From the NCBI RefSeq assembly GCF_026004075.1, contig NZ_BPIK01000001.1, forward strand, positions 658,041-722,040: a stretch of DNA of 64,000 nucleotides, read 5' to 3'. Shown here in pieces: positions 1 through 64,000 of the stretch. Source of the DNA: Meiothermus sp. (GTDB lineage: Bacteria > Deinococcota > Deinococci > Deinococcales > Thermaceae). The notes under the pieces were generated by a model that did not search any database, had not been told where the DNA came from, and saw nothing but the letters and a program-made list of their open reading frames with translations. The translations under genes were made by a program, and so were the position numbers. Positions within the stretch are counted from its first letter, which is position 1; each line of letters starts with the position of its first letter.

Positions 1-1013
<1,013 letters not shown>

Positions 1014-1023
1014 GGAGGTTTTG

Positions 1024-2424
1024 ATGCTCAAGAAAGAATACAACGCCGTAACTTACGTCTCCGGCCCGCTTTTGTTCCTGGAGGGGGCCGCCGATCTGGC
1101 CTACGGCGCCATTGTGAACATTGACGACGGCACCGGCCGCATCCGCGGCGGTCAGGTGATTGAAGTCTCTGACCAGTACACGGTTTTACAGGTTTTCGAG
1201 GAGACCTCGGGGCTGAACCTCGAGCGCACCACCGTCTCGCTGGTAGAAGACGTGGCCCGCCTGGGCGTCTCCAAGGAGATGGTGGGCCGGGCCTTCAACG
1301 GGATTGGTAAGCCCATCGACGGCCTGCCCCCGGTGGTGGCCGACAAGCGCCTGCCCATCAACGGGGCCCCCATCAACCCGGTGGCCCGCGAGAAGCCGGA
1401 GGAGTTCATCCAGACTGGCATCAGCGCCATCGATGTCAACATGACCCTGGTGCGCGGCCAGAAGCTGCCCATCTTCTCGGGCTCGGGTCTGCCCCACAAC
1501 GAGCTGGCCGCCCAGATCGCCCGCCAGGCCAAGGTGTTAGGCGAGGGCGAAGGCTTTGCGGTGGTGTTCGCGGCGATGGGGATTACCCAGCGCGAGGTGA
1601 GCTACTTCATGCAGGAGTTCGAGCGCACCGGGGCTCTCTCCCGCTCGGTGCTGTTCCTGAACAAGGCCGACGACCCCACCGTGGAGCGTCTGCTGACGCC
1701 CCGCATGGCCCTGACCGCTGCCGAGTACCTGGCCTTTGAGCACGACTACCACGTGCTGGTCATCCTCACCGACCTGACCAACTACTGCGAGGCCCTGCGT
1801 GAGATCGGTGGGGCCCGCGAGGAGATTCCGGGCCGCCGCGGCTACCCCGGCTACATGTACACCGACCTGGCCTCGCTCTACGAGCGCGCCGGCGTGGTGC
1901 ACGGCAAGAAGGGCTCGGTTACCCAGATTCCCATCCTTTCGATGCCCGGTGACGACATCACCCACCCCATCCCCGACCTCACCGGCTACATCACCGAGGG
2001 CCAGATCTTCATCGCCCGCGACCTGGCCCAGCAGGGCATCTTCCCGCCCATCAACGTGCAGCCCTCGCTCTCGCGTCTGATGAACAACGGGATTGGCAAG
2101 GGCAAGACCCGCGCCGACCACAAGGAATTGGCCGACCAGCTCTTCAGCTCCTACGCCCGTGGGGTGAACCTGCGCCGTCTGGTGGCTATCACCGGTGAGG
2201 ACGCCCTGACCGAGATGGACAAGAAGTACCTGCGCTTTGCTGACAACTTTGAGAAGAAGTTCATCAACCAGGGCCAGAAGGAGCGTTCCATTGAAGAGAG
2301 CCTCAACATTGGCTGGGCCCTGCTTGCGGACTTCCCGCCCTCCGAGCTCAAGCGCATCCGCCGCGAATACATCGAGCAGTACCACCAGAAGACCGGCAAG
2401 CTGGAAGAGCTGGTGGGGGCGTAA
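1024..2424 (+). CDS. atpB: V-type ATP synthase subunit B
   Basis: The ATG at 1024 follows TAAGGAGG by 6 nt. The track start at 997 is an in-frame upstream extension overlapping atpA. Translation begins [21 protein letters not shown] and contains [17 protein letters not shown] and [15 protein letters not shown]. Confidence 0.95.
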
Positions 2425-2430
2425 AGCATG

Positions 2431-2520
2431 AAAGGTGAGGAAAGAGAAGAGTGGAAAGGGAGAGGAGAACCATATGTTTTTGACCTCACTTTTCTCGTTC
2501 TGCTTTCCTCTTTCCACGCC
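2431..2520. repeat. GA-rich/CT-rich imperfect palindromic intergenic element, copy 1 (between atpB and atpD)
   Basis: A purine-rich arm (GGTGAGGAAAGAGAAGAGTGGAAAGGGAGAGGAGAA) and a complementary pyrimidine-rich arm (CCTCACTTTTCTCGTTCTGCTTTCCTCTTTCCAC) flank a CCATATGTTTTTGACC core. A related copy lies at 6628-6697. Confidence 0.55.
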
Positions 2521-2535
2521 TTTTAGGGGTTAACT

Positions 2536-3201
2536 ATGGCTGAACAAGTCTCACCGACACGCTCAACCCTGCTGGCCAAGCGTGAACAGAAGCGGCTGGC
2601 TTTGCAGGGGGTTGAACTGCTAAAAAACAAGCGGGATGCCCTGATTGGTGAGTTTTTTGCCCTGGTGCAGGACTCGCTCAAAGCCCGCGAGGCCCTCAAC
2701 AACGCGGCCAAGGACGCCTATTTCAGCCTGCTGATCGCCAAGGCCTTCGACACCCCCGAGGCGGTGGAGTCGCTCTCGAGCACCCCTTTGCAGGTGCACA
2801 TGGAGATTGAAAGCCTCTATGGGGTTAAGGTTCCCAAGATTTCGGCTCCCGATGCCGCGGGTGGGCTGTCCTTCAGCCCCATCGGGGTGGGTGCCAAGAC
2901 CCTCGAGGCCGCCACGGCCTTCCGCCGCCTGACCGAGGCCATTATCGCGGTGGCCAACACCGAGAACCGCCTGCGCAAAATCGGTGAGGAGATCAAGAAA
3001 ACCAACCGCCGGGTGAACGCCCTGGAGCAGATCTCCATTCCCGAGATCAACGAGCAGATCAAGTTCATCACCGACACCCTCGACCAGCGCGCCCTGGAAG
3101 AAGTGACCACACTCAAGCGCATCAAGGCCGCCATTCTGGCCCGCGATGCCGAGGAGCAGGGCATCGTCTCAGCGCATATCGAGAAGGGGGCTGGGCTGTA
3201 A
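2536..3201 (+). CDS. atpD: V-type ATP synthase subunit D (central stalk)
   Basis: ATG at 2536. Translation MAEQVSPTRSTLLAKREQKRLALQGVELLKNKRDALI... is helical and charged. It is the third gene in the conserved A-B-D order. Confidence 0.9.
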   Translation: MAEQVSPTRSTLLAKREQKRLALQGVELLKNKRDALIGEFFALVQDSLKAREALNNAAKDAYFSLLIAKAFDTPEAVESLSSTPLQVHMEIESLYGVKVPKISAPDAAGGLSFSPIGVGAKTLEAATAFRRLTEAIIAVANTENRLRKIGEEIKKTNRRVNALEQISIPEINEQIKFITDTLDQRALEEVTTLKRIKAAILARDAEEQGIVSAHIEKGAGL

Positions 3202-3204
3202 AAC

Positions 3205-3340
3205 CGTTTCCGCTTGAATCCTTCACCGCCATGCGTAGTCAAAGGTGAAGGATGCAAGCCGGCCGAAGGCAGTAGAAAAGCATTTCGGCAGCATCGTTTA
3301 GACTTTCAAAAGTGAACGATACTGCCGGAATGCCTATAAG
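3205..3340. repeat. 136-bp double-hairpin intergenic repeat, copy A
   Basis: Near-identical to 13138-13273. Hairpin 1 is GCTTGAATCCTTCACC...GGTGAAGGATGCAAGC. Hairpin 2 is GCATTTCGGCAGCATCGTTTA...TGAACGATACTGCCGGAATGC. Confidence 0.85.
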
Positions 3341-3359
3341 AAACCACACCCCATACAGG

Positions 3360-3382
3360 CCCCGCCGGAAGGCGGGGTTTTT
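3360..3382 (+). terminator. Rho-independent terminator of the V-ATPase operon
   Basis: CCCCGCC-GGAA-GGCGGGG stem-loop followed by TTTTT. Confidence 0.7.
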
Positions 3383-3465
3383 GCATACCCTCGACCATAA
3401 AAACAAGCGAGCTCGCGAACAGAACAGCAGGGGCAAAAGGGATAAGCACGATAGAATGAAGCGCA

Positions 3466-3816
3466 ATGCTGGATTTTGTTGTTGGGCTAGGATTGTTCTT
3501 GCTGGCATTGGCACTGGTGCGCCGGTTCGGTTGGGCCTGGGGGGTGGTGGGGGTCTGGCTCAACCTGCTGTGGTTTATCTACCAAAACGAGCTGGGGCAG
3601 GGCTGGCTCTTTTACCTGCGGGGGGTGGGGCTGGCCTTTTTGCTGGCGGTGGGCTACCGGCAGTACGGGCTGGCCTGGGCCCTGCTGCCCTGGCCGCTGC
3701 TTTTTGTGGGGCGCTTCGAGCTGCCAATGCTCTGGCCCTACCTCCCGGCCTGGGGCGAGGGCCTGATGCTGGGGGCGGTGGTTTATTTGCTGGTGGGGCT
3801 GTTCAGAAGGCCCTGA
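3466..3816 (+). CDS. Small hypothetical integral membrane protein (116 aa)
   Basis: The translation is a run of hydrophobic helices (MLDFVVGLGLFLLALALV..., GVGLAFLLAVGY..., GAVVYLLVGLF). TAGAAT lies 8 nt upstream of the ATG, so the mRNA may be leaderless. No family recognised. Confidence 0.45.
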   Translation: MLDFVVGLGLFLLALALVRRFGWAWGVVGVWLNLLWFIYQNELGQGWLFYLRGVGLAFLLAVGYRQYGLAWALLPWPLLFVGRFELPMLWPYLPAWGEGLMLGAVVYLLVGLFRRP

Positions 3817-4550
3817 TACAGCTCGGGTCGGCGCTGGGGAAAGACCGGAAACTCCTGGCGCAGCCGGGCCGGGAAGGCTGGGTCTAGCTCGACCAGCCCA
3901 AGGCCCTCGGATTCGACCCGCAGCAGCTCCTGTCCCAGGGGGTCTACGGCCAGGCTGGGCGCGCCGAAGGGGTCTTCGGCGTGGTTGACGGCCACCAGGT
4001 AGGCCTGGTTTTCGGCGGCGCGGGACTTGCAGAAAAGCTCCCAGGCGTAGCCGCGGCTCTTGGGCCAGGCCGAGGGGATCAGGAACAGGTTGACGCCCTG
4101 CAACGCATAGGCCCGGAAAAGCTCGGGGAAGCGCAGGTCGAAGCAGATGGCGATGCCCACCTTAAAGCCCTCCAGCTCGAGCGTAACCAAGTTCTGCCCC
4201 GGAATCATGGTCTCGGGCTCGCCAAAAGCCGGAATTAGGTGGGTTTTGGTGTAGGTTGCCAGCACCCCGGTCGGCCCCACCACCCTGGCCCGGTTGGCGT
4301 GGCGCTCGCCGGCCTGCTCGAGCACCCCTGCTACCAGGGTCAGGCCGGTCTGGGCGCAGAACCGCTCGAGCCGGGCCAGCACGCTGGGGGTAAAGGCAGC
4401 ATCGGCGAAGCGGTAGCCGCTGGGGAAGAGCTCGGGCAGTACGGCTACCTTTGCCCCTTGCTGGTGGGCTTGCGAAAGGAGCTCGAGGGCCTTTTGCAGC
4501 GTGGCCTCGGGGGTCTCGCGGGTGGCTAGGTGAACCAGGGCAACCTTCAT
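3783..4550 (-). CDS. Carbon-nitrogen hydrolase (nitrilase superfamily)
   Basis: Glu-Lys-Cys triad context is visible (VAVLPELFPSGY, YTKTHLIP, GIAICFDLRFPE). Length is 255 aa. Confidence 0.88.
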   Translation of the reverse strand: MKVALVHLATRETPEATLQKALELLSQAHQQGAKVAVLPELFPSGYRFADAAFTPSVLARLERFCAQTGLTLVAGVLEQAGERHANRARVVGPTGVLATYTKTHLIPAFGEPETMIPGQNLVTLELEGFKVGIAICFDLRFPELFRAYALQGVNLFLIPSAWPKSRGYAWELFCKSRAAENQAYLVAVNHAEDPFGAPSLAVDPLGQELLRVESEGLGLVELDPAFPARLRQEFPVFPQRRPELYQGLLNSPTSK

Positions 4551-4885
4551 GCTTTCTCCTGTAAACGGTAAGCCAGATAAGGCAGGCCCAGCCCCAGGGC
4601 CCCGCCCAAAAGCGCAGCGCCCACCTGGCCGCCCACCCCCAGGGCCAGCCCGGCCAGTTGTACCAGGATCAGGGCCGCCAGCACGTAGACGTACAGGGGG
4701 ATCACAAAGGGTTTGCCGCTGCCGTACTGCACCAGTCCAGCCCCCACCAGGGTGGTTACGGAAAGGGTGGCGCCAAAGGGGCTGGGTTGAAGGAAAAAAA
4801 ACCAGATAAAACCGGCGATCCCGGCGTAGATAAGGGTGCGGGCCAGCCGGTCGGGGGCCAGCAGGCGTGGCAGAAATCCGCGCAA
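4547..4885 (-). CDS. Hypothetical membrane protein (112 aa)
   Basis: Hydrophobic, Gly/Ala/Leu-rich helices. Its stop overlaps the start of the downstream hydrolase gene (ATGA at 4547-4550). Confidence 0.55.
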   Translation of the reverse strand: MRGFLPRLLAPDRLARTLIYAGIAGFIWFFFLQPSPFGATLSVTTLVGAGLVQYGSGKPFVIPLYVYVLAALILVQLAGLALGVGGQVGAALLGGALGLGLPYLAYRLQEKA

Positions 4886-4900
4886 CCCACCCTCCAGCCG

Positions 4901-5212
4901 TCAGGACTTAATAAAGCGCCAGACAATCAAGCTGGACAGGATAAGCCCCAGGCCACCCCAGGCCACCTGCGGCTCCTGCCCGGCAAACCCCAGGAGGGCT
5001 GCCAGCACCCCGGCGCTCAGAAAACCCAGGGCATATTTGGGGTTCACCGTCAGGCCCAGCAGCAGGGCCACCAGAAAGCCCGAGAGCGCCGGCGGCATGC
5101 TGGCCCCAACCGCGACGACCACAATCAACAAGCCCAGGGTGATGATCAGGCCTACAAAGTAAGCGCCTGGGAAGGGTTCCTTGCTGGTTTTATCGGTTGC
5201 TTTGTTCGCCAT
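4901..5212 (-). CDS. Hypothetical membrane protein (about 103 aa)
   Basis: I place the start at the ATG at 5212 (MANKATDKTSKEPF...), preceded by AAGGATAGG. The rest is hydrophobic helices. First gene of a 3-gene minus-strand unit. Confidence 0.5.
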   Translation of the reverse strand: MANKATDKTSKEPFPGAYFVGLIITLGLLIVVVAVGASMPPALSGFLVALLLGLTVNPKYALGFLSAGVLAALLGFAGQEPQVAWGGLGLILSSLIVWRFIKS

Positions 5213-5402
5213 ATCTGCACCTATCCTTGGGGTTGCTGCGGTTTTGCCGCGCAAACCATCTTTTGCTTGGGGTAAAGCCACCCCGGAGTAACCTAGCTTA
5301 CCGCTTTTAGAAGTGTTTTGTCGGAGGCTTTCTCAGAAACCGACTGGGAAGCTTTTTACTATTGGCTACCGGCATGGGGCATGTTAGCATTCTTTGCTAG
5401 TT

Positions 5403-6629
5403 ATGGCCCTCATCGTACAGAAATATGGCGGAACCAGTGTGGGCGACCTCGAGCGCATTCAAAAGGTAGCCCAGCGCATCCACCACTACCTCGAGAAGGG
5501 GCATCGGATTGCCGTGGTGGTCTCGGCCATGGGCCGCATGACCGACGAACTGATTGCCCTGGCTAAGCGGGTCAACAAACGCCCACCCCAGCGCGAGCTC
5601 GACATGCTCACCACCATCGGCGAGCAGCAGTCGGTGGCCCTGCTTTCGATGCAGCTCCACGCCATGGGCATCCCCGCGCGGGGTTTTACCCAGCACCAGA
5701 TTGGCATCACCACCGACGGGCGCTACGGCGATGCCCGAATCTTGCGGGTGGAGCCCACCCTCATCCAGCAAGCCCTGGATAGGGGAGAGGTGGCGGTGGT
5801 GGCGGGTTTCATGGGCACCACCCCCGAGGGCGAGCTGACCACCTTGGGGCGGGGCGGTTCCGATACCACCGCCGTAGCCCTGGCCGCGGCCCTGGGGGCG
5901 CAGGAGTGCGAGATTTTTACCGATACCGAAGGGGTCTATACCACTGATCCCCATGCCATTCCCGAGGCCCAGAAACTGAGCCGCATCGGCTACGATCAGA
6001 TGCTGGAGATGGCTGCCCTGGGGGCGCGGGTGCTGCACCCCCGATCGGTCTACTACGGTAAGCGCTACGGGGTCAAAATCCACGTGCGCAGCAGCTTTTC
6101 CTACAACCCTGGCACCATTGTTACGGAGGATGGAATGGAACTTGATCGCCCAGTGACGGGGGTAGCCCTCGACGATGAAATCGCCCAGATTGGCCTGATA
6201 GGTATCCCTGACCGGCCCGGCATTGCGGCCCGGGTTTTTGAGGCTCTGGCCCGCAAGGGGGTGGCGGTGGACATGATTATCCAGGGCGTGCCTGGCCACG
6301 AGGCCAGCCGTACCCAGATGGCCTTCACGGTCAACCAGGACTTTGCCGAGGAGGCCATGGAGGCCCTCGAGCCCGTTCTGGCCGAGATTGGCGGTGAGGC
6401 CCAGCTACGCCGGGATATCTGCAAGATTTCCATCGTAGGCGTGGCCCTGGCCTCGACCCCCGGCATTCCGGCCCGGATGTTCCAGGCCCTCTCGAGTGTC
6501 GGGGCCAACATCGACATGATCGCCACCAGCGAGGTGCGTATCTCCGCCATCATCCCCTTGCAGTCCGCCGAGGCCGCCCTGCGCGCTGTGCACAGTGCCT
6601 TCGAACTGGATAAGCCAGTAGAAAAGTAA
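5403..6629 (+). CDS. lysC: Aspartate kinase (alpha subunit)
   Basis: N-terminus MALIVQKYGGTSVGDLERI, motif VVVSAMGRMTD, and C-terminal tandem ACT-like regions. Confidence 0.95.
   Translation: MALIVQKYGGTSVGDLERIQKVAQRIHHYLEKGHRIAVVVSAMGRMTDELIALAKRVNKRPPQRELDMLTTIGEQQSVALLSMQLHAMGIPARGFTQHQIGITTDGRYGDARILRVEPTLIQQALDRGEVAVVAGFMGTTPEGELTTLGRGGSDTTAVALAAALGAQECEIFTDTEGVYTTDPHAIPEAQKLSRIGYDQMLEMAALGARVLHPRSVYYGKRYGVKIHVRSSFSYNPGTIVTEDGMELDRPVTGVALDDEIAQIGLIGIPDRPGIAARVFEALARKGVAVDMIIQGVPGHEASRTQMAFTVNQDFAEEAMEALEPVLAEIGGEAQLRRDICKISIVGVALASTPGIPARMFQALSSVGANIDMIATSEVRISAIIPLQSAEAALRAVHSAFELDKPVEK
6135..6629 (+). CDS. lysC: Aspartate kinase beta subunit from an in-frame internal start
   Basis: GGAGGA lies 4 nt upstream of the in-frame ATG at 6135 (MELDRPVTGVALDD...), at the start of the ACT region. 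Confidence 0.55.
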   Translation: MELDRPVTGVALDDEIAQIGLIGIPDRPGIAARVFEALARKGVAVDMIIQGVPGHEASRTQMAFTVNQDFAEEAMEALEPVLAEIGGEAQLRRDICKISIVGVALASTPGIPARMFQALSSVGANIDMIATSEVRISAIIPLQSAEAALRAVHSAFELDKPVEK

Positions 6630-6697
6630 AGGCGAGGAAAGGGGAAAGAGAAACCCAGAGTTTTGACTTTGCTTCCCCCTTTTATCTTTCCTCGCCT
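6628..6697. repeat. GA-rich/CT-rich imperfect palindromic intergenic element, copy 2 (after lysC)
   Basis: GGCGAGGAAAG (6631-6641) pairs with CTTTCCTCGCC (6686-6696). The core CCCAGAGTTTTGACT resembles the core of copy 1. Confidence 0.6.
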
Positions 6698-6708
6698 CTG
6701 AGGTTCCT

Positions 6709-7224
6709 ATGAGCGAAGCCCAAGGCTATTCCGGTCAACAATACCTGAGCTGGCAGGACATCACCAACCTGGTCTCCAGGCTGCTGGGCCAGATCAACCC
6801 CAACGATTTTGACTGCATCCTGGCAGTTACACGGGGCGGCATGATTCCGGCCTGTCTGGTCTCGGAAGCCACCGACCAGCGTAACATCCTGACCGCCGCG
6901 GTGATGTTTTACACCGACGTGGGCGAGACCATCAAAGACCCAGTGTTTTTACAGTTTCCCTCGGATAGCCTGCTCTATGGCAAACGGGTTCTAATTGTGG
7001 ACGATGTGTGGGACTCGGGCAAAACTGCCGTAGCAGTACGGGAGCGCATCAAGATGGCAGGAGGGCATCCCCAGGTAGCGGTTCTGCACTACAAGCCCCT
7101 AAAAAGCCAGTTCCCCGGCGATGCTCCCGACTACTACGCAGCTGAGACCGACGCCTGGATTGTATACCCCTGGGATCCGGTGCAGGGCTGGACGACACTG
7201 GGCCAGGGCGCGGGGCAGGCCTGA
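6709..7224 (+). CDS. Phosphoribosyltransferase (Gpt/xanthine-guanine PRT-like)
   Basis: PRPP-binding loop VLIVDDVWDSGKTA, motif AVTRGGMIPA, and a WIVYPWD C-terminal motif as in Gpt-type enzymes. Confidence 0.8.
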   Translation: MSEAQGYSGQQYLSWQDITNLVSRLLGQINPNDFDCILAVTRGGMIPACLVSEATDQRNILTAAVMFYTDVGETIKDPVFLQFPSDSLLYGKRVLIVDDVWDSGKTAVAVRERIKMAGGHPQVAVLHYKPLKSQFPGDAPDYYAAETDAWIVYPWDPVQGWTTLGQGAGQA

Positions 7225-7326
7225 TACCAGGCTGCCGTCCGCATTGGCCAGCACCATCCGCTACCCGGACGACTTTGCTGGAGTGGGCAGTCCGATTGGG
7301 CGAAGGGCTTCAATAGCAGCGATCTA

Positions 7327-7699
7327 TCAGGGTACGAGGGCCACTTTGGCTACCATGTTGCGGAACTGCAAGGTTCCGGCTGTGGCGAGGCCATTTTCGA
7401 GTTTTACCCCTATCCAAAGGTTGCCGCTGTTGATGCCGCTGGTTAGCCGATTGCCGGAGAGCCGGAGAGCCTGTGTAGGACTTGACTGGAAGCTGGCCGT
7501 ACCGATTTGCTCAAAGCTCGAGCCGGGGTCACACAGATAAACGCCGTTGCTTTGGGTGCTGCACGGCTCTGTATCGGTGGCGTAAAAACTAAAGGAAACC
7601 CCGGTTTTATAAGTAAGGTTGCCCTCGAGCTCAATCCTGGACAGGTTTACTGGAGGTCGCTCGAAGCCCTGTTTCACAAAAGTGATTTTGTTGGTCTGA
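7327..7699 (-). pseudogene. C-terminal part of a small lipoprotein gene split by the IS630-family element
   Basis: Translation QTNKITFVKQGFERPPVNLSRIELEGNLTYKTGVSFSFYATDTEPC...VALVP, beta-rich. It joins in frame to 8836-8942 if the IS and one TGA copy are removed. Confidence 0.6.
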
Positions 7700-7737
7700 T
7701 AAGAAATCTTCAAGACTCTTTCCACTAAAATGGAGCC

Positions 7738-8250
7738 ATGCAACTGGCCCAACATCAGCGCCGCCCCCGGTTGGAACTCCAACTGCGACACCATCCGGAT
7801 AACCTCCACGCCCTCTACCGGGAGTCCCAAGACCACACCGAACGCGCCCGCTGGCACGCTCTCTGGCTGCTGGCCAGGGGTCAGAGCATCCCCGAGGTAG
7901 CCAGGAATCTGGGCTATACCGATCGCTGGGTGCGTCAGGTAATCCACCGCTACAATCAGGGCCTGCCCATGAAGAATCTGCGGCACGAGAACAAAGGCCG
8001 GGCCCCCCTCGTACCGCCCGAACTCCAGGAGGGCTTCCGCCAGGCCCTCCTCCAGCCCCATCCCAGGGACGGGCTTTGGAGCATACGCAACGCTGCGGAG
8101 TGGCTGGCTGAAAGGCTGGGACGTCCGGTGGATGGGCGGCGGGCCTGGTACTGGATGCGTCGCCTGGGCCTGGCCCCGCTGCGCCCCCGGCCGCGCCACC
8201 GGGAGGCGGATGCGAAGCGGCAGGAGGCTTTCAAAAAAAGCTCTTTCTGA
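7738..8250 (+). CDS. IS630-family transposase OrfA (HTH domain)
   Basis: Contains RARWHALWLLARGQSIPEVARNLGYTDRWVRQVIHRYN and winged-helix-like WSIRNAAEWLAERLG. It ends just after an A7 run. Confidence 0.85.
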   Translation: MQLAQHQRRPRLELQLRHHPDNLHALYRESQDHTERARWHALWLLARGQSIPEVARNLGYTDRWVRQVIHRYNQGLPMKNLRHENKGRAPLVPPELQEGFRQALLQPHPRDGLWSIRNAAEWLAERLGRPVDGRRAWYWMRRLGLAPLRPRPRHREADAKRQEAFKKSSF

Positions 8251-8810
8251 TGGTTTTCCTGTTCAGGTTGCTCTTTCCTGAACTGGAGTTGGAGGTGTGG
8301 GGCTTTGATGAGCGCCGAATAGGGCTGAAGCCCATCCGCCGACGGGTATGGGCCTTGCGAGGGAGGACGCCGCTAGCGCAGGAGCGGCCCCGCTATCGCT
8401 GGCTGTATGTGTACGCCTTCATAAGACCGGGTACGGGGGAAAGCGAGTACTGGCTGCTGCCCTCGGTCTCGGTGGAGGGGTTCCAGTTGGTGTTGGAGGC
8501 CTTTGCCCGGCTACGGGGGGCGGGGGCGGGCAAGCTGGTACTGGTGGTGCTGGATCAGGCTGGCTGGCACACCTCGGGGCGGGTGGAGCCAGCCAAGGGC
8601 CTGGGGCTGTGTTATCTGCCACCCTACTCGCCCGAGTTGCAGCCGGTAGAACGAGTCTGGGGGCTCATTGACGCGGTCGTGGCCAATGGGCAGGTGCAGG
8701 ATGAAGAGGAGCTGTGGGCCAAGGTGGAAGCCCGGTGCGCTTACCTACAAACCCAGCCCGCGCTTATCCAGAGCTACACCCTATTTCACTGGTGGCCGGG
8801 GGGATGTTAG
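8250..8810 (+). CDS. IS630-family transposase OrfB (DDE catalytic domain), -1 frame relative to OrfA
   Basis: Contains WGFDERRIGL, VLDQAGWHTS and LPPYSPELQPVERVW, typical of the DDE region of IS630/Tc1-like transposases. The frame is open back to the A7 slippery run. Confidence 0.85.
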   Translation: MVFLFRLLFPELELEVWGFDERRIGLKPIRRRVWALRGRTPLAQERPRYRWLYVYAFIRPGTGESEYWLLPSVSVEGFQLVLEAFARLRGAGAGKLVLVVLDQAGWHTSGRVEPAKGLGLCYLPPYSPELQPVERVWGLIDAVVANGQVQDEEELWAKVEARCAYLQTQPALIQSYTLFHWWPGGC

Positions 8811-8835
8811 GGGAATGAATCAAAAGGATTTCATA

Positions 8836-8942
8836 TGAATCGCGGCAAAATCCACATCAAAGTCTCGTATGGATATGCTCAACGGCGCATTGCTACAACC
8901 TACTAAAAAAACCAGCAAGAAGAGTTGTGTAATCAGGCGCAT
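8836..8942 (-). pseudogene. N-terminal part (lipoprotein signal peptide) of the IS-split gene
   Basis: The ATG at 8942 gives MRLITQLFLLVFLVGCSNAPLSISIRDFDVDFAAI, with lipobox LVGC. The reading frame is interrupted by the IS. Confidence 0.6.
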
Positions 8943-8976
8943 GGCATCATTAATCCAGATTCTCGTGAGGATATGC

Positions 8977-10278
8977 TTATTCCAAAGCAAAAACCCTCCG
9001 GCCCTCTACCAGGGTGCATACCGGCCAGCCCTTCAACTGCCAGCCAGCCCAGGGGCTAAATTTGGCTTTGGAAGCGAAGGTCTGGGGTTCCACCGGACGC
9101 TGGCTGCGCGGATCCCACAGCACCAGGCTGGCCTCGGCCCCTTCCTCCAGGTGCAGCGGGGGAAAACCCAGAATGCGCCGGGGGCCGTCGGTGAAGCGGG
9201 CCACCAGCACAGCCAAGGGGAAGCCTCGCTTTTCCACCAGCTCGCTGTAGAGCAGCGGCCAGCAGACCTCGAGGCTGGGGATGCCAAAGGGGGCCCGCAA
9301 CAGGTCGAGTTCCTTTTCATCCTGGGTGTGGGGGGCGTGGTCGGTGCCGATGCAGTCGATGCTGCCGTCTAGCAGTCCTTCGATAAGGGCTTCCACATCG
9401 CTCTGGGTGCGCAGGGGCGGGGCTACTTTGTATATGGGATTCAGCCCGTTCAGGGCCTCGTCGGTCAGGGTTAGGTGGTGGGGCCCAACCTCGGTGGTGA
9501 TGGGCAGCCCCTCTTGCTTGGCCTGGCGGATGAGCTCGAGGCCCCGTTTTGTGCTCAGGTGCTGGATGTGCAGCAGGCCTCGCGCTGATACTTTATTAGC
9601 CAGCCGATCTCGCACATAGCGCACGACTTCCAAGTCTCTGGCAATGCGCGCGCTCTCGGCGTAGCTGGTGTTGCCGGGCAGGCCCAGCCGAAACGAGACC
9701 TCCCCTTCGTTCATGACCCCGTTCCGCCGCAGCCCCGCGTCTTCGGCATGCACCGAGACCACCAGGCCCCAGGAAGCCGCATACAGCAGACCCTGAGCCA
9801 GCACACCGGCGTCTTCGTTGGTTTTGCCGTCGTCGGTGAGCATGACGGCCCCGGCTGCCTGTAGCAGATGGGCCTCGCTCAGGACTTTGCCCTCCTGGCC
9901 CTGGGTGAGGGCCGCGGCGGGGTGCAACCGGGCCTGCTTGATCTGGGCTGCTTTTTTCTTCAAAGCCGCCACGATCTCGGCGTTATCCACCACCGGGGTG
10001 GTGTTGGGCATGGAGACTATATCGGTATACCCGCCTCGAGCCGCCGCGGTCAGGCCGCTTTGCAGGTCTTCTTTGACCTCTTGCCCCGGTTCGCGCAGAT
10101 GGGCGTGGGGATCAAAAAACCCCGGCGACAAGATCATCCCGGTCGCGTCCAGTACGGTTGGGGCCTCACCCCCCGAGAGCGAAAGAATGCGCCCTTCACC
10201 GATCAGCACATCGGCTGTGCCGTGGACTCCTCGTCCGTCTACCAGCTTTGCGTTTTTGATAAGAAAATCGCCCTTCAT
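8977..10278 (-). CDS. pyrC: Dihydroorotase
   Basis: The ATG at 10278 is preceded by AAGGAG (track start 10296 is an extension). Contains [11 protein letters not shown] and IGTDHAPH metal-binding motifs. Confidence 0.9.
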
Positions 10279-10292
10279 GTGGCTCCTTGTAA

Positions 10293-11901
<1,609 letters not shown>

Positions 11902-11915
11902 TTGTTCTCCTTTCC

Positions 11916-11930
11916 GACCTCGCAGGATCG
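11916..11930 (-). promoter_or_regulatory. Candidate PyrR-binding RNA motif
   Basis: The minus strand reads GAUCCUGCGAGGUC, resembling the PyrR box core (RUCC.G.GAGG). It sits immediately 5' of the leader-ORF Shine-Dalgarno. Confidence 0.45.
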
Positions 11931-12044
11931 GGTTAAAGGTGTGGGGTCAACCCCGCCGGCTATGCTACGCCCTGGGAGGCCGTGGGTCAAGGGCAAAAAA
12001 TAGGGCCCCCGGGTGCGGGAGCCACACCAATACCGAATGGCCGA

Positions 12045-13049
12045 CTAGCCCCGGGCGGCCTCCAGGCTGCCGTAGAGCGTCCACCAGGGCTTGGCGCCCT
12101 TGGCCAGCACCTGGTTGAGCAACTGGATATTCTTCACACCCTGATCCGAGAGCCAGGCCTCGAGGGCCTCCAGGCCTTGCTTGGCATAGACCGGAATCCC
12201 GTCTTGCCAGGTGGCCCGCCCACACAGCACCCCGCTGAAGGGTACCCCGGCCTCGGCGGCCATTTCCAGGGACTCGCGGAAGACCGCATCGCTGACCCCA
12301 GCCGAGAGGTAGATGAAGGGCTTGCCGGCAGCGCTGGCAGCGTCCTTGAGGAACTGCAGGGCCTGGGCGCGGGTGTAGGCTTCCTCGCCCTTAAAGCCCA
12401 GGGTGCCGCTGGTATAGGCGATGTTGAAGGGCAGCTCCACCTTGAGCACGTCCACCCCGTAGCGGTCTTTGGAGAACTCCTCCATGTACTTGGCTACGTA
12501 GCGGGGTTTGACCTTGGCGAACTCGAGGCCCTCGCCAAGCTGGTCGTTGTAGGCGATGGGCTCCAGGAAGAAGGGCACCTCCAGCGCGGCGCACTCGGCC
12601 CCGACCCGCTCGATAAAGGCGTGTTTGATATTGTTGATTTTGGGGTCGTCCTCGGGGTTGTAGTAAAGCAGAATTTTGACCGCATCCCCCCCAAGCTCCA
12701 CAATGCGCCGCACGCTGAGGTCGGGCAGCAGGTCGGGCAGGCGGCCCGGGGTGCTGGTGTCGTACCCCGATTTCTCGTAGGCCAGCAGCACACCGGTGCC
12801 GGGGGCTTTGTGCTTTAGCGCTGGCAGTCCGTACTCGGTATCCATCAGAATGGCCGAGGCGTAGGGGGTGAGGATCTTGACCACCGCGGTTTTGAACTCG
12901 GTGAGCTCGGCGTCGCTCACCTCACCACCGCGGGCTTTGGCGATGGCTTTGCGCAAGGAGCCCCGCTGATCCATTGCGGCCGCCGCGATCACGCCTTTGT
13001 CGTCGGCGCAGGCCTGTATCCGTTCAAACTTTCCTTTGCTGAGTCCCAT
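12045..13049 (-). CDS. Class I aldolase of the LacD / tagatose-1,6-bisphosphate aldolase family
   Basis: The ATG at 13049 follows GGAG. Translation MGLSKGKFERIQACADDKGVIAAAAMDQRGSLRKA resembles the LacD N-terminus. The track start at 13190 extends into the intergenic repeat. Confidence 0.8.
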   Translation of the reverse strand: MGLSKGKFERIQACADDKGVIAAAAMDQRGSLRKAIAKARGGEVSDAELTEFKTAVVKILTPYASAILMDTEYGLPALKHKAPGTGVLLAYEKSGYDTSTPGRLPDLLPDLSVRRIVELGGDAVKILLYYNPEDDPKINNIKHAFIERVGAECAALEVPFFLEPIAYNDQLGEGLEFAKVKPRYVAKYMEEFSKDRYGVDVLKVELPFNIAYTSGTLGFKGEEAYTRAQALQFLKDAASAAGKPFIYLSAGVSDAVFRESLEMAAEAGVPFSGVLCGRATWQDGIPVYAKQGLEALEAWLSDQGVKNIQLLNQVLAKGAKPWWTLYGSLEAARG

Positions 13050-13137
13050 AGGTTTCTCCACCCAAGAGTTTACCCTACCTGTGGGCTTTTGCATGCAGCG
13101 CATGACGCCGGGCGCGGGGGGTGTGGGCCTGTTATAT

Positions 13138-13273
13138 CGTTTCCGCTTGAATCCTTCACCGCTGGACGGAGTCAGCGGTGAAGGATTCAAGCCGACCGAA
13201 GGGAGTAGAAAAGCATTTCGGTAGTATCGTTTAGGCTTGTTAAAGTGAACGATACTACCGAAATGCGTATTAG
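13138..13273. repeat. 136-bp double-hairpin intergenic repeat, copy B
   Basis: Full-length match to 3205-3340. It lies in the divergent promoter region between the aldolase and PfkB kinase genes. Confidence 0.85.
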
Positions 13274-13300
13274 ACTCTTCGTAGTTTTGTGGGAGGAAGC

Positions 13301-14221
13301 ATGCTGATTGTAGCTGGTGAAGCCCTGATCGATATGACCCCCATAACCCATAACGGTGGTATGGCCTATGTGCCGCATCCCGGGGGTTCCCCGTACAACG
13401 TAGCCGTGGGCGCAGGCCGCCTGGGTACGCCCACTGCCTTTCTGGGGTGCATCTCGCGCGATGCTTTCGGGCAGCTTCTAAGAAGCCACCTGGCCGCCAG
13501 CGGGGTTGGCCTGGATTACCTAAAGGAAAGCGAGCACCTGACCACCCTGGCCCTGGTGACCCCTGCGGAGTCGGGCGAGTTTTTCTCGTTCTACTGTGAA
13601 AACACCGCCGACCGCATGCTCTACCCCGAAGACCTGCCGGCCGTGCTGCCTGCCAGTGCAGCCCTGCACTTTGGTTCGTACTCGCTGGTGCTGGAGCCGG
13701 GGGCCTCGAGCCTCGAGCTCCTCATGCGGCGGGAGGCCCGCCGCCGCCTGATCTCGCTCGACCCCAATGTGCGGCCTTTCCTGATTCCTAACCGCGAGGC
13801 CTACCTCGAGCGCCTCCTGGGCTGGCTCGAGCAGGTCGATCTGGTCAAGGTGAGCCAGGCCGACCTGGCGTGGCTGTATCCGGGGGCCAGTCTGGAAAGC
13901 ATCGCCCAGGAGTGGAAGCAGCAAGGCCCGGCGCTGGTGATCGTAACCCAGGGCGGCCAGGGGGCGCTGGCCGTGACCAAGCAGGCCGTCCTTCGCGTTC
14001 AAGCTCCCAGGGTTGCTGTGGTAGATACGGTGGGTGCCGGCGATGCCTTCATGTCGGGTGCTTTGAGCTGGTTGTGGCAGCACGGCGCCTGGTCTCGAGC
14101 AGCGCTGGAGTCGCTAACGGGTGAGCAGGTCACAGATCTGCTGAACTTCGCTGCCAGAGTTGCGGCCATCACCTGCACCCGGGCCGGGGCCAACCCGCCC
14201 TGGCGGGCCGAGCTGGCCTAG
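13301..14221 (+). CDS. PfkB-family sugar kinase (fructokinase-like)
   Basis: The ATG at 13301 follows GGGAGGA. Contains GGSPYNVAVGAGRLG and C-terminal DTVGAGDAF motifs. Confidence 0.85.
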   Translation: MLIVAGEALIDMTPITHNGGMAYVPHPGGSPYNVAVGAGRLGTPTAFLGCISRDAFGQLLRSHLAASGVGLDYLKESEHLTTLALVTPAESGEFFSFYCENTADRMLYPEDLPAVLPASAALHFGSYSLVLEPGASSLELLMRREARRRLISLDPNVRPFLIPNREAYLERLLGWLEQVDLVKVSQADLAWLYPGASLESIAQEWKQQGPALVIVTQGGQGALAVTKQAVLRVQAPRVAVVDTVGAGDAFMSGALSWLWQHGAWSRAALESLTGEQVTDLLNFAARVAAITCTRAGANPPWRAELA

Positions 14222-14229
14222 GTGGTTTT

Positions 14230-14634
14230 TCACAAGCGATACTGCTCGTCCGAGACTGGCTCGAGCCAGTCGGTGCTCACCCCCTCCACCGCGGCCTGAA
14301 TGGCCAGGTGAATCATGGCGTGGGTGGGGCTGGCCCCGTGCCAGTGTTTCTCGCCGGGGGCAAAGTAGATGGTGTCGCCGGCTTTCATCTCACGTACCGG
14401 CTCACCCCAGCGCTGGAACCAGCCAATCCCCGACTCCACGTGCAAAACCTGCCCTTGGGGGTGGGTGTGCCAGGCGGTGCGGGCCCCCGGCGCAAACATC
14501 ACCCGTAGCACGTGCAGGTGCATGGGGGCGGGCGTGATCACCAGCTCGCTCAGGTATACCGTGCCGGTAAACCACTCGGGCTTGCCCAGGCGGGTAGGGG
14601 CCTGGGGTACGAAGGTTTTCCACGGGTTTTCCAT
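14230..14634 (-). CDS. Cupin-domain protein
   Basis: Cupin metal motifs are visible (GARTAWHTHPQGQVLHV and GEKHWHGA). Length is 134 aa. Confidence 0.8.
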   Translation of the reverse strand: MENPWKTFVPQAPTRLGKPEWFTGTVYLSELVITPAPMHLHVLRVMFAPGARTAWHTHPQGQVLHVESGIGWFQRWGEPVREMKAGDTIYFAPGEKHWHGASPTHAMIHLAIQAAVEGVSTDWLEPVSDEQYRL

Positions 14635-14662
14635 GGCTTATAGTTTACGGCCTCGAGGCCCC

Positions 14663-15709
14663 TCAGAAGGCCCGCTCATACTGTACCGGCCAGACCCTGG
14701 TGCCCAGGGCCTGGGCGGCCCGGTAGGGCCAGTACGGCTCCCGGAGCAAGACCCGGCCCAAAAGAACCAGGTCGGCCTGGTTTTCCTGAAGAATGGCCTC
14801 GGCTTGTAAGGGCTCGGTAATGAGACCCACCGCCCCTGTGGACAAGCCTGTGGATAAGCGCACCTGGGCGGCAAAGGGCACCTGGTAGCCGGGGCCAACC
14901 GGAATCTTCACCCCCGGCACAGCCCCGCCCGAGGAGCAGTCCAGCAAATCTACGCCGCGCTGCTGCAATTCCCCGGCAAAAACCACCGTGTCGGTGATGT
15001 CCCAGCCCCCTTCGACCCAGTCGCTGGCCGAGACCCGCACCAAAAGCGGCAGCTCGGCGGGCCAGACCTCCCGCACCGCCTCTGCGACCTCGAGCGGGAA
15101 ACGCATGCGGTTTTCACGGCTGCCCCCGTAGCGGTCGGTGCGCTGGTTGGTGAGGGGCGACAAAAACGAGTGCAGCAGGTAGCCGTGGGCCATGTGAATT
15201 TCCAACACTTCAAACCCTGCCGCCAGGGCCCGCCGGGCCGCTTGCCGAAAGGCCTGGCGTACCTCGTCCAGGCCTGCTTCGTCGAGGGCCTGGGGTATGG
15301 GCCAGCCCTCTTGAAAGGGCAGGGGGCTGGGGGCCACCGGTGTCCAGCGGTGAAGGGGCTTCCCCCCCTGCCACGGACTGGCCGTACCTGCCTTGCGCCC
15401 AGCATGGGCAATCTGGATGCCCGGCACCGCCCCGGCGTAGCGGATGCGCCGGGTAAGCTCTTTTAGCCCGGCGACGTGCTCGTCCGACCAGAGGCCCAGG
15501 TCGTCCGGGCTGATCACCCCCCGGGCCTCCACCGCGGTGGCCTCCACGATTGCCAGCCCCACCCCCCCGATGGCCCGGGTGGGGTAGTGCAACAGATGCC
15601 AGTCGGTCACGTGCCCATCCTGGGCCGAGTACTGGCACATGGGTGACATGGCGATACGGTTTTTGAGAGAGACAGAACGCAGTTGCAGGGGGCTAAAGAG
15701 CAGGCTCAT
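14663..15709 (-). CDS. NADPH dehydrogenase / Old Yellow Enzyme family (YqjM-type) flavin oxidoreductase
   Basis: Start at the ATG at 15709 ([29 protein letters not shown]). Contains [14 protein letters not shown]-like and RYGGS motifs. Confidence 0.9.
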
Positions 15710-15814
15710 AGCGGGGATTCTACGCCCTAGGCGGGCCGGGTTTGTGGACTTCAATACATAACGCTTTTTCTTCACCGGACGCGTGATACGATAGACGAGA
15801 GCGGGAGAAAAAAG

Positions 15815-15829
15815 TTATACTAAGTACAA
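15815..15829. promoter_or_regulatory. Candidate TetR/FadR-type operator overlapping a -10-like TATACT
   Basis: TTATACTAAGTACAA is a pseudo-palindrome (TTATAC/GTACAA). It fits at all positions the TTRNACYNRGTNYAA consensus that I recall for Thermus thermophilus FadR. It lies about 90 nt upstream of the acyl-CoA dehydrogenase gene. Confidence 0.45.
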
Positions 15830-15917
15830 GAAGTTTTGTAAGGAGGTGAAGAAAAAGCCGAATGCCAAAAGCCAGATGCCAAAAACTGTAGCGGCTTTGA
15901 GCCTTCTGCTTTCAGCT

Positions 15918-17063
<1,146 letters not shown>

Positions 17064-17150
17064 GTTGTGGGGGCAACCCTGGTGGTCGCCCGGCCGCAGC
17101 CAGGGCGTGTAGCCCGAACATAAAACCTTGTTGCAACAGATGGAGGAGAG

Positions 17151-17897
17151 ATGAAGTTCGTTGCGGTTATTCGACAGGTTCCAGACGGTGAATCCCGCCT
17201 CAAGATTGAGGGGGGTAAGGTAGACCTGGGCGGGGTCACCATGATCCTCGACCAGATGGACGAGTGGGCGGTGGAGGAGGTCATCCGGCTACAGGAGAAG
17301 CACGGGGGCGAGAGCGTGGTGGTGGCCCTGGGCCCCGAGCGCTTTGAGGAGGCCATCCGCACCGCGCTGGCTATGGGCATTGACCGGGCCATCCACCTGG
17401 TGGCCGAGGGCTACCTCGACCCCATCTCGCAGGCCGAGGCCCTGGCCGAGGTCATCCGGGCCGAGGCCCCCACCCTGGTCTTTACCGGCGGGCAGCAGGC
17501 CGACTGGGACTCGCAGGCCCTGGGGCCGGCCCTGGCTGAGGCCCTCTCGTGGCCGGTGGTGAGCTGGACGACCCAGATCGAGCTGGAAGGTGAGACCCAG
17601 GCCAAAGCCAAACACGACCTCGACGAGGGCGCCGAGGTGGTGCGGGTGGGCTTGCCGGCGGTATTTACCAGCCAGCAGGGCCTGAACGAGCCGCGCTACC
17701 CCACCCTGCCCGGCATCATGAAGGCCAAACGCAAGGAGCTGAAAAAGGTTCCGGTGAGCGCCAGCAGCAAGGTGGAGATTCTGGAACAGACCATCCAGGA
17801 GAAAAGCCGCCTGAACAAGATGATTGACGGCAAAGACCCGGTGGCCGCTGCCCACGAGCTGGTGCGGCTGTTGCACGAAGAGGCCAAGGTTATCTAA
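17151..17897 (+). CDS. etfB: Electron transfer flavoprotein beta subunit
   Basis: MKFVAVIRQVPDGESRLKIE... is a typical EtfB N-terminus. GGAGGAG lies upstream of the ATG. Confidence 0.93.
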   Translation: MKFVAVIRQVPDGESRLKIEGGKVDLGGVTMILDQMDEWAVEEVIRLQEKHGGESVVVALGPERFEEAIRTALAMGIDRAIHLVAEGYLDPISQAEALAEVIRAEAPTLVFTGGQQADWDSQALGPALAEALSWPVVSWTTQIELEGETQAKAKHDLDEGAEVVRVGLPAVFTSQQGLNEPRYPTLPGIMKAKRKELKKVPVSASSKVEILEQTIQEKSRLNKMIDGKDPVAAAHELVRLLHEEAKVI

Positions 17898-17916
17898 GAG
17901 CCGCTTGGAGGATTGC

Positions 17917-18858
17917 ATGATTCTAGTCGTATTGGAACACGACGGCCAGCGCCTGCGCAAAGGCGCTCTGGAAGCCATCAGCCGGGCCCGGCAAATCGGC
18001 GCTCTGGGGGCCATTGCCGGGGTGGTGATCGGCGAAAACACCCAGGCTGTAGCCCAGGAGGCGGCCCAGTACCTGCCCACGGTCTATGCTGCCGAGGTGG
18101 GCTCTTACACACCCGAGAAGTGGGCCGAGGCGGCCTACGCTGCCGCCCAGAAAAGCGGGGCCAAGGTGGTGGTGGCCACTGGAGGCCGCCAAAGCCGCAC
18201 CTGGACGGCCCGCCTGGCTTACAAGATGAAGGCTGGCCTGCTGGAAGACACCCTCGAGACCAGCACCGACGGCCAGCACATCATCGGCGTGCGCTATAGC
18301 TTTTTGAACCGCGTCACCGAGAAGCAAAAAGCGGCGCTGCCGGTGGTCTTCACCGCCAAACCCAACACCACCCCCCTGGCCGAGCCGGCCGATAGCAGTG
18401 GGGTGGTGGAGGCCCTCGAGGTCAGCCTGCCCCCTACGGTGGAGGTGCTCGAGCGCCTGAGCGAGCAGAAGAAGGGCGTCTCGCTCACCGAGGCCACCGT
18501 GGTGGTGACCGGCGGGCGTGGGCTGGGCAACCCCGAGGCTTTTGCGGGGGTGGAGGAGCTGGCAAGCACCCTGGGCGCCGCCGTGGGCGCGACCCGCGCG
18601 GTGGTGGACGCGGGCTGGCGGCCCTACAGCGAGCAGGTGGGCCAGACCGGCAAAACCGTCCAGCCCAACCTCTACATCGCCCTGGCGGTTTCCGGTGCGG
18701 TGCAGCACCAGGCCGGCATGAACAAGAGCAAGTACATCGTGGCGGTCAACAAGGACGCCGAGGCCCCCATCTTCAAAATTGCCGACTACGGCATTGTGGG
18801 CGACGTACACCAGGTGCTGCCGGCGCTGATCGATGCAGCCAAGAAGCTGAAGGACTAA
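17917..18858 (+). CDS. etfA: Electron transfer flavoprotein alpha subunit
   Basis: The ATG at 17917 follows GGAGGA (MILVVLEHDGQRL...). C-terminal FAD motif is YIALAVSGAVQHQAGM...IVAVNKDAEAPIF. Confidence 0.93.
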   Translation: MILVVLEHDGQRLRKGALEAISRARQIGALGAIAGVVIGENTQAVAQEAAQYLPTVYAAEVGSYTPEKWAEAAYAAAQKSGAKVVVATGGRQSRTWTARLAYKMKAGLLEDTLETSTDGQHIIGVRYSFLNRVTEKQKAALPVVFTAKPNTTPLAEPADSSGVVEALEVSLPPTVEVLERLSEQKKGVSLTEATVVVTGGRGLGNPEAFAGVEELASTLGAAVGATRAVVDAGWRPYSEQVGQTGKTVQPNLYIALAVSGAVQHQAGMNKSKYIVAVNKDAEAPIFKIADYGIVGDVHQVLPALIDAAKKLKD

Positions 18859-18873
18859 AGCCCAACGCAACTC

Positions 18874-18901
18874 AAGGGCAGGCCCAGGCTTGCCCTTTTT
18901 T
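18874..18901 (+). terminator. Rho-independent terminator of the acd-etfBA operon
   Basis: AAGGGCA...TGCCCTT stem followed by a T run. Confidence 0.8.
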
Positions 18902-19111
18902 GTTGTTGCCGACCAAAGCCTGGCGCGCTGACACCAATCAAGCACGTAACTCCAACCTACCGCCGGTTTCGCCTAGAGCCGTGTAACGGGTGCGCTTTTG
19001 GGCCTCGAGGTGCAAATGAGCAAGGGAGGGCCTGGGGCTTGGGGTACACTGGCAACGTAAATCGATTACCCACGCTGCTGCACGCGGTCGCGTGAACCTC
19101 GGGGGAACCTC

Positions 19112-19735
19112 ATGGTTGCTATACCAACGGAAGAATTAAACAGCATGACCGAAGTAATGGCCCTTTTGGATGAGGGTCGGCGTATGCAGGGCTACCTGTC
19201 CGAAATGGGCACAGAAATGCTCAAGGCCGCCGCCGAGCTGGATAACGGCTACCCCCCATCTCCAGACCTTATTGCTAAGCTGGTGGGGGCCTCACAGGCT
19301 TTTGAAGCGCTGCACGACCGGGCGCAGCGCCTGCTGGGAGGTGCGCTGATTGAGCCAGTGCTGCCCCGTGTACTGGAAGCGCTCGAGGCCCATCGCAAGG
19401 CGCTGGAAGCGGCCGCCTTGCGTCAGCAAGCCCTGAATGTGCTGGAGCAGGTGAGCAGCCTGGTTTACCGGAGTGGTGAGGAGTTCCTGCCGCTTTCGGC
19501 TGTGCAGTTCGATGTTTTGGGCCTGATGCGCCAGCAAAAGGAAAGCACAGAACTCAATGCGACCGTTCTGGCTCTGGCTAACGGCAGCCACCCCTACAAC
19601 CTGCTGCTTCGGCTGGTGGCGGACAAAAGCATGAGCAACGAAGAATGGGTCAGGATATACCAGCAGGTGGCCCAGGAGATTGGTCAGGATCTTGCTGTAG
19701 CGGCCGCGCGCGGCCAGATCGTACTGCCCGAGTGA
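19112..19735 (+). CDS. Hypothetical all-helical protein (207 aa)
   Basis: The ATG follows GGGGGA. The translation is Ala/Leu/Glu-rich, with no motif I recognise. The stop lies 8 nt before repeat copy C. Confidence 0.55.
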   Translation: MVAIPTEELNSMTEVMALLDEGRRMQGYLSEMGTEMLKAAAELDNGYPPSPDLIAKLVGASQAFEALHDRAQRLLGGALIEPVLPRVLEALEAHRKALEAAALRQQALNVLEQVSSLVYRSGEEFLPLSAVQFDVLGLMRQQKESTELNATVLALANGSHPYNLLLRLVADKSMSNEEWVRIYQQVAQEIGQDLAVAAARGQIVLPE

Positions 19736-19743
19736 TACCATGC

Positions 19744-19823
19744 CCGCTTGAATCCTTACATCGCCAGGTGCAGCCGGGGGTGAGGGATTCAAGCCGACCG
19801 ATCGGGAGTATCGATGCGTATGA
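19744..19823. repeat. Double-hairpin repeat, copy C (hairpin 2 deleted)
   Basis: CCGCTTGAATCCTTACA...TGAGGGATTCAAGCCGACCGA matches hairpin 1 of copies A and B. The tail TGCGTATGAA matches the 3' end. About 58 bp containing hairpin 2 is missing. Confidence 0.7.
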
Positions 19824-19828
19824 ACCAT

Positions 19829-21076
19829 CTACCCCTTGGCCCTGCGATCCAGGGCCCGGGCGTGGGCTTCTAGGCCCTCTTCGCGGGCCATGCGGGCCCC
19901 GAGCGCGGCCAGCTTGCTGGCCGCTGACTGGTTGAGACCCACCACCGGGATGACCTTGAGAAAGTCCCGCAGGGCCAGCCCACCTCCAAAGCGGGCGGTG
20001 CCGGTTGTGGGCATGACGTGGCTGGGGCCGGCGATATAGTCGCCCAGGGCCTCGCAGGAATGCTCGCCCAGAAAAACCCCGCCAGCGTTGCGCACCTGTC
20101 CCAGCACGGCCAGTGGGTCGTTCACGGAAAGGCACAGGTGTTCGGGGGCGTAGAGGTTGGCAAGCTCGAGGGCCTGTTCGATGCTTTCTACCTGCACCAG
20201 ACCGCTTCGCTGCAGAGCCTGGCGGGCAATGCTGGCCCTTGGCAGGTCGGCAAGCTGGCGCTGGAGCTCTTCCTCCACACGCCCCAGCAGCTCCCGGTAG
20301 GACGAAAGCAGCCAGGCTTCGGAATCGGGGCCGTGTTCGGCCTGGGCCAGCAGATCGGCGGCCAGCAGCTTGGGATCGGCGGAAGCATCGGCGATGATGA
20401 GGGTCTCGGTCGGCCCTGGCAGGCCTTCCATACCCACCGACCCATATACTTCGCGTTTGGCCAGCACCACATAGCGGTTGCCTGGGCCCATAATTTTGTC
20501 GACACGGGGTATGGTTTCGGTGCCGTAGGCTAGCGCTGCGATGGCCTGGGCACCCCCCATGGCAAACAGCCGATCGGCGCCGGCCACCCAGGCTGCGGCC
20601 AGAATGCCCGGATGCACTCGAGGGGGGGAGGCCAGCACAATCTCGCCCACCCCGGCGACCTTGGCCGGAACTGCAGTCATCAAAACCGTGGAAAGCAGGG
20701 GTGCCGAGCCTCCAGGGACGTAAACCCCCACCCGGTCGAGCGGGCGCACTAACTGGCCCAGCACCCCATCGGCGCCGGCTTCCAGGAACCCGCCCATGGG
20801 CTCCCGCCGGTAAAAGGCCTCGATCCGTTCTTTGGCGGTCTCGAGGGCGTCCCGCAGGTCGGCGTCCAGGTCTTCGTAGGCTTCGCGCCAGACCCGTTTG
20901 GGAATTTCCTCCACAGGGTGCCCGTCTATCTCCTGGCTGATGCGCTGCAGGGCTGCATCACCCTCGTGCTCGACTTGATGCAGAATAAACCGCACCGTTT
21001 CCAGGGCATCGCCGTACTCCACGGTCATGCGACGATTTTTGAAGTGCTCGTAGATCTGCTCAGGGGTTTTGATCAT
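19829..21076 (-). CDS. hisD: Histidinol dehydrogenase
   Basis: 415 aa. Contains the [15 protein letters not shown] and QAEHGPDS region and [13 protein letters not shown]. Confidence 0.95.
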
Positions 21077-21105
21077 ACAGGGCCTTTTGGGGGAGAAACA
21101 GGGCT

Positions 21106-21864
21106 TTAGCTATATCGCCTGCGACGCCGCCGCCGCCGACTGGAACCTCCATTCTCCTGCTCTTTGGGTGGTTCGCCGGAAACCACCCTGGTTTTAGGGG
21201 GTTCTCCTGAGACCACTCGAGGTCGGCTCGAGTCTCGCTGGGTTTTGGGAGTTTGCTCCAACGGCTCAAAACGCTGTCCGGCCTCGAGGCGCTGCACCCC
21301 GACAAGATCGGCTTCGAAGACGTGCTCCCCTACCTTCTGCGTTAGCCGTACGGGGTAGCCTTGCTGGTCGAAATACAGCAGACTAAGACCCGGACGCAAG
21401 CGGTAAACCCGCAGGGTGCGCTCTTCAATGGTCTGGTCGGGTAGGCGCTCTACATAAGCCCGTCCTCCCACCAAAGCAAACTTCTCTATCTGGCCTACTT
21501 CGATGTCGAGTGCACCAATGGTCAGAATTAACGAGAGGGGGTCATGCATCTGGGTCAGGTAGGGGATGGCAAAGTCGTCTTTACCCTGGCTAACTGTAAC
21601 CAGGCCGTCCTCGCGCGAGAACTCTACCTCCATCACTCGAGCCCCGTTGCCTTCCACCCTTTCGCGGTAGCGACGGGGTAGGCCTTCGCGGTCTAGCTCG
21701 CTTTCCCAACGCTGGCGGGTTTTGGGCAGGGGTAGTTCTACGGTGGCCTCGAGCACCACCCGCAGGCCGTCCCGGCGGGGCTCGAGGATTAGACGCTGCT
21801 CACCTGCTGGGTGTCCGGCATACCGCAGGCTGTAGCGCAGTGCTTGTGGAACCGCCCAATCCAT
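21106..21864 (-). CDS. DUF3108-like hypothetical protein with repeat/poly-Arg tail
   Basis: Start at the ATG at 21864 ([17 protein letters not shown]...). The C-terminus is [20 protein letters not shown]...[14 protein letters not shown]. It lies upstream of hisD on the same strand. Confidence 0.65.
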
Positions 21865-22082
21865 GGCATTTATCCTACCAGCCCCCAGTGGAAAATCTGC
21901 ACCAGTGCTATGGGGAATGTTCCATAACCTGCACCCGCTCACCGATAACCTGGGGGCTGTTTTGAAGCCTCATTCTGCGGGTCTGGACAACAGCCCTGGA
22001 GCACAAAAGGACGAGCTGTTTATTGTTTTTACAGCAATTGTGTATACCGTTTACCGTGTACTCACTCAAATGGTACACATTT

Positions 22083-22110
22083 TTGTAAGTGTTGTTATGC
22101 AGAATATACA
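22083..22110 (+). promoter_or_regulatory. Candidate aceA promoter
   Basis: TTGTAA, 16 nt spacer, TATACA, in an AT-rich tract about 50 nt upstream of the aceA ATG. Confidence 0.4.
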
Positions 22111-22160
22111 TTTTTTGGATTATCCGGGCTCAAGCCATACTCAAGACAGGAGGAATTGCA

Positions 22161-23456
22161 ATGTCCAAACTGTCCCCCGAGATGAAACTGGAAGCCGACA
22201 AACTCAAGCGCGAATGGGAGACCAACCCCCGCTGGAAAGGCATCAAGCGCGACTACACCGCCGAGGATGTGGTGCGCCTGCGCCCCAGCCTTCTGCCCGA
22301 GCAGACCTTAGCCAGGGCGGGAGCTGAGCGGCTGTGGGAGCTTTTGCACACCCGTCCTTATGTGAACACCTTTGGGGCCTACACCGGGGCCCAGGCGGTG
22401 CAGATGGTCAAGGCCGGCCTCGAGGCCATCTACCTCTCGGGCTGGCAGGTGGCCGCCGACGCCAACCTGGCCTGGCAGACCTACCCCGATCAGTCGCTCT
22501 ACCCAGCCAACTCGGTGCCGCAGGTGGTGCGCCGCATCAACAACGCCTTACAACGGGCCGACCAGATCGAGCGCGCCGAGGGTAAAACCGATCGCTACTG
22601 GTACGCCCCCATCGTGGCCGACGCCGAGGCCGGGTTTGGCGGCCCCCTCAACGCCTTCGAGCTGATGAAGGCCATGATCGAAGCGGGCGCAGCCGGGGTG
22701 CACTGGGAAGACCAGCTCAGCAGCGAGAAGAAGTGCGGACACCTGGGCGGCAAGGTGCTGATTCCCACCTCGCAGCACATCCGCACCCTGAACGCCGCCC
22801 GGCTGGCCGCCGATGTGATGAATGTGCCCAGCATCATCATCTGCCGCACCGATGCCGAGGCTGCGACCCTGCTCACCAGCGACATTGATGAGCGCGACAA
22901 GCCCTTTGTGAAGGAAGGTGAGCGCACCCCCGAGGGCTTCTACCGCATTCGCAACGGCCTCGAGGCCTGCATCACCCGCTCGCTGGCCTATGCCCCCTAC
23001 GCCGACCTGCTGTGGATGGAGACCAGCACCCCCGACCTGGAGGTAGCCCGCAAGTTTGCCGAGGCCATCCATGCGGTCTACCCCGATAAGATGCTGGCCT
23101 ACAACTGCTCCCCCAGCTTCAACTGGAAAAAGAACCTCGACGACGAAGCCATCGCCAAGTTCCAGCGCGAGCTGGGCGCCATGGGCTACAAGTTCCAGTT
23201 CATCACCCTGGCCGGCTGGCACAACCTCAACTACCGCACCTTCGAGCTGGCCAAGGGCTACAAGGAGCGCGGCATGAGCGCCTTCGTGGAGCTGCAGCAG
23301 CTCGAGTTCGCCGCCGAGAAGGACGGCTTCACCGCGGTCAAGCATCAGCGCGAGGTGGGTGCGGGCTACTTCGACGAGGTGCTCATGGCTATTACCGCCG
23401 GACAGGCCTCTACGGCGGCTCTGGCAGGCTCGACTGAGGAAGCCCAGTTCCATTGA
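22161..23456 (+). CDS. aceA: Isocitrate lyase
   Basis: The ATG at 22161 follows AGGAGGA. Contains the signature [12 protein letters not shown]-terminus is [30 protein letters not shown]. Confidence 0.95.
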
Positions 23457-23508
23457 GCCATAGCATGTTTTTCTTCTACCCTCTGGAGCGTAGCAACCTA
23501 ATTAATCT

Positions 23509-23540
23509 GGATGGCAGCAGCCACAGGGCTGCTGCCATCC
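23509..23540. terminator. 14-bp-stem hairpin between convergent aceA and yqeK
   Basis: Perfect stem GGATGGCAGCAGCC-ACAG-GGCTGCTGCCATCC. There is no clean T run on the plus side; A/T-rich flank on the other side. Confidence 0.55.
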
Positions 23541-23607
23541 GCTAATGCCCGAAGTGGGTATCGGCGTCTGTCCCATCCCCAGTACAGCGGTATCCATGGA
23601 AACCGCT

Positions 23608-24174
23608 CTAGCCAGCATCTCGACTTTGTTGTAGCGCCTGATAAGCGGCCCAGGTGCGTGGATGGGGCGTAATGCCTTTCTGTTGCAGGTACCGCACTTT
23701 GCAGATGACGGCTTTTTGGTAGGCCTCCTCGAGCCTCCCGCTAAGCGCCATCTCGCGGATCTCGTGGTTGACCCCGCGGCCCGGCTCCGAGACATCGGCA
23801 ATGTAAAGGGCCATGCCGATTTTGTGATCGGGGCTGACCCCATAAACGTGACCTTCGATGGCCTCGAGCACTTCCTCGTCTTCCACGCCCCATTCCTGGG
23901 CCAACCGACGGCCTGCCCGCCCATGCAGGGCCAGGGGGTGATTGCGTTCTATCTCGTTTTCGGGGAGGGCTAACGCTTGCAGGCGCTCGGCGCTCAGGTC
24001 GCGCGCGGCGTCGTGCAGAATTGCGGCCAGATAGGCTTTGCCCTCGTCGAGGGCATTGGCCTTGGCAATTTGAGCCGCCAGCTCGGCCACTCGAAGAATA
24101 TGCTCATAGCGCTCAGGCTTGACCAACTGGCGCACTTTCTCGGCGTAATCAACGACAGAGCCTTTGCTTATCAA
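23608..24174 (-). CDS. yqeK: HD-domain protein, YqeK-type bis(5'-nucleosyl)-tetraphosphatase
   Basis: Contains RYEHILRVAELAAQIA and AAILHDAARD (HD motif). Length is 188 aa. Confidence 0.85.
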   Translation of the reverse strand: MISKGSVVDYAEKVRQLVKPERYEHILRVAELAAQIAKANALDEGKAYLAAILHDAARDLSAERLQALALPENEIERNHPLALHGRAGRRLAQEWGVEDEEVLEAIEGHVYGVSPDHKIGMALYIADVSEPGRGVNHEIREMALSGRLEEAYQKAVICKVRYLQQKGITPHPRTWAAYQALQQSRDAG

Positions 24175-24345
24175 AGTTGAGCCTCCGCCGAGGGCGGGAG
24201 CAGGTTTGGAAACTCCTGCCCATCCGCAACAGAGAGCCTACCATATTTGCAGAAAATTCCAAGGCGATGGAACCTCTAAAGTCGCGGTTCAGTGGGCGGG
24301 GTGGGAGCTGTGGCAGAGCCACCAGGCTTGAACTAGGATAAAGGC

Positions 24346-24522
24346 ATGGCCGATGTTAAGCCCGTGTTCAAGTCCAAAAAAGCTGAGGAAGTCTACCAGT
24401 TGATTATTAATCTTCCTCCCCTGACGGATGAACAAGCCCGCAAGATGGTAAAAGCCATCGAGCGGGTTACGGGCCGCCGCCACCCTGTTCGCCCCATACG
24501 TCGTTCTAATGTGAATCCCTAA
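24346..24522 (+). CDS. Candidate small protein (58 aa), not in the ORF track
   Basis: My own translation is MADVKPVFKSKKAEEVYQLIINLPPLTDEQARKMVKAIERVTGRRHPVRPIRRSNVNP. It lies in an AT-rich island and competes with the antisense track ORF 24289-24567. Confidence 0.3.
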   Translation: MADVKPVFKSKKAEEVYQLIINLPPLTDEQARKMVKAIERVTGRRHPVRPIRRSNVNP

Positions 24523-24655
24523 ACAAATCCTGCTCGACACCAACTTTTTTATTTCCCCCCGGCGCAAAGAGCCGTTTTCTTGGCCGCCTTTTACGCGAGC
24601 AAATGGTTAACTCGGTAATTGTGCAACGTGGAATATGCCCTGCTCCAACCGGTAC

Positions 24656-24684
24656 TTGAAACATTTATCCATAGCCGCTATAGT
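24656..24684 (+). promoter_or_regulatory. Candidate sigma-A promoter of rplU-rpmA
   Basis: TTGAAA, 17 nt spacer, TATAGT, about 80 nt upstream of rplU. Confidence 0.6.
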
Positions 24685-24766
24685 TATCAGTTGGCTGGGT
24701 CAAAAGACCCGAGCCGTTTGGTTGGATTGCACCTGCATCCCGGACGGCTAACTGGAGAGTGTGGCT

Positions 24767-25072
24767 ATGTACGCAATCATCAAAACCGGTGGTAAACAGT
24801 ACCGCGCAGAAGCGGGCAGCAGGCTGCGCGTAGAGAAGCTCGAGGCCAGCCCTGGCGATACCGTGGAGTTCGATGCCCTGATGCTGGGCGGTGAGAAGAC
24901 CGTGATTGGTAGCCCCACCGTTCCGGGCGCCAAGGTGGTGGCCGAGGTAGTGGAGCACGGCAAAGGTAAAAAGGTGGTGGTGGCCAAGTTCAAGGCCAAG
25001 ATTCAGTACCGCCGCAAGCGGGGCCACCGCCAGCCCTACACCGAGATTCTCGTGAAGGAGATTCGCGCTTAG
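24767..25072 (+). CDS. rplU: 50S ribosomal protein L21
   Basis: Translation begins [23 protein letters not shown] lies 7 nt upstream of the ATG at 24767. Confidence 0.95.
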
Positions 25073-25094
25073 TTGCGCCCCGAAGGAGCACACG

Positions 25095-25370
25095 ATGGCA
25101 CACAAGAAGGGTCTGGGTTCGACCAAAAACGGGCGTGATAGCCAAGCTAAGCGCCTGGGGGTCAAGCGTTTCGAAGGCCAGGTGGTCAAGGCTGGGAACG
25201 TGCTGGTACGGCAGCGTGGTACCAAGTTCCGCGCCGGTGCGGGCGTGGGCCAGGGTCGCGACTACACCCTGTTCGCCCTGGTAGATGGTGTGGTGGAGTT
25301 TGCCGACAAAGGCCGCATGGGCCGTTTTGTGCGGGTACGTCCCCTGGAAACGGCACAGGCCGGCGATTAG
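25095..25370 (+). CDS. rpmA: 50S ribosomal protein L27
   Basis: Translation begins [29 protein letters not shown]. Confidence 0.97.
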
Positions 25371-25382
25371 CCTTACTTCGCG

Positions 25383-25420
25383 CCGGAGGCGGGAGCCTGC
25401 GCTTCTGGCCTCCGGTTTTT
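25383..25420 (+). terminator. Hairpin plus T run between rpmA and obg (partial terminator)
   Basis: CCGGAGGC...GCCTCCGG followed by TTTTT, ending 5 nt before the obg ATG. Confidence 0.55.
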
Positions 25421-25425
25421 GATTT

Positions 25426-26676
<1,251 letters not shown>

Positions 26677-26705
26677 AGCTGGGGTATTGTGTACAATGAG
26701 GACGA

Positions 26706-27050
26706 ATGGTCAAAACCATTGAACCCAAAACCCTGATTGGACACATCAAAGAAGCCCTGGAAGACAAGAAGGCCGAGAATGTGGTGGCGCTGGACCTAAC
26801 CGGCGTTTCCGACTCGCTGGACTACTTTGTAATTGCCACCGGAACCTCGCAGCCCCACCTACAGGCCCTCGAGCGGGCCGTGCGGGAAAAACTGCAAGAA
26901 GATGAAGGTATTCGGGCCAACAAGGTCGAAGGCCCCAGCCCGCGCTGGGTGCTCCTCGACTATGGCCCGGTGCTGGTACACCTGATGAGCGCAGAGGCCC
27001 GCGAGTACTACGACCTGGAAGGCTTCTGGGCCGATGCCAAGCGCATTTAG
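26706..27050 (+). CDS. rsfS: Ribosomal silencing factor RsfS (iojap family)
   Basis: Contains VVALDLTGVSDSLDYFVIATGTSQPHLQAL and WVLLDYGPVLVHLM. Confidence 0.9.
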   Translation: MVKTIEPKTLIGHIKEALEDKKAENVVALDLTGVSDSLDYFVIATGTSQPHLQALERAVREKLQEDEGIRANKVEGPSPRWVLLDYGPVLVHLMSAEAREYYDLEGFWADAKRI

Positions 27051-27056
27051 CCCAAG

Positions 27057-27350
27057 CTACTTTGCTTTGGGCGGATTGGTTTGTGCTGGACGGTAGTTGC
27101 GGATGGGGCCGAAGATGAACTTATTGAACACGATGTAGGCTGCTAGATAAGCCCCCATCTGTACCCAGAAATTGTTGAACACGGTGACCCCACTACCGCC
27201 CAAGATGGTCATGATTAGGGTAAGGGGCATCACCACAATAAAGGCCCGCAATAATAGGCTGGGAAATATGCGCAGCATATCCCGGCCAGAAAGGGGGGTG
27301 CGCTGCTGTCCTTTACGCTTGAGTTTTTCCTCCCGCCGCTTCTTGCCCAT
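27057..27350 (-). CDS. Small hypothetical membrane protein (97 aa)
   Basis: The ATG at 27350 gives MGKKRREEKLKRKGQQ..., followed by two hydrophobic helices. The upstream part of the track ORF (to 27605) is not protein-like. Confidence 0.45.
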   Translation of the reverse strand: MGKKRREEKLKRKGQQRTPLSGRDMLRIFPSLLLRAFIVVMPLTLIMTILGGSGVTVFNNFWVQMGAYLAAYIVFNKFIFGPIRNYRPAQTNPPKAK

Positions 27351-27458
27351 GTGCCTAAGTCTAAGCTGGGCCAAGGTGAGTTTGTCAAACCCGCTGCCCG
27401 AGTCGCTATTGCCCCCCGGGATACCGAACCCGATAGACCTGGTTTTTAGCCTTATGCT

Positions 27459-28547
27459 ATGGACGTGCGTCAACTGTGGGAAGAACTTTGTGCCTTGCCG
27501 CACCGCGGGAGCGCTACCGCCCAGGAGGCGCTGGCAGCAGCCAAGCTCAAAGCCTACCTCGAGCGGCCCCGGCTGGCCTCTGGGGGACAGGAAATTCCGG
27601 GCCATGGGGTGGAAGTTCAGCCCTTCAAAGCACCCCGTAGTTACGGCCCCGAGCTGATTCTGATCAGCCTGCTGCTCGCCTTGGGTGGAGGGCTGGGTCT
27701 ATGGTGGCTGGCACTGCTGGGAACGTATGGCTTCTGGGCGCATTTCTCCGGCTGGTGGACGCCCTGGCGGAGCTGGTTTGACCGCTACCCTTCACAAAAT
27801 TTGCTCACCCAGACCGGCCAGGGCCGCAAAACATTGGTCTTGATGGCCCACTACGACACCGCCAAAACCTTTTTTCTCTACCACCCCCGGCAGGTGCGGT
27901 TTTTCCGGCGCAATTTTCTGGCCAATGCTGCTTTTGCAACGGCCTTGCCCTTTGGGGCTCTGCTGCCCTGGGTTTCGCAGATATTGGGCCTCTATTTTTT
28001 GGTGCAGGCGGCCCTTCTGACCCTGCGGGAGCTGCGCGAGCCTTACGTCAACGGGGCCAACGACAACGCGACCGGGGTGGTGGTGGCGGTGGGGTTGTTC
28101 GAGGAGCTGGCGCAAAACCCCCTGCCGGACTTCCGGGTGATCCTGGCCCTGACCGGCAGCGAGGAGGTGGGGGCCAAGGGCGCCGAATACCTGGTGCGTT
28201 CGGGGCGCATTCCACCCGATGCCCTGGTGCTCAACATAGACAACGTGGGCAAAGGAGCGCTTTTTTATGCGGTAGGAGAGGGAATGCTCGTCTATCATGC
28301 CTATCGCGGAACTTTACGCGAACGGGCTGCAGTCCTCCCCGGTGCGCGGCCCCTCGAGTACCGCCTGGCCTTTTTCGACACCCGCCCCTTTGCCGCTCGA
28401 GGCATCCCCTGCCTGACGCTCATTCGGCTGGAGAACGGCCTACCTCCCAACTGGCACTGGCCCACCGACCAGGCCGAAGGGGTAGATTGGAGCCAGGTTG
28501 AGGAGACCCTGGATTACGCCCTCCGCTTGGTGCAGCAGCTGGCCTGA
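27459..28547 (+). CDS. M28-family metallopeptidase with N-terminal membrane segments
   Basis: Contains LVLMAHYDT, NGANDNATGVVV and LTGSEEVGAKGA, which are M28 zinc-ligand contexts. Confidence 0.8.
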   Translation: MDVRQLWEELCALPHRGSATAQEALAAAKLKAYLERPRLASGGQEIPGHGVEVQPFKAPRSYGPELILISLLLALGGGLGLWWLALLGTYGFWAHFSGWWTPWRSWFDRYPSQNLLTQTGQGRKTLVLMAHYDTAKTFFLYHPRQVRFFRRNFLANAAFATALPFGALLPWVSQILGLYFLVQAALLTLRELREPYVNGANDNATGVVVAVGLFEELAQNPLPDFRVILALTGSEEVGAKGAEYLVRSGRIPPDALVLNIDNVGKGALFYAVGEGMLVYHAYRGTLRERAAVLPGARPLEYRLAFFDTRPFAARGIPCLTLIRLENGLPPNWHWPTDQAEGVDWSQVEETLDYALRLVQQLA

Positions 28548-28615
28548 AGATAATGGGGCTGCAGGTGCTCGACGAAGGTTAGGCTCGCTTCAATCTGGGG
28601 CTTACCCTTGCTGAG

Positions 28616-28656
28616 CTGGCCAGAACAGAGCAGAACTTCTAGTTCTGCTCGGCCAG
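28616..28656. terminator. Hairpin between the convergent peptidase and kinase genes
   Basis: CTGGCC..GAGCAGAAC-TTCTA-GTTCTGCTC-GGCCAG. No clear T run. Confidence 0.4.
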
Positions 28657-28779
28657 GAAAACGTCTCTTGCCCAAGAAGCGATACTGCCCGTGGCTACAC
28701 CAAGAGCTTTGGCCGGTTTTGATCGTCATTTGGTAATGAGGACAGCCTCCATGTTTGCCCGAAATCGCTCTCGCGAGCC

Positions 28780-31700
28780 CTAAGTGGATCTGGCCGGATT
28801 CATAACCTCGGTAGCCGATATGGGCAACTCCACGTAAAAGCACGCCCCTTTGCCGACCTCAGAGTTCACGCCGATAGTACCGTTGTGTGCATCGACAATA
28901 GCCTTGGAGATGTACAGCCCCAAGCCGGTTCCCCGTACCCCCCGCTCGAGGGCAGTGCGAGTGCGTGAATAACGTTGAAACAGCCGCCCCGCCTCTTCCG
29001 GCGATATGCCAGGGCCGGTGTCCTCTACCTCGATGCGCAAACAATTTTCCTTTACAAATGCCCGCAAAACAATCCGACCGTTTTTGGGAGTGAACTTAAA
29101 CGCGTTGGAGAGTAGATTGCCTATTACCTGGCCAATGCGATCGGGATCGGCCAGCAGAGAAGGCAGCTGCTCTATTTGCAGCTCGAAGGTGATACTCGAT
29201 AGCTGGGCTACTCCCCGGAAGGCAGCGGCCACGTCGCGCAAGGTGGGAGTAAGATCTACTCTTCGACGGCTAATTTCGAAGCGACCGGACTCGAGGCGAT
29301 TGGAGTCGAGCAGGTTGTCGACCATATTTTTTAGACGCAAACCACTTTCGCGGATCAGTCGAGCGAATTCCCGAGACTCCTCGTCTAAATTTGGCTCCTC
29401 TTCCAGTAACTCGGCAAAGCCTAGAATGCCCACCAGAGGGGTGCGCAACTCGTGCGAGACAGCTGATACAAACTCCTGCTTCATTCGCTCGAGCTGCTTT
29501 TGTTGAGTTATATCGCGAACCACTGCCAGTACCTGCCGCTCCCCGCTTTGTGCTACACGGGCCTCGAAGTCGAGAGGCTCACCTTGTATATTTAGGCTGT
29601 ATTCCACGCTGCGCATCTCACCACTGGCGAGCACTTCTGCAATAGCCAGCTGTATGCGCTCGGCAACCTCGAGGGGAAGCACCTCAGCTATGCGCCGACC
29701 CAGAAAATCCTCTGGATTCATGAGTAACTGATCTCGCCGGCCCTGGTAAGCCAGTAGGGTGCCGTTGTCGTCCATCATAAAGAGCAGATCGGGTAACGCT
29801 TGCAGGATGGCCCGGTTGCGGGCTTCGCTCTCGCGCAGCGCAGCCTCCGCCAGCTTGCGCTCGGAGATGTCGCGGGAGATACCCGCGATTAGGTCGATGC
29901 GGCCCTCGCGATTGGGGATGGGCACCAGTTGAGTTAGCCAGGTGCGCCGCCCGGCTGGAAGCTCGAGGGTTTCTTCGTAGCTGATGGCCCGGCCTTCCGA
30001 CAGGGCACGACGGTAATTGGCCGAAACCTGCTCTGCCAGTTCCCGTGGCAGCAACTCGTGGGGGGTTTTCCCGGCGATATCCTCGAGAGCGATGCCGGTT
30101 TGCCGTTGATGAGCGGGGTTGTTGCCCTCGAAGCGAAAGGTTCCATCTGGCTCGATTTCGATCAGAAAGATGGCGTCCTCGGTATGGTCAAATATGCCCC
30201 GATAACGCCGCTCACTTTCTTGGCGAGCTAGCTCGGCTTGGTGTCGCTGGCTGACATCGCGCAGTGTTACCGCTACGCCCCCTACAGCTGGATCGTGCGT
30301 GAGATTGCGCCCCCAAAGCTCTACCTGGCGCACCTGCCCATGGGCGTCCATCATGCGCAGCTCGGCTTCACGGGTGGAACCTGGTGCGCTCAGCAACTCA
30401 CGAAACAGGGCCTGGGCCCGGGGGCGGTCTTCGGAGTGGAAGAACGATAGGCCATCGACTTCCGCGCTCAGGTAGCCCTCGGGGTCGTAGCCCAGTACGG
30501 CTTTTGCGTTGGGGCTCACGTAGCGCAAGAACCCCTCCGGCGAAATCACATACACCACGTCCTGGCTGCTCTCTAGCAGGGCTTTGAAGCGTCGCTCACG
30601 CCGTTCAAGCTCCTCCAGTAGGCGTGTTTTTAGCAGGGCCAGCGCAATAAGCTCGGCGGCTTGCTGAGCTTGCATGGCCTCGAGGTCGCTAAATTTTCGG
30701 TTTTGTGTATAGCCGAGGATGGCTGCGCCAAGCCAGCGGGATTGGGCAATAAACGGGAGCACCATGGCCGAGGCAGCTGGAAACTGGCGGGTTAGGGAAG
30801 TGGCGGCATAGGGGGTTTGCTGTGTGTCCTCTATAACCAGGACACGACCCAGGCGCAGGGCGGCTTCGGTAAAAGTGCCTCCGCTGGACTCGGTACCGAC
30901 CTCAAGATAGCGTTCAGTAGAGAACCCGTAAGCTGCAACGGGCAGTGGCTTATTGTGAGCCTCGTCCCACAGGGTGAGATACACCTGATCGGCTGCGAAA
31001 AGGCTGGAGAGATGATTGGCGAGGGTGCGCAGCAAGGAGGCACTATCAGGACTCTCTAGGGCCTGGCGGGTGACGTCGGCGAGGTGGCCCAGGAAGCGAC
31101 TTTGGTTTTCGAGGCGTTGTTGGGCCTGACGAATGCCTGTGATCTCGTGCAAAACCAGCACCCATAGCCGTCCGTCCCGGGTGCCCAGAGCTGAGAAGGT
31201 GCGCCCCTGGTGCAGGTACTCCACCGGCTGCCCTTCCAGCGCGGGGTATAGTTCGGGGGGTAGGTTATCGAGAGCCACCTGCTTGTCCAGGCCCAATATT
31301 TCACGGGCCTTACGGTTGGCAAAGCCTTCGTATTCCTCGAGCACAACCACAGCGTCACCCATGAGTTCCAGAGCCTGGATGAGCTTTTGGCGCTCTAGCG
31401 CAAGCGCCCGGTTAGCTTGCTCGCGCTCTTCAAAGGCGTAGGCGTTTTTAAGGGCCGCGCCGGCTACGTAGCTCAGGAGTTGCACGTAGCGGAGCTCATC
31501 AGGATCTACGGTTCGTCCGCTATCACCGTGATCTACAGCTACCACACCCAACACTTCTTCCTCAGCCAGGATTGGCAGATAGGCGGTAATGGGCACGAAG
31601 GCCATCTGTTGAGCACGGGCTGTAGCGGGCAGCTCTTTCTCCCCTACCTGCAGCGGTCGGCGTTCGCGGGCGGCCCGGGCAAAAGGGTCGCTTGAGCTCT

Positions 31701-32535
31701 GAATCGGGAAGCGCAACTGACTTCTTCCTTCGGTCCAGAACATCTGCCCCTCTTTGACCGTGAGCAGCCCTTCGAGTACGCCGTTGCGGTTGAGGGTTAT
31801 AGTTACACGGTAGTAGTTCAGATCGCGATAGAGCCCCCAGGCTAGTGCCTCGAGCACCTGGCGCTGTTCGAGGTTGCGCACCAGATACCTGGAGATGGTG
31901 TTGACCGCCTCCAGAACCTGGGCATTGCGAGCAAGGCGGTTTTGATGCTCTACGGTGGTTTCGTAAAGCCGGGCGTTGCGTAGAGCAAGTGCTACCAGAC
32001 GAGCCAGGACTGGCAAAAGCTGGCAGGTCTCCCCATCGAGGGTCAGTCCTTCCAGGGATAGCACACCCACCCCGCCGAAGTGCGTGCAGGAAGGACAGCG
32101 TTCGGCTCGCTCCGCAGCTCGGATGCGAGGCCTCAGATTACAGCTGGCCTCGGGGTTGTTCCAGCAGTAGGGCTTGCCGCCTGCCGGCGCAGCGCTCGAG
32201 TGAACCGGCAGCAGTATTTCATCCGGCAGCTCGAGCCCCTCAGGAGAACCAAAGAAGGCTTGTTGGATTGGGCCATCGTGCGCTAGCGATAGCGATATGG
32301 CCGAGACGGTGTGGTTGGTGCCCACGCCAGTCCCCACTTCACCACGCAATTCGCCTTCCTCGGTGTGATACAAGAAGATCGCGGCTCGCTCGGCCCCCAG
32401 ACTGTGTGTTGCAGCTGTGAGTAGATTGCGCAACATTGGTTTTAGCTCGAGTCCGGACAGCAGAGCCTCGTGGAAACCCGCCAGCTTATCGAGTATTTTT
32501 GCGATATTGTCACGGCGTTGAAACAGGCCCATCAA
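28780..32535 (-). CDS. Soluble multi-sensor histidine kinase (GAF/PAS repeats, HisKA, HATPase_c), 1251 aa
   Basis: C-terminal H box FVSAVSHELRTPL, N box LLSNAFKFT, G boxes DTGPGI and GTGLGLYISK. Several GAF and PAS-like segments lie upstream. No obvious TM helix. Confidence 0.9.
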   Translation of the reverse strand: MMGLFQRRDNIAKILDKLAGFHEALLSGLELKPMLRNLLTAATHSLGAERAAIFLYHTEEGELRGEVGTGVGTNHTVSAISLSLAHDGPIQQAFFGSPEGLELPDEILLPVHSSAAPAGGKPYCWNNPEASCNLRPRIRAAERAERCPSCTHFGGVGVLSLEGLTLDGETCQLLPVLARLVALALRNARLYETTVEHQNRLARNAQVLEAVNTISRYLVRNLEQRQVLEALAWGLYRDLNYYRVTITLNRNGVLEGLLTVKEGQMFWTEGRSQLRFPIQSSSDPFARAARERRPLQVGEKELPATARAQQMAFVPITAYLPILAEEEVLGVVAVDHGDSGRTVDPDELRYVQLLSYVAGAALKNAYAFEEREQANRALALERQKLIQALELMGDAVVVLEEYEGFANRKAREILGLDKQVALDNLPPELYPALEGQPVEYLHQGRTFSALGTRDGRLWVLVLHEITGIRQAQQRLENQSRFLGHLADVTRQALESPDSASLLRTLANHLSSLFAADQVYLTLWDEAHNKPLPVAAYGFSTERYLEVGTESSGGTFTEAALRLGRVLVIEDTQQTPYAATSLTRQFPAASAMVLPFIAQSRWLGAAILGYTQNRKFSDLEAMQAQQAAELIALALLKTRLLEELERRERRFKALLESSQDVVYVISPEGFLRYVSPNAKAVLGYDPEGYLSAEVDGLSFFHSEDRPRAQALFRELLSAPGSTREAELRMMDAHGQVRQVELWGRNLTHDPAVGGVAVTLRDVSQRHQAELARQESERRYRGIFDHTEDAIFLIEIEPDGTFRFEGNNPAHQRQTGIALEDIAGKTPHELLPRELAEQVSANYRRALSEGRAISYEETLELPAGRRTWLTQLVPIPNREGRIDLIAGISRDISERKLAEAALRESEARNRAILQALPDLLFMMDDNGTLLAYQGRRDQLLMNPEDFLGRRIAEVLPLEVAERIQLAIAEVLASGEMRSVEYSLNIQGEPLDFEARVAQSGERQVLAVVRDITQQKQLERMKQEFVSAVSHELRTPLVGILGFAELLEEEPNLDEESREFARLIRESGLRLKNMVDNLLDSNRLESGRFEISRRRVDLTPTLRDVAAAFRGVAQLSSITFELQIEQLPSLLADPDRIGQVIGNLLSNAFKFTPKNGRIVLRAFVKENCLRIEVEDTGPGISPEEAGRLFQRYSRTRTALERGVRGTGLGLYISKAIVDAHNGTIGVNSEVGKGACFYVELPISATEVMNPARST

Positions 32536-32615
32536 ACTTCAGGTTAAATGCCCAGCCACCTTGGAGCTGTTCAAATTGCCCAAGTCGCTTCCGGAAACCG
32601 TCCTAGAATGCCTAT

Positions 32616-33668
32616 ATGACAACTCTTTTCCCGGTAATCATGGCCGGAGGGAAGGGAGAGCGATTCTGGCCCCTTTCCCGCCAAGATCGACCCAAGCAGT
32701 TTCTTAAGCTGCTACCAGATGGGCGCAGCCTAATTCAGGCAACAGTAGACCGGCTCATGCCGTTGGTGGGCGGATGGGAAGAGGTATGGGTAGTAACTAC
32801 CTTTAACCTGCTGGAGGGTATAGGTGAACACCTGCCGCCCCTGCCTGCCGAAAACCTGCTCATTGAGCCCGAACCACGGGACACTGCTGCTGCGGTGACC
32901 TATGCAACCCTCGAGATTCAACGCCGATTCGGGGATGATGCGGTTTTGGGCGTGTTCCCAGCAGACCACCACATCCAGGATGAAGAGCGTTTCCGCCAGG
33001 CGGTGCACGCCGCTGCAGAATTGGCGACACAGCGTGAGGCGATTGTTACGTTGGGTATCCAGCCTACCTTCCCGGCTACCGGATACGGCTATATCCAGCA
33101 GGGGGAGAAGATAGGGGCGTATGCAGGCCTGGAGGCTTTCACCGTTAACTGTTTTGCTGAAAAACCCGACCAGGCAACGGCTGAGGCCTACTTACGAGAG
33201 GGCAATTACTGGTGGAACGGGGGCATTTTTGTTTTTCGGGCGGGGGTGATGTTACGCGAGCTGGCACGTTTTGCTCCCCAGGTACTGGAACCGCTGCAGG
33301 CTAAGGGGCGTGAGGCTTATGCAGAGCTGCCTAAAAAGAGCCTGGACTACGCGGTGATGGAGCATACCGACAAAGCGTGCGTGATACCGGCTAGTTTTGG
33401 CTGGGACGACCTAGGCGACTGGAATGCCCTCGAGCGGTTGCTGGGGGCGACCGATAACCTCGAGCTTGCCCGCCACGTGGGTCTGGACACCCACGGCTCC
33501 ATCCTCTATACCACCGGCAACGATATCATCGTGACCCTGGGCCTTGAGAACGTGCTGATCGTACGTGACGGCCCCATTACCCTGATTGTGAAAAAAGAGC
33601 GCAGCCAGGAGATCAAAAAAGTCCTCGAGGCCCTGCGCCGCGACCCCGAGTTGGCCCGACACCTCTAG
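32616..33668 (+). CDS. Mannose-1-phosphate guanylyltransferase (GDP-mannose pyrophosphorylase)
   Basis: N-terminus PVIMAGGKGERFWPLSRQDRPKQFL. Length is 350 aa, the nucleotidyltransferase-only form. Confidence 0.88.
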   Translation: MTTLFPVIMAGGKGERFWPLSRQDRPKQFLKLLPDGRSLIQATVDRLMPLVGGWEEVWVVTTFNLLEGIGEHLPPLPAENLLIEPEPRDTAAAVTYATLEIQRRFGDDAVLGVFPADHHIQDEERFRQAVHAAAELATQREAIVTLGIQPTFPATGYGYIQQGEKIGAYAGLEAFTVNCFAEKPDQATAEAYLREGNYWWNGGIFVFRAGVMLRELARFAPQVLEPLQAKGREAYAELPKKSLDYAVMEHTDKACVIPASFGWDDLGDWNALERLLGATDNLELARHVGLDTHGSILYTTGNDIIVTLGLENVLIVRDGPITLIVKKERSQEIKKVLEALRRDPELARHL

Positions 33669-33672
33669 ACCT

Positions 33673-34872
33673 ATGGATCGCAGACGTTTTCTACAAAACA
33701 GCCTGGCCTTGTTTGCAGCCATGCTGGTGGTTAATGTGCTCAACTACGGCTATGCCCTGATTCTGGGGCGCTGGCTGGGCCCCACCGAGTATGGGAGCTA
33801 TGCCGCTTTTATGTCGCTATTTTTGCTTTTGACGGTGCTGCCCTTATCTTTGCAACAGGTGGGGGCGCGCTACGCCGCAGCGGGCTCGAGCGCGCTGACC
33901 TATACCCGCCTGCAGGCCCTGCGACTGGGGGGCACGCTGGGCCTGGCCCTGGCCCTCCTCAGCTTCCCATTAGGCCAGCTGAGCGCGCTGCCGCCCTTGT
34001 GGTATATCGTTCTGGGTGCTTTCCTACCCTTGTATGCCTTGCTGGGCGCGGCTCGCGGCGAGATCCAGGGGCGTCAGCAGCACAGCCAGCTGGGTAACAA
34101 CATGGTGTTGGAGCACCTTAGCAAGATTATCCTGACCTTTCCGGCCCTGCTAATTCTGCCAGGAGCGACCGCTGCAGTAGTGGCGACCCTGGTGGGGGTG
34201 GGGGTGGCGCTTGGGGTGCTGGGGAAAACCCTGCGGGCACAGGGGCCATCACGTCCGGAGGGTGGCTACGTCCTGGCTACGGGCAGCAATCTACTGGCCC
34301 AGGCCCTGATTCTCAATGCCGACGTGCTTTTGGCCAAGGCTTTGCTCGAGCCTACCCAGGCCGGTCTGTATGCGGCAGTGGCCATGATTGGCAGAATTGT
34401 TTTTTACGGCTCCTGGGCGGTGAGCATGGCCGTTTTTCCGATGGTGGCTCAGGCCCATGCCCAGGGACAAAACACCGCACGGCTGCTGGGATGGGCCTTT
34501 TCCAGCGTTGCCCTGATTAGCCTGGCTTTTGTTGGCGTCTGTGCCGCAGTACCCGAATGGGTGGTGGAGGTGCTGTTTGGGCCAGGTTATTTGGCGGCGG
34601 CTTCGCTGGTAGCCCCATATGCCCTGATGACTACTTTGTATGCCCTGGCCAACGTAATTTCCAATCATCTTTTGGCTCAAGGGTATGGCCAGGTGGGCTG
34701 GTGGGGGCTGGGCGCTGGTCTGTTGCAATTGCTGCTGATGTCGGCCTGGCATAGCTCTGGCCAGGAACTTATTGTGGCTCAGATGGTCGCCAAAGGCTTG
34801 CTGCTACTAGGTTTCATGCTTCTGATCGCTCAACAAGTTTTACGCTACGGGAGGCCGTATGTCCTACGCTGA
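33673..34872 (+). CDS. MOP/Wzx-like polysaccharide flippase family membrane protein
   Basis: Polytopic. The N-terminus FLQNSLALFAAMLVVNVLNYGYALILGRWLGPTEYGSYA resembles polysaccharide-biosynthesis (Wzx) proteins. Confidence 0.7.
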   Translation: MDRRRFLQNSLALFAAMLVVNVLNYGYALILGRWLGPTEYGSYAAFMSLFLLLTVLPLSLQQVGARYAAAGSSALTYTRLQALRLGGTLGLALALLSFPLGQLSALPPLWYIVLGAFLPLYALLGAARGEIQGRQQHSQLGNNMVLEHLSKIILTFPALLILPGATAAVVATLVGVGVALGVLGKTLRAQGPSRPEGGYVLATGSNLLAQALILNADVLLAKALLEPTQAGLYAAVAMIGRIVFYGSWAVSMAVFPMVAQAHAQGQNTARLLGWAFSSVALISLAFVGVCAAVPEWVVEVLFGPGYLAAASLVAPYALMTTLYALANVISNHLLAQGYGQVGWWGLGAGLLQLLLMSAWHSSGQELIVAQMVAKGLLLLGFMLLIAQQVLRYGRPYVLR

Positions 34873-35638
34873 CTTTGAACGCTGGCGTGACCAGGAATGC
34901 CCTAATCCGAAATTGTCGGTGGTGATTCCGGCCTATAACGAATCCGAGCGAATTTTGCCCACCCTGGGGGCTTTTGCGGTGGTGGTTTCGGGGATGGAGC
35001 TGTGCTGGGAACTTATCGTTTCCGACGATGGCTCTGTCGACGGTACCGCCGATTTGGTTGAGCGGCTGGGCTGGAAGAACCTGCGGGTGCTGCGCCACGC
35101 CAATACTGGCAAGGGCGGGGCCGTACGCCGGGGGGTACTGGCAGCTAAGGGACAGCGTGTGCTTTTTGCAGACGCCGACAACTCTACCCCGATTGAAGAA
35201 CTTCCACGACTTTTAGCAAAGCTGGACGAAGGCTTTGACCTAGCGGTGGGGTCTCGAGCAGCTGAAGGAGCTAAAGAAGAGAACAAAAGCCTGGTGCGCC
35301 ATCTGGCTAGCTGGGGGCTGCGCTTGCTGGCCCGCTGGCTGTCGGGTGTGACTGTCAAAGACACCCAGTGTGGTTTCAAGCTGTTTAGCCGCAAGGCGGT
35401 TCAAGAGTTATTTCCGCGCCAGCGTATGATGGGTTTTTCGTTTGACCTCGAGCTTCTCTACCTGGCCAATCGTCTGGGGCTAAAGGTAGCCGAGGTGCCG
35501 GTGCGCTGGTTCGACGCTCCCGGCTCCAAGGTAGATCCTGTTAAGGACTCGCTTAAGTTCCTAAAAGACATCCTGGAAATCCGACGACTCGACCGGCAAG
35601 GGGTTTATCAGTCAGCCAGTGCGGAGGTAAGGGGCTAG
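34859..35638 (+). CDS. GT2 glycosyltransferase, DPM1/ALG5-like polyprenyl-phosphate hexose synthase
   Basis: Contains LSVVIPAYNE, VSDDGSVDGT, NTGKGGAVRRGVL and FADADNSTP. The start overlaps the flippase stop by 14 nt and follows GGGAGG. Confidence 0.85.
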   Translation: MSYADFERWRDQECPNPKLSVVIPAYNESERILPTLGAFAVVVSGMELCWELIVSDDGSVDGTADLVERLGWKNLRVLRHANTGKGGAVRRGVLAAKGQRVLFADADNSTPIEELPRLLAKLDEGFDLAVGSRAAEGAKEENKSLVRHLASWGLRLLARWLSGVTVKDTQCGFKLFSRKAVQELFPRQRMMGFSFDLELLYLANRLGLKVAEVPVRWFDAPGSKVDPVKDSLKFLKDILEIRRLDRQGVYQSASAEVRG

Positions 35639-35639
35639 T

Positions 35640-36803
35640 ATGCACCTGGCACTCGTTACCACCTACCCTCCCAGCCAGGGCACCTTGGTGGAGTATGGGG
35701 CCCATCTGGCACGGGTATTTGCGGCCAAGCCCGAAATCGAACGCCTAACGGTGTTGGCCGACTGCCTACCTAAAGAGATGGCCGCTCCCCCCGACCCGAC
35801 CAATGTTCGCCGGGTCTGGACTTTCGGTAGCCCACTTAATTCGCTGCGCCTGGCTCGCACCATTCAGCAGCTTCGGCCGGATGGCGTAATCTATAACCTC
35901 CAGTTTGCCAGCTTCGGTGGATCCGCTGTTCCGGCTGCGCTGGGCCTGCTAGCCCCGGGCATGACACGGGCTTTAGGCATACCGACCATCACTTTGTTGC
36001 ACAATCTTTTTGAAACCATCGACCTGCGCCAAGCAGGTTATGCACAGAGCCCCTTCAAGGAGCAGGTGCTGCGGGCAGGGGGGCGGCTTTTTACCCGACT
36101 GTTGTTGCAAAGCCACCTGGTCGCCACGACCATGCCCACCTATGTAGAGATTTTGCGGCGCGAATATGGGGCTAAGAACGTGTTTCTGGCGCCCCACGGG
36201 GCCTTTGAAGACCCCGGCCCCCCACCGCCCCTGCCCGAGGCTAAGCGGGTGCTGGCCTTTGGGAAGTTTGGCACCTACAAGCGCTTGGAAACCCTGCTGG
36301 AAGCGCACCAACTTCTGCTAAAGCGCGACCCAGCTGTAGAGCTGGTGGTGGCTGGTACCAACTCGCCCAATGCGCCTGGATACCTCGAGGGCTTACGGGC
36401 AGTTTACGGCGATATCCCCGGCGTGATTTACACCGGTTACGTGCCCGAGGAGGAGGTGGCCAAGGTTTTTAGCGAGGCGTATGTGGTTGCTTTTCCTTAT
36501 ACCGCCACCACCGGCTCCTCTGGGGTGCTGCACCAGGCTGGACAGTATGCCCGACCTGCGGTTATGCCACGCATCGGCGATCTGGCTGAGCTGGTAGAAG
36601 CCGAGGGGTACCGGGCCGAGTTTTTCTCACCTGGGGATGCCAAGGGGCTGGCAGAGGCCCTGTGGCGGCTATTTAGCGACCGTGAGTACGCCCAACAAAT
36701 TGGACTGGCCAACTACCGCGCCTCGGTAGGGGTTTTGCTCGAGGACGTGGCAGACTGGTACTTACTTCACTTTGAACGCCTGAGGAGGAAATATGCACAT
36801 TGA
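35640..36803 (+). CDS. GT4-family (GT-B fold) glycosyltransferase
   Basis: The C-terminal half contains FGKFGTYKRLETLLEA..., VFSEAYVVAFPY and SSGVLHQA, resembling the EX7E region of GT4 enzymes. Confidence 0.8.
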   Translation: MHLALVTTYPPSQGTLVEYGAHLARVFAAKPEIERLTVLADCLPKEMAAPPDPTNVRRVWTFGSPLNSLRLARTIQQLRPDGVIYNLQFASFGGSAVPAALGLLAPGMTRALGIPTITLLHNLFETIDLRQAGYAQSPFKEQVLRAGGRLFTRLLLQSHLVATTMPTYVEILRREYGAKNVFLAPHGAFEDPGPPPPLPEAKRVLAFGKFGTYKRLETLLEAHQLLLKRDPAVELVVAGTNSPNAPGYLEGLRAVYGDIPGVIYTGYVPEEEVAKVFSEAYVVAFPYTATTGSSGVLHQAGQYARPAVMPRIGDLAELVEAEGYRAEFFSPGDAKGLAEALWRLFSDREYAQQIGLANYRASVGVLLEDVADWYLLHFERLRRKYAH

Positions 36804-37083
36804 GCGTTACGACCAAGATGGTCGAACCATCTACACGTTGCAAGGGCGCTTTGATGCACACCAGGTGCCCATGCTCAAAAGCAGCTTGGAGCTGGGCTCC
36901 AACACAGTGCTGGACATGGCAGGGGTCAACTTTGTGGACTCGAGCGGCCTGGCGTTGCTGGTGAACCTGTACAAGCGCGCCCGCGAAGAAGGTAGAACGC
37001 TAACAATTCGCAACCTGCAAGACCCGGTGCGTCTGATTCTGGAGATTACCGGATTGCTTGGGATTTTGCCCATTGAGGCTTGA
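36793..37083 (+). CDS. STAS-domain anti-sigma-factor antagonist-like protein 1
   Basis: Contains LDMAGVNFVDSSGLALLVNLYKRA, with the phosphorylatable Ser in DSSGL. The start overlaps the GT4 stop. Confidence 0.88.
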   Translation: MHIERYDQDGRTIYTLQGRFDAHQVPMLKSSLELGSNTVLDMAGVNFVDSSGLALLVNLYKRAREEGRTLTIRNLQDPVRLILEITGLLGILPIEA

Positions 37084-37085
37084 GT

Positions 37086-38201
37086 ATGCCCGATACGGCT
37101 TTACAGGAACTGGAAAACCTTAGTGAAGCCCTGGCCGATTGCTACGACCGCACGGTATGGCTCGAGCATCTAATGGTGCGTTCGGCCCAAATTGCCAGCG
37201 AGGCCGATGTTCTGGCGTTGCTGTCGGAAGCCGCACAGGAACTTTCGTGTGCTGGAGCGGCTATCTGTGCAAGAGGGCGCTGGCTGCAGGAGGTGCCTTC
37301 GTGGCTGGCTGCCCTTCCTGCTCCTGCCAAGCGGCTGCAAAGGCGCGAGGAAGCACTGTACGCAGTGGCTTTTCCTGGGGGTTGGCTGGCTTTGTGGGGG
37401 CACTCGATGCCGTTCAGCGCCCACGACCAGCGTATTGTTGACGCGTTGGCGCAGATGATTGGGGTCTCGCTCGAGCGTTTGGAAGACCAGGTGTTGAGGG
37501 AGCGACTGAGACTGGAAGAACACGAACGTGCTCTGGCCAGCCAGATTTGGAGTACGTTGGTGCCCAATCAACTGTCCGCCCCGACCGGCTATACCCTGCT
37601 AAGCAGCTTTCAGCCTGCCCGCGACCTGGGCGGAGATTTTCAGCTAGCTCTAGGGAGCTGGCGTGTGCTGGGAGACGTTAGTGGTAAAGGACTGCCAGCC
37701 GCTATGCACAGTGGGCTGTTGAGCGGCCTTGTACCCATAGCCCTCGAGCAGCCCAATCCGCTCAAGGCTTTGGCGAGCGCCGCAGCACCTTTGCTCGAGC
37801 GAGCCGGGGCTTTTGCTACCCTGGCGCTGATTAACTTTGAACAGAACGGCAGCCTTGTTTATGGCAGCTTTGGCCACCCACCTTTGTTGGTGCGCCGCCT
37901 CGATGGCAGGGTAGAGGCCCTGGGCGCTACCGCTCCACCCCTGGGACTTTTTGACCCTCCTCCAGAGGCGATGCGGCATTTCGAACTGAGGCCAGGAGAG
38001 CTATTGCTGGTGTACACCGATGGTCTCATTGAAGCGGCCCGGAACGGTGAGCTGTTTGGTCTCGAACGCCTAAGCAACCTGCTGGAGGCCAATTCCGAGC
38101 CCGAGGTTTTTTTACAGGAACTTAGAGCAGCCATGCACGCCTTCGAGGTAAGTGACGACTTTGGGCTACACATTTATCGGTATGTGGGGGTGGGGTCATG
38201 A
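37086..38201 (+). CDS. PP2C/SpoIIE-family phosphatase with N-terminal input domain (RsbU-like)
   Basis: Contains ARDLGGDF, LGDVSGKGLPAAM, YTDGLIEA and a terminal DD. Confidence 0.85.
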   Translation: MPDTALQELENLSEALADCYDRTVWLEHLMVRSAQIASEADVLALLSEAAQELSCAGAAICARGRWLQEVPSWLAALPAPAKRLQRREEALYAVAFPGGWLALWGHSMPFSAHDQRIVDALAQMIGVSLERLEDQVLRERLRLEEHERALASQIWSTLVPNQLSAPTGYTLLSSFQPARDLGGDFQLALGSWRVLGDVSGKGLPAAMHSGLLSGLVPIALEQPNPLKALASAAAPLLERAGAFATLALINFEQNGSLVYGSFGHPPLLVRRLDGRVEALGATAPPLGLFDPPPEAMRHFELRPGELLLVYTDGLIEAARNGELFGLERLSNLLEANSEPEVFLQELRAAMHAFEVSDDFGLHIYRYVGVGS

Positions 38202-38560
38202 GATTAGTTCTTACCCTACCTGCTTGCACCGGCTCCCTCGAGCCACTGTCGGAGTTTTTGCGTGCTCAGGGGCTGGGTATTTTAGAAGAGCTGGTGGTGA
38301 ACGAACTGGTAACCAACGCCATTGTGCATGGGCGAGCCCGCTGTTTTCGTGTGCGCATGGGGTCGGGATGTAAGCGGGTGTGGTTGCTCGACGATGGCAT
38401 GCCCTTTAATCCCCTCGAAGGGCCGGTGCGGCCGATGGGAGAGATGCGTGAAGGAGGGTACGGAATGGCAATTGTACATAAGGTGGCACGTGGGTTGCGG
38501 TACTCTAGGAAAGGTGGCTGGAACTGCCTTACGCTTGAGTTTGGCGAGGTGGAAAGGTGA
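38198..38560 (+). CDS. RsbW/SpoIIAB-like serine kinase (HATPase_c), 120 aa
   Basis: Contains the N box ELVVNELVTNAIVHG and G boxes LLDDGMPFNP and GGYGMAIVHK. ATGA overlap with the phosphatase gene. Confidence 0.8.
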   Translation: MRLVLTLPACTGSLEPLSEFLRAQGLGILEELVVNELVTNAIVHGRARCFRVRMGSGCKRVWLLDDGMPFNPLEGPVRPMGEMREGGYGMAIVHKVARGLRYSRKGGWNCLTLEFGEVER

Positions 38561-38868
38561 TTCACTACGAGATGATCTCCGAAACTGCAGCCCGGTTTGC
38601 CATAGAAGGTCGACTGGATGTACAACAAGCCCCTGTTTTACGCCAGTCTCTGGGCGAAGCCCGCGATCGTGGAGCCAAGGATCTGCGACTGGACATGAGC
38701 GGGGTGGATTTCATGGACTCGGCTGGTCTGGCTGCGCTGGTTTCCGGGCTTAAGCAGGTCAAAAACAATGGGGGTAGCCTGGTTATTGAGAACCCCAGCC
38801 CGGCAGTGCGGAAGGTGCTCGAGCTAACCCTTCTGGACAAAGTTATCCCAATTGAAGAGGGCGCATGA
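38557..38868 (+). CDS. STAS-domain anti-sigma-factor antagonist-like protein 2
   Basis: Contains LDMSGVDFMDSAGLAALVSGLKQ. The GTG at 38557 overlaps the kinase stop (GTGA) and follows GAGGTGGA. Confidence 0.88.
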   Translation: MIHYEMISETAARFAIEGRLDVQQAPVLRQSLGEARDRGAKDLRLDMSGVDFMDSAGLAALVSGLKQVKNNGGSLVIENPSPAVRKVLELTLLDKVIPIEEGA

Positions 38869-39215
38869 TTTTAGCTGTAGACGACGAACCTCACATTCGC
38901 CATGTGCTGCGCTTGGTTCTGCAGCGGGCAGGCTATGAGGTACTGGTGGCGGATAATGCACGTGAGGCGCTGGATACATGGCAGAGCCGCCCGGAGATCC
39001 GCCTTCTGGTTACCGATCTGGTGATGCCAGGCATGAACGGGTTCGATCTGATTCGCCAAGTACGCCAGACCTCGAGCCTGCCCATATTGGTGCTGACAGC
39101 CAGCGGTGAAGAGCAATTCGAAATCGAAGCGCGCCAACTGGGGGCAGATGCATTTTTAACCAAGCCTTTTTCCCGCGAGGAATTGCTGCGCGAGGTGAGC
39201 CGGCTCCTCGGCTAA
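38865..39215 (+). CDS. Stand-alone response-regulator receiver (CheY-like)
   Basis: Contains ILAVDDEPHIR, LLVTDLVMPGMNG, VLTASG and FLTKPF. ATGA overlap with the upstream gene. Confidence 0.9.
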   Translation: MILAVDDEPHIRHVLRLVLQRAGYEVLVADNAREALDTWQSRPEIRLLVTDLVMPGMNGFDLIRQVRQTSSLPILVLTASGEEQFEIEARQLGADAFLTKPFSREELLREVSRLLG

Positions 39216-42200
39216 GTGGCCCGGGCGCCCATGCTGCGCAATTTGTCATATCCGGCAATTCGGGAGTTAAAAGAGGAGCAGCCCGGCCTGGTTCTCCTGG
39301 CTGTGGCCTTATTGCTTACTGTGCTTTACCACGGCACTTTGCTTTTTAATCTGCAGTATTTTCGCACCTACGACGCTCTGATACACACCTTCTTTGGGGC
39401 GCACTATGCCCAAAGCTGGTTTGACCCCTGGGAGCCGCGCTGGTACACCGGCTTCTCGCTGGTCTCCTACCCTCCGCTTTCCCATTTTCTGATTGCTATA
39501 GCCTCCAAGGTAGTGGGGTTGAAACTGGCTTTCGCCCCGGTGCAGCTGTTTGCTCTGCTTCAGCTTGCTGTAGGCGTTTACCGCTTCTCGAGGCTATTTG
39601 TATCCCCTAAGGCGGCGGGCTTTGCGGCGCTGGCCCTGGTGCTCTCGAGCGCCATCGCTGAAACCGTGCACGTGTTTGGCCAGCTACCCACTACGCTCTC
39701 GCTGGGCTTTTTGCTCAACGCCATTCCCTGGGTGTGGGCCTACATTCGTACCGGGCGCTGGGGGTACTTGCTCAAGGCGGCGGTCTGGATAGGCTCAACT
39801 ACGGCGGCGCATCACGTCACTACCCTGTTTGGATCGGTGTTCTTTATCGGGCCGGTGGTGGCGATGCTGATTTTGGAGGGACTGCGCCAGCCTCGCCCAA
39901 ACGAGCCCGCGGGGACAGGTCCGTCGCAGCAGGTGCGGCGGCGGATGTACCGGGCCCTGCCCCGGCTATACCGAACGGGCGTTTTTGGCATGGTGGCCAT
40001 CGCGGCACTGGTGCTGGTGGTGCTGCCTTACTGGCTCTGGAGTCGCTCCGACCCCATTGCACAGGTGCCCATTCCCCACGGCAGCCGGGCCAATTTTTTG
40101 CAGCAGCCCAACATGGGGCTGATGTTCTGGCTCATCCCCTGGGCTAGCAGCCTGGTCTTCCTGCCCTACGCTTTCTACAAAAGCCTCTCCTACCTGTGGC
40201 CCCTTGGGGCCAGCCTGGGCTTGCTGTTGGTGTTGGGAACCGGTGGCACCACCCCCATCCCCAAGCTGCTTTTGCGGGGGGCTTTCGACATTCTGACCCT
40301 CGACCGCTTCACCTTCTGGGCCACCATCCTGGTATTGCCTTTTGTCGGAATGGCCCTGCAAAGCGCCCTCGAGGGCCGCCTGCGCCTGTGGCTCGAGGCC
40401 AACTTTGGTCGACGGGTGCGACTGCTGCTGCTGCTGGGGTTGGTGCTTTTCGTGGTGACTGCTTCCATCGGCATTTCGACGCTTACCCGCTACCGCAAGT
40501 TCCAGCCCGAGACCATCGAGATTGCCCCCATCCTGAGCTTTATCGAGAAGGACGAGCACTGGCGCTACCGCTACCTCACCCTGGGTTTTGGTGACCAGAT
40601 GGCCTGGCTTTCGGCCAACACCCGGGCCTCGACCCCGGACGGCAATTACCACTCAGCCCGCCGCCTGCCCGAGTTGACCACCACCCCGGTTGAGCGGCTG
40701 GAGGGTGCCAAGTACACCGGAGTTCCCGGAATCGGCAGCTTGCAGCAGTTTCTGACCTATCCTGAGCGCTATAACCTCAAGTTCATCTACTCCAACGATG
40801 CCTTTTACGACCCCCTGCTGCATTTTTACGGCTGGCATCGCCTGGGCCGTCTCGAGAACGGGATTGTGGTTTGGGAACGCGAAGACATCCCCCCTCTGCC
40901 CGAACGGTTGCCTCGACGCAAATTGCCAGTCTGGCAGCGCATGATGTGGGGTACGCTTCCCGTGGCTATGCCGCTGCTGGCTTACATGAGCTTGCTGCTC
41001 CCGCCGTTTCGCTCCCGGCGCTTGCCCTGGGTTCCGGCCCGTGTGCAACGTAGCCTGGCCGAAGACGCTCTACCGCCCGAGGCCCCGAGCCCCTGGCAGC
41101 CCTGGCTGCGCTTGCTGCACACCCTGGAAGGGCGTATAAGGGTTCAACGAAAGCCACTGGGCAGGCGGCTGCTGGCCTCGAGCCTGCTGGCTTTAGCGGT
41201 ACTGGGTCTGGGCTGGCTGGGCTGGCGGGCGCTCAACCCCCCCGACAGCCCGGAATGGGCGGTCATCCGCTACTGGGATCACCTCGACTTCAAACGCTTT
41301 GATAAGGCCTGGGAATGGATCGCGCCTATCGAGGGTCTGACCAAGGAGCGTTGGCAGCTCGACCTTAGCGTGCAAGGCGGCCTGCGCAGCGGTTACGCCA
41401 AGCTCGAGCACATCCGCCCGATGCGGGTGATTCGGCAGGATGGGCGGGCGCTAGTGCAGGTGGAGCTGACCTGGCTGACCGCGCTCCGAACCGTGCAGGA
41501 GACCCACGAACACCTGCTGGTGCACACCCCTGAAGGCTGGCGGATCGAGCAACGCCCACTGCTCAAAACCCGCCCCCCCGAGCGCTTTGCCAGCCAGCCG
41601 GGGGTGGAGTATTTCCGGGCCCAGCGGCGGCTCAGCACCGACATTACGGCTGCCGGCGATGTGCTGGATCGCCCTCTGCTGCGGCTGCGCTCGGCCCGGC
41701 TGGTGCGCTACTGGCCCGAGGATGCCCCCGAGCCCCGCCTGGCCATTGTGGGTGAGGTGGAAAACCTCGACGCCCGACCCGCCGACCTGACCATCAGCGG
41801 CTTTTTGCGTGGACGGGATGGCCTCGAGGTGAGCCGTAACAATGCTCGAGACCTGGTTTTGCACAAACTCCTGCCCGGCGAGCGTACCCCTTTCCGAATC
41901 GACTTCGACGGCGTAACCGCCCCACCTGACCCCGAAGCCATCGGAGATTTCGAGGTGGCTTTGAAGGCGGTGGTTACCTCGCGCGAACTGCGGCGTGACC
42001 TGGCCATCTGGAGTCGCCGCGAGGGCGAGGTGCTGCGGTTGCGGGTAGATAACTTGGGGGTGCGGGAGGCCACCGTGCCCCAGGTTTTGCTCTCGCTGTA
42101 CGACCGCAAGGGCCTGGCCTGGGTGGAGCGCGAGTACCTGCTGGAGTCGATTCCCCCGCGTGAGCGGCGCGAGGCGCGCATGCGGGCTGGACTACCCAAG

Positions 42201-42356
42201 GGCTATACGCTGCTCATGGAGCTGCGAAGGGTAAACGAAAGCCCCAACCTGCTCGAGCGCCTCGCTCCGGGCGTGCCCGCCGACACCCGGCCCCTGACGT
42301 CGGCTGGCCTGCGGGCCTACCGCCTGCAAGCCCAGGCTTTTTATCGGGAGGATTGA
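39216..42356 (+). CDS. 1046-aa polytopic membrane protein, GT-C-like (COG5617 / PTPS-related family by eye) with a large extracytoplasmic C-terminal region
   Basis: The N-terminal half is a succession of hydrophobic helices. The first loop is YFRTYDALIHTFFGAHYAQSWFDPWEPRWYTGFSLVSYPPLSHF. A further hydrophobic segment lies near 41165-41225, followed by a soluble region of about 390 aa. The start is GTG 39216 or ATG 39231. Confidence 0.8.
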   Translation: MARAPMLRNLSYPAIRELKEEQPGLVLLAVALLLTVLYHGTLLFNLQYFRTYDALIHTFFGAHYAQSWFDPWEPRWYTGFSLVSYPPLSHFLIAIASKVVGLKLAFAPVQLFALLQLAVGVYRFSRLFVSPKAAGFAALALVLSSAIAETVHVFGQLPTTLSLGFLLNAIPWVWAYIRTGRWGYLLKAAVWIGSTTAAHHVTTLFGSVFFIGPVVAMLILEGLRQPRPNEPAGTGPSQQVRRRMYRALPRLYRTGVFGMVAIAALVLVVLPYWLWSRSDPIAQVPIPHGSRANFLQQPNMGLMFWLIPWASSLVFLPYAFYKSLSYLWPLGASLGLLLVLGTGGTTPIPKLLLRGAFDILTLDRFTFWATILVLPFVGMALQSALEGRLRLWLEANFGRRVRLLLLLGLVLFVVTASIGISTLTRYRKFQPETIEIAPILSFIEKDEHWRYRYLTLGFGDQMAWLSANTRASTPDGNYHSARRLPELTTTPVERLEGAKYTGVPGIGSLQQFLTYPERYNLKFIYSNDAFYDPLLHFYGWHRLGRLENGIVVWEREDIPPLPERLPRRKLPVWQRMMWGTLPVAMPLLAYMSLLLPPFRSRRLPWVPARVQRSLAEDALPPEAPSPWQPWLRLLHTLEGRIRVQRKPLGRRLLASSLLALAVLGLGWLGWRALNPPDSPEWAVIRYWDHLDFKRFDKAWEWIAPIEGLTKERWQLDLSVQGGLRSGYAKLEHIRPMRVIRQDGRALVQVELTWLTALRTVQETHEHLLVHTPEGWRIEQRPLLKTRPPERFASQPGVEYFRAQRRLSTDITAAGDVLDRPLLRLRSARLVRYWPEDAPEPRLAIVGEVENLDARPADLTISGFLRGRDGLEVSRNNARDLVLHKLLPGERTPFRIDFDGVTAPPDPEAIGDFEVALKAVVTSRELRRDLAIWSRREGEVLRLRVDNLGVREATVPQVLLSLYDRKGLAWVEREYLLESIPPRERREARMRAGLPKGYTLLMELRRVNESPNLLERLAPGVPADTRPLTSAGLRAYRLQAQAFYRED

Positions 42357-42360
42357 ACCG

Positions 42361-43536
42361 GTGCCGCGAAAGATTCTCCTAGCCCTGCTATTGACCGTGG
42401 TGCTGGCCCTGGAGATTGGGGTGTTCTGGCTGCAGAGCCGCACCCCTGCTACATCGTCCCCACGGCCTGCTGCCTTGCAAGCAATCCGGGCGGAGGTGTC
42501 TACAGGGGGGGTGCGCTTCCAGGGCGAAGGGTGGTTCCGCGTAAGCCTTTTCACCCCGGCGGGGCCGCTGGTGGAGGAGGGGGAAGGGGAGGTTTTTATC
42601 CCCTACCGCCGGGCAGGGCTGATTCCTTACCGCCTCGAGGCCGGCAGTGCCAGCCTCGAGGGAACCCTGCGGCGGCGGCCTGGCCCAGCCACTACCCCCC
42701 TGCGGCCCAAGGTAGGGGCGCGGGCGGTTCGGATCGACACCCCCCGCCAGCCCTCGCTGGTGCTGCACCCCCTCGACGCACAGCTCAATGTGGCCGAGGA
42801 GCCGGTGCGTATGAAGGTGTTCTATCCCGATGGGAGTCAGCGGGAGTGGGTGCTACCGGTGGTTCACCAACTGGCCTGGAGCTATTTCCCGCCAGGAAGC
42901 CGCAAAGGAATCCTAAAGGTAGTGGTTCAGAGTGGAGCCGCCCGGGGTGAGCGGGCCGAGGTGGATGTGCTGCCTGGGCGCATTCGCTCTGGCGCGCTTG
43001 TGCTGCTACAGCCAGAGGCGGCTACTTCCGGACGCGACCGCTGGGTGCTCGAGGTACAGGGGCTGCGCGACGAAAAGGGCAATCTTGCCTCCGACGGGCT
43101 GGCTGTCAGTCTGATTGGCGGTGCTCTGGAGAACCTCTTTCTGACCCGCTCGGCGCCCCAGAGCCGTCTGCCCTTGTCGCTGCCGCTGCCCGACCGGGTG
43201 GGAAGCTACCCCTTGAGGGCCTGGAGCGAGGGCTGGGTCAGCAACGAGGCCACGCTACGGGCGCGCCCGGCGGTGCAAGTCGCGCACCTGCCGCTTTACT
43301 GGAGCGGAAACCAGTTGCACATTGGCCCGGTGGTGGACGATCTAGGGGCCCTTCCCGACGATGGAACCCCGATGCGGCTGCGCGTGGTGGATCCGGCCGG
43401 GCGGCTTTTGCTGGAAGAGCGTATCCTGCTGGCCAGCGGGCAGGCCCTCTGGACGCCCCCACCTTTGACCCGGCCTTTCTGGCTCGAGGTTGAGCTTGCA
43501 GGCCAGCGCGCACGCCTGGAGGTGCCCCGCCCATGA
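42361..43536 (+). CDS. Membrane-anchored/secreted hypothetical protein (391 aa), beta-rich Ig-like repeats by eye
   Basis: GTG start after GGGAGGA. The N-terminal anchor is MPRKILLALLLTVVLALEIGVFWL. No family recognised. Confidence 0.6.
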   Translation: MPRKILLALLLTVVLALEIGVFWLQSRTPATSSPRPAALQAIRAEVSTGGVRFQGEGWFRVSLFTPAGPLVEEGEGEVFIPYRRAGLIPYRLEAGSASLEGTLRRRPGPATTPLRPKVGARAVRIDTPRQPSLVLHPLDAQLNVAEEPVRMKVFYPDGSQREWVLPVVHQLAWSYFPPGSRKGILKVVVQSGAARGERAEVDVLPGRIRSGALVLLQPEAATSGRDRWVLEVQGLRDEKGNLASDGLAVSLIGGALENLFLTRSAPQSRLPLSLPLPDRVGSYPLRAWSEGWVSNEATLRARPAVQVAHLPLYWSGNQLHIGPVVDDLGALPDDGTPMRLRVVDPAGRLLLEERILLASGQALWTPPPLTRPFWLEVELAGQRARLEVPRP

Positions 43537-45092
43537 GCGAGCTTCGGCTCAAGCTGCTGGTCTGGGCAGGGCTGCTGCTGTTAGGTAGCCTGCTGGCCTT
43601 GCTGGGCCTGAGGGGGCTGGGTGAGCTTTTTCGCGTGGCTCAGCAAGCCAACACCGTTGAGCAGGCTCTCAACCTCATCGAGCCCCGCCGGGCCGCTCCG
43701 GGACGTCTGGAGTGGCTGCCCGACGACCCCACCCCGCGCCCGCTCGAGCCTTTTCGCCGCGACGAAATTACCAGCGACTACCTGCTGGCCCACGAGGAAC
43801 TTAGCCACGCCCACTTTACCGGTGAGACCATCGGGCTGCGCTCGTACTTCCAGTCGGGTGCGCTGGAAGATGCGCTACTGATGGGGCAGGGGCCGCGGGG
43901 GACGATGGTGGACTGGAAGCACCGCCTGAGGCTTCATTTCTACGCTCCAGACGGAGCAACGGTAGCCTTTAGCGATACCTACTGGTATGTGCTGGCCTCG
44001 GGGCAATTTTCCACCCGGCTGGCCGAACGCACCCTCGAGGTGGTGATGCAACTCGACGATGGCAACTGGCGCATTCACCACTGGCGGCTGCTGGCGGAGC
44101 GGCCCCTGTCGGTGCGCCTTCTGCCTGTAACGACTGCCGGGGTACGGGGGGTCAACTACCAGCCCCGCAGCCACCCTTTCGACCTTTTTGGGCCGGGCTA
44201 CGAACCCCGCGAGGTGATTAGCGACATGCGCATTAGCCGCATGCTGGGCCTTTCGACCCTGCGGGTTTTCGTGCCCTACCCACCTTCCCCGGGCTATCGC
44301 CAGCGACTGGAAGACTTCCTGAACCTGGCCCAGGCTCAGCAGATGAAGGTAATTGTTACGCTGCTGGACAGCTACACCCACTATCGCTTCGAAGACTTCC
44401 CCAACGTATTTGCCCACCTCGAGGAACTCGCCCCCCTGCTGCGACACCCTGCGGTCTGGTTGATAGACATCAAGAATGAGCCCGACCGTGACTACGCTCG
44501 AGCCGGCGAGCGTCTGGTGGTGGAGTTTTTGCGGGCCTGGTCGCGGGCCGTGCGCTACTACAGCTCGAAGCCCATAACCGTGGGGTTCATTGAGCCTCAC
44601 CCAGACCTGGTGCCCGAGATAGAGGTACTCAGTTTTCACCACTACGGGACTCCGGCAGAACTCCTTCGGCGTATCGAGGGGCTTGCCAAGTACCAAAAGC
44701 CGCTCTTGCTGGAGGAGTTTGGCTTCCACACCCAGCGCAACAAACTGCCTGATCCCCACACCGAACTCGAGCAGGCCCACTACTACGAGCGGGTTTTACA
44801 GATTGCCCGCCGCCATAACCTGGGCTGGTTGGCCTGGACGCTCTACGACTTCGATCGGGGCACAATGCCAGGGGGGCGGGCTGTAGAGAAACACCTGGGC
44901 CTGCTACGTGCCGACAGCACCCCGAAGCCCGTGGTGCAGGTACTAGCCGGCCAGCCCGCACCGCCGCTGGGCTGGGCCGAGCGGCTGGGCAAATGGCTGG
45001 TGTTCTGGCCCGGTCTATTGCTGGGAGGAGCTATGCTGGGATTGGGCATATGGCTGGCGCGGCGCGTGCGGTTTATTCGGAAGGCGCTTTAA
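43533..45092 (+). CDS. Clan GH-A (GH5-like) glycoside hydrolase with N- and C-terminal hydrophobic anchors
   Basis: Contains LIDIKNEPD (acid/base NEP), PLLLEEFGF (nucleophile Glu) and WLAWTLYDF. N-terminal anchor is LLVWAGLLLLGSLLALLGL; C-terminal anchor is WPGLLLGGAMLGLGIWL. Confidence 0.78.
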   Translation: MSELRLKLLVWAGLLLLGSLLALLGLRGLGELFRVAQQANTVEQALNLIEPRRAAPGRLEWLPDDPTPRPLEPFRRDEITSDYLLAHEELSHAHFTGETIGLRSYFQSGALEDALLMGQGPRGTMVDWKHRLRLHFYAPDGATVAFSDTYWYVLASGQFSTRLAERTLEVVMQLDDGNWRIHHWRLLAERPLSVRLLPVTTAGVRGVNYQPRSHPFDLFGPGYEPREVISDMRISRMLGLSTLRVFVPYPPSPGYRQRLEDFLNLAQAQQMKVIVTLLDSYTHYRFEDFPNVFAHLEELAPLLRHPAVWLIDIKNEPDRDYARAGERLVVEFLRAWSRAVRYYSSKPITVGFIEPHPDLVPEIEVLSFHHYGTPAELLRRIEGLAKYQKPLLLEEFGFHTQRNKLPDPHTELEQAHYYERVLQIARRHNLGWLAWTLYDFDRGTMPGGRAVEKHLGLLRADSTPKPVVQVLAGQPAPPLGWAERLGKWLVFWPGLLLGGAMLGLGIWLARRVRFIRKAL

Positions 45093-45744
45093 GTCGATAA
45101 CCTCGAGCAAATACGGTTTCGATATAGCTGGGATTCTTGGGGTTATCGCCCAGTTTTTTACGCAGGCGCTTGACGTAGTGATCCACAATCCGTTCATCGA
45201 CCTGGGGATCGCTACCCCAGACCTGAGCAAAAAGGCTTTGGCGGGATAGGGGCAGTCCGGGTTGTCGGGCCAGCGCCAGCAACAAAGCAAACTCAGTAGG
45301 GGTCAGCGGGAGTACAGTTCCACGCAGGCGGGCTTCCTGGGTGGCGGGCTCCAGCTCCAGCTCCCCTGCTTTTACCACGCCGTATCGGCGAGTGCGGCGT
45401 AATAAGGCCTCGATGCGAGCCAGAAACTCGGCACTGCGCAAGGGCTTGCCCAGGTAGTCGTCGGCCCCTTGGCGTAGGCCCTGTACGCGCTCGGCCTCGC
45501 CGTCGTGAGCGGTGAGCATAAGCACCGGCAGGTCGGGGCGTTCTTCGCGGATGTGACGCAGTAACTCCAGACCATTCATGCGTGGCATGTTCCAATCCAG
45601 CACAATCAGGTCGGCCTTATCCAGCAAATCCAGGGCCTCGAGCCCATGTGTGGCCTCGAGCACAACATAGCCTGCGCGCTCGAGCAGGGCCCGCAGTGTT
45701 CGGCGTACCACAGCTTCGTCGTCTACAACGAGGATATTAATCAT
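45073..45744 (-). CDS. OmpR/PhoB-family response regulator
   Basis: Start at the ATG at 45744 (MINILVVDDEAVVRR). Contains LIVLDWNMPRMNG, YLGKPL and the winged-helix tail IETVFARGYRL. Confidence 0.9.
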   Translation of the reverse strand: MINILVVDDEAVVRRTLRALLERAGYVVLEATHGLEALDLLDKADLIVLDWNMPRMNGLELLRHIREERPDLPVLMLTAHDGEAERVQGLRQGADDYLGKPLRSAEFLARIEALLRRTRRYGVVKAGELELEPATQEARLRGTVLPLTPTEFALLLALARQPGLPLSRQSLFAQVWGSDPQVDERIVDHYVKRLRKKLGDNPKNPSYIETVFARGYRLKAPSE

Positions 45745-45790
45745 CCAACTCGGTCTATAGCCTACCTTAAACCGCTTTGATACTTTCGAT

Positions 45791-46870
45791 TTACGCCACA
45801 AAAATACCATTGACATGCATAGCCAGCAGCAAACCCAGCAGTAGAGGGAACACAAAACGAATGAGATTATCCAGCCAGGGGCGCTCGGCAGCCTCCCCCA
45901 ATACCATGAAAGCAGGGAAGACCATCAGTACATAGCGGCTGAGACTCCCGGTTCCGCTGCTAAATGGAATAAGCAGGCTCAGGAGGCCGAAGAGGGCATA
46001 GCTCAATCCCCAGCGACGGGCGGCTATGAGCGACCCGGTGATCCCAAATGCCAGGGCCAGTAGATCCAGCAAAACGTTCCAGGAAATTGGGCCCGTCAGA
46101 AAGTTTTGCTCAAATAGGGGCCGGATTTCCCCAATAAACCCTCCGATTTCGCGGCTGAAGCTGCCCTGGACACTCCAAAAAGCCAGCGGGTCGTCAAACT
46201 GGATAGCCAGAAAAGCCATATAACTTAACAGTCCCAAACCGCCCAACCCAGCCAGGGCGAGACCCAAGAGCCACTGCCACTTGCCTCGCACCCCAGAAGC
46301 CCGCAGATACTCCAGCAATAACACCCCAGCCAGCAAAATCCCCGTTACCCTGGTGGCCGAAGCCAGTGCAGCGCCGAGTGCAGCCCATTTCCACCTGCGC
46401 TGGTGTAAGGCATAAAAAGCCAGCAATACCCACAGCAGCGACAGACTTTCGGTGTACACCGCACTGAAGTAGAAGCTCGTTGGAAAGATAGCCAGGTATA
46501 AAACGGCACGTCGAGCAGAAGCCTGATCGTTTAGAAGCTGGAGACACAGCTTCCAGAACGCCATTAAAGCCAGGGCAAAGCTTAGGTGGCTGAGGAGCAC
46601 CCCGGCCAGTACCGGATTGCCCACCAGCCCACTTACGCCCTTGAGCAAAAGTGGGTAAAGGGGAAAGAAGGCTACAGCCGAGGGTTCATCGGGGTAGAGG
46701 TAGTACCCCTCGGTTGCGATGTGCAGGTAAAAGCCGCTATCCCAACGGGCCCAGACATCGAGCCAAAGATTGGTCGGCTCGATGCGTCCTGCCATCTCAG
46801 GTGGCCCCGGCAGGGTGATATCGGCAAGGAAAGCAGCCCCCAGCAGGGTGATTCGAGTTAGAAAAAACAC
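45791..46870 (-). CDS. PIG-V-like mannosyltransferase family membrane protein (GT-C)
   Basis: Contains WARWDSGFYLHIATEGY followed by many TM helices. I place the start at the GTG at 46870. The track ORF extends to 47530, but that part overlaps the upstream gene out of frame. No good SD, so the start is uncertain (alternative ATG 46795). Confidence 0.72.
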   Translation of the reverse strand: MFFLTRITLLGAAFLADITLPGPPEMAGRIEPTNLWLDVWARWDSGFYLHIATEGYYLYPDEPSAVAFFPLYPLLLKGVSGLVGNPVLAGVLLSHLSFALALMAFWKLCLQLLNDQASARRAVLYLAIFPTSFYFSAVYTESLSLLWVLLAFYALHQRRWKWAALGAALASATRVTGILLAGVLLLEYLRASGVRGKWQWLLGLALAGLGGLGLLSYMAFLAIQFDDPLAFWSVQGSFSREIGGFIGEIRPLFEQNFLTGPISWNVLLDLLALAFGITGSLIAARRWGLSYALFGLLSLLIPFSSGTGSLSRYVLMVFPAFMVLGEAAERPWLDNLIRFVFPLLLGLLLAMHVNGIFVA

Positions 46871-46920
46871 CTGCAGCGGCCAGGCCCATACGTCCCAGAA
46901 ATGCCGAAGCGCTGTAAACC

Positions 46921-48525
46921 TTATGGCTTCACCTCCAGTGGCACGAACCCAACCGAACCACCCAGGGTTTGCAATACCAGAAAGCCTTCTTTGGCCTGCG
47001 GAAGGGTGACTAGACGCTGATTGTTGAGCCAAATATGCCCTTGACTGCCCTCGAGCTCGAATGTTACCACCTGATGGCCACCTTCCAGTACCAAACTGCC
47101 GCCGTCCATACGGTCTTCTTGTAGCCGCCCCCAAGTAGCCAGGCGACCCCCTTGGCTGAAGCGAATACCCCAGCCGCCTTCTATAAAGCCCAGGCGAGGG
47201 ACAATGTAAACTGCAGCTCCAGCTTGGGGCGAGTCCCATCGCAATTCTACCCGTAATCGATTGGGCCTGACGGGTTTGGCGCTTATTGCGCGGGCCACAG
47301 TAGGTTGGCTGGAGCGCTGGTAGATGGCCAGGCCTTGCTGCACCCAGTCGCCCTCGGTGGTATGCAGTTGCAGCGGCCCGAAAGGCAACCAGGGAGTATT
47401 GGGTGCAGGGCCAGTGGCTTCCAGGCGAAGCTCGGTGAACATCACCCGGCTGAGCGAGGTGGTTAGGCCTATGCGTCCAGCGCTCGAAACCAACGGTACG
47501 CTGCTGGCAAGCTGTACGCCATCCAGCCATACCGCGTAGGTTTTGTCGTAACTGAATACCTCGAGCAGATGTGGCGACGCGCCAGGCGGCTCGACCCGGA
47601 CAAAACCCTGGCCCACAAAGATTCCCTGTTCGTTGAAGTGGCCCCAGAACACGCTGCGGCCATCCTCTGCATAGCGCACGAGATGGCCCAGCGCCAGACT
47701 ATTCGGGTTGGGGAGATTAAAAACCACACCACCACCCGCACCCTCGAGGTGCTGCAGGCGTACCCTTAGGCGATAGAAGCTCTGCGGGCCGATGGGCGCC
47801 AAGGCTACCTGGTCAAAGCCCTGGGTTTCAACCTGCTCGAGAAATCCTTGCCCTGTACGCCAGCTGCCGCTTAGTACCAGAAACCGGTGCTGTGTATCCA
47901 AAAAATCTTCTGCGTACAGGGCTCGACCCAGCTTGGGGATTGCCGTAACTTTAGGTCGGATCTGCTCGATTCCTGCAAAAACCTCAAGCTGACGCAAAGC
48001 TGATTTACCCTCGAGCCGAAGCAGCATCGACCCCCCCCTGTAGCGCAGGGGTAAAGAAACCACCTCAACCCCACCCACCCCAACCGTGTAGCGCTTTATG
48101 TCCAGCGAGATTTCCAGTGGAAGCGAACGCTCGAGGGGTTGCTCGGCCAGTGAGCGAGCAAGTCCCTGTGCGTCGTAGAAGCCGCTGGAAAGGGTTTTTC
48201 CCTTCACCCGAACGAAATGGGCCCGTGCGAGTGGACTGATAGACTGGGCCGCAAATATTACCTCGAAGGAATGCTCTTGCTGAATATGACCCGTGAGCAA
48301 CAGACGATACGACTTTTGTCGCCCCAGCCGTACCTCACTAAGCCACAGGCCCTGGGATATCTCCTGCCACTGCGGTGGGGTAAGTCGGTCTAGTCCTGTG
48401 CTGTAGGGCATGGGGGTAAGCGGCCCTTCCTGCGGGGCCAGTCCTAAATGTAAGCCCAGATTTAAGCCTGTCAGGCAGGCCAAGAGTATTCCCAGGGGCA
48501 TAATACGGGCCAGAAAGCGCTGCAT
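46921..48525 (-). CDS. Secreted/anchored hypothetical protein (534 aa) with two lectin/LamG-like segments by eye
   Basis: N-terminal signal/anchor is MQRFLARIMPLGILLACLTGLNLGL. Two related beta-rich segments are GGVVFNLPNPNS...MFTELRLE and GAAVYIVPRLGF...VGFVPLEV. Confidence 0.62.
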   Translation of the reverse strand: MQRFLARIMPLGILLACLTGLNLGLHLGLAPQEGPLTPMPYSTGLDRLTPPQWQEISQGLWLSEVRLGRQKSYRLLLTGHIQQEHSFEVIFAAQSISPLARAHFVRVKGKTLSSGFYDAQGLARSLAEQPLERSLPLEISLDIKRYTVGVGGVEVVSLPLRYRGGSMLLRLEGKSALRQLEVFAGIEQIRPKVTAIPKLGRALYAEDFLDTQHRFLVLSGSWRTGQGFLEQVETQGFDQVALAPIGPQSFYRLRVRLQHLEGAGGGVVFNLPNPNSLALGHLVRYAEDGRSVFWGHFNEQGIFVGQGFVRVEPPGASPHLLEVFSYDKTYAVWLDGVQLASSVPLVSSAGRIGLTTSLSRVMFTELRLEATGPAPNTPWLPFGPLQLHTTEGDWVQQGLAIYQRSSQPTVARAISAKPVRPNRLRVELRWDSPQAGAAVYIVPRLGFIEGGWGIRFSQGGRLATWGRLQEDRMDGGSLVLEGGHQVVTFELEGSQGHIWLNNQRLVTLPQAKEGFLVLQTLGGSVGFVPLEVKP

Positions 48526-48611
48526 GGACGGCCTCGAGTCTACCGGAATCCTGCCTCATTGGTCACAACTTTTCTACAAATGTCCGTCTAGGCTTATAGC
48601 TGAGGTGGTAT

Positions 48612-50852
48612 ATGCGCAGTAATCCCATCTATATCCTAATGCTGGCTTTGCTGGGGCTGGCCGCATGCTCCAGTCCCCAGCCCTCGAGCCCGGTATTCCA
48701 GTACAAAACCACCCAGGAAGTCGAGCTCGAGGTACGTGTTAGCGCCCTGGGTCAGCCTGCTGTTGGGGCTCCGGTAACGGTGTTCCAGGGTTTTTTGCCC
48801 GACGGTGAAGTAAACGAAGACTCGGTCGTGCTTTCGGGGATTACCGATGCCTCGGGGCGCTTTACCGCTAAGGTTACGCTACCTGCCGACCTCGATGCGG
48901 TGGGATTGCGTGTCGACTACATCGGGGTTATTAGTGAGCCCATCAAGGTACCTATCCAGCAAGGCCGGGCTCGAGTTGCCCTGGACAACGCCTCGGTTAG
49001 CAGCCTGAACGTGGTGGTTCCGGCCTCTGCAAACAAGTCCGAGGGGGTGCGGCTCCAGAGCGTCAACTACAACTACCAGTACCTGAGCGGCTTTGGCAAC
49101 TGGAATAGCCAGGGCGTGCCAAACAACCTTACCAGCAACAGCAGCAAGCTGACCAGCCAGATGCTCCAGACCATCAACGCCACCCTGCCCGAGCGCTCGC
49201 CGTTGCCACTGCACCCCATCCATAAGAACTATATCGCCCGTGAAGCCACCAGCAACCTGGTGCTCAAAGACCCTGCGGAGGTCTGGCTGACCTTCGTACA
49301 CGAAGGCGCGGGCTACAAAAACGCGGTGGGGTATTACATTTACCCTGCTAATAACCCTCCGCGCAGCGTTGACGACATCCTAGACCGCATGATTATGGTT
49401 TATCCCAACGCCTCCTACCAAGGCTCGGGGGGTGGTCTGTTCTCGGGTAACCGAGTTAAGCTCAAGTACTTCGACGGAACCAGCTGGAGTGATGTTTTTC
49501 CGGCCGGTATAGGCATTGGCTGGTTCCTGGTAGCCAACGGCTGGCGTAGCAGCAGTACGGGGGTGCTCGAGCGCAGCTACGAGCAGACTGTATTCTCCGA
49601 CCCGGTGCTCAACTATCAGCTTTACCGTACACAGGGTATGAACGTTGAACAAAGCGCACAAACCGTACTGCTGTTTGATGACAACCAGCAAACTCTAGTC
49701 TTGGGGTTCGAGGATATTTTGCGCCATCACGGGGGCGACCAGGACTTTAACGACGCCATCCTGCTGGTGGAAGCCAGCCCCTATACCGCAGTCAAGAAGG
49801 AGTCCATCCTGGTTCGCGATCCCGTCAACCCCGACCTGACCCGCACCGCCGACCTCCTGCCCACCGATGACCCACAGGCCGCTGATACCGACCAGGACGG
49901 TGTCAACGACCCCTATGACGCCTATCCAAGCGACCCCGATCGGGCCTTCAATAACTACTACCCGGCTAAGAGCGACTACGGCACGCTGGCTTTCGAGGAT
50001 TTGTGGCCGCGCAAAGGTGACTACGACTTCAACGATGTGGTGGTGGACTACAACATCAACCACGTGACCAATGCCAATAGCCAGCTTGTGCAGATTCAGG
50101 CCGAGTTTGTCGTAAAAGCCCTGGGTGGTGGCTGGCATAACGGCTTTGCCTTTGCAACCGACCTCCTGCCGGAGCAGGTGGAGAGCGTGAGCTATGAGTG
50201 GCAGAAGAACGGCGGCGCCTGGCAGGCGGGCCCGCCGCCCATTCACTACAGCATGGATCGCAACCCAAACGGAACCGAAATGGGCCAGAGCAAAGCGGTC
50301 TTCTTCGTCTTCGACGATGGTTACGATCTGCTCGAGCCCTCCTTGCCCACCCGCCCCTTCTATGCCAATGTGGTGCCCGAAGAGCCCTACAAAACCCCTG
50401 GACGGGTTAGGATGACCATTAACCTGGCCCAGCCCCTGGCGTTTACGGCCCCAGGCACGCCTCCCTATAACCCCTTCATTATCGCCAACCCAGTTGTGCT
50501 ACAGGGTGATCGGTATGTGCCACAGTGGCAGCGCGGTGTTGAGATTCACCTGCCGGGCTTCCGCCCAACCGACAAAGCCGATGGTAGCCTCTTCAAGACC
50601 CAGGACGACACCACCGACCCGGTGATTGGCCGCTACTATATTGACAACACCGGGCGTCCGTGGGGCTTGCACCTGCCCACCGAGCACAAATATATCCGGG
50701 AAGAGCTGGATGAGCCCGGAGGCTGGGTTAGCCTGGGCATTGACATCCGTGAGGGCTACCTGAAGTTTGATCCCTGGATTGCCAGTGGAGGCTCGAGCTT
50801 CAAGGATTGGTACCGAGACATTACAGGCTACCGCAACCCTAGAGCCTGCTAA
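48612..50852 (+). CDS. Lipoprotein with DUF4114-like and LruC-like domains; native 3' end replaced by IS insertion
   Basis: Lipobox LLGLAAC. Contains [17 protein letters not shown]...[14 protein letters not shown] (DUF4114-like), [19 protein letters not shown] (Ca-binding-like) and [24 protein letters not shown] (LruC-like). The last 3 codons and the stop lie inside the IS. Confidence 0.8.
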
Positions 50853-51705
50853 CTAGCTGTTCGTAAAAGCTCCACAGTTTTCGCTGTCATCAGAATCGAA
50901 AAAGCCAACCAGTGCCAACCTCGCAAGGTCTCAGCCAGCCGCTCATAGTCTCGCGCCAGCCTGCGAAACCGGGATGTCCAGGCAAACGAACGTTCCACCA
51001 CCCAACGCTTCGGCAGCAGCACGAATCCTCGTTTGGCCCCTTCCACCTTGACCACACACAGGGCGATGCCTTCCGCCTCTGCCGCTTGTGCCGCTTCCTC
51101 CCCAGTGTAACCCTGATCCACAAAGGCCACTTCCACCTGCTCCCCCGTCACTTCCTGCACCTGTTGACTGAGGGCTCCCACCTGGGCCCGTTCCTGTTCA
51201 CTGGCCGCCGTTACTACCAGGGCCAGCAGATGCCCCAGGGTATCTACCGCCAGGTGAACTTTGCTTCCCTTGCGTCGTTTGTACCCATCGTATCCGGCCC
51301 GCTCCCCACTTTGCGGGGTGGACTGTAGGGTGCGAGCATCGTAGATGGCAGCGCTGGGATGGGCGGCTTTGCCCTGGAGCATTCGCAGGGTCATGCGCAG
51401 GTCGTGTACCAGGTCTTCGAAGACCCCCCGGTTCATCCAGCGGTAGGCTTGCGCCTGAACGATATGGGGGGGTGGGAAGTCGTGGGGCAGGTAGTCCCAC
51501 TGAGCACCGGTTCGAACCATCCAGCGCAGGGCGTTGAACACTTCGCGCAGGTCGTACTTGCGCTGGGGTGCTTCCAGCGGGGCGAGGGTCAAATAGGGCA
51601 GCACCAGAGCCCATTCCTCATCACGGACGTCCGATGGGTAAGCACGGCGGTTCATGCTCTAAACATAACTGCAGTGCCTGATTTGGGTAAGGTGGTTTGT
51701 AGATT
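50843..51705 (-). mobile_element. IS5-family insertion sequence (about 863 bp)
   Basis: CTAG is present on both flanks (50839-50842 and 51706-51709). The terminal inverted repeats are weak: AGCCTGCTAAC (left end) versus AATCTACAAAC (right end, reverse complement). There is a single DDE transposase ORF. Confidence 0.75.
50849..51655 (-). CDS. IS5-family DDE transposase (268 aa)
   Basis: Contains [62 protein letters not shown] and VVERSFAW. Confidence 0.9.
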
Positions 51706-51788
51706 CTAGCAAGTTGATGAATCTCCCTTCGTCGGCGCGCGCTAATGCCAGCCGCTCAAAATAGAGCGCTATCCCGACCAGAGCTGCT

Positions 51789-51821
51789 TTGTTGGTAGGG
51801 CCATCCGCGCCCTACCAACAA
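51789..51821 (+). terminator. 13-bp-stem hairpin, likely the original terminator of the lipoprotein gene
   Basis: TTGTTGGTAGGGC-CATCCGC-GCCCTACCAACAA, 25 nt after the stop codon (51762-51764) of the reading frame restored by removing the IS. Confidence 0.5.
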
Positions 51822-51910
51822 TTGCTCGAGCGCGACTTCGGGTAGTTTTGTTCAAGGGTAGAAGGGTGCAGAATTGAACAGGCTTGAACAAGAGGAGGGA
51901 ATACAATCGG

Positions 51911-54900
51911 ATGGTGCTGCGCCTTCTTCTGGCAACCAAAAACCCCGCCGAAGACCCGGCCACTCGGCTAGGCCTCGAGGATTTGCTAGCAGAGTGGCAC
52001 ATTGCCAGAGAACCCCACGAGCTTAAGGACGTTTTGAGCAAGGGGGCCTTCGATGCGGTGATTCTCTGTGCCGGGCAAGGGTATGGGCTCGAGGAGCTGC
52101 AACTCATAAAAACCTATGCGCCGGACACGCCGGTAATCGTGTTGATGAATGCCGAGATCGAACCTTTACCGGATACAACGCCGCATACAGTCGAGTATGT
52201 AAGCACCTCGAGGCTCCCGGATGGCTTACGCTATGCGCTGAACAAGCTAATCGAACGTAAGCGCCGCTGGGAGCTTTTCGAGTCTGTTCCGGTAGGCCTG
52301 TACCGATCGACCCCCGACGGACGCATTCTCGAGGCCAATTCGACCCTCTGCGCTATGCTGGGCTATAGCCGAGAGGAGCTTTTAAGCCTGAATGCCCGGG
52401 CGCTGTACCTTGAGACCGCACAGCGCGAGAGCTTAATTCAACAGGCGATCCACTCCGATTTGTCGGTAGTGCAACGCTATACCCTACAGCGCAAGGACGG
52501 GGGGATCGTATGGGTAGAGGGGTACTTTCGTGCGGTGCGGGATAACCATGGGCAGGTGCTGTATCTTGAAGGCAGCGTAATTGACATTAGCGAGCAAGCC
52601 CGCATGGAGGAGCGTTTCCGGGCCTTGGTGGAAAACACCTCCGACCTCATCTACCTGATGGATGAGTCTGGAACTATGCTCTATGCCAGCCCCAACGTGG
52701 GACAGGTGCTTGGCTATAACCCGGTGGGCTATTTGCAAAAGCCGCTGAGCGTGCCTGATTTCGTGCACCCCCAGGATCGTCCCTACGCCGAGGCTGCGCT
52801 CGAGGATCTGGTGCGCCACCCCGGCGAGACCCGGGAGTACCGCCTGCGCATCCTGGATGCAGCCGGGGAGGTGCGCCACGCGCACATCTGGGGGCGTAAC
52901 CTGCTGCACGACCCCGCCGTACGGGGCATTGTGCTCAACGTGCGCGACGTCACCGAGGAGGATCGGCTCAGGCGCTCGCTCGAGGAGGAAAGAAGCCGCT
53001 TCAAGGCCATGGTGGAAGCGCTTTCGGGGGTGGTGTTTCAGATGGAGCTTCGGTCAGGCCAGCCCGGCCAGCTGCTGTATGTCAGCCCCCAGGCCCGGAA
53101 AATTCTGGGCTACGCCCCCGAGGCCCTGTTACAAAACCCCTCCTTGTGGTGGGGTAACGTGCACCCCGAGGATCAGGCCCGTATGGTTGGGCAGGCAAGC
53201 CCCCCTGGCGCGGTTGAAGTGCTGCACTACCGCTACCGCCACGGCCAGAGCGGGCAATGGGTCTGGCTTCGGGAGCAGCGGATAACCGACCCGGGGGGCC
53301 AGACCCTTACTGGCTACACTTACGATGCTACTGCAGAAATTGAGGCTCAACGGGCCTTGGCTGAACAGGAAGCCCTCTTCCGCACCTTGTCGGAGACCGC
53401 TCCGGCCCTCATCGTGGTGTGGCAGGACAATCACTTGGTCTACGCTAACCCGGAGGCAGAACGAATTACGGGTTACTCACTGGCAGACATCAAAAGTCGT
53501 CCGATTTGGGAGTTTATACATCCCCTGGATCGCGAGATGGTTCAAGCACGGGGCCTGGCCCGGCTGGAGAGTCGGGATGTGGAGAGTCGTTACCGTTTCC
53601 GCATCCAGACCAAGGCAGGGCAGACGCGCTGGCTCGACTACTCGGCGGCGCGCGTCGACTTCAGGGGCCTCCCGGCAGTTTTGGGGGTAGGTTTCGACGT
53701 GACCGAGGCCCAGGAGCATCAACTCGACCTCGAGGCCGTGGTTCGTCTTTCTCAGGCTTTGCGCCGCTCCGACGACCTCAAAGAAATGCTCGAGGCCGCT
53801 CTGGATGAGACACTGGCCATCCTGGATACCTCGGTGGGCAGCATACTGCTCTACGACCCTGAAGGACACAGCCTGGAGGAAGCCGCCAGCCGAGGCTGGC
53901 TAGTTCCCATTCCCACCCCGACCATTGCTCAGGAGGAGAGCATTTCTGGCTGGGTTCTTCTGCACGGGAAACCCTACTTCAGTCGTGAGTTTGTGGCCGA
54001 TCCTAAATTACGCCCTTCCATCCGCCACCTGGTGCCCCCAGGCTGGGGTGGGGTGGTACTGCCCCTACAGGCGGGCAGCGTTTGTATTGGGGCTCTCACG
54101 CTGGCTGTGGCCCACCCCCGCGAGATTACCGAGCGTGAATTGAAGCGCTTGGAGCTTATTGGCGAGGTCATTGGCAATGCTGCACGCCGGGCTTCACTGC
54201 GGCAGAAGCTCGAGATGCGGATAGGCCAGCTCGAGGCCTTGCGTGCCATTGATCAGACCATTAATGCCAGCCTGGATTTGCACCTGGCCCTGGAGATGCT
54301 GTGCGAACAGCTCATGCGACTGCCCCTGGACGCAAGCATGGTACTGCTGTACCGAAAGGAAAGCCACGTACTCGCACCGATTAAAGCCCGCGGCTTTCGC
54401 TCCCCTCTCTCGGAGATTTATCGTCACAGTGTCCCTTTAGGCCAAGGGCATGCTGGCCGCGCAGCCTTAGAGCGGCAGATGGTGACGGTAGACGACCTCG
54501 CCCGTGACCCTGGTTTTGCCCCTGAGTTAATCTTGCGCGAGGGTTTTGTAGCAATGCGGGCCCTGCCTCTATTAGCCAAGGGGGAACTTTTAGGTGTACT
54601 AATTGCCTTTACCCGCCGCTCCTGGAGCCTTAAAGCCGACGAAAAGGAATTTTTGGAGGCTCTGGCTACCCAAGGGGCCATTGCCATTGAAAACAGCCAC
54701 CTCTTCGAGGATCTACAGCGAGCCAAGCTCGAGCTAGAAGTTGCCTACGATCTTACCCTTATGGGCTGGGCTCAGGCGGTGGAGCTGCGTGACCAGGAGA
54801 CTGCTGGACACACTCAACGCGTTACCGAGCTCACGGTGAAACTCGCCCAGCAACTGGGGCTGCCGTACGAGGACATCGAGCACCTGCGGCGGGGGGCCAT

Positions 54901-55312
54901 TCTGCACGATGTGGGTAAATTGGGCGTTCCAGATGCCGTGCTGCTCAAGCCGGGCCAGTTGAACGAAGAGGAGTGGGCCCTCATGCGCAAGCACCCTACC
55001 CTTGCTTACCAGTGGCTTTCAGGTATCCCCTTTTTGCGCAAGGCCCTGGCCATCCCCTACGCCCACCATGAACGCTGGGATGGCTCGGGCTATCCGCGAG
55101 GCCTCCAGGGCGAGGCTATTCCACTCGAGGCCCGCATCTTTGCGGTAGTTGACGTCTACGATGCCCTCACTTCCGACCGTCCCTACCGCCAAGCCTGGCC
55201 GAAAGAAAAAGCGCTGGCGTACATACGCGAGCAAAGCGGGAAGCAGTTTGACCCTCGAGTAGTAGAGGCTTTTATTGCACTTATCGACCAAGACTCCAGC
55301 GCGAGCGAGTGA
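51911..55312 (+). CDS. Multi-domain signalling protein: degenerate receiver, PAS repeats, GAF x2, HD-GYP phosphodiesterase
   Basis: The ATG at 51911 follows GGAGGG. The C-terminus contains HTQRVTEL, ILHDVGKLGVPD and HHERWDGSGYPRGL (HD-GYP). Upstream are PAS and GAF-like segments. Confidence 0.9.
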   Translation: MVLRLLLATKNPAEDPATRLGLEDLLAEWHIAREPHELKDVLSKGAFDAVILCAGQGYGLEELQLIKTYAPDTPVIVLMNAEIEPLPDTTPHTVEYVSTSRLPDGLRYALNKLIERKRRWELFESVPVGLYRSTPDGRILEANSTLCAMLGYSREELLSLNARALYLETAQRESLIQQAIHSDLSVVQRYTLQRKDGGIVWVEGYFRAVRDNHGQVLYLEGSVIDISEQARMEERFRALVENTSDLIYLMDESGTMLYASPNVGQVLGYNPVGYLQKPLSVPDFVHPQDRPYAEAALEDLVRHPGETREYRLRILDAAGEVRHAHIWGRNLLHDPAVRGIVLNVRDVTEEDRLRRSLEEERSRFKAMVEALSGVVFQMELRSGQPGQLLYVSPQARKILGYAPEALLQNPSLWWGNVHPEDQARMVGQASPPGAVEVLHYRYRHGQSGQWVWLREQRITDPGGQTLTGYTYDATAEIEAQRALAEQEALFRTLSETAPALIVVWQDNHLVYANPEAERITGYSLADIKSRPIWEFIHPLDREMVQARGLARLESRDVESRYRFRIQTKAGQTRWLDYSAARVDFRGLPAVLGVGFDVTEAQEHQLDLEAVVRLSQALRRSDDLKEMLEAALDETLAILDTSVGSILLYDPEGHSLEEAASRGWLVPIPTPTIAQEESISGWVLLHGKPYFSREFVADPKLRPSIRHLVPPGWGGVVLPLQAGSVCIGALTLAVAHPREITERELKRLELIGEVIGNAARRASLRQKLEMRIGQLEALRAIDQTINASLDLHLALEMLCEQLMRLPLDASMVLLYRKESHVLAPIKARGFRSPLSEIYRHSVPLGQGHAGRAALERQMVTVDDLARDPGFAPELILREGFVAMRALPLLAKGELLGVLIAFTRRSWSLKADEKEFLEALATQGAIAIENSHLFEDLQRAKLELEVAYDLTLMGWAQAVELRDQETAGHTQRVTELTVKLAQQLGLPYEDIEHLRRGAILHDVGKLGVPDAVLLKPGQLNEEEWALMRKHPTLAYQWLSGIPFLRKALAIPYAHHERWDGSGYPRGLQGEAIPLEARIFAVVDVYDALTSDRPYRQAWPKEKALAYIREQSGKQFDPRVVEAFIALIDQDSSASE

Positions 55313-55562
55313 CAGCAGCTAGAATTTCGCGATGGACAGACTCTTTCTCGCCACCTTTCGGGCAGCAAAAAATTTGTTTATTTGAAGCCGGCCCGACCAG
55401 GCAAGTGCCTTATACTCATGAGCGTGAGTTTCAGTTGGCTACCAACAGCGCGGCTCGGTCAATCGGATACCAAGCACTCATCGCAATAGTGACCGCGTGG
55501 TGGTTGTTGGTGGGCACCGACACAACGCACCATCTACAGAGTTGACATAAGGGAGCCTTTAA

Positions 55563-56663
55563 ATGAGTGCCACGCAATCCCCCACTCCCATTGCTGAAAT
55601 GCTGCGCAGCATGGTACAGGCTCGAGCCTCGGACATCCATTTGCAGGCCGGGGCGCCGCCTACGGTGCGCATTGACGGCAAACTTAAGCCATTTGGGAGC
55701 AAAGTGCTCTCGCCGGAAGATGTGGAAGCCATCGTGCGCAGTCTGCTAAACCCCATGCAGCTCGAGGAGCTCGAGTACAAAAAAGAGATGGACTTTGCCT
55801 ATACCGTGCCGGGTCTGGCGCGTTTTCGCTGCAACCTGTTGCATCAACGCGGCAGCTTTGGACTGGTAATGCGGGTAGTGGCCGAGACCATCCCCAGTTT
55901 TGAGGCCCTGGGCCTACCGCGCCCGGTAATGGAAGATCTGGCCTCCAAAGAGCGTGGTTTGGTACTTGTCACCGGCCCTACCGGTTCGGGCAAATCCACC
56001 ACTTTAGCGGCCCTGATCGACCACATTAACCTGCACTACCCCAAAAACATCGTTACTATCGAAGACCCTATCGAGTTTTTGCACAAACACAAGAAAAGCC
56101 TGGTAGTTCAGCGCGAAGTGGGGGTGGATACCGACTCGTTTAGCTCGGGCCTCAAGTACGCCATGCGGCAGGATCCGGACGTAATTTTGATCGGCGAGAT
56201 GCGCGACCGCGAAACGGTGGAAGCGGCCATTATGGCCGCCCAGACCGGCCATCTGGTGTTTTCTACCCTGCATACCCTGGATGCCGCGCGCACCATCAAC
56301 CGCATCATCGATTTCTTCCCCCTGCACGAGCACCAGCAAATTCGCATTTTGCTGGCCGAGTCGCTTTTGGGCATCATTTCGCAGCGCCTTCTGCCCCGCG
56401 CCGACGGCCACGGGCGGGCACTAGCCTTAGAAATACTGCTTGCTACGCCCTTTGTGCGCGACCTCATCAAGGACGAAAACAAGACCCCCCAGATCAAGGA
56501 TGCCATGCTGCAGGACAACCTGCGCGGCATGCAAACTTTCGACCAGCACTTGGTTGAACTCTATAACCAGGGCCACATCAGCCTCGAGGACGCCGAAGGC
56601 TCGGCTACCAGTCCCCACGAACTCAGGCTGATGTTGACCAAAGCCACCGGGCGAGGGTTCTGA
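55563..56663 (+). CDS. PilT-family type IV pilus retraction ATPase paralogue
   Basis: Contains Walker A VTGPTGSGKSTT, Asp box IVTIEDPIEF, Walker B ILIGEMRD and His box STLHT. AAGGGAG lies upstream of the ATG. Confidence 0.9.
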   Translation: MSATQSPTPIAEMLRSMVQARASDIHLQAGAPPTVRIDGKLKPFGSKVLSPEDVEAIVRSLLNPMQLEELEYKKEMDFAYTVPGLARFRCNLLHQRGSFGLVMRVVAETIPSFEALGLPRPVMEDLASKERGLVLVTGPTGSGKSTTLAALIDHINLHYPKNIVTIEDPIEFLHKHKKSLVVQREVGVDTDSFSSGLKYAMRQDPDVILIGEMRDRETVEAAIMAAQTGHLVFSTLHTLDAARTINRIIDFFPLHEHQQIRILLAESLLGIISQRLLPRADGHGRALALEILLATPFVRDLIKDENKTPQIKDAMLQDNLRGMQTFDQHLVELYNQGHISLEDAEGSATSPHELRLMLTKATGRGF

Positions 56664-56679
56664 TACTCATCGATTTTTG

Positions 56680-58605
56680 TTACCGGGCTACTTGCTGAAT
56701 GGCCTCTACAGCCTGGGGGTTCTCCAGGGCCGATAGATCGCCGGGGTTCTGGCCCAGAAAGGCTGCCCGGATGACCCGGCGCATGACCTTGGCGTTGCGG
56801 GTTTTGGGTAGGTCGGGCACAAACAGGATACGATCTGGCTTAAGGGCCTTGCCCAAACGGTGGGCGATGGTCTCGCCGATGGCCTGCTCGAGATCGGGAC
56901 TGGGGGTATGTCCATCCCGTAAAACCACAAACACCACGGCAGCTTCACCCTTGACAGGGTGGGGAATTCCGATGGCCGCTGCTTCTTTTACGGCTGGGTG
57001 CTCAACTGCGGCGCTCTCGTACTCGGCAGGCCCTACCCGTTTTCCAGCGATTTTGAGGGTGTCGTCGCTGCGACCCTGGATCATCCAGTGCCCATCCCGA
57101 TCCAAAATGGCCCAGTCGCCATGTACCCAGACATTCTCGAAGCGTCGCCAGTAGGCCTCGAGATAACGCTCGGGTGCTTTCCAAAAGCCCTTGGTCTGGC
57201 CCGGCCAGGGAGCCAGTACGGCCAGCTCGCCCACTTCGTCCCGCACGGGTTTGCCCGTGCTGTCGAGCACCTCGGCATGTATACCGGGTACGGCGGTGTT
57301 GAAGCCCATGGGCTTAATGGGCCGCCAAGCGGTACAGCCCAGAATGCCGCCGCCGATCTCGGTGCCGCCCGAGTAGTTGATGATGGGAATGCGGCTCTGG
57401 CCCACAGTTTTGAAGAACCAGAGATAGGGCTCGAGGTTCCAGGGCTCGCCAGTGGAGCCCAGCATACGAAGGCCGGACAGGTCGTGCTGGCGAACCCACC
57501 CATCGCCCAGGGGCATCAAGGCCCGCACCAGGGTGGGGGAGAGGCCCAGATGGGTTACCTTGTGCCGCTCGCAGATGGCCCACAAACGCCCGGCATCGGG
57601 ATAATCGGGGGCTCCTTCGTATAGCAGCGCCGTACCACCAATGGTTAGAGCGCCTAGAATGGCCCACGGCCCCATCATCCAGCCCATATCGGTAAACCAG
57701 AACAAGGTTTCGTGCGTGCGAAGGTCGAACAGATGGGCCATGTCCTGGGCCGCTTTGAGGGGAAAGCCAGCATGGTAGTGCACGGTGCCCTTGGGCTTGC
57801 CGGTGGTGCCGGAGGTGTAGATCAGCATGAAGGTATCCATGCTGCTCATGGGCTCATACCAGGTGGTTTTAGGCTGGGTCGGGACGATCTGATCCCACGC
57901 CACTTCGTTTGGAGCCAGGGCCGCCTCCCCAAAGCGGCGCACCACCAAAAGCTTTTCCACGCTGGGCGAGAGGGTAGCTGCTGCGCGGGCGTTGTCCAGC
58001 AGGCGTACCCGGCCCCCCCTGCGATAAAAACCATCGGCGGTGATGAGCAACTTGGCTTCGGCATCCTGCAGCCGGGTAGCGGCCGCCTCGGCAGCGTAGC
58101 CGGAAAAGATGGGTACAAAAATTGCTCCAATTTGTGCAACTGCCAAAGCGCTAATGGCGGTTTCGGGCAGCATGGGCATGAAGATGCCTACCCGATCTCC
58201 CTTGCCAACGCCCAGGGACTTGAGGGCATGGGCAGCTTGCGCTACGGTGGCCTCGAGTTCACCATAACTCAGCCGAACCACTGCCCCGTCTTCGCCTTCC
58301 CAAATAAGAGCCAGGTCTTGAGGCCGGGTTTTCGCATGGCGGAGAGCGTTGTATGCCAGGTTAAGCTGACCCCCCACAAACCACTGGGGCCACTGGGGGC
58401 CTTGCGAGACGTCCAGCACCCGCTCATAAGGGCTAAACCACTCCACACCCAGAAGCTCTAACGTGGCTTCCCAAAAAGCTTCGGGCTTCTGAATGCTAAA
58501 GCTGTAAAGTGCCTCGTAGCTGTCTAGGTTCAGGTGCTTGAGCAGAGCTTCAATATGACTGCCGTGTTTGTACGCCTCGGACGGAAACCAGATGGGTTCG
58601 CTCAT
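56680..58605 (-). CDS. AMP-forming acetyl-CoA synthetase family ligase
   Basis: Start at the ATG at 58605 (MSEPIWFPSEAY...). Contains YTSGTTGKPKG and the C-terminal PKTRNAKVMRR. Confidence 0.88.
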   Translation of the reverse strand: MSEPIWFPSEAYKHGSHIEALLKHLNLDSYEALYSFSIQKPEAFWEATLELLGVEWFSPYERVLDVSQGPQWPQWFVGGQLNLAYNALRHAKTRPQDLALIWEGEDGAVVRLSYGELEATVAQAAHALKSLGVGKGDRVGIFMPMLPETAISALAVAQIGAIFVPIFSGYAAEAAATRLQDAEAKLLITADGFYRRGGRVRLLDNARAAATLSPSVEKLLVVRRFGEAALAPNEVAWDQIVPTQPKTTWYEPMSSMDTFMLIYTSGTTGKPKGTVHYHAGFPLKAAQDMAHLFDLRTHETLFWFTDMGWMMGPWAILGALTIGGTALLYEGAPDYPDAGRLWAICERHKVTHLGLSPTLVRALMPLGDGWVRQHDLSGLRMLGSTGEPWNLEPYLWFFKTVGQSRIPIINYSGGTEIGGGILGCTAWRPIKPMGFNTAVPGIHAEVLDSTGKPVRDEVGELAVLAPWPGQTKGFWKAPERYLEAYWRRFENVWVHGDWAILDRDGHWMIQGRSDDTLKIAGKRVGPAEYESAAVEHPAVKEAAAIGIPHPVKGEAAVVFVVLRDGHTPSPDLEQAIGETIAHRLGKALKPDRILFVPDLPKTRNAKVMRRVIRAAFLGQNPGDLSALENPQAVEAIQQVAR

Positions 58606-58699
58606 AACGGGCCTCACTTTGCTTGCCTATAGTTTATTGGTAGAAGTTGCTTGATGGCCCATTTTGAATCTAGAGTTTTTTCTATCACGGTTCCCTATA

Positions 58700-58725
58700 T
58701 TTTTCTGCTAGGCCTAGCAGAAAAA
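58700..58725. terminator. Perfect 26-bp palindrome with flanking T/A runs
   Basis: TTTTTCTGCTAGGCCTAGCAGAAAAA lies about 140 nt downstream of the kinase gene and in the ligase promoter region. Confidence 0.45.
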
Positions 58726-58866
58726 GCCCAGCACAGCCTTTTGACTTTTTGGGGATTGCCAGGTTCTTTCCGATAACCCTTTCAAGAGGCCAAGAGGCCC
58801 ACCAGAGCGAGAATTGCAGCAGATAGGCTCAGAACGATCCCTTGAGCGGACTATACGCGTATTCCT

Positions 58867-59724
58867 CTATCGCTTTCGAAATAACCCAAACAGGCCTTTG
58901 CCTTTGGAAGGCTTCTCTTCTCGGGTATTTTTGGGAGGTTCGGTTGGGGTGCTGTTTTGCACAGCCTGGAGGAAGGCCTTGGGGGTGGCCCGAATAGCGG
59001 GATCCTTGGCTAGAAGGTTACGCACGATTCGATCGAGGTGTGGAGGAAGGTTGGTGGGCGGTGGTAGCTTGTGCAGGTGGGCGTGGGTGATTTCTTCCAG
59101 GGTTTCGCCAACAAAGGGCCGCTTGCCTACCAGCAGCTCAAAAGCCATGACCCCAAACGAATAGGCGTCTGAGGCGGGGGTGGCGGGTTCTCCCAAGAAC
59201 AGCTCGGGAGCCATGTAGAAGGGACTTCCGGCCCGCTCCAAGGGTTTGGGGTTTTCGCGGGTTTTGGCGACGCCAAAGTCGCCAAGTTTAAACAGAGTGC
59301 CGTCGATAAAAATGTTCGATGGCTTAACGTCTTGGTGGATGATACCCCGGTCGTGAAGGTAGATGAGGGCCTGGGCAATCTGGCTCAGGCAGTCGAGGGC
59401 CACCTCCCGGCTAAGGGGGCCTTTTTTGAGCCTGTCCTCGAGGGTTCCCTCTTCAAAGTACTCCAGCGCCAAAAAAGCCCCCTCCCCCTCGGGGCGCCCC
59501 GAGAGCCCCCGCACCAGGTTGGCGTGGTTGAGGGTAAGCGACAGGGCCACCTCCTGCGCAAAGCGCTCGGTGAGGGCCCGGTCGGTACGCACCTCCCGGC
59601 GCGGTACCTTAAGGGCCACCTTGGTACCGTCGGGGGCATGGGCCAGGTACACCTGGGACGACCGCCCCAAGCCCAGGAGCATCTCGAGCTTGTAGTGTTG
59701 TCGGGTAAGCCGGCGATAGTCCAT
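58867..59724 (-). CDS. Hanks-type Ser/Thr protein kinase (catalytic domain only, 285 aa)
   Basis: Contains LGLGRSSQVYLA, VALKV, IIHQDVKPSNIF, GDFGVAK, SPFYMAPE and DAYSFGV. Confidence 0.9.
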   Translation of the reverse strand: MDYRRLTRQHYKLEMLLGLGRSSQVYLAHAPDGTKVALKVPRREVRTDRALTERFAQEVALSLTLNHANLVRGLSGRPEGEGAFLALEYFEEGTLEDRLKKGPLSREVALDCLSQIAQALIYLHDRGIIHQDVKPSNIFIDGTLFKLGDFGVAKTRENPKPLERAGSPFYMAPELFLGEPATPASDAYSFGVMAFELLVGKRPFVGETLEEITHAHLHKLPPPTNLPPHLDRIVRNLLAKDPAIRATPKAFLQAVQNSTPTEPPKNTREEKPSKGKGLFGLFRKR

Positions 59725-59757
59725 GGGGGGTCTGGGGTTATTGCAACAAAAGGCCTG

Positions 59758-60435
59758 TTACGAGAGCGTTATGTGCTCACCTGGTTGCAGGGCTTTGCCC
59801 CCTACCCCCAGCAGGCCAGCCCGTTGAACAAAGGCCGCGCCATCCTGGGCAATGGGAGGGAAGGTGTTGTAATGCACGGGTAAAACCTGCTTGGCGCGGA
59901 TAAGCTCGAGGGCTTTTAGCGCGTCATCCGGCCCCATGGTGAAGTGGTCGCCAATGGGCAGAACAGCCAGATCGGGGCTGTACTGGGCTACCAGGGTCAT
60001 ATCGCTGAATAGGGCGGTGTCCCCTGCGATGTACAGGCGCTTACCGCCTAGCTCGAGCACAAACCCCTGGGCCAGTCCACCGTAGGTTCCGTCGGGAAAA
60101 GAAGAAGAGTGCCAGGCCGGTAACCACTTGAGCCAGCCACCTTTGAACTTGTAGGTGCCGCCCAGGTTCATACCCACCCCTTTGGCGCCCTGCTTCTCGG
60201 CATAACTGACAATTTCGTAATTGGAGACGATGGGAGCCCCGGTGCGCTGACTAATAGCGACGCTATCGCCGTAATGGTCGCCGTGGGCATGGGTGAGCAC
60301 AATCAGATCGGCCTCTACCTGATGGGCGGCGAGGGCCGCTTTAGGATTGCCGGTGAGGAAAGGGTCTACCACTATACGGGTGGTTCCGTCGCTGATGTAT
60401 AGCGCTGAGTGTCCTAGATAGCGTACCTCGACCAT
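59758..60435 (-). CDS. UPF0173-type metal-dependent hydrolase (metallo-beta-lactamase fold)
   Basis: Contains MVEVRYLGHSALYI and LTHAHGDHYGD. Confidence 0.88.
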   Translation of the reverse strand: MVEVRYLGHSALYISDGTTRIVVDPFLTGNPKAALAAHQVEADLIVLTHAHGDHYGDSVAISQRTGAPIVSNYEIVSYAEKQGAKGVGMNLGGTYKFKGGWLKWLPAWHSSSFPDGTYGGLAQGFVLELGGKRLYIAGDTALFSDMTLVAQYSPDLAVLPIGDHFTMGPDDALKALELIRAKQVLPVHYNTFPPIAQDGAAFVQRAGLLGVGGKALQPGEHITLS

Positions 60436-60489
60436 GATCTCACCTCCACCTGCTACTAGTATATGTCCGAAGCCGATGGGCGGTGCGGA

Positions 60490-60921
60490 TTAGGTCTGGG
60501 TCAGCCGCTGTAATACCCGCTCCACATTGCGTTCAAAGGCGGCCTCAGCCAGCCGGCCTAGGGCCCGCCCGCCCCATTTTTCGCCCTGGGGTAAGGTGGC
60601 GTGGATGTGGAGGGTGAGCTGATAGGCGATGCCCCCCTCTACCACCTCACCATGGCCCTCGAGCTCGGCCCAGAAGGCCGGGGGCTCGGGGAGGGGCAGG
60701 GCCTCGAGGCGCGCCGCCAGGCCCTGTGGATGAATACGGCTGTGGAAAGGAAACTGGATTTCGCCAAACAGCGGGGCCTCGGCCACCAGATAACCCTCGA
60801 GGGTGGTATCCCGGCGGGTGAGTTCGCCAAACGGGGGTTTGCCAGCGAACACCCGCTCGGGCTGGAGCAGGTGTTCGGGCGGCTCAGGCAGCCAGAGGTT
60901 GAAAGACTTTTCTAGTATCAT
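60490..60921 (-). CDS. Hypothetical protein (143 aa)
   Basis: Clean ORF with a plausible composition. No family confidently recognised. Confidence 0.55.
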   Translation of the reverse strand: MILEKSFNLWLPEPPEHLLQPERVFAGKPPFGELTRRDTTLEGYLVAEAPLFGEIQFPFHSRIHPQGLAARLEALPLPEPPAFWAELEGHGEVVEGGIAYQLTLHIHATLPQGEKWGGRALGRLAEAAFERNVERVLQRLTQT

Positions 60922-61040
60922 CCAAGTGTCCTAACACTGTTTCTTACTCTGGGGCTCCCGCAGGCAGAGTAAATAGGTCTTTGAACAGGAAAACGCGACT
61001 TGCTGTGTTGAGTCGGGGGGCACAGCTTCTTGCCGGGTGC

Positions 61041-61244
61041 TTAGTTGACCCACTCGACCCGAAGCTGCCCGGATTGTGCCAGCTGCTCGATTTCCTCATC
61101 GGTTACATTGCGCAGGCGTGCCAGGTGACCGAACTCGGGGGCTGCGGAAGCCAGCCCAACCCGCACTATCAGCACATCCTCGCCCTCGGCCTTGCCAATG
61201 CGCCAGACCAGATGATTCCCCAGCCGCTCGAGCAGGTCGTCCAT
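61041..61244 (-). CDS. Small hypothetical protein (67 aa)
   Basis: Translation is MDDLLERLGNHLVWRIGKAEGEDVLIVRVGLAS.... It competes with the antisense ORF 60981-61253. The SD is weak. Confidence 0.3.
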   Translation of the reverse strand: MDDLLERLGNHLVWRIGKAEGEDVLIVRVGLASAAPEFGHLARLRNVTDEEIEQLAQSGQLRVEWVN

Positions 61245-61312
61245 ACACTCTAGGGTATCTGAGTACCTAGCCTGGGTAAAGAGAGATAGGCAACTAAGGG
61301 TAAACTAGGCCG

Positions 61313-62020
61313 GTGGAAGCGATTGTGTTGGCCGGGGGTAGCGCCAACGACCCCCTCGCACAAAAATTTGGTGTTGCCAGTAAAACCTTGGTGCCCTACC
61401 GGGGCCGTCCGTTGGTGGAATACACCCTCGAGGCCCTGCTACAGGCCGGGCTGGAAGTCATTTTGGTAGGGCCGTCCACCCCCTTGAACCCCGCGCCCCA
61501 ACGGGCGCTGCCCGACCACGGCAGCCTGCTAGCCAACCTCGAGGCGGGCATCCATGCTGCCAAGGGCCACAAGGTGCTGGTTGCAACGGGGGACATGCCG
61601 TTTTTGCGCGCAGAGGCCGTGCGCTGGGTGCTGGAAAATGCGCCCCAGGCGGGCTTCGTTTATACCATCATTGCCAAATCCACCATCGAGCAGCGTTTTC
61701 CTGGGATGCGTCGCACCTATGCTCGAATCCGCGAGGGCGCTTTTACCGGGGGCAACCTGGTCATTATCGATAGAGACCTATTTTTCACGGCCCTGCCTTT
61801 GCTCCGGCGGGCCCTGGAGCTGCGTAAAAAACCACTGGCGCTGGCCCAGATGATCGGCTTTGGAACCTTGATTAAGGTAATTCTGGGTCGGGCCGATATA
61901 GCCGGGCTCGAGGCCAGGGTTTCACAAATCATTGGTGTTCCGGCCAGGGCACTGATCACCCCCTATGCCGAGGTGGGGGTAGATATAGATAAAGAAGAAG
62001 ATCTGGCATGGTTGAGGTAG
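61313..62020 (+). CDS. MobA-like NTP-transferase family protein
   Basis: GTG start. Contains AIVLAGGSANDPL, RGRPLVEYTLEAL and VATGDMPF. Confidence 0.72.
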   Translation: MEAIVLAGGSANDPLAQKFGVASKTLVPYRGRPLVEYTLEALLQAGLEVILVGPSTPLNPAPQRALPDHGSLLANLEAGIHAAKGHKVLVATGDMPFLRAEAVRWVLENAPQAGFVYTIIAKSTIEQRFPGMRRTYARIREGAFTGGNLVIIDRDLFFTALPLLRRALELRKKPLALAQMIGFGTLIKVILGRADIAGLEARVSQIIGVPARALITPYAEVGVDIDKEEDLAWLR

Positions 62021-62129
62021 TCCATTGAACCCGTACAGCCAAGCATGGGCAGAAGCTTTTTCCCATTTGCCAAGCTACAGATCGATTGGTCTGGAGCCTC
62101 CCCGTATAGGGGTGTAGACTAGAAGCCGG

Positions 62130-62669
62130 ATGCGAACTGTTCGTGATTTACGCCTGGCGGGTCTAATTGCTTATCTTGCAGCCCTAATTGCAGGGTTGAT
62201 GGTTTCGGGGCTTATACACTGGGCCTTGGGTGGGCGGGGCCAGTTTGGCTGGGAGGGCTTCAACTTTTTTGGCGTCCTCGAGGGCCTGGCTTTCTTGCTG
62301 GTTTTTACGGTTAGCCTTCTTATTGCCAAAAGGGCGGTCAAGGTGACCACCACCACCCTGCTTTCCGCAGGTATCTTTGCCCCTACTTCGGCCCGCAAAC
62401 TGGCCAGGCCGGTGCCGGTTATCAGCGCGCTACAGTCCTTCGAGGGTAGTATAGCGGTATTGCTCGAGGCGGGGCATCCGGTGGGCGTCATCGGCATTGC
62501 CGACTCCCTGGTACCCTGGGACGAAGCCCCGGTGGTTCCAGGTGATACCGCCGCAAGCGAACTGGGCTCGCTCTTTCGCCAACACCCGATTGTGTTTGTG
62601 GCCGATGGCGATACTGTGCACGGCATGATTACCCGGGAACGCTACTTCAAATACCTGGGCGCAAAATAG
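62130..62669 (+). CDS. Membrane-anchored hypothetical protein with CBS-like C-terminal part
   Basis: Two N-terminal hydrophobic helices are followed by a segment (PVGVIGIADSLVPW...VHGMITRERYFKYL) resembling a single CBS motif. Confidence 0.55.
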   Translation: MRTVRDLRLAGLIAYLAALIAGLMVSGLIHWALGGRGQFGWEGFNFFGVLEGLAFLLVFTVSLLIAKRAVKVTTTTLLSAGIFAPTSARKLARPVPVISALQSFEGSIAVLLEAGHPVGVIGIADSLVPWDEAPVVPGDTAASELGSLFRQHPIVFVADGDTVHGMITRERYFKYLGAK

Positions 62670-62799
62670 ACGAGGCTAAAAGCAACGGGAGACTAATGGG
62701 CTTCGGGCGGGGTTTTATCACCCAGACGATACTGTATCGGCAAATGAACATATCTTGCCCTAGCCTTGGCGTATCCTGGGTAGGTAACTGGAGACGCGC

Positions 62800-63906
62800 A
62801 TGAGCAAAGCACCCGATATTGTAGATCTGCTCAACCTGGCGGTAGAACGCAGTGCTTCGGATTTGGTGATCACAGTGGGCCTTCCCCCCATGGTAAAAAT
62901 TGACGGGGAGTTTCACCCTACCGAGTTTGAACCCCTAACCCCCCAGGAAACCCGGCGCCTGACCTATGCTCTGATGGACGAGAAGCAGCAGCGGGTTTTT
63001 GAGGAGGAAAAGGAGCTCGACTTCTCCTTCAGCCTGCCGGGTAAAGGCCGCTTCCGCGTCAATATCTTCTTGCAGCGCGGTAGTGTGGGTGGGGTGCTGC
63101 GGGTGGTGCCCTCCAACGTCAAGAGCTTTGAGGAGCTGGGTCTGCCCAAGACCGTGGCCGATATTGCCATGAGCCCGCGTGGGCTGGTGCTGGTAACCGG
63201 GCCTACCGGCTCGGGCAAATCCACCACCCTGGCCTCGATGATCGACTATATCAACGAGCGCAAACGCTGCCACATCGTGACCATCGAAGATCCCATCGAG
63301 TTTTTCCACCGGCATAAGAGCTCCATTATCAACCAGCGTGAAATCGGTTCCGATACCCACGGCTTCGACAAGGCCCTGCGCTCGGTGCTGCGACAGGCAC
63401 CTGACGTGATTCTAGTAGGAGAGATGCGCGACTATGAGACCATTTCGGCCGCTATCACCGCCGCCGAGACCGGGCACCTGGTTATGGGCACACTGCACAC
63501 CAACAGCGCCCCCGAGACCATCGACCGCATTATTGACGTCTTCCCGGAGTCTCAACAGGAGCAGGTACGGGTGCAGCTCTCCAACAACCTGGTCGCGGTG
63601 CTCACCCAACAACTGCTGCCCAAAGCTTTTGGCGGTGGGCGGGTGCTGGCCTACGAGCTCATGGTTGCCACCCCAGCGGTGCGGGCCCTCATCCGCGAAG
63701 GAAAGAGCCATCAGCTGGTGAGTGTGATTCAAACTGGCGGCCAGTACGGCATGATCACCATGGATGCCCACCTGGCCGACCTATTCAAGCGCAAGCTGAT
63801 TACCTACGAGATGGGGCAGTCGCGCTCGGTAGACCCGAAGGAGTTTGCTCGCCTGGCCGGTGCGGGTAGCCCCTCGCCTCAGACAGCTGGCATGCGTCGG
63901 CCTTAA
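62800..63906 (+). CDS. pilT: Type IV pilus twitching-motility ATPase PilT
   Basis: Contains ASDLVITVGLPPMVKIDGE, VTGPTGSGKSTT, IVTIEDPIEF, ILVGEMRD, GTLHT and AVRALIREGKSHQL. Confidence 0.93.
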   Translation: MSKAPDIVDLLNLAVERSASDLVITVGLPPMVKIDGEFHPTEFEPLTPQETRRLTYALMDEKQQRVFEEEKELDFSFSLPGKGRFRVNIFLQRGSVGGVLRVVPSNVKSFEELGLPKTVADIAMSPRGLVLVTGPTGSGKSTTLASMIDYINERKRCHIVTIEDPIEFFHRHKSSIINQREIGSDTHGFDKALRSVLRQAPDVILVGEMRDYETISAAITAAETGHLVMGTLHTNSAPETIDRIIDVFPESQQEQVRVQLSNNLVAVLTQQLLPKAFGGGRVLAYELMVATPAVRALIREGKSHQLVSVIQTGGQYGMITMDAHLADLFKRKLITYEMGQSRSVDPKEFARLAGAGSPSPQTAGMRRP

Positions 63907-63967
63907 GGCTCAAAACCATTGACTGGCCAGTCACTTGAAGGCTACTCGCTCGCCATTGGAGAAACCC

Positions 63968-64000
63968 ATGCCTTTCTCCGAAGAAACCATATGCGCGTTT
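63968..64000 (+). CDS. Start of an unidentified ORF running off the window
   Basis: GGAGAA followed by an ATG (MPFSEETICAF...). Only 11 codons are visible. Confidence 0.2.
   Translation, partial: MPFSEETICAF

Follow-up and report, generated by a model that had tools for sequence, protein, structure and literature searches.

The analysed stretch of Meiothermus sp. DNA, 64,000 nucleotides long (the window), carries a block of 12 plus-strand genes that faces a convergent operon (Table 1). All 12 ORFs that the sequence-only reading had placed at 32616-45092 were recovered in the ORF check at exactly those positions. Successive intergenic gaps were +4, -14, +1, -11, -4, -4, -4, -4, 0, +4 and -4 nt, and every junction quoted in that reading was present (34859/34872, 36793/36803, ATGA at 38198, 38865 and 43533, GTGA at 38557). 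GGAGG- or GAGG-like motifs preceded most internal starts. Neither terminator-like sites (17, versus 13.6 +/- 3.5 in shuffles) nor promoter-like sites (3 versus 3.0) were in excess within the block. Judged from gene spacing, the 12 genes would form one operon. An identical 12-gene order was found in a Meiothermus MAG (L005), with a GT-C that was 77% identical. This synteny, together with a core set recurring across phyla, argues against a chance arrangement. The block had also been described as less GC-rich than its surroundings, which did not hold: GC was 0.611 for the locus, 0.618 for the left flank, 0.586 for the right flank and 0.607 for the window. A split was present inside the block, with GC 0.55-0.60 and GC3 0.58-0.68 in genes 1-9 and GC 0.63-0.67 and GC3 of about 0.76 in genes 10-12.

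Table 1. Genes of the 12-gene block and its flanks, with coordinates in the window and supporting matches.
Feature	Coordinates	Strand	Basis
PAS/GAF sensor histidine kinase, 1251 aa	28780..32535	-	Pfam PAS_4, GAF, HisKA, HATPase_c; divergent from operon
ManC, mannose-1-phosphate guanylyltransferase	32616..33668	+	NTP_transferase 7.9e-43 plus ManC_GMP_beta-helix
MOP-superfamily (Wzx-like) flippase, 399 aa	33673..34872	+	PF01943 Polysacc_synt, 36.6 bits vs 28.2 cut-off
GT2, polyprenyl-phosphate glycosyltransferase type (DPM1/ALG5/PpgS-like), 259 aa	34859..35638	+	
GT4, GT-B fold, retaining family	35640..36803	+	Glyco_trans_1_4 2.7e-18 plus Glycos_transf_1
STAS protein 1 (anti-sigma-antagonist fold)	36793..37083	+	PF01740 5.5e-17
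SpoIIE/PP2C-type serine phosphatase	37080..38201	+	PF07228 6.7e-31, residues 196-364
RsbW/SpoIIAB-like serine kinase, 120 aa	38198..38560	+	PF13581 HATPase_c_2 3.2e-10
STAS protein 2	38557..38868	+	PF01740 7.3e-20
Stand-alone receiver (REC) domain protein	38865..39215	+	PF00072 1.8e-29
GT-C-fold glycosyltransferase, uncharacterised family, 1046 aa	39216..42356	+	AF2 and Foldseek
Single-anchor protein, 391 aa	42361..43536	+	N-terminal membrane anchor; between GT-C and GH
GH5-like (clan GH-A) glycoside hydrolase, 519 aa	43533..45092	+	Catalytic residues and PDB profile
OmpR-type response regulator, end of convergent operon	45073..45855	-	Response_reg plus Trans_reg_C
PIG-V/PMT_2-like second GT-C, GTG start at 46870	45791..46870	-	PF04188 1.6e-11
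Exported or anchored protein, 534 aa, family unassigned	46921..48525	-	One N-terminal hydrophobic segment
DUF4842/DUF4114 lipoprotein	48612..50852	+	PF16130 1.7e-39, PF13448 8e-22; lipobox LAAC

Pfam, NCBIfam and PDB searches agreed with the gene content previously proposed, except for a weak Ig-like label. ManC consisted of the GMP domain without a PMI domain (TIGR01479 positions 1-348 of 467, 287 bits) and would supply GDP-mannose. Such supply genes, ManC or type I PMI, adjoined the cluster in three lineages (L005, L018, L053, L001 and nine Flavobacteriaceae loci). The flippase showed about 11 hydrophobic segments by hydropathy and had homologues in 47 related loci. The GT2 lacked a TM anchor and carried its DAD motif at D105-A-D107. 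A phmmer search of the PDB returned ArnC (3e-20), PfDPMS (7e-19) and GtrB (1.5e-10), and a profile search returned PfDPMS at full length (2.8e-27), then ArnC and GtrB; full-length matches were restricted to polyprenyl-phosphate GT2 enzymes. The AF2 model had a pLDDT of 89 and its top 22 Foldseek matches were all ArnC, DPMS or GtrB. No NCBIfam equivalog cut-off was exceeded, the best sub-cut-off matches being Dol-P hexose transferase, PgfS, ArnC, AglJ and PpgS, and public sources name the protein dolichyl-phosphate beta-glucosyltransferase. Sequence, profile, NCBIfam ranking and predicted fold thus concurred in the polyprenyl-phosphate synthase group suggested earlier.

For the GT4, the PDB search gave weak matches and no close characterised relative was found. 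GT4 and GT2 were joined in one protein in L001, L058, L056 and L077, from Deinococcus, Acidimicrobiales and one Azotimanducaceae MAG. The presence of a MOP flippase and a GT4, and the repeated fusion of GT2 to GT4, point to a lipid-linked oligosaccharide or primer, and therefore the GT2 may be the initiating enzyme and not merely the maker of a polyprenyl-phosphate-monosaccharide donor. A GT4-STAS fusion occurred in one locus on a single MAG contig (L071); since the corresponding genes of the window overlap, a frameshift artefact is a possible explanation.

The large membrane protein had been assigned to a GT-C-like fold, and its predicted structure indeed resembled AglB, STT3 and ArnT. The AF2 model (pLDDT 84, pTM 0.83) matched AglB (5e-7), STT3, ArnT (TM-score on target 0.53), PglB, DPY19, AftA and Emb in Foldseek. 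Residues 1-430 formed a polytopic GT-C core with a near-invariant D53 directly after TM1. A periplasmic alpha/beta domain (437-570) was followed by two more TM helices, and residues 680-1046 comprised an extracytoplasmic alpha+beta domain and two beta-sandwich domains. Identity across phyla was 45-60% over the full length. In Pfam, the protein matched PF10131, sub-threshold, and had no STT3 match; the WWDxG motif was absent.

The 391-aa protein had no Pfam or NCBIfam match and is probably built of Ig-like repeats. The Ig-like label given to it earlier was weakly supported, by sub-threshold Big_1/Invasin_D3 matches of its homologues and by borderline profile similarity to Ig domains of titin, filamin and beta-galactosidase. 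Its family was present in 80/84 loci, nearly always between GT-C and GH, as an obligate GT-C neighbour. The proposed membrane-tethered clan GH-A hydrolase carried the invariant GH5/clan GH-A catalytic residues. R244, N315-E316, H369, E395 and W435 were invariant and Y371 near-invariant. Its profile matched endo-beta-mannanase 7bob (7e-15), GH5 endoglucanases and GH2 barrels in the PDB, and 11 of 20 homologues matched PF00150. TM segments lay at both ends (3-21 and 488-506), and the N-terminus held an additional conserved domain of about 130 aa.

The five regulators described earlier were present and could be specified as a partner-switching module of two STAS proteins, a PP2C phosphatase, an RsbW-like kinase and a REC protein. 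The phosphorylatable Ser of STAS 1 lay in a DSSG motif (Ser or Thr in 28/29 homologues) and that of STAS 2 in a DSAG motif (conserved in 40/41). The N-terminal ~190 aa of the phosphatase represent a putative sensor domain. Phosphatase and kinase were fused in five Deinococcus loci, and phosphatase and REC in L059. Partner-switching genes were located beside GT genes in Deinococcota, Chloroflexota and Actinomycetota, while Flavobacteriaceae lacked the module and had a REC-GT2 fusion in its place. The module probably gates enzyme activity and not transcription. A regulatory precedent comes from Anabaena, where the PP2C phosphatase HenR and the kinase Alr3423 control All4160, a STAS-Bac_transf enzyme (PMC13555669); SypA/SypE from the syp locus of Vibrio offers another (PMC4517449).

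The divergent 1251-aa histidine kinase may provide the input to the REC protein; in many loci of Actinomycetota and Chloroflexota, histidine-kinase genes adjoined the cluster. The true start of the OmpR-type regulator is probably internal, at MINILVVDD. The PIG-V-like GT-C noted before in the convergent operon passed its Pfam cut-off (PF04188, 44.6 bits vs 22.4) and matched NF046093, 'cell surface glycopolymer formation protein' (2.3e-7). In L034, L018 and L053, homologues were encoded within the cluster or next to it, and in the latter two the gene was followed by two-component genes. Its partner, the 534-aa protein, had no Pfam or NCBIfam match and was co-located with the PIG-V homologue in the same three loci. 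A DUF4842 gene was situated directly upstream of the GT-C in the Deinococcales loci L015, L018 and L053, and the lipoprotein is possibly tied to the system as a substrate or glycan-binding protein.

The GT-C was detected in at least 580 species-level genomes and the gene set in at least four bacterial phyla. GT-C, Ig-like protein and GH5-like hydrolase formed a near-universal triad (about 80/84 loci), linked to GT2, GT4 and MOP flippase in Deinococcota, Chloroflexota, Actinomycetota and Bacteroidota. Several Chloroflexota loci held the triad alone within 10 kb. As the sequence-only reading had stated, the window yielded no phosphoglycosyltransferase of the WbaP/WecA type and no Wzy, Wzz or Wza, nor was any of these conserved in 80 related loci with 10-kb flanks; a phosphoglycosyltransferase gene could lie elsewhere in the genome. 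A literature search found no paper describing the cluster, in line with its not being a well-characterised EPS cluster.

The observed families and folds, the conserved gene set and the domain fusions make a conserved, phosphorylation-gated, lipid-monophosphate-primed pathway of extracytoplasmic glycan assembly the reading we favour, with somewhat better than even confidence. An extracytoplasmic glycan had been proposed before; fold and family checks and the absence of textbook pathway genes from the window partly supported this, and product and pathway are given here as a proposal. We infer the order of steps, sugars, acceptor and regulatory wiring as follows. ManC would produce GDP-mannose, and the anchorless DPM1/ALG5-type GT2 would attach a hexose to polyprenyl phosphate on the inner membrane face, a committed step replacing the phosphoglycosyltransferase. 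Alongside it, the GT4 would extend the lipid-linked sugar or make an acceptor primer. The MOP flippase would move the lipid-linked glycan outward. At the outer face, the glycan would be transferred or polymerised by the 1046-aa GT-C, whose first outer loop holds Asp53; the beta-sandwich domains of this protein and the Ig-like partner would help, and the membrane-anchored GH5-like enzyme would trim or release the product. In this genome, the PIG-V-like GT-C would probably use the same kind of lipid donor to add branches. The histidine kinase would signal through the REC protein to shift the phosphatase/kinase balance and hence the phosphorylation state of both STAS proteins, which would act directly on the GT2/GT4 step and not on a sigma factor.

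Chemistry precedents are three-component polyprenyl-phosphate-sugar/GT-C systems (PMC11127046, PMC8035078) and the GtrA/GtrB-dependent glucan of L. johnsonii (PMC7117936). However, the flippase here is MOP-type, as in Wzx pathways, and not GtrA-type, which counts against the monophosphate-primed pathway, as do the sub-cut-off NCBIfam matches of the GT2, its lack of a TM anchor and the Chloroflexota loci with the triad alone. The hydrolase does not sit easily with this pathway either. An inverting GT-C using polyprenyl-phosphate-beta-hexose is expected to form alpha-linkages. The same type of bond would result when an inverting GT-C acts after an inverting GT2, and likewise from a retaining GT4. 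Clan GH-A hydrolases, however, normally cut beta-glycosides (or alpha-L), which leaves the bond cut by this enzyme unexplained.

With an alpha-linked diphosphate donor, by contrast, inverting transfer would give beta-linkages, which a GH-A enzyme could cleave. This favours a Wzx/Wzy pathway in disguise, an unlikely alternative in which an unlinked phosphoglycosyltransferase would prime undecaprenyl diphosphate, GT2 and GT4 would be repeat-unit transferases, the MOP protein would flip the unit, the GT-C-fold protein would be the polymerase or ligase and the GH5-like enzyme would take the role of PslG. GT2, GT4, ManC and a clan GH-A hydrolase, taken together, recall Psl-type loci, the flippase passes its Pfam threshold, and GT2 and GT4 were missing nearby in some loci, so that components can be unlinked. 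However, the full-length relatives and 22 best structural matches of the GT2 were polyprenyl-monophosphate glycosyltransferases only, the 80 loci yielded no conserved phosphoglycosyltransferase, Wzz or Wza, and the STT3-, AglB- and ArnT-like GT-C had no Wzy/WaaL-type protein among the 50 matches listed.

Oligosaccharyltransferases as best structural matches of the GT-C, and an AglJ-type model among the top NCBIfam matches of the GT2, point to glycosylation of proteins (or of S-layer or lipoproteins), a reading that we consider improbable. GT2 and GT4 would build a short lipid-phosphate-linked glycan, as archaeal AglJ pathways do, and the AglB/STT3-like GT-C would pass this glycan on to exported proteins, for instance the DUF4842 lipoprotein, whose gene directly precedes the GT-C in Deinococcales loci. 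This linkage was, however, confined to few Deinococcota loci, the GT-C lacked both STT3 Pfam match and WWDxG motif, and an obligatory glycoside hydrolase with an Ig-like partner is more typical of polysaccharide machines.

The associated hydrolase also recalls PelA, PslG or BcsZ. In a Pel-like synthase-dependent pathway, GT4 and MOP-like protein (cf. PelF, PelG) would polymerise and export a backbone, and the part of GT2 and GT-C would be limited to decorating it externally, in the manner of a three-component modification system. Such a pathway would fit the joint conservation of GT4 and MOP protein and the classic decoration pair of GT2 plus GT-C (PMC8035078), but is quite improbable, as the membrane protein fitted Polysacc_synt and not the PelG family, the fusions link GT4 to GT2 and not to the exporter, and the GT-C, not the GT4, was the most conserved and universal gene.

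All twelve plus-strand genes proposed for the operon were found in place, as were the ATGA/GTGA junctions at positions 38198, 38557, 38865 and 43533. Gaps between neighbouring genes ranged from -14 to +4 nt, and 7 of the 11 junctions overlapped. Consensus scans for promoters and terminators within the block detected no more sites than in shuffled sequence. The gene spacing is consistent with one transcription unit. The first gene, manC, lacked a Shine-Dalgarno-like motif upstream and was preceded by a TAGAAT hexamer ending 7 nt before the ATG, which suggests a leaderless or near-leaderless start; the hexamer was not called by the consensus promoter scan. An Rfam scan of the whole window returned no RNA family above threshold. 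The block had been described as less GC-rich than its flanks, which was refuted by a GC content of 0.611; the left flank had 0.618, the right flank 0.586 and the window 0.607. Since the locus equalled the window mean, the idea of a low-GC island or horizontal transfer was discarded. A split was present inside the operon, with GC3 values of 0.58-0.68 in genes 1-9 and about 0.76 in genes 10-12. The last three genes encode the 1046-aa GT-C protein, a 391-aa Ig-like protein (Ig391) and a 519-aa GH5-like protein (GH519), together referred to as the triad. The shift fits the triad as a separable module, and several Chloroflexota loci contained, within 10 kb, the triad without the other core genes. 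The nearest species-level genome carrying the locus, a Meiothermus MAG (L005), showed an identical gene order.

Coordinates of the features discussed, in the window and in related loci (L numbers) of other genomes
Feature	Sequence	Position	Strand	Remark
PAS/GAF histidine kinase	window	28780-32535	-	diverges from operon
Region upstream of manC	window	32591-32615		no Shine-Dalgarno-like motif
Operon, 12 genes	window	32616-45092	+	
Genes 1-9	window	32616-39215	+	
Genes 10-12 (triad)	window	39216-45092	+	
GT-C, 1046 aa	window	39216-42356	+	
GT-C loop, residues 475-500	window	40638-40715	+	
PIG-V-like GT-C	window	45791-46870	-	convergent operon
U534, 534 aa	window	46921-48525	-	convergent operon
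DUF4842/DUF4114 lipoprotein	window	48612-50852	+	lipobox LAAC; beside locus
IS4/IS5-family DDE transposase	window	50849-51655	-	DUF4096 and DDE_Tnp_1
PAS/GAF/HD_5 protein, 1142 aa	window	51884-55312	+	Pfam
PilT/T2SSE-type ATPase	window	55563-56663	+	next after PAS/GAF/HD_5 gene
DUF4842 gene(s) upstream of GT-C	L015	65-2077		Deinococcales
DUF4842 gene(s) upstream of GT-C	L018	5095-9846		Deinococcales
DUF4842 gene(s) upstream of GT-C	L053	7411-9825		Deinococcales
PHP-domain-STAS fusion	L019	1641-2768	-	Chloroflexota
PHP-domain-STAS fusion	L021	1736-2863	-	Chloroflexota
Second GT-C paralogue with own partners	L001	15394-20503		
Second GT-C paralogue with own partners	L058	15016-20264		
Exo_endo_phos gene	L003	2025-3047		actinobacterial MAG

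Searches against Pfam, NCBIfam and the PDB identified the first gene product as ManC, with a GMP domain and without a PMI domain. The flippase was affiliated with MOP/Polysacc_synt (PF01943, 36.6 bits with a cut-off of 28.2). The GT2 (259 aa) matched PF00535 at 1.5e-27, and its DxD motif (D105, A106, D107) was invariant in sets of 21 and 41 homologues. Its best matches in a single-sequence PDB search were ArnC (3e-20), the Dol-P-Man synthase of P. furiosus (PfDPMS, 7e-19) and GtrB (1.5e-10). A profile built from 21 cross-phylum orthologues matched PfDPMS at 2.8e-27 over positions 18-246 of 265, with ArnC and GtrB ranking next; non-lipid GT2 enzymes matched the N-terminal half only (positions 22-135). 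The AF2 model (pLDDT 89) had a GT-A fold with Rossmann-like alternating beta-alpha topology. Foldseek ranks 1-22 were all ArnC, DPMS or GtrB with a TM-score on the query of about 0.70, and WrtF and GpgS formed the next group at about 0.62. Over the full catalytic domain, including the C-terminal interface-helix region, the closest relatives were polyprenyl-phosphate enzymes. The PDB profile search and the 22 best Foldseek matches thus supported the earlier placement of the GT2 in the polyprenyl-phosphate glycosyltransferase clade. Public sources annotate it as dolichyl-phosphate beta-glucosyltransferase, and it scored below every NCBIfam equivalog threshold (best 59-70 bits, cut-offs 325-529). 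Judged by profile and model, it is a member of the clade without assigned orthology to a characterised enzyme. The modelled protein ended after an amphipathic helix (227-246). Hydropathy revealed no TM segment after the catalytic domain, so that the C-terminal TM anchor of the GtrB/ArnC/PfDPMS subtype was missing; in this respect the GT2 resembles the human DPM1 and PpgS subtype, which has no anchor. For the GT4, the PDB search gave no informative solved relative.

The 1046-aa protein was modelled with AF2 from 55 homologues (pLDDT 84, pTM 0.83). Foldseek matched the model to AglB (5.2e-7), yeast and human STT3, ArnT, PglB, DPY19 and AftA, all with a probability of 1.00, and EmbA/B were also among the structural matches. 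The TM-score on the target was 0.53 for ArnT. Its polytopic N-terminal membrane domain resembled solved GT-C enzymes, in agreement with the sequence-only reading of the protein as GT-C-like. Residue D53 in the motif RTYDALIH did not vary among the 55 sequences, and its conservation across 39 cross-phylum sequences was 90% or more. In the model, TM1 was helix 13-44, and D53 came directly after it, where helix 52-66 begins. Charge bias indicates that D53 probably faces outward in the first extracytoplasmic loop, and its modelled location is that expected for the catalytic acid of a GT-C enzyme. The protein remained below the Pfam cut-off (PF10131, 16 bits with a cut-off of 26.4). At E<=0.01, PF10131 matched only 10 of the 39 homologues and PMT_2 matched 3, from which the protein was considered to represent a GT-C family without curated coverage. 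Membership of STT3 was rejected, as the protein contained neither WWDxG nor a WW dipeptide anywhere and gave no STT3 Pfam match. Beyond the GT-C core, the model showed a periplasmic alpha/beta domain (residues 437-570), followed by two more TM helices and, as an extracytoplasmic tail, an alpha+beta domain with a pair of beta-sandwich domains. The loop 475-500, DGNYHSARRLPELTTTPVERLEGAKY, was near-invariant across phyla and had a pLDDT below 50; it may be a mobile loop that gates substrate access, as EL5 does in oligosaccharyltransferases. Many relatives in the representative protein library comprised only about 550-600 aa (e.g. entries P0309, P0311 and P0314-P0316). They spanned residues 28-595, approximately, i.e. 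the GT-C core and the periplasmic domain, without the C-terminal TM pair and the beta-sandwich tail.

GH519 had been read as a clan GH-A hydrolase, and its conserved residues corresponded to the catalytic signature of GH5 and clan GH-A: R244, N315, E316, H369, E395 and W435 were invariant in 20 cross-phylum sequences and Y371 was at least 90% conserved in the same set. The GH519 profile matched an endo-beta-mannanase of GH5 in the PDB at 7e-15, as well as GH5 endoglucanases, GH5_18 and GH2 barrels. The protein itself scored below the PF00150 gathering score (19.4 bits with a threshold of 23.5); 11 of the 20 homologues matched this family at E<=0.01, the best at 7.9e-17. One TM segment was located at each end. 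A domain common to the N-terminal region of GH519 and the C-terminal region of the GT-C was dismissed at an hhalign probability of 0.9%. The membrane-anchored Ig391 was affiliated with no Pfam or NCBIfam family, and its PDB profile search yielded only marginal Ig-domain matches.

Relatives of the GT-C numbered in the thousands and formed 845 clusters at 50% identity, 283 of which scored below 1e-30. A scan of one genome per species counted at least 580 carriers. Identity between Deinococcota and Chloroflexota was about 45-60% across some 1000 residues, and identity to Bacteroidota was about 38%. Hosts included Deinococcus, filamentous Chloroflexota, Actinoplanes, marine Flavobacteriaceae and the biofilm former Meiothermus. 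For comparison of gene neighbourhoods, 80 loci with 10-kb flanks and four others were combined (84 loci). The GT-C was present in 81, the Ig-like protein in 80 and the GH in 71 of them, many absences being contig ends, and the order GT-C, Ig-like, GH was kept almost without exception. GT2, GT4 and MOP flippase were located within 10 kb in most loci of Deinococcota, Actinomycetota and Bacteroidota and in roughly half of those from Chloroflexota. Genes for ManC or for a type I phosphomannose isomerase recurred at loci of three lineages, pointing to GDP-mannose as one donor. When all open reading frames of the 84 loci were clustered, no additional conserved family emerged, and specifically none of phosphoglycosyltransferases.

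The five genes between GT4 and GT-C had been summarised as five regulators. More exactly, they comprise a complete partner-switching set of two STAS proteins, a SpoIIE/PP2C phosphatase and an RsbW-like kinase (HATPase_c_2), plus a stand-alone receiver (REC) protein. The phosphatase carried an unassigned region of about 190 aa at its N-terminus. The phosphorylatable serine of the STAS D-S motif was conserved in 28 of 29 and 40 of 41 homologues of the two proteins. Neither the 12 operon products nor the tested neighbours contained a sigma-factor domain, and none was conserved in the related loci. STAS, PP2C, kinase and REC genes accompanied the glycosyltransferase genes in Deinococcota, Chloroflexota and Actinomycetota and were missing from 12 of 12 full-length Bacteroidota loci. 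The GT2 adjoining the GT-C in Bacteroidota had an N-terminal receiver domain instead (REC-GT2 fusion, Flavobacteriaceae). GT2-GT4 fusions occurred in four loci of three lineages, PP2C-kinase fusions in five Deinococcus loci, a REC-PP2C fusion in L059 and a GT4-STAS fusion in L071, the last being weak evidence from a single MAG contig. We argue from the distribution of the module, the REC-GT2, GT2-GT4 and GT4-STAS fusions and the conserved serine that the partner switch acts directly on the GT2/GT4 step. A direct precedent comes from Anabaena, where the kinase Alr3423 switches off the STAS-Bac_transf enzyme All4160 and the REC-PP2C phosphatase HenR restores its activity (PMC13555669). A second parallel for partner-switch control is SypA/SypE of the Vibrio syp locus (PMC4517449). 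Both systems resemble the operon in the presence of STAS, PP2C and an RsbW-like kinase beside polysaccharide genes, in the involvement of a REC domain, in the conserved STAS phosphoserine and in the missing sigma factor (PMC13555669, PMC4517449). The operon differs by two free-standing STAS proteins and a separate REC protein, and its likely switch target is the GT2/GT4 pair and not a Bac_transf phosphoglycosyltransferase as in All4160. The Anabaena authors considered control of this kind over biosynthetic enzymes to be a lineage-specific trait of cyanobacteria (PMC13555669), whereas the module described here spans three other phyla. A PHP-domain-STAS fusion occurred beside free STAS proteins in two Chloroflexota clusters and may be an extra output or input of the switch.

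Bacterial polysaccharides are usually synthesised by Wzx/Wzy-dependent, ABC-transporter-dependent, synthase-dependent or extracellular sucrase-based routes, and the gene set fits none of these four cleanly. The claimed absence of an initiating enzyme held, since no Bac_transf or WecA-type (Glycos_transf_4) protein was present among the operon products, the flanking genes and the hydrophobic-segment open reading frames of the window. Only three polytopic proteins, with more than two hydrophobic segments, were identified in the window (the flippase, the 1046-aa GT-C and the PIG-V-like GT-C), GH519 having two TM segments; among weakly hydrophobic open reading frames, Pfam recognised nothing beyond a peptidase, an IS transposase, HisD and the like. 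Likewise, Pfam matched no Wzy, Wzz/PCP or Wza/OPX among the window proteins tested. A literature search found no published description of the cluster. The wps/gsf clusters of Actinoplanes missouriensis were compared because Actinoplanes carries the GT-C, and were rejected as a counterpart as they contain neither STAS nor GT-C.

The component classes are all familiar; what sets the operon apart is the conserved combination and a GT-C family without a characterised member. The three-component systems GtrA/GtrB/GtrC, CsbB/GtcA/YfhO, ArnC/ArnT and PpgS/Rv3779 share a DPM1/GtrB-type GT2 and a polytopic GT-C, and in these, to which the operon is likened, the sugar reaches the outside of the membrane on polyprenyl monophosphate (PMC11127046, PMC8035078). 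In contrast, the operon has a 399-aa MOP/Wzx-type flippase instead of the small GtrA, a GT2 without TM anchor that is sometimes fused to GT4, a GT-C of about 1050 aa that is always accompanied by Ig-like and GH5-like hydrolase partners, and an embedded partner switch; nothing in the operon data indicates a separate backbone pathway to be decorated. Mycobacterial and corynebacterial lipomannan/LAM synthesis and protein O-mannosylation (ManC, the GT4 PimA/PimB, the GT2 Ppm1 and the GT-C MptA/MptB/Pmt) follow the same enzyme logic. GDP-mannose supply, cytoplasmic GT4, Ppm1-like GT2 and external GT-C were confirmed as families in the operon, but beyond the shared fold no sequence-level orthology of its GT-C to Mpt/Pmt was found, the PMT_2 matches being confined to the 3 of 39 homologues. 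The phyla also differ, and the operon adds MOP flippase, GH and partner-switching module. The Pseudomonas Psl locus has the same combination of GDP-mannose supply (PslB, ManC-type), GT2 (PslC), GT4 (PslF/H/I), MOP flippase (PslK, Wzx) and membrane-anchored clan GH-A hydrolase (PslG, GH39). Unlike Psl, the operon lacks counterparts of PslA (phosphoglycosyltransferase), PslJ (Wzy), PslE (co-polymerase) and PslD (outer-membrane export), and has a GT-C instead.

In the proposed scheme, the GT2 would load a hexose onto polyprenyl phosphate, and the GT4, physically coupled to it, would extend the lipid-linked sugar or prepare an acceptor. The MOP protein would flip the lipid-linked glycan, the GT-C would transfer or polymerise it outside the membrane, and the product would be handled by the Ig-like protein and the beta-sandwich domains of the GT-C and trimmed or released by the GH. 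The partner switch would gate the first (GT2) step. A lipid-linked oligosaccharide seems likelier than a simple monosaccharide donor, given the GT2-GT4 fusions and a flippase of the MOP and not the GtrA type. As a whole, the scheme is the best supported of the readings and is regarded as somewhat more probable than its opposite. A real difficulty arises from stereochemistry: with inversion by the GT2 and again by the GT-C, and with retention by the GT4, alpha-linkages are expected, and clan GH-A enzymes normally cut beta-glycosides. If the scheme is true, it would define the function of the GT-C family, provide a case of a GT2-made monophosphate-linked hexose starting, or feeding, polymer assembly, and show that partner switches control glycosyltransferases directly in lineages far removed from cyanobacteria and Vibrio, with the REC-GT2, GT2-GT4 and GT4-STAS fusions as its concrete wiring. 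The pairing of GT2 and GT-C as such would not surprise a specialist; a well-posed problem arises from the wide conservation of the set, the missing phosphoglycosyltransferase and the direct regulation that the fusions support. A stronger form, tentative and rather doubtful, is a distinct bacterial route in which the GT2 primes polyprenyl monophosphate, the GT4 extends, the MOP protein exports and the GT-C polymerises or transfers. In this route, a DPM1/ALG5-like GT2 would replace the phosphoglycosyltransferase as primer of the polyprenyl-monophosphate carrier, and a new family of AglB/STT3-like GT-C would act on the primer outside the cell. STAS phosphorylation would switch the committed GT2 step directly; in Flavobacteriaceae, this role would fall to the receiver domain fused to the GT2. 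Such a route would place archaeal/eukaryotic-style lipid-monophosphate logic in at least four bacterial phyla.

Alternatively, an unlinked phosphoglycosyltransferase may prime a diphosphate carrier, with the GT-C acting like a Wzy polymerase or a ligase. The conflict between alpha-linkages and a clan GH-A enzyme keeps this explanation alive; with no such priming enzyme conserved across the loci, it is judged unlikely. An OST-like role in protein glycosylation has a model in archaeal Dol-P N-glycosylation (the GT2 initiator AglJ, glycosyltransferases, flippase and AglB), where a DPM1-like GT2 likewise initiates on a monophosphate carrier, as proposed for the operon, and AglB was the best structural match of the terminal GT-C. 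The operon GT-C differs in lacking WWDxG and an STT3 Pfam match and in having GH and Ig-like partners, and this role appears quite improbable. A Pel-like synthase formed by GT4 and the MOP protein, both frequent at the loci, with a product decorated by GT2 and GT-C, is very improbable.

To the right of the operon, the PIG-V-like GT-C recognised earlier in the convergent operon scored above the Pfam threshold, and U534, encoded beside it, belonged to no Pfam or NCBIfam family. Homologues of both were embedded in an Anaerolineaceae cluster (L034) and abutted the GT-C in the Deinococcales loci L018 and L053. In Deinococcales, one or two DUF4842 genes immediately preceded the GT-C gene in the same orientation. 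Owing to this co-location of PIG-V-like, U534 and DUF4842 homologues, it is probable that the window's convergent genes are part of the same glycan system. The DUF4842 lipoprotein is a candidate substrate, or may act as a partner that binds the glycan. The transposase directly downstream of its gene marked the right edge of the glycan region. Further downstream, the PAS/GAF/HD_5 protein is possibly an HD-GYP-type cyclic-di-GMP phosphodiesterase and, together with the PilT/T2SSE-type ATPase, may relate to surface behaviour. In other genomes, those of Deinococcus metalli and D. rufus, the main cluster was closely followed downstream by a further GT-C paralogue, shorter at about 930 aa, which had an Ig-like gene of its own and a GH-like gene of divergent sequence; in L001 it was adjoined by PMI. 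In one actinobacterial MAG, an Exo_endo_phos gene was inserted between the REC gene and the GT-C.
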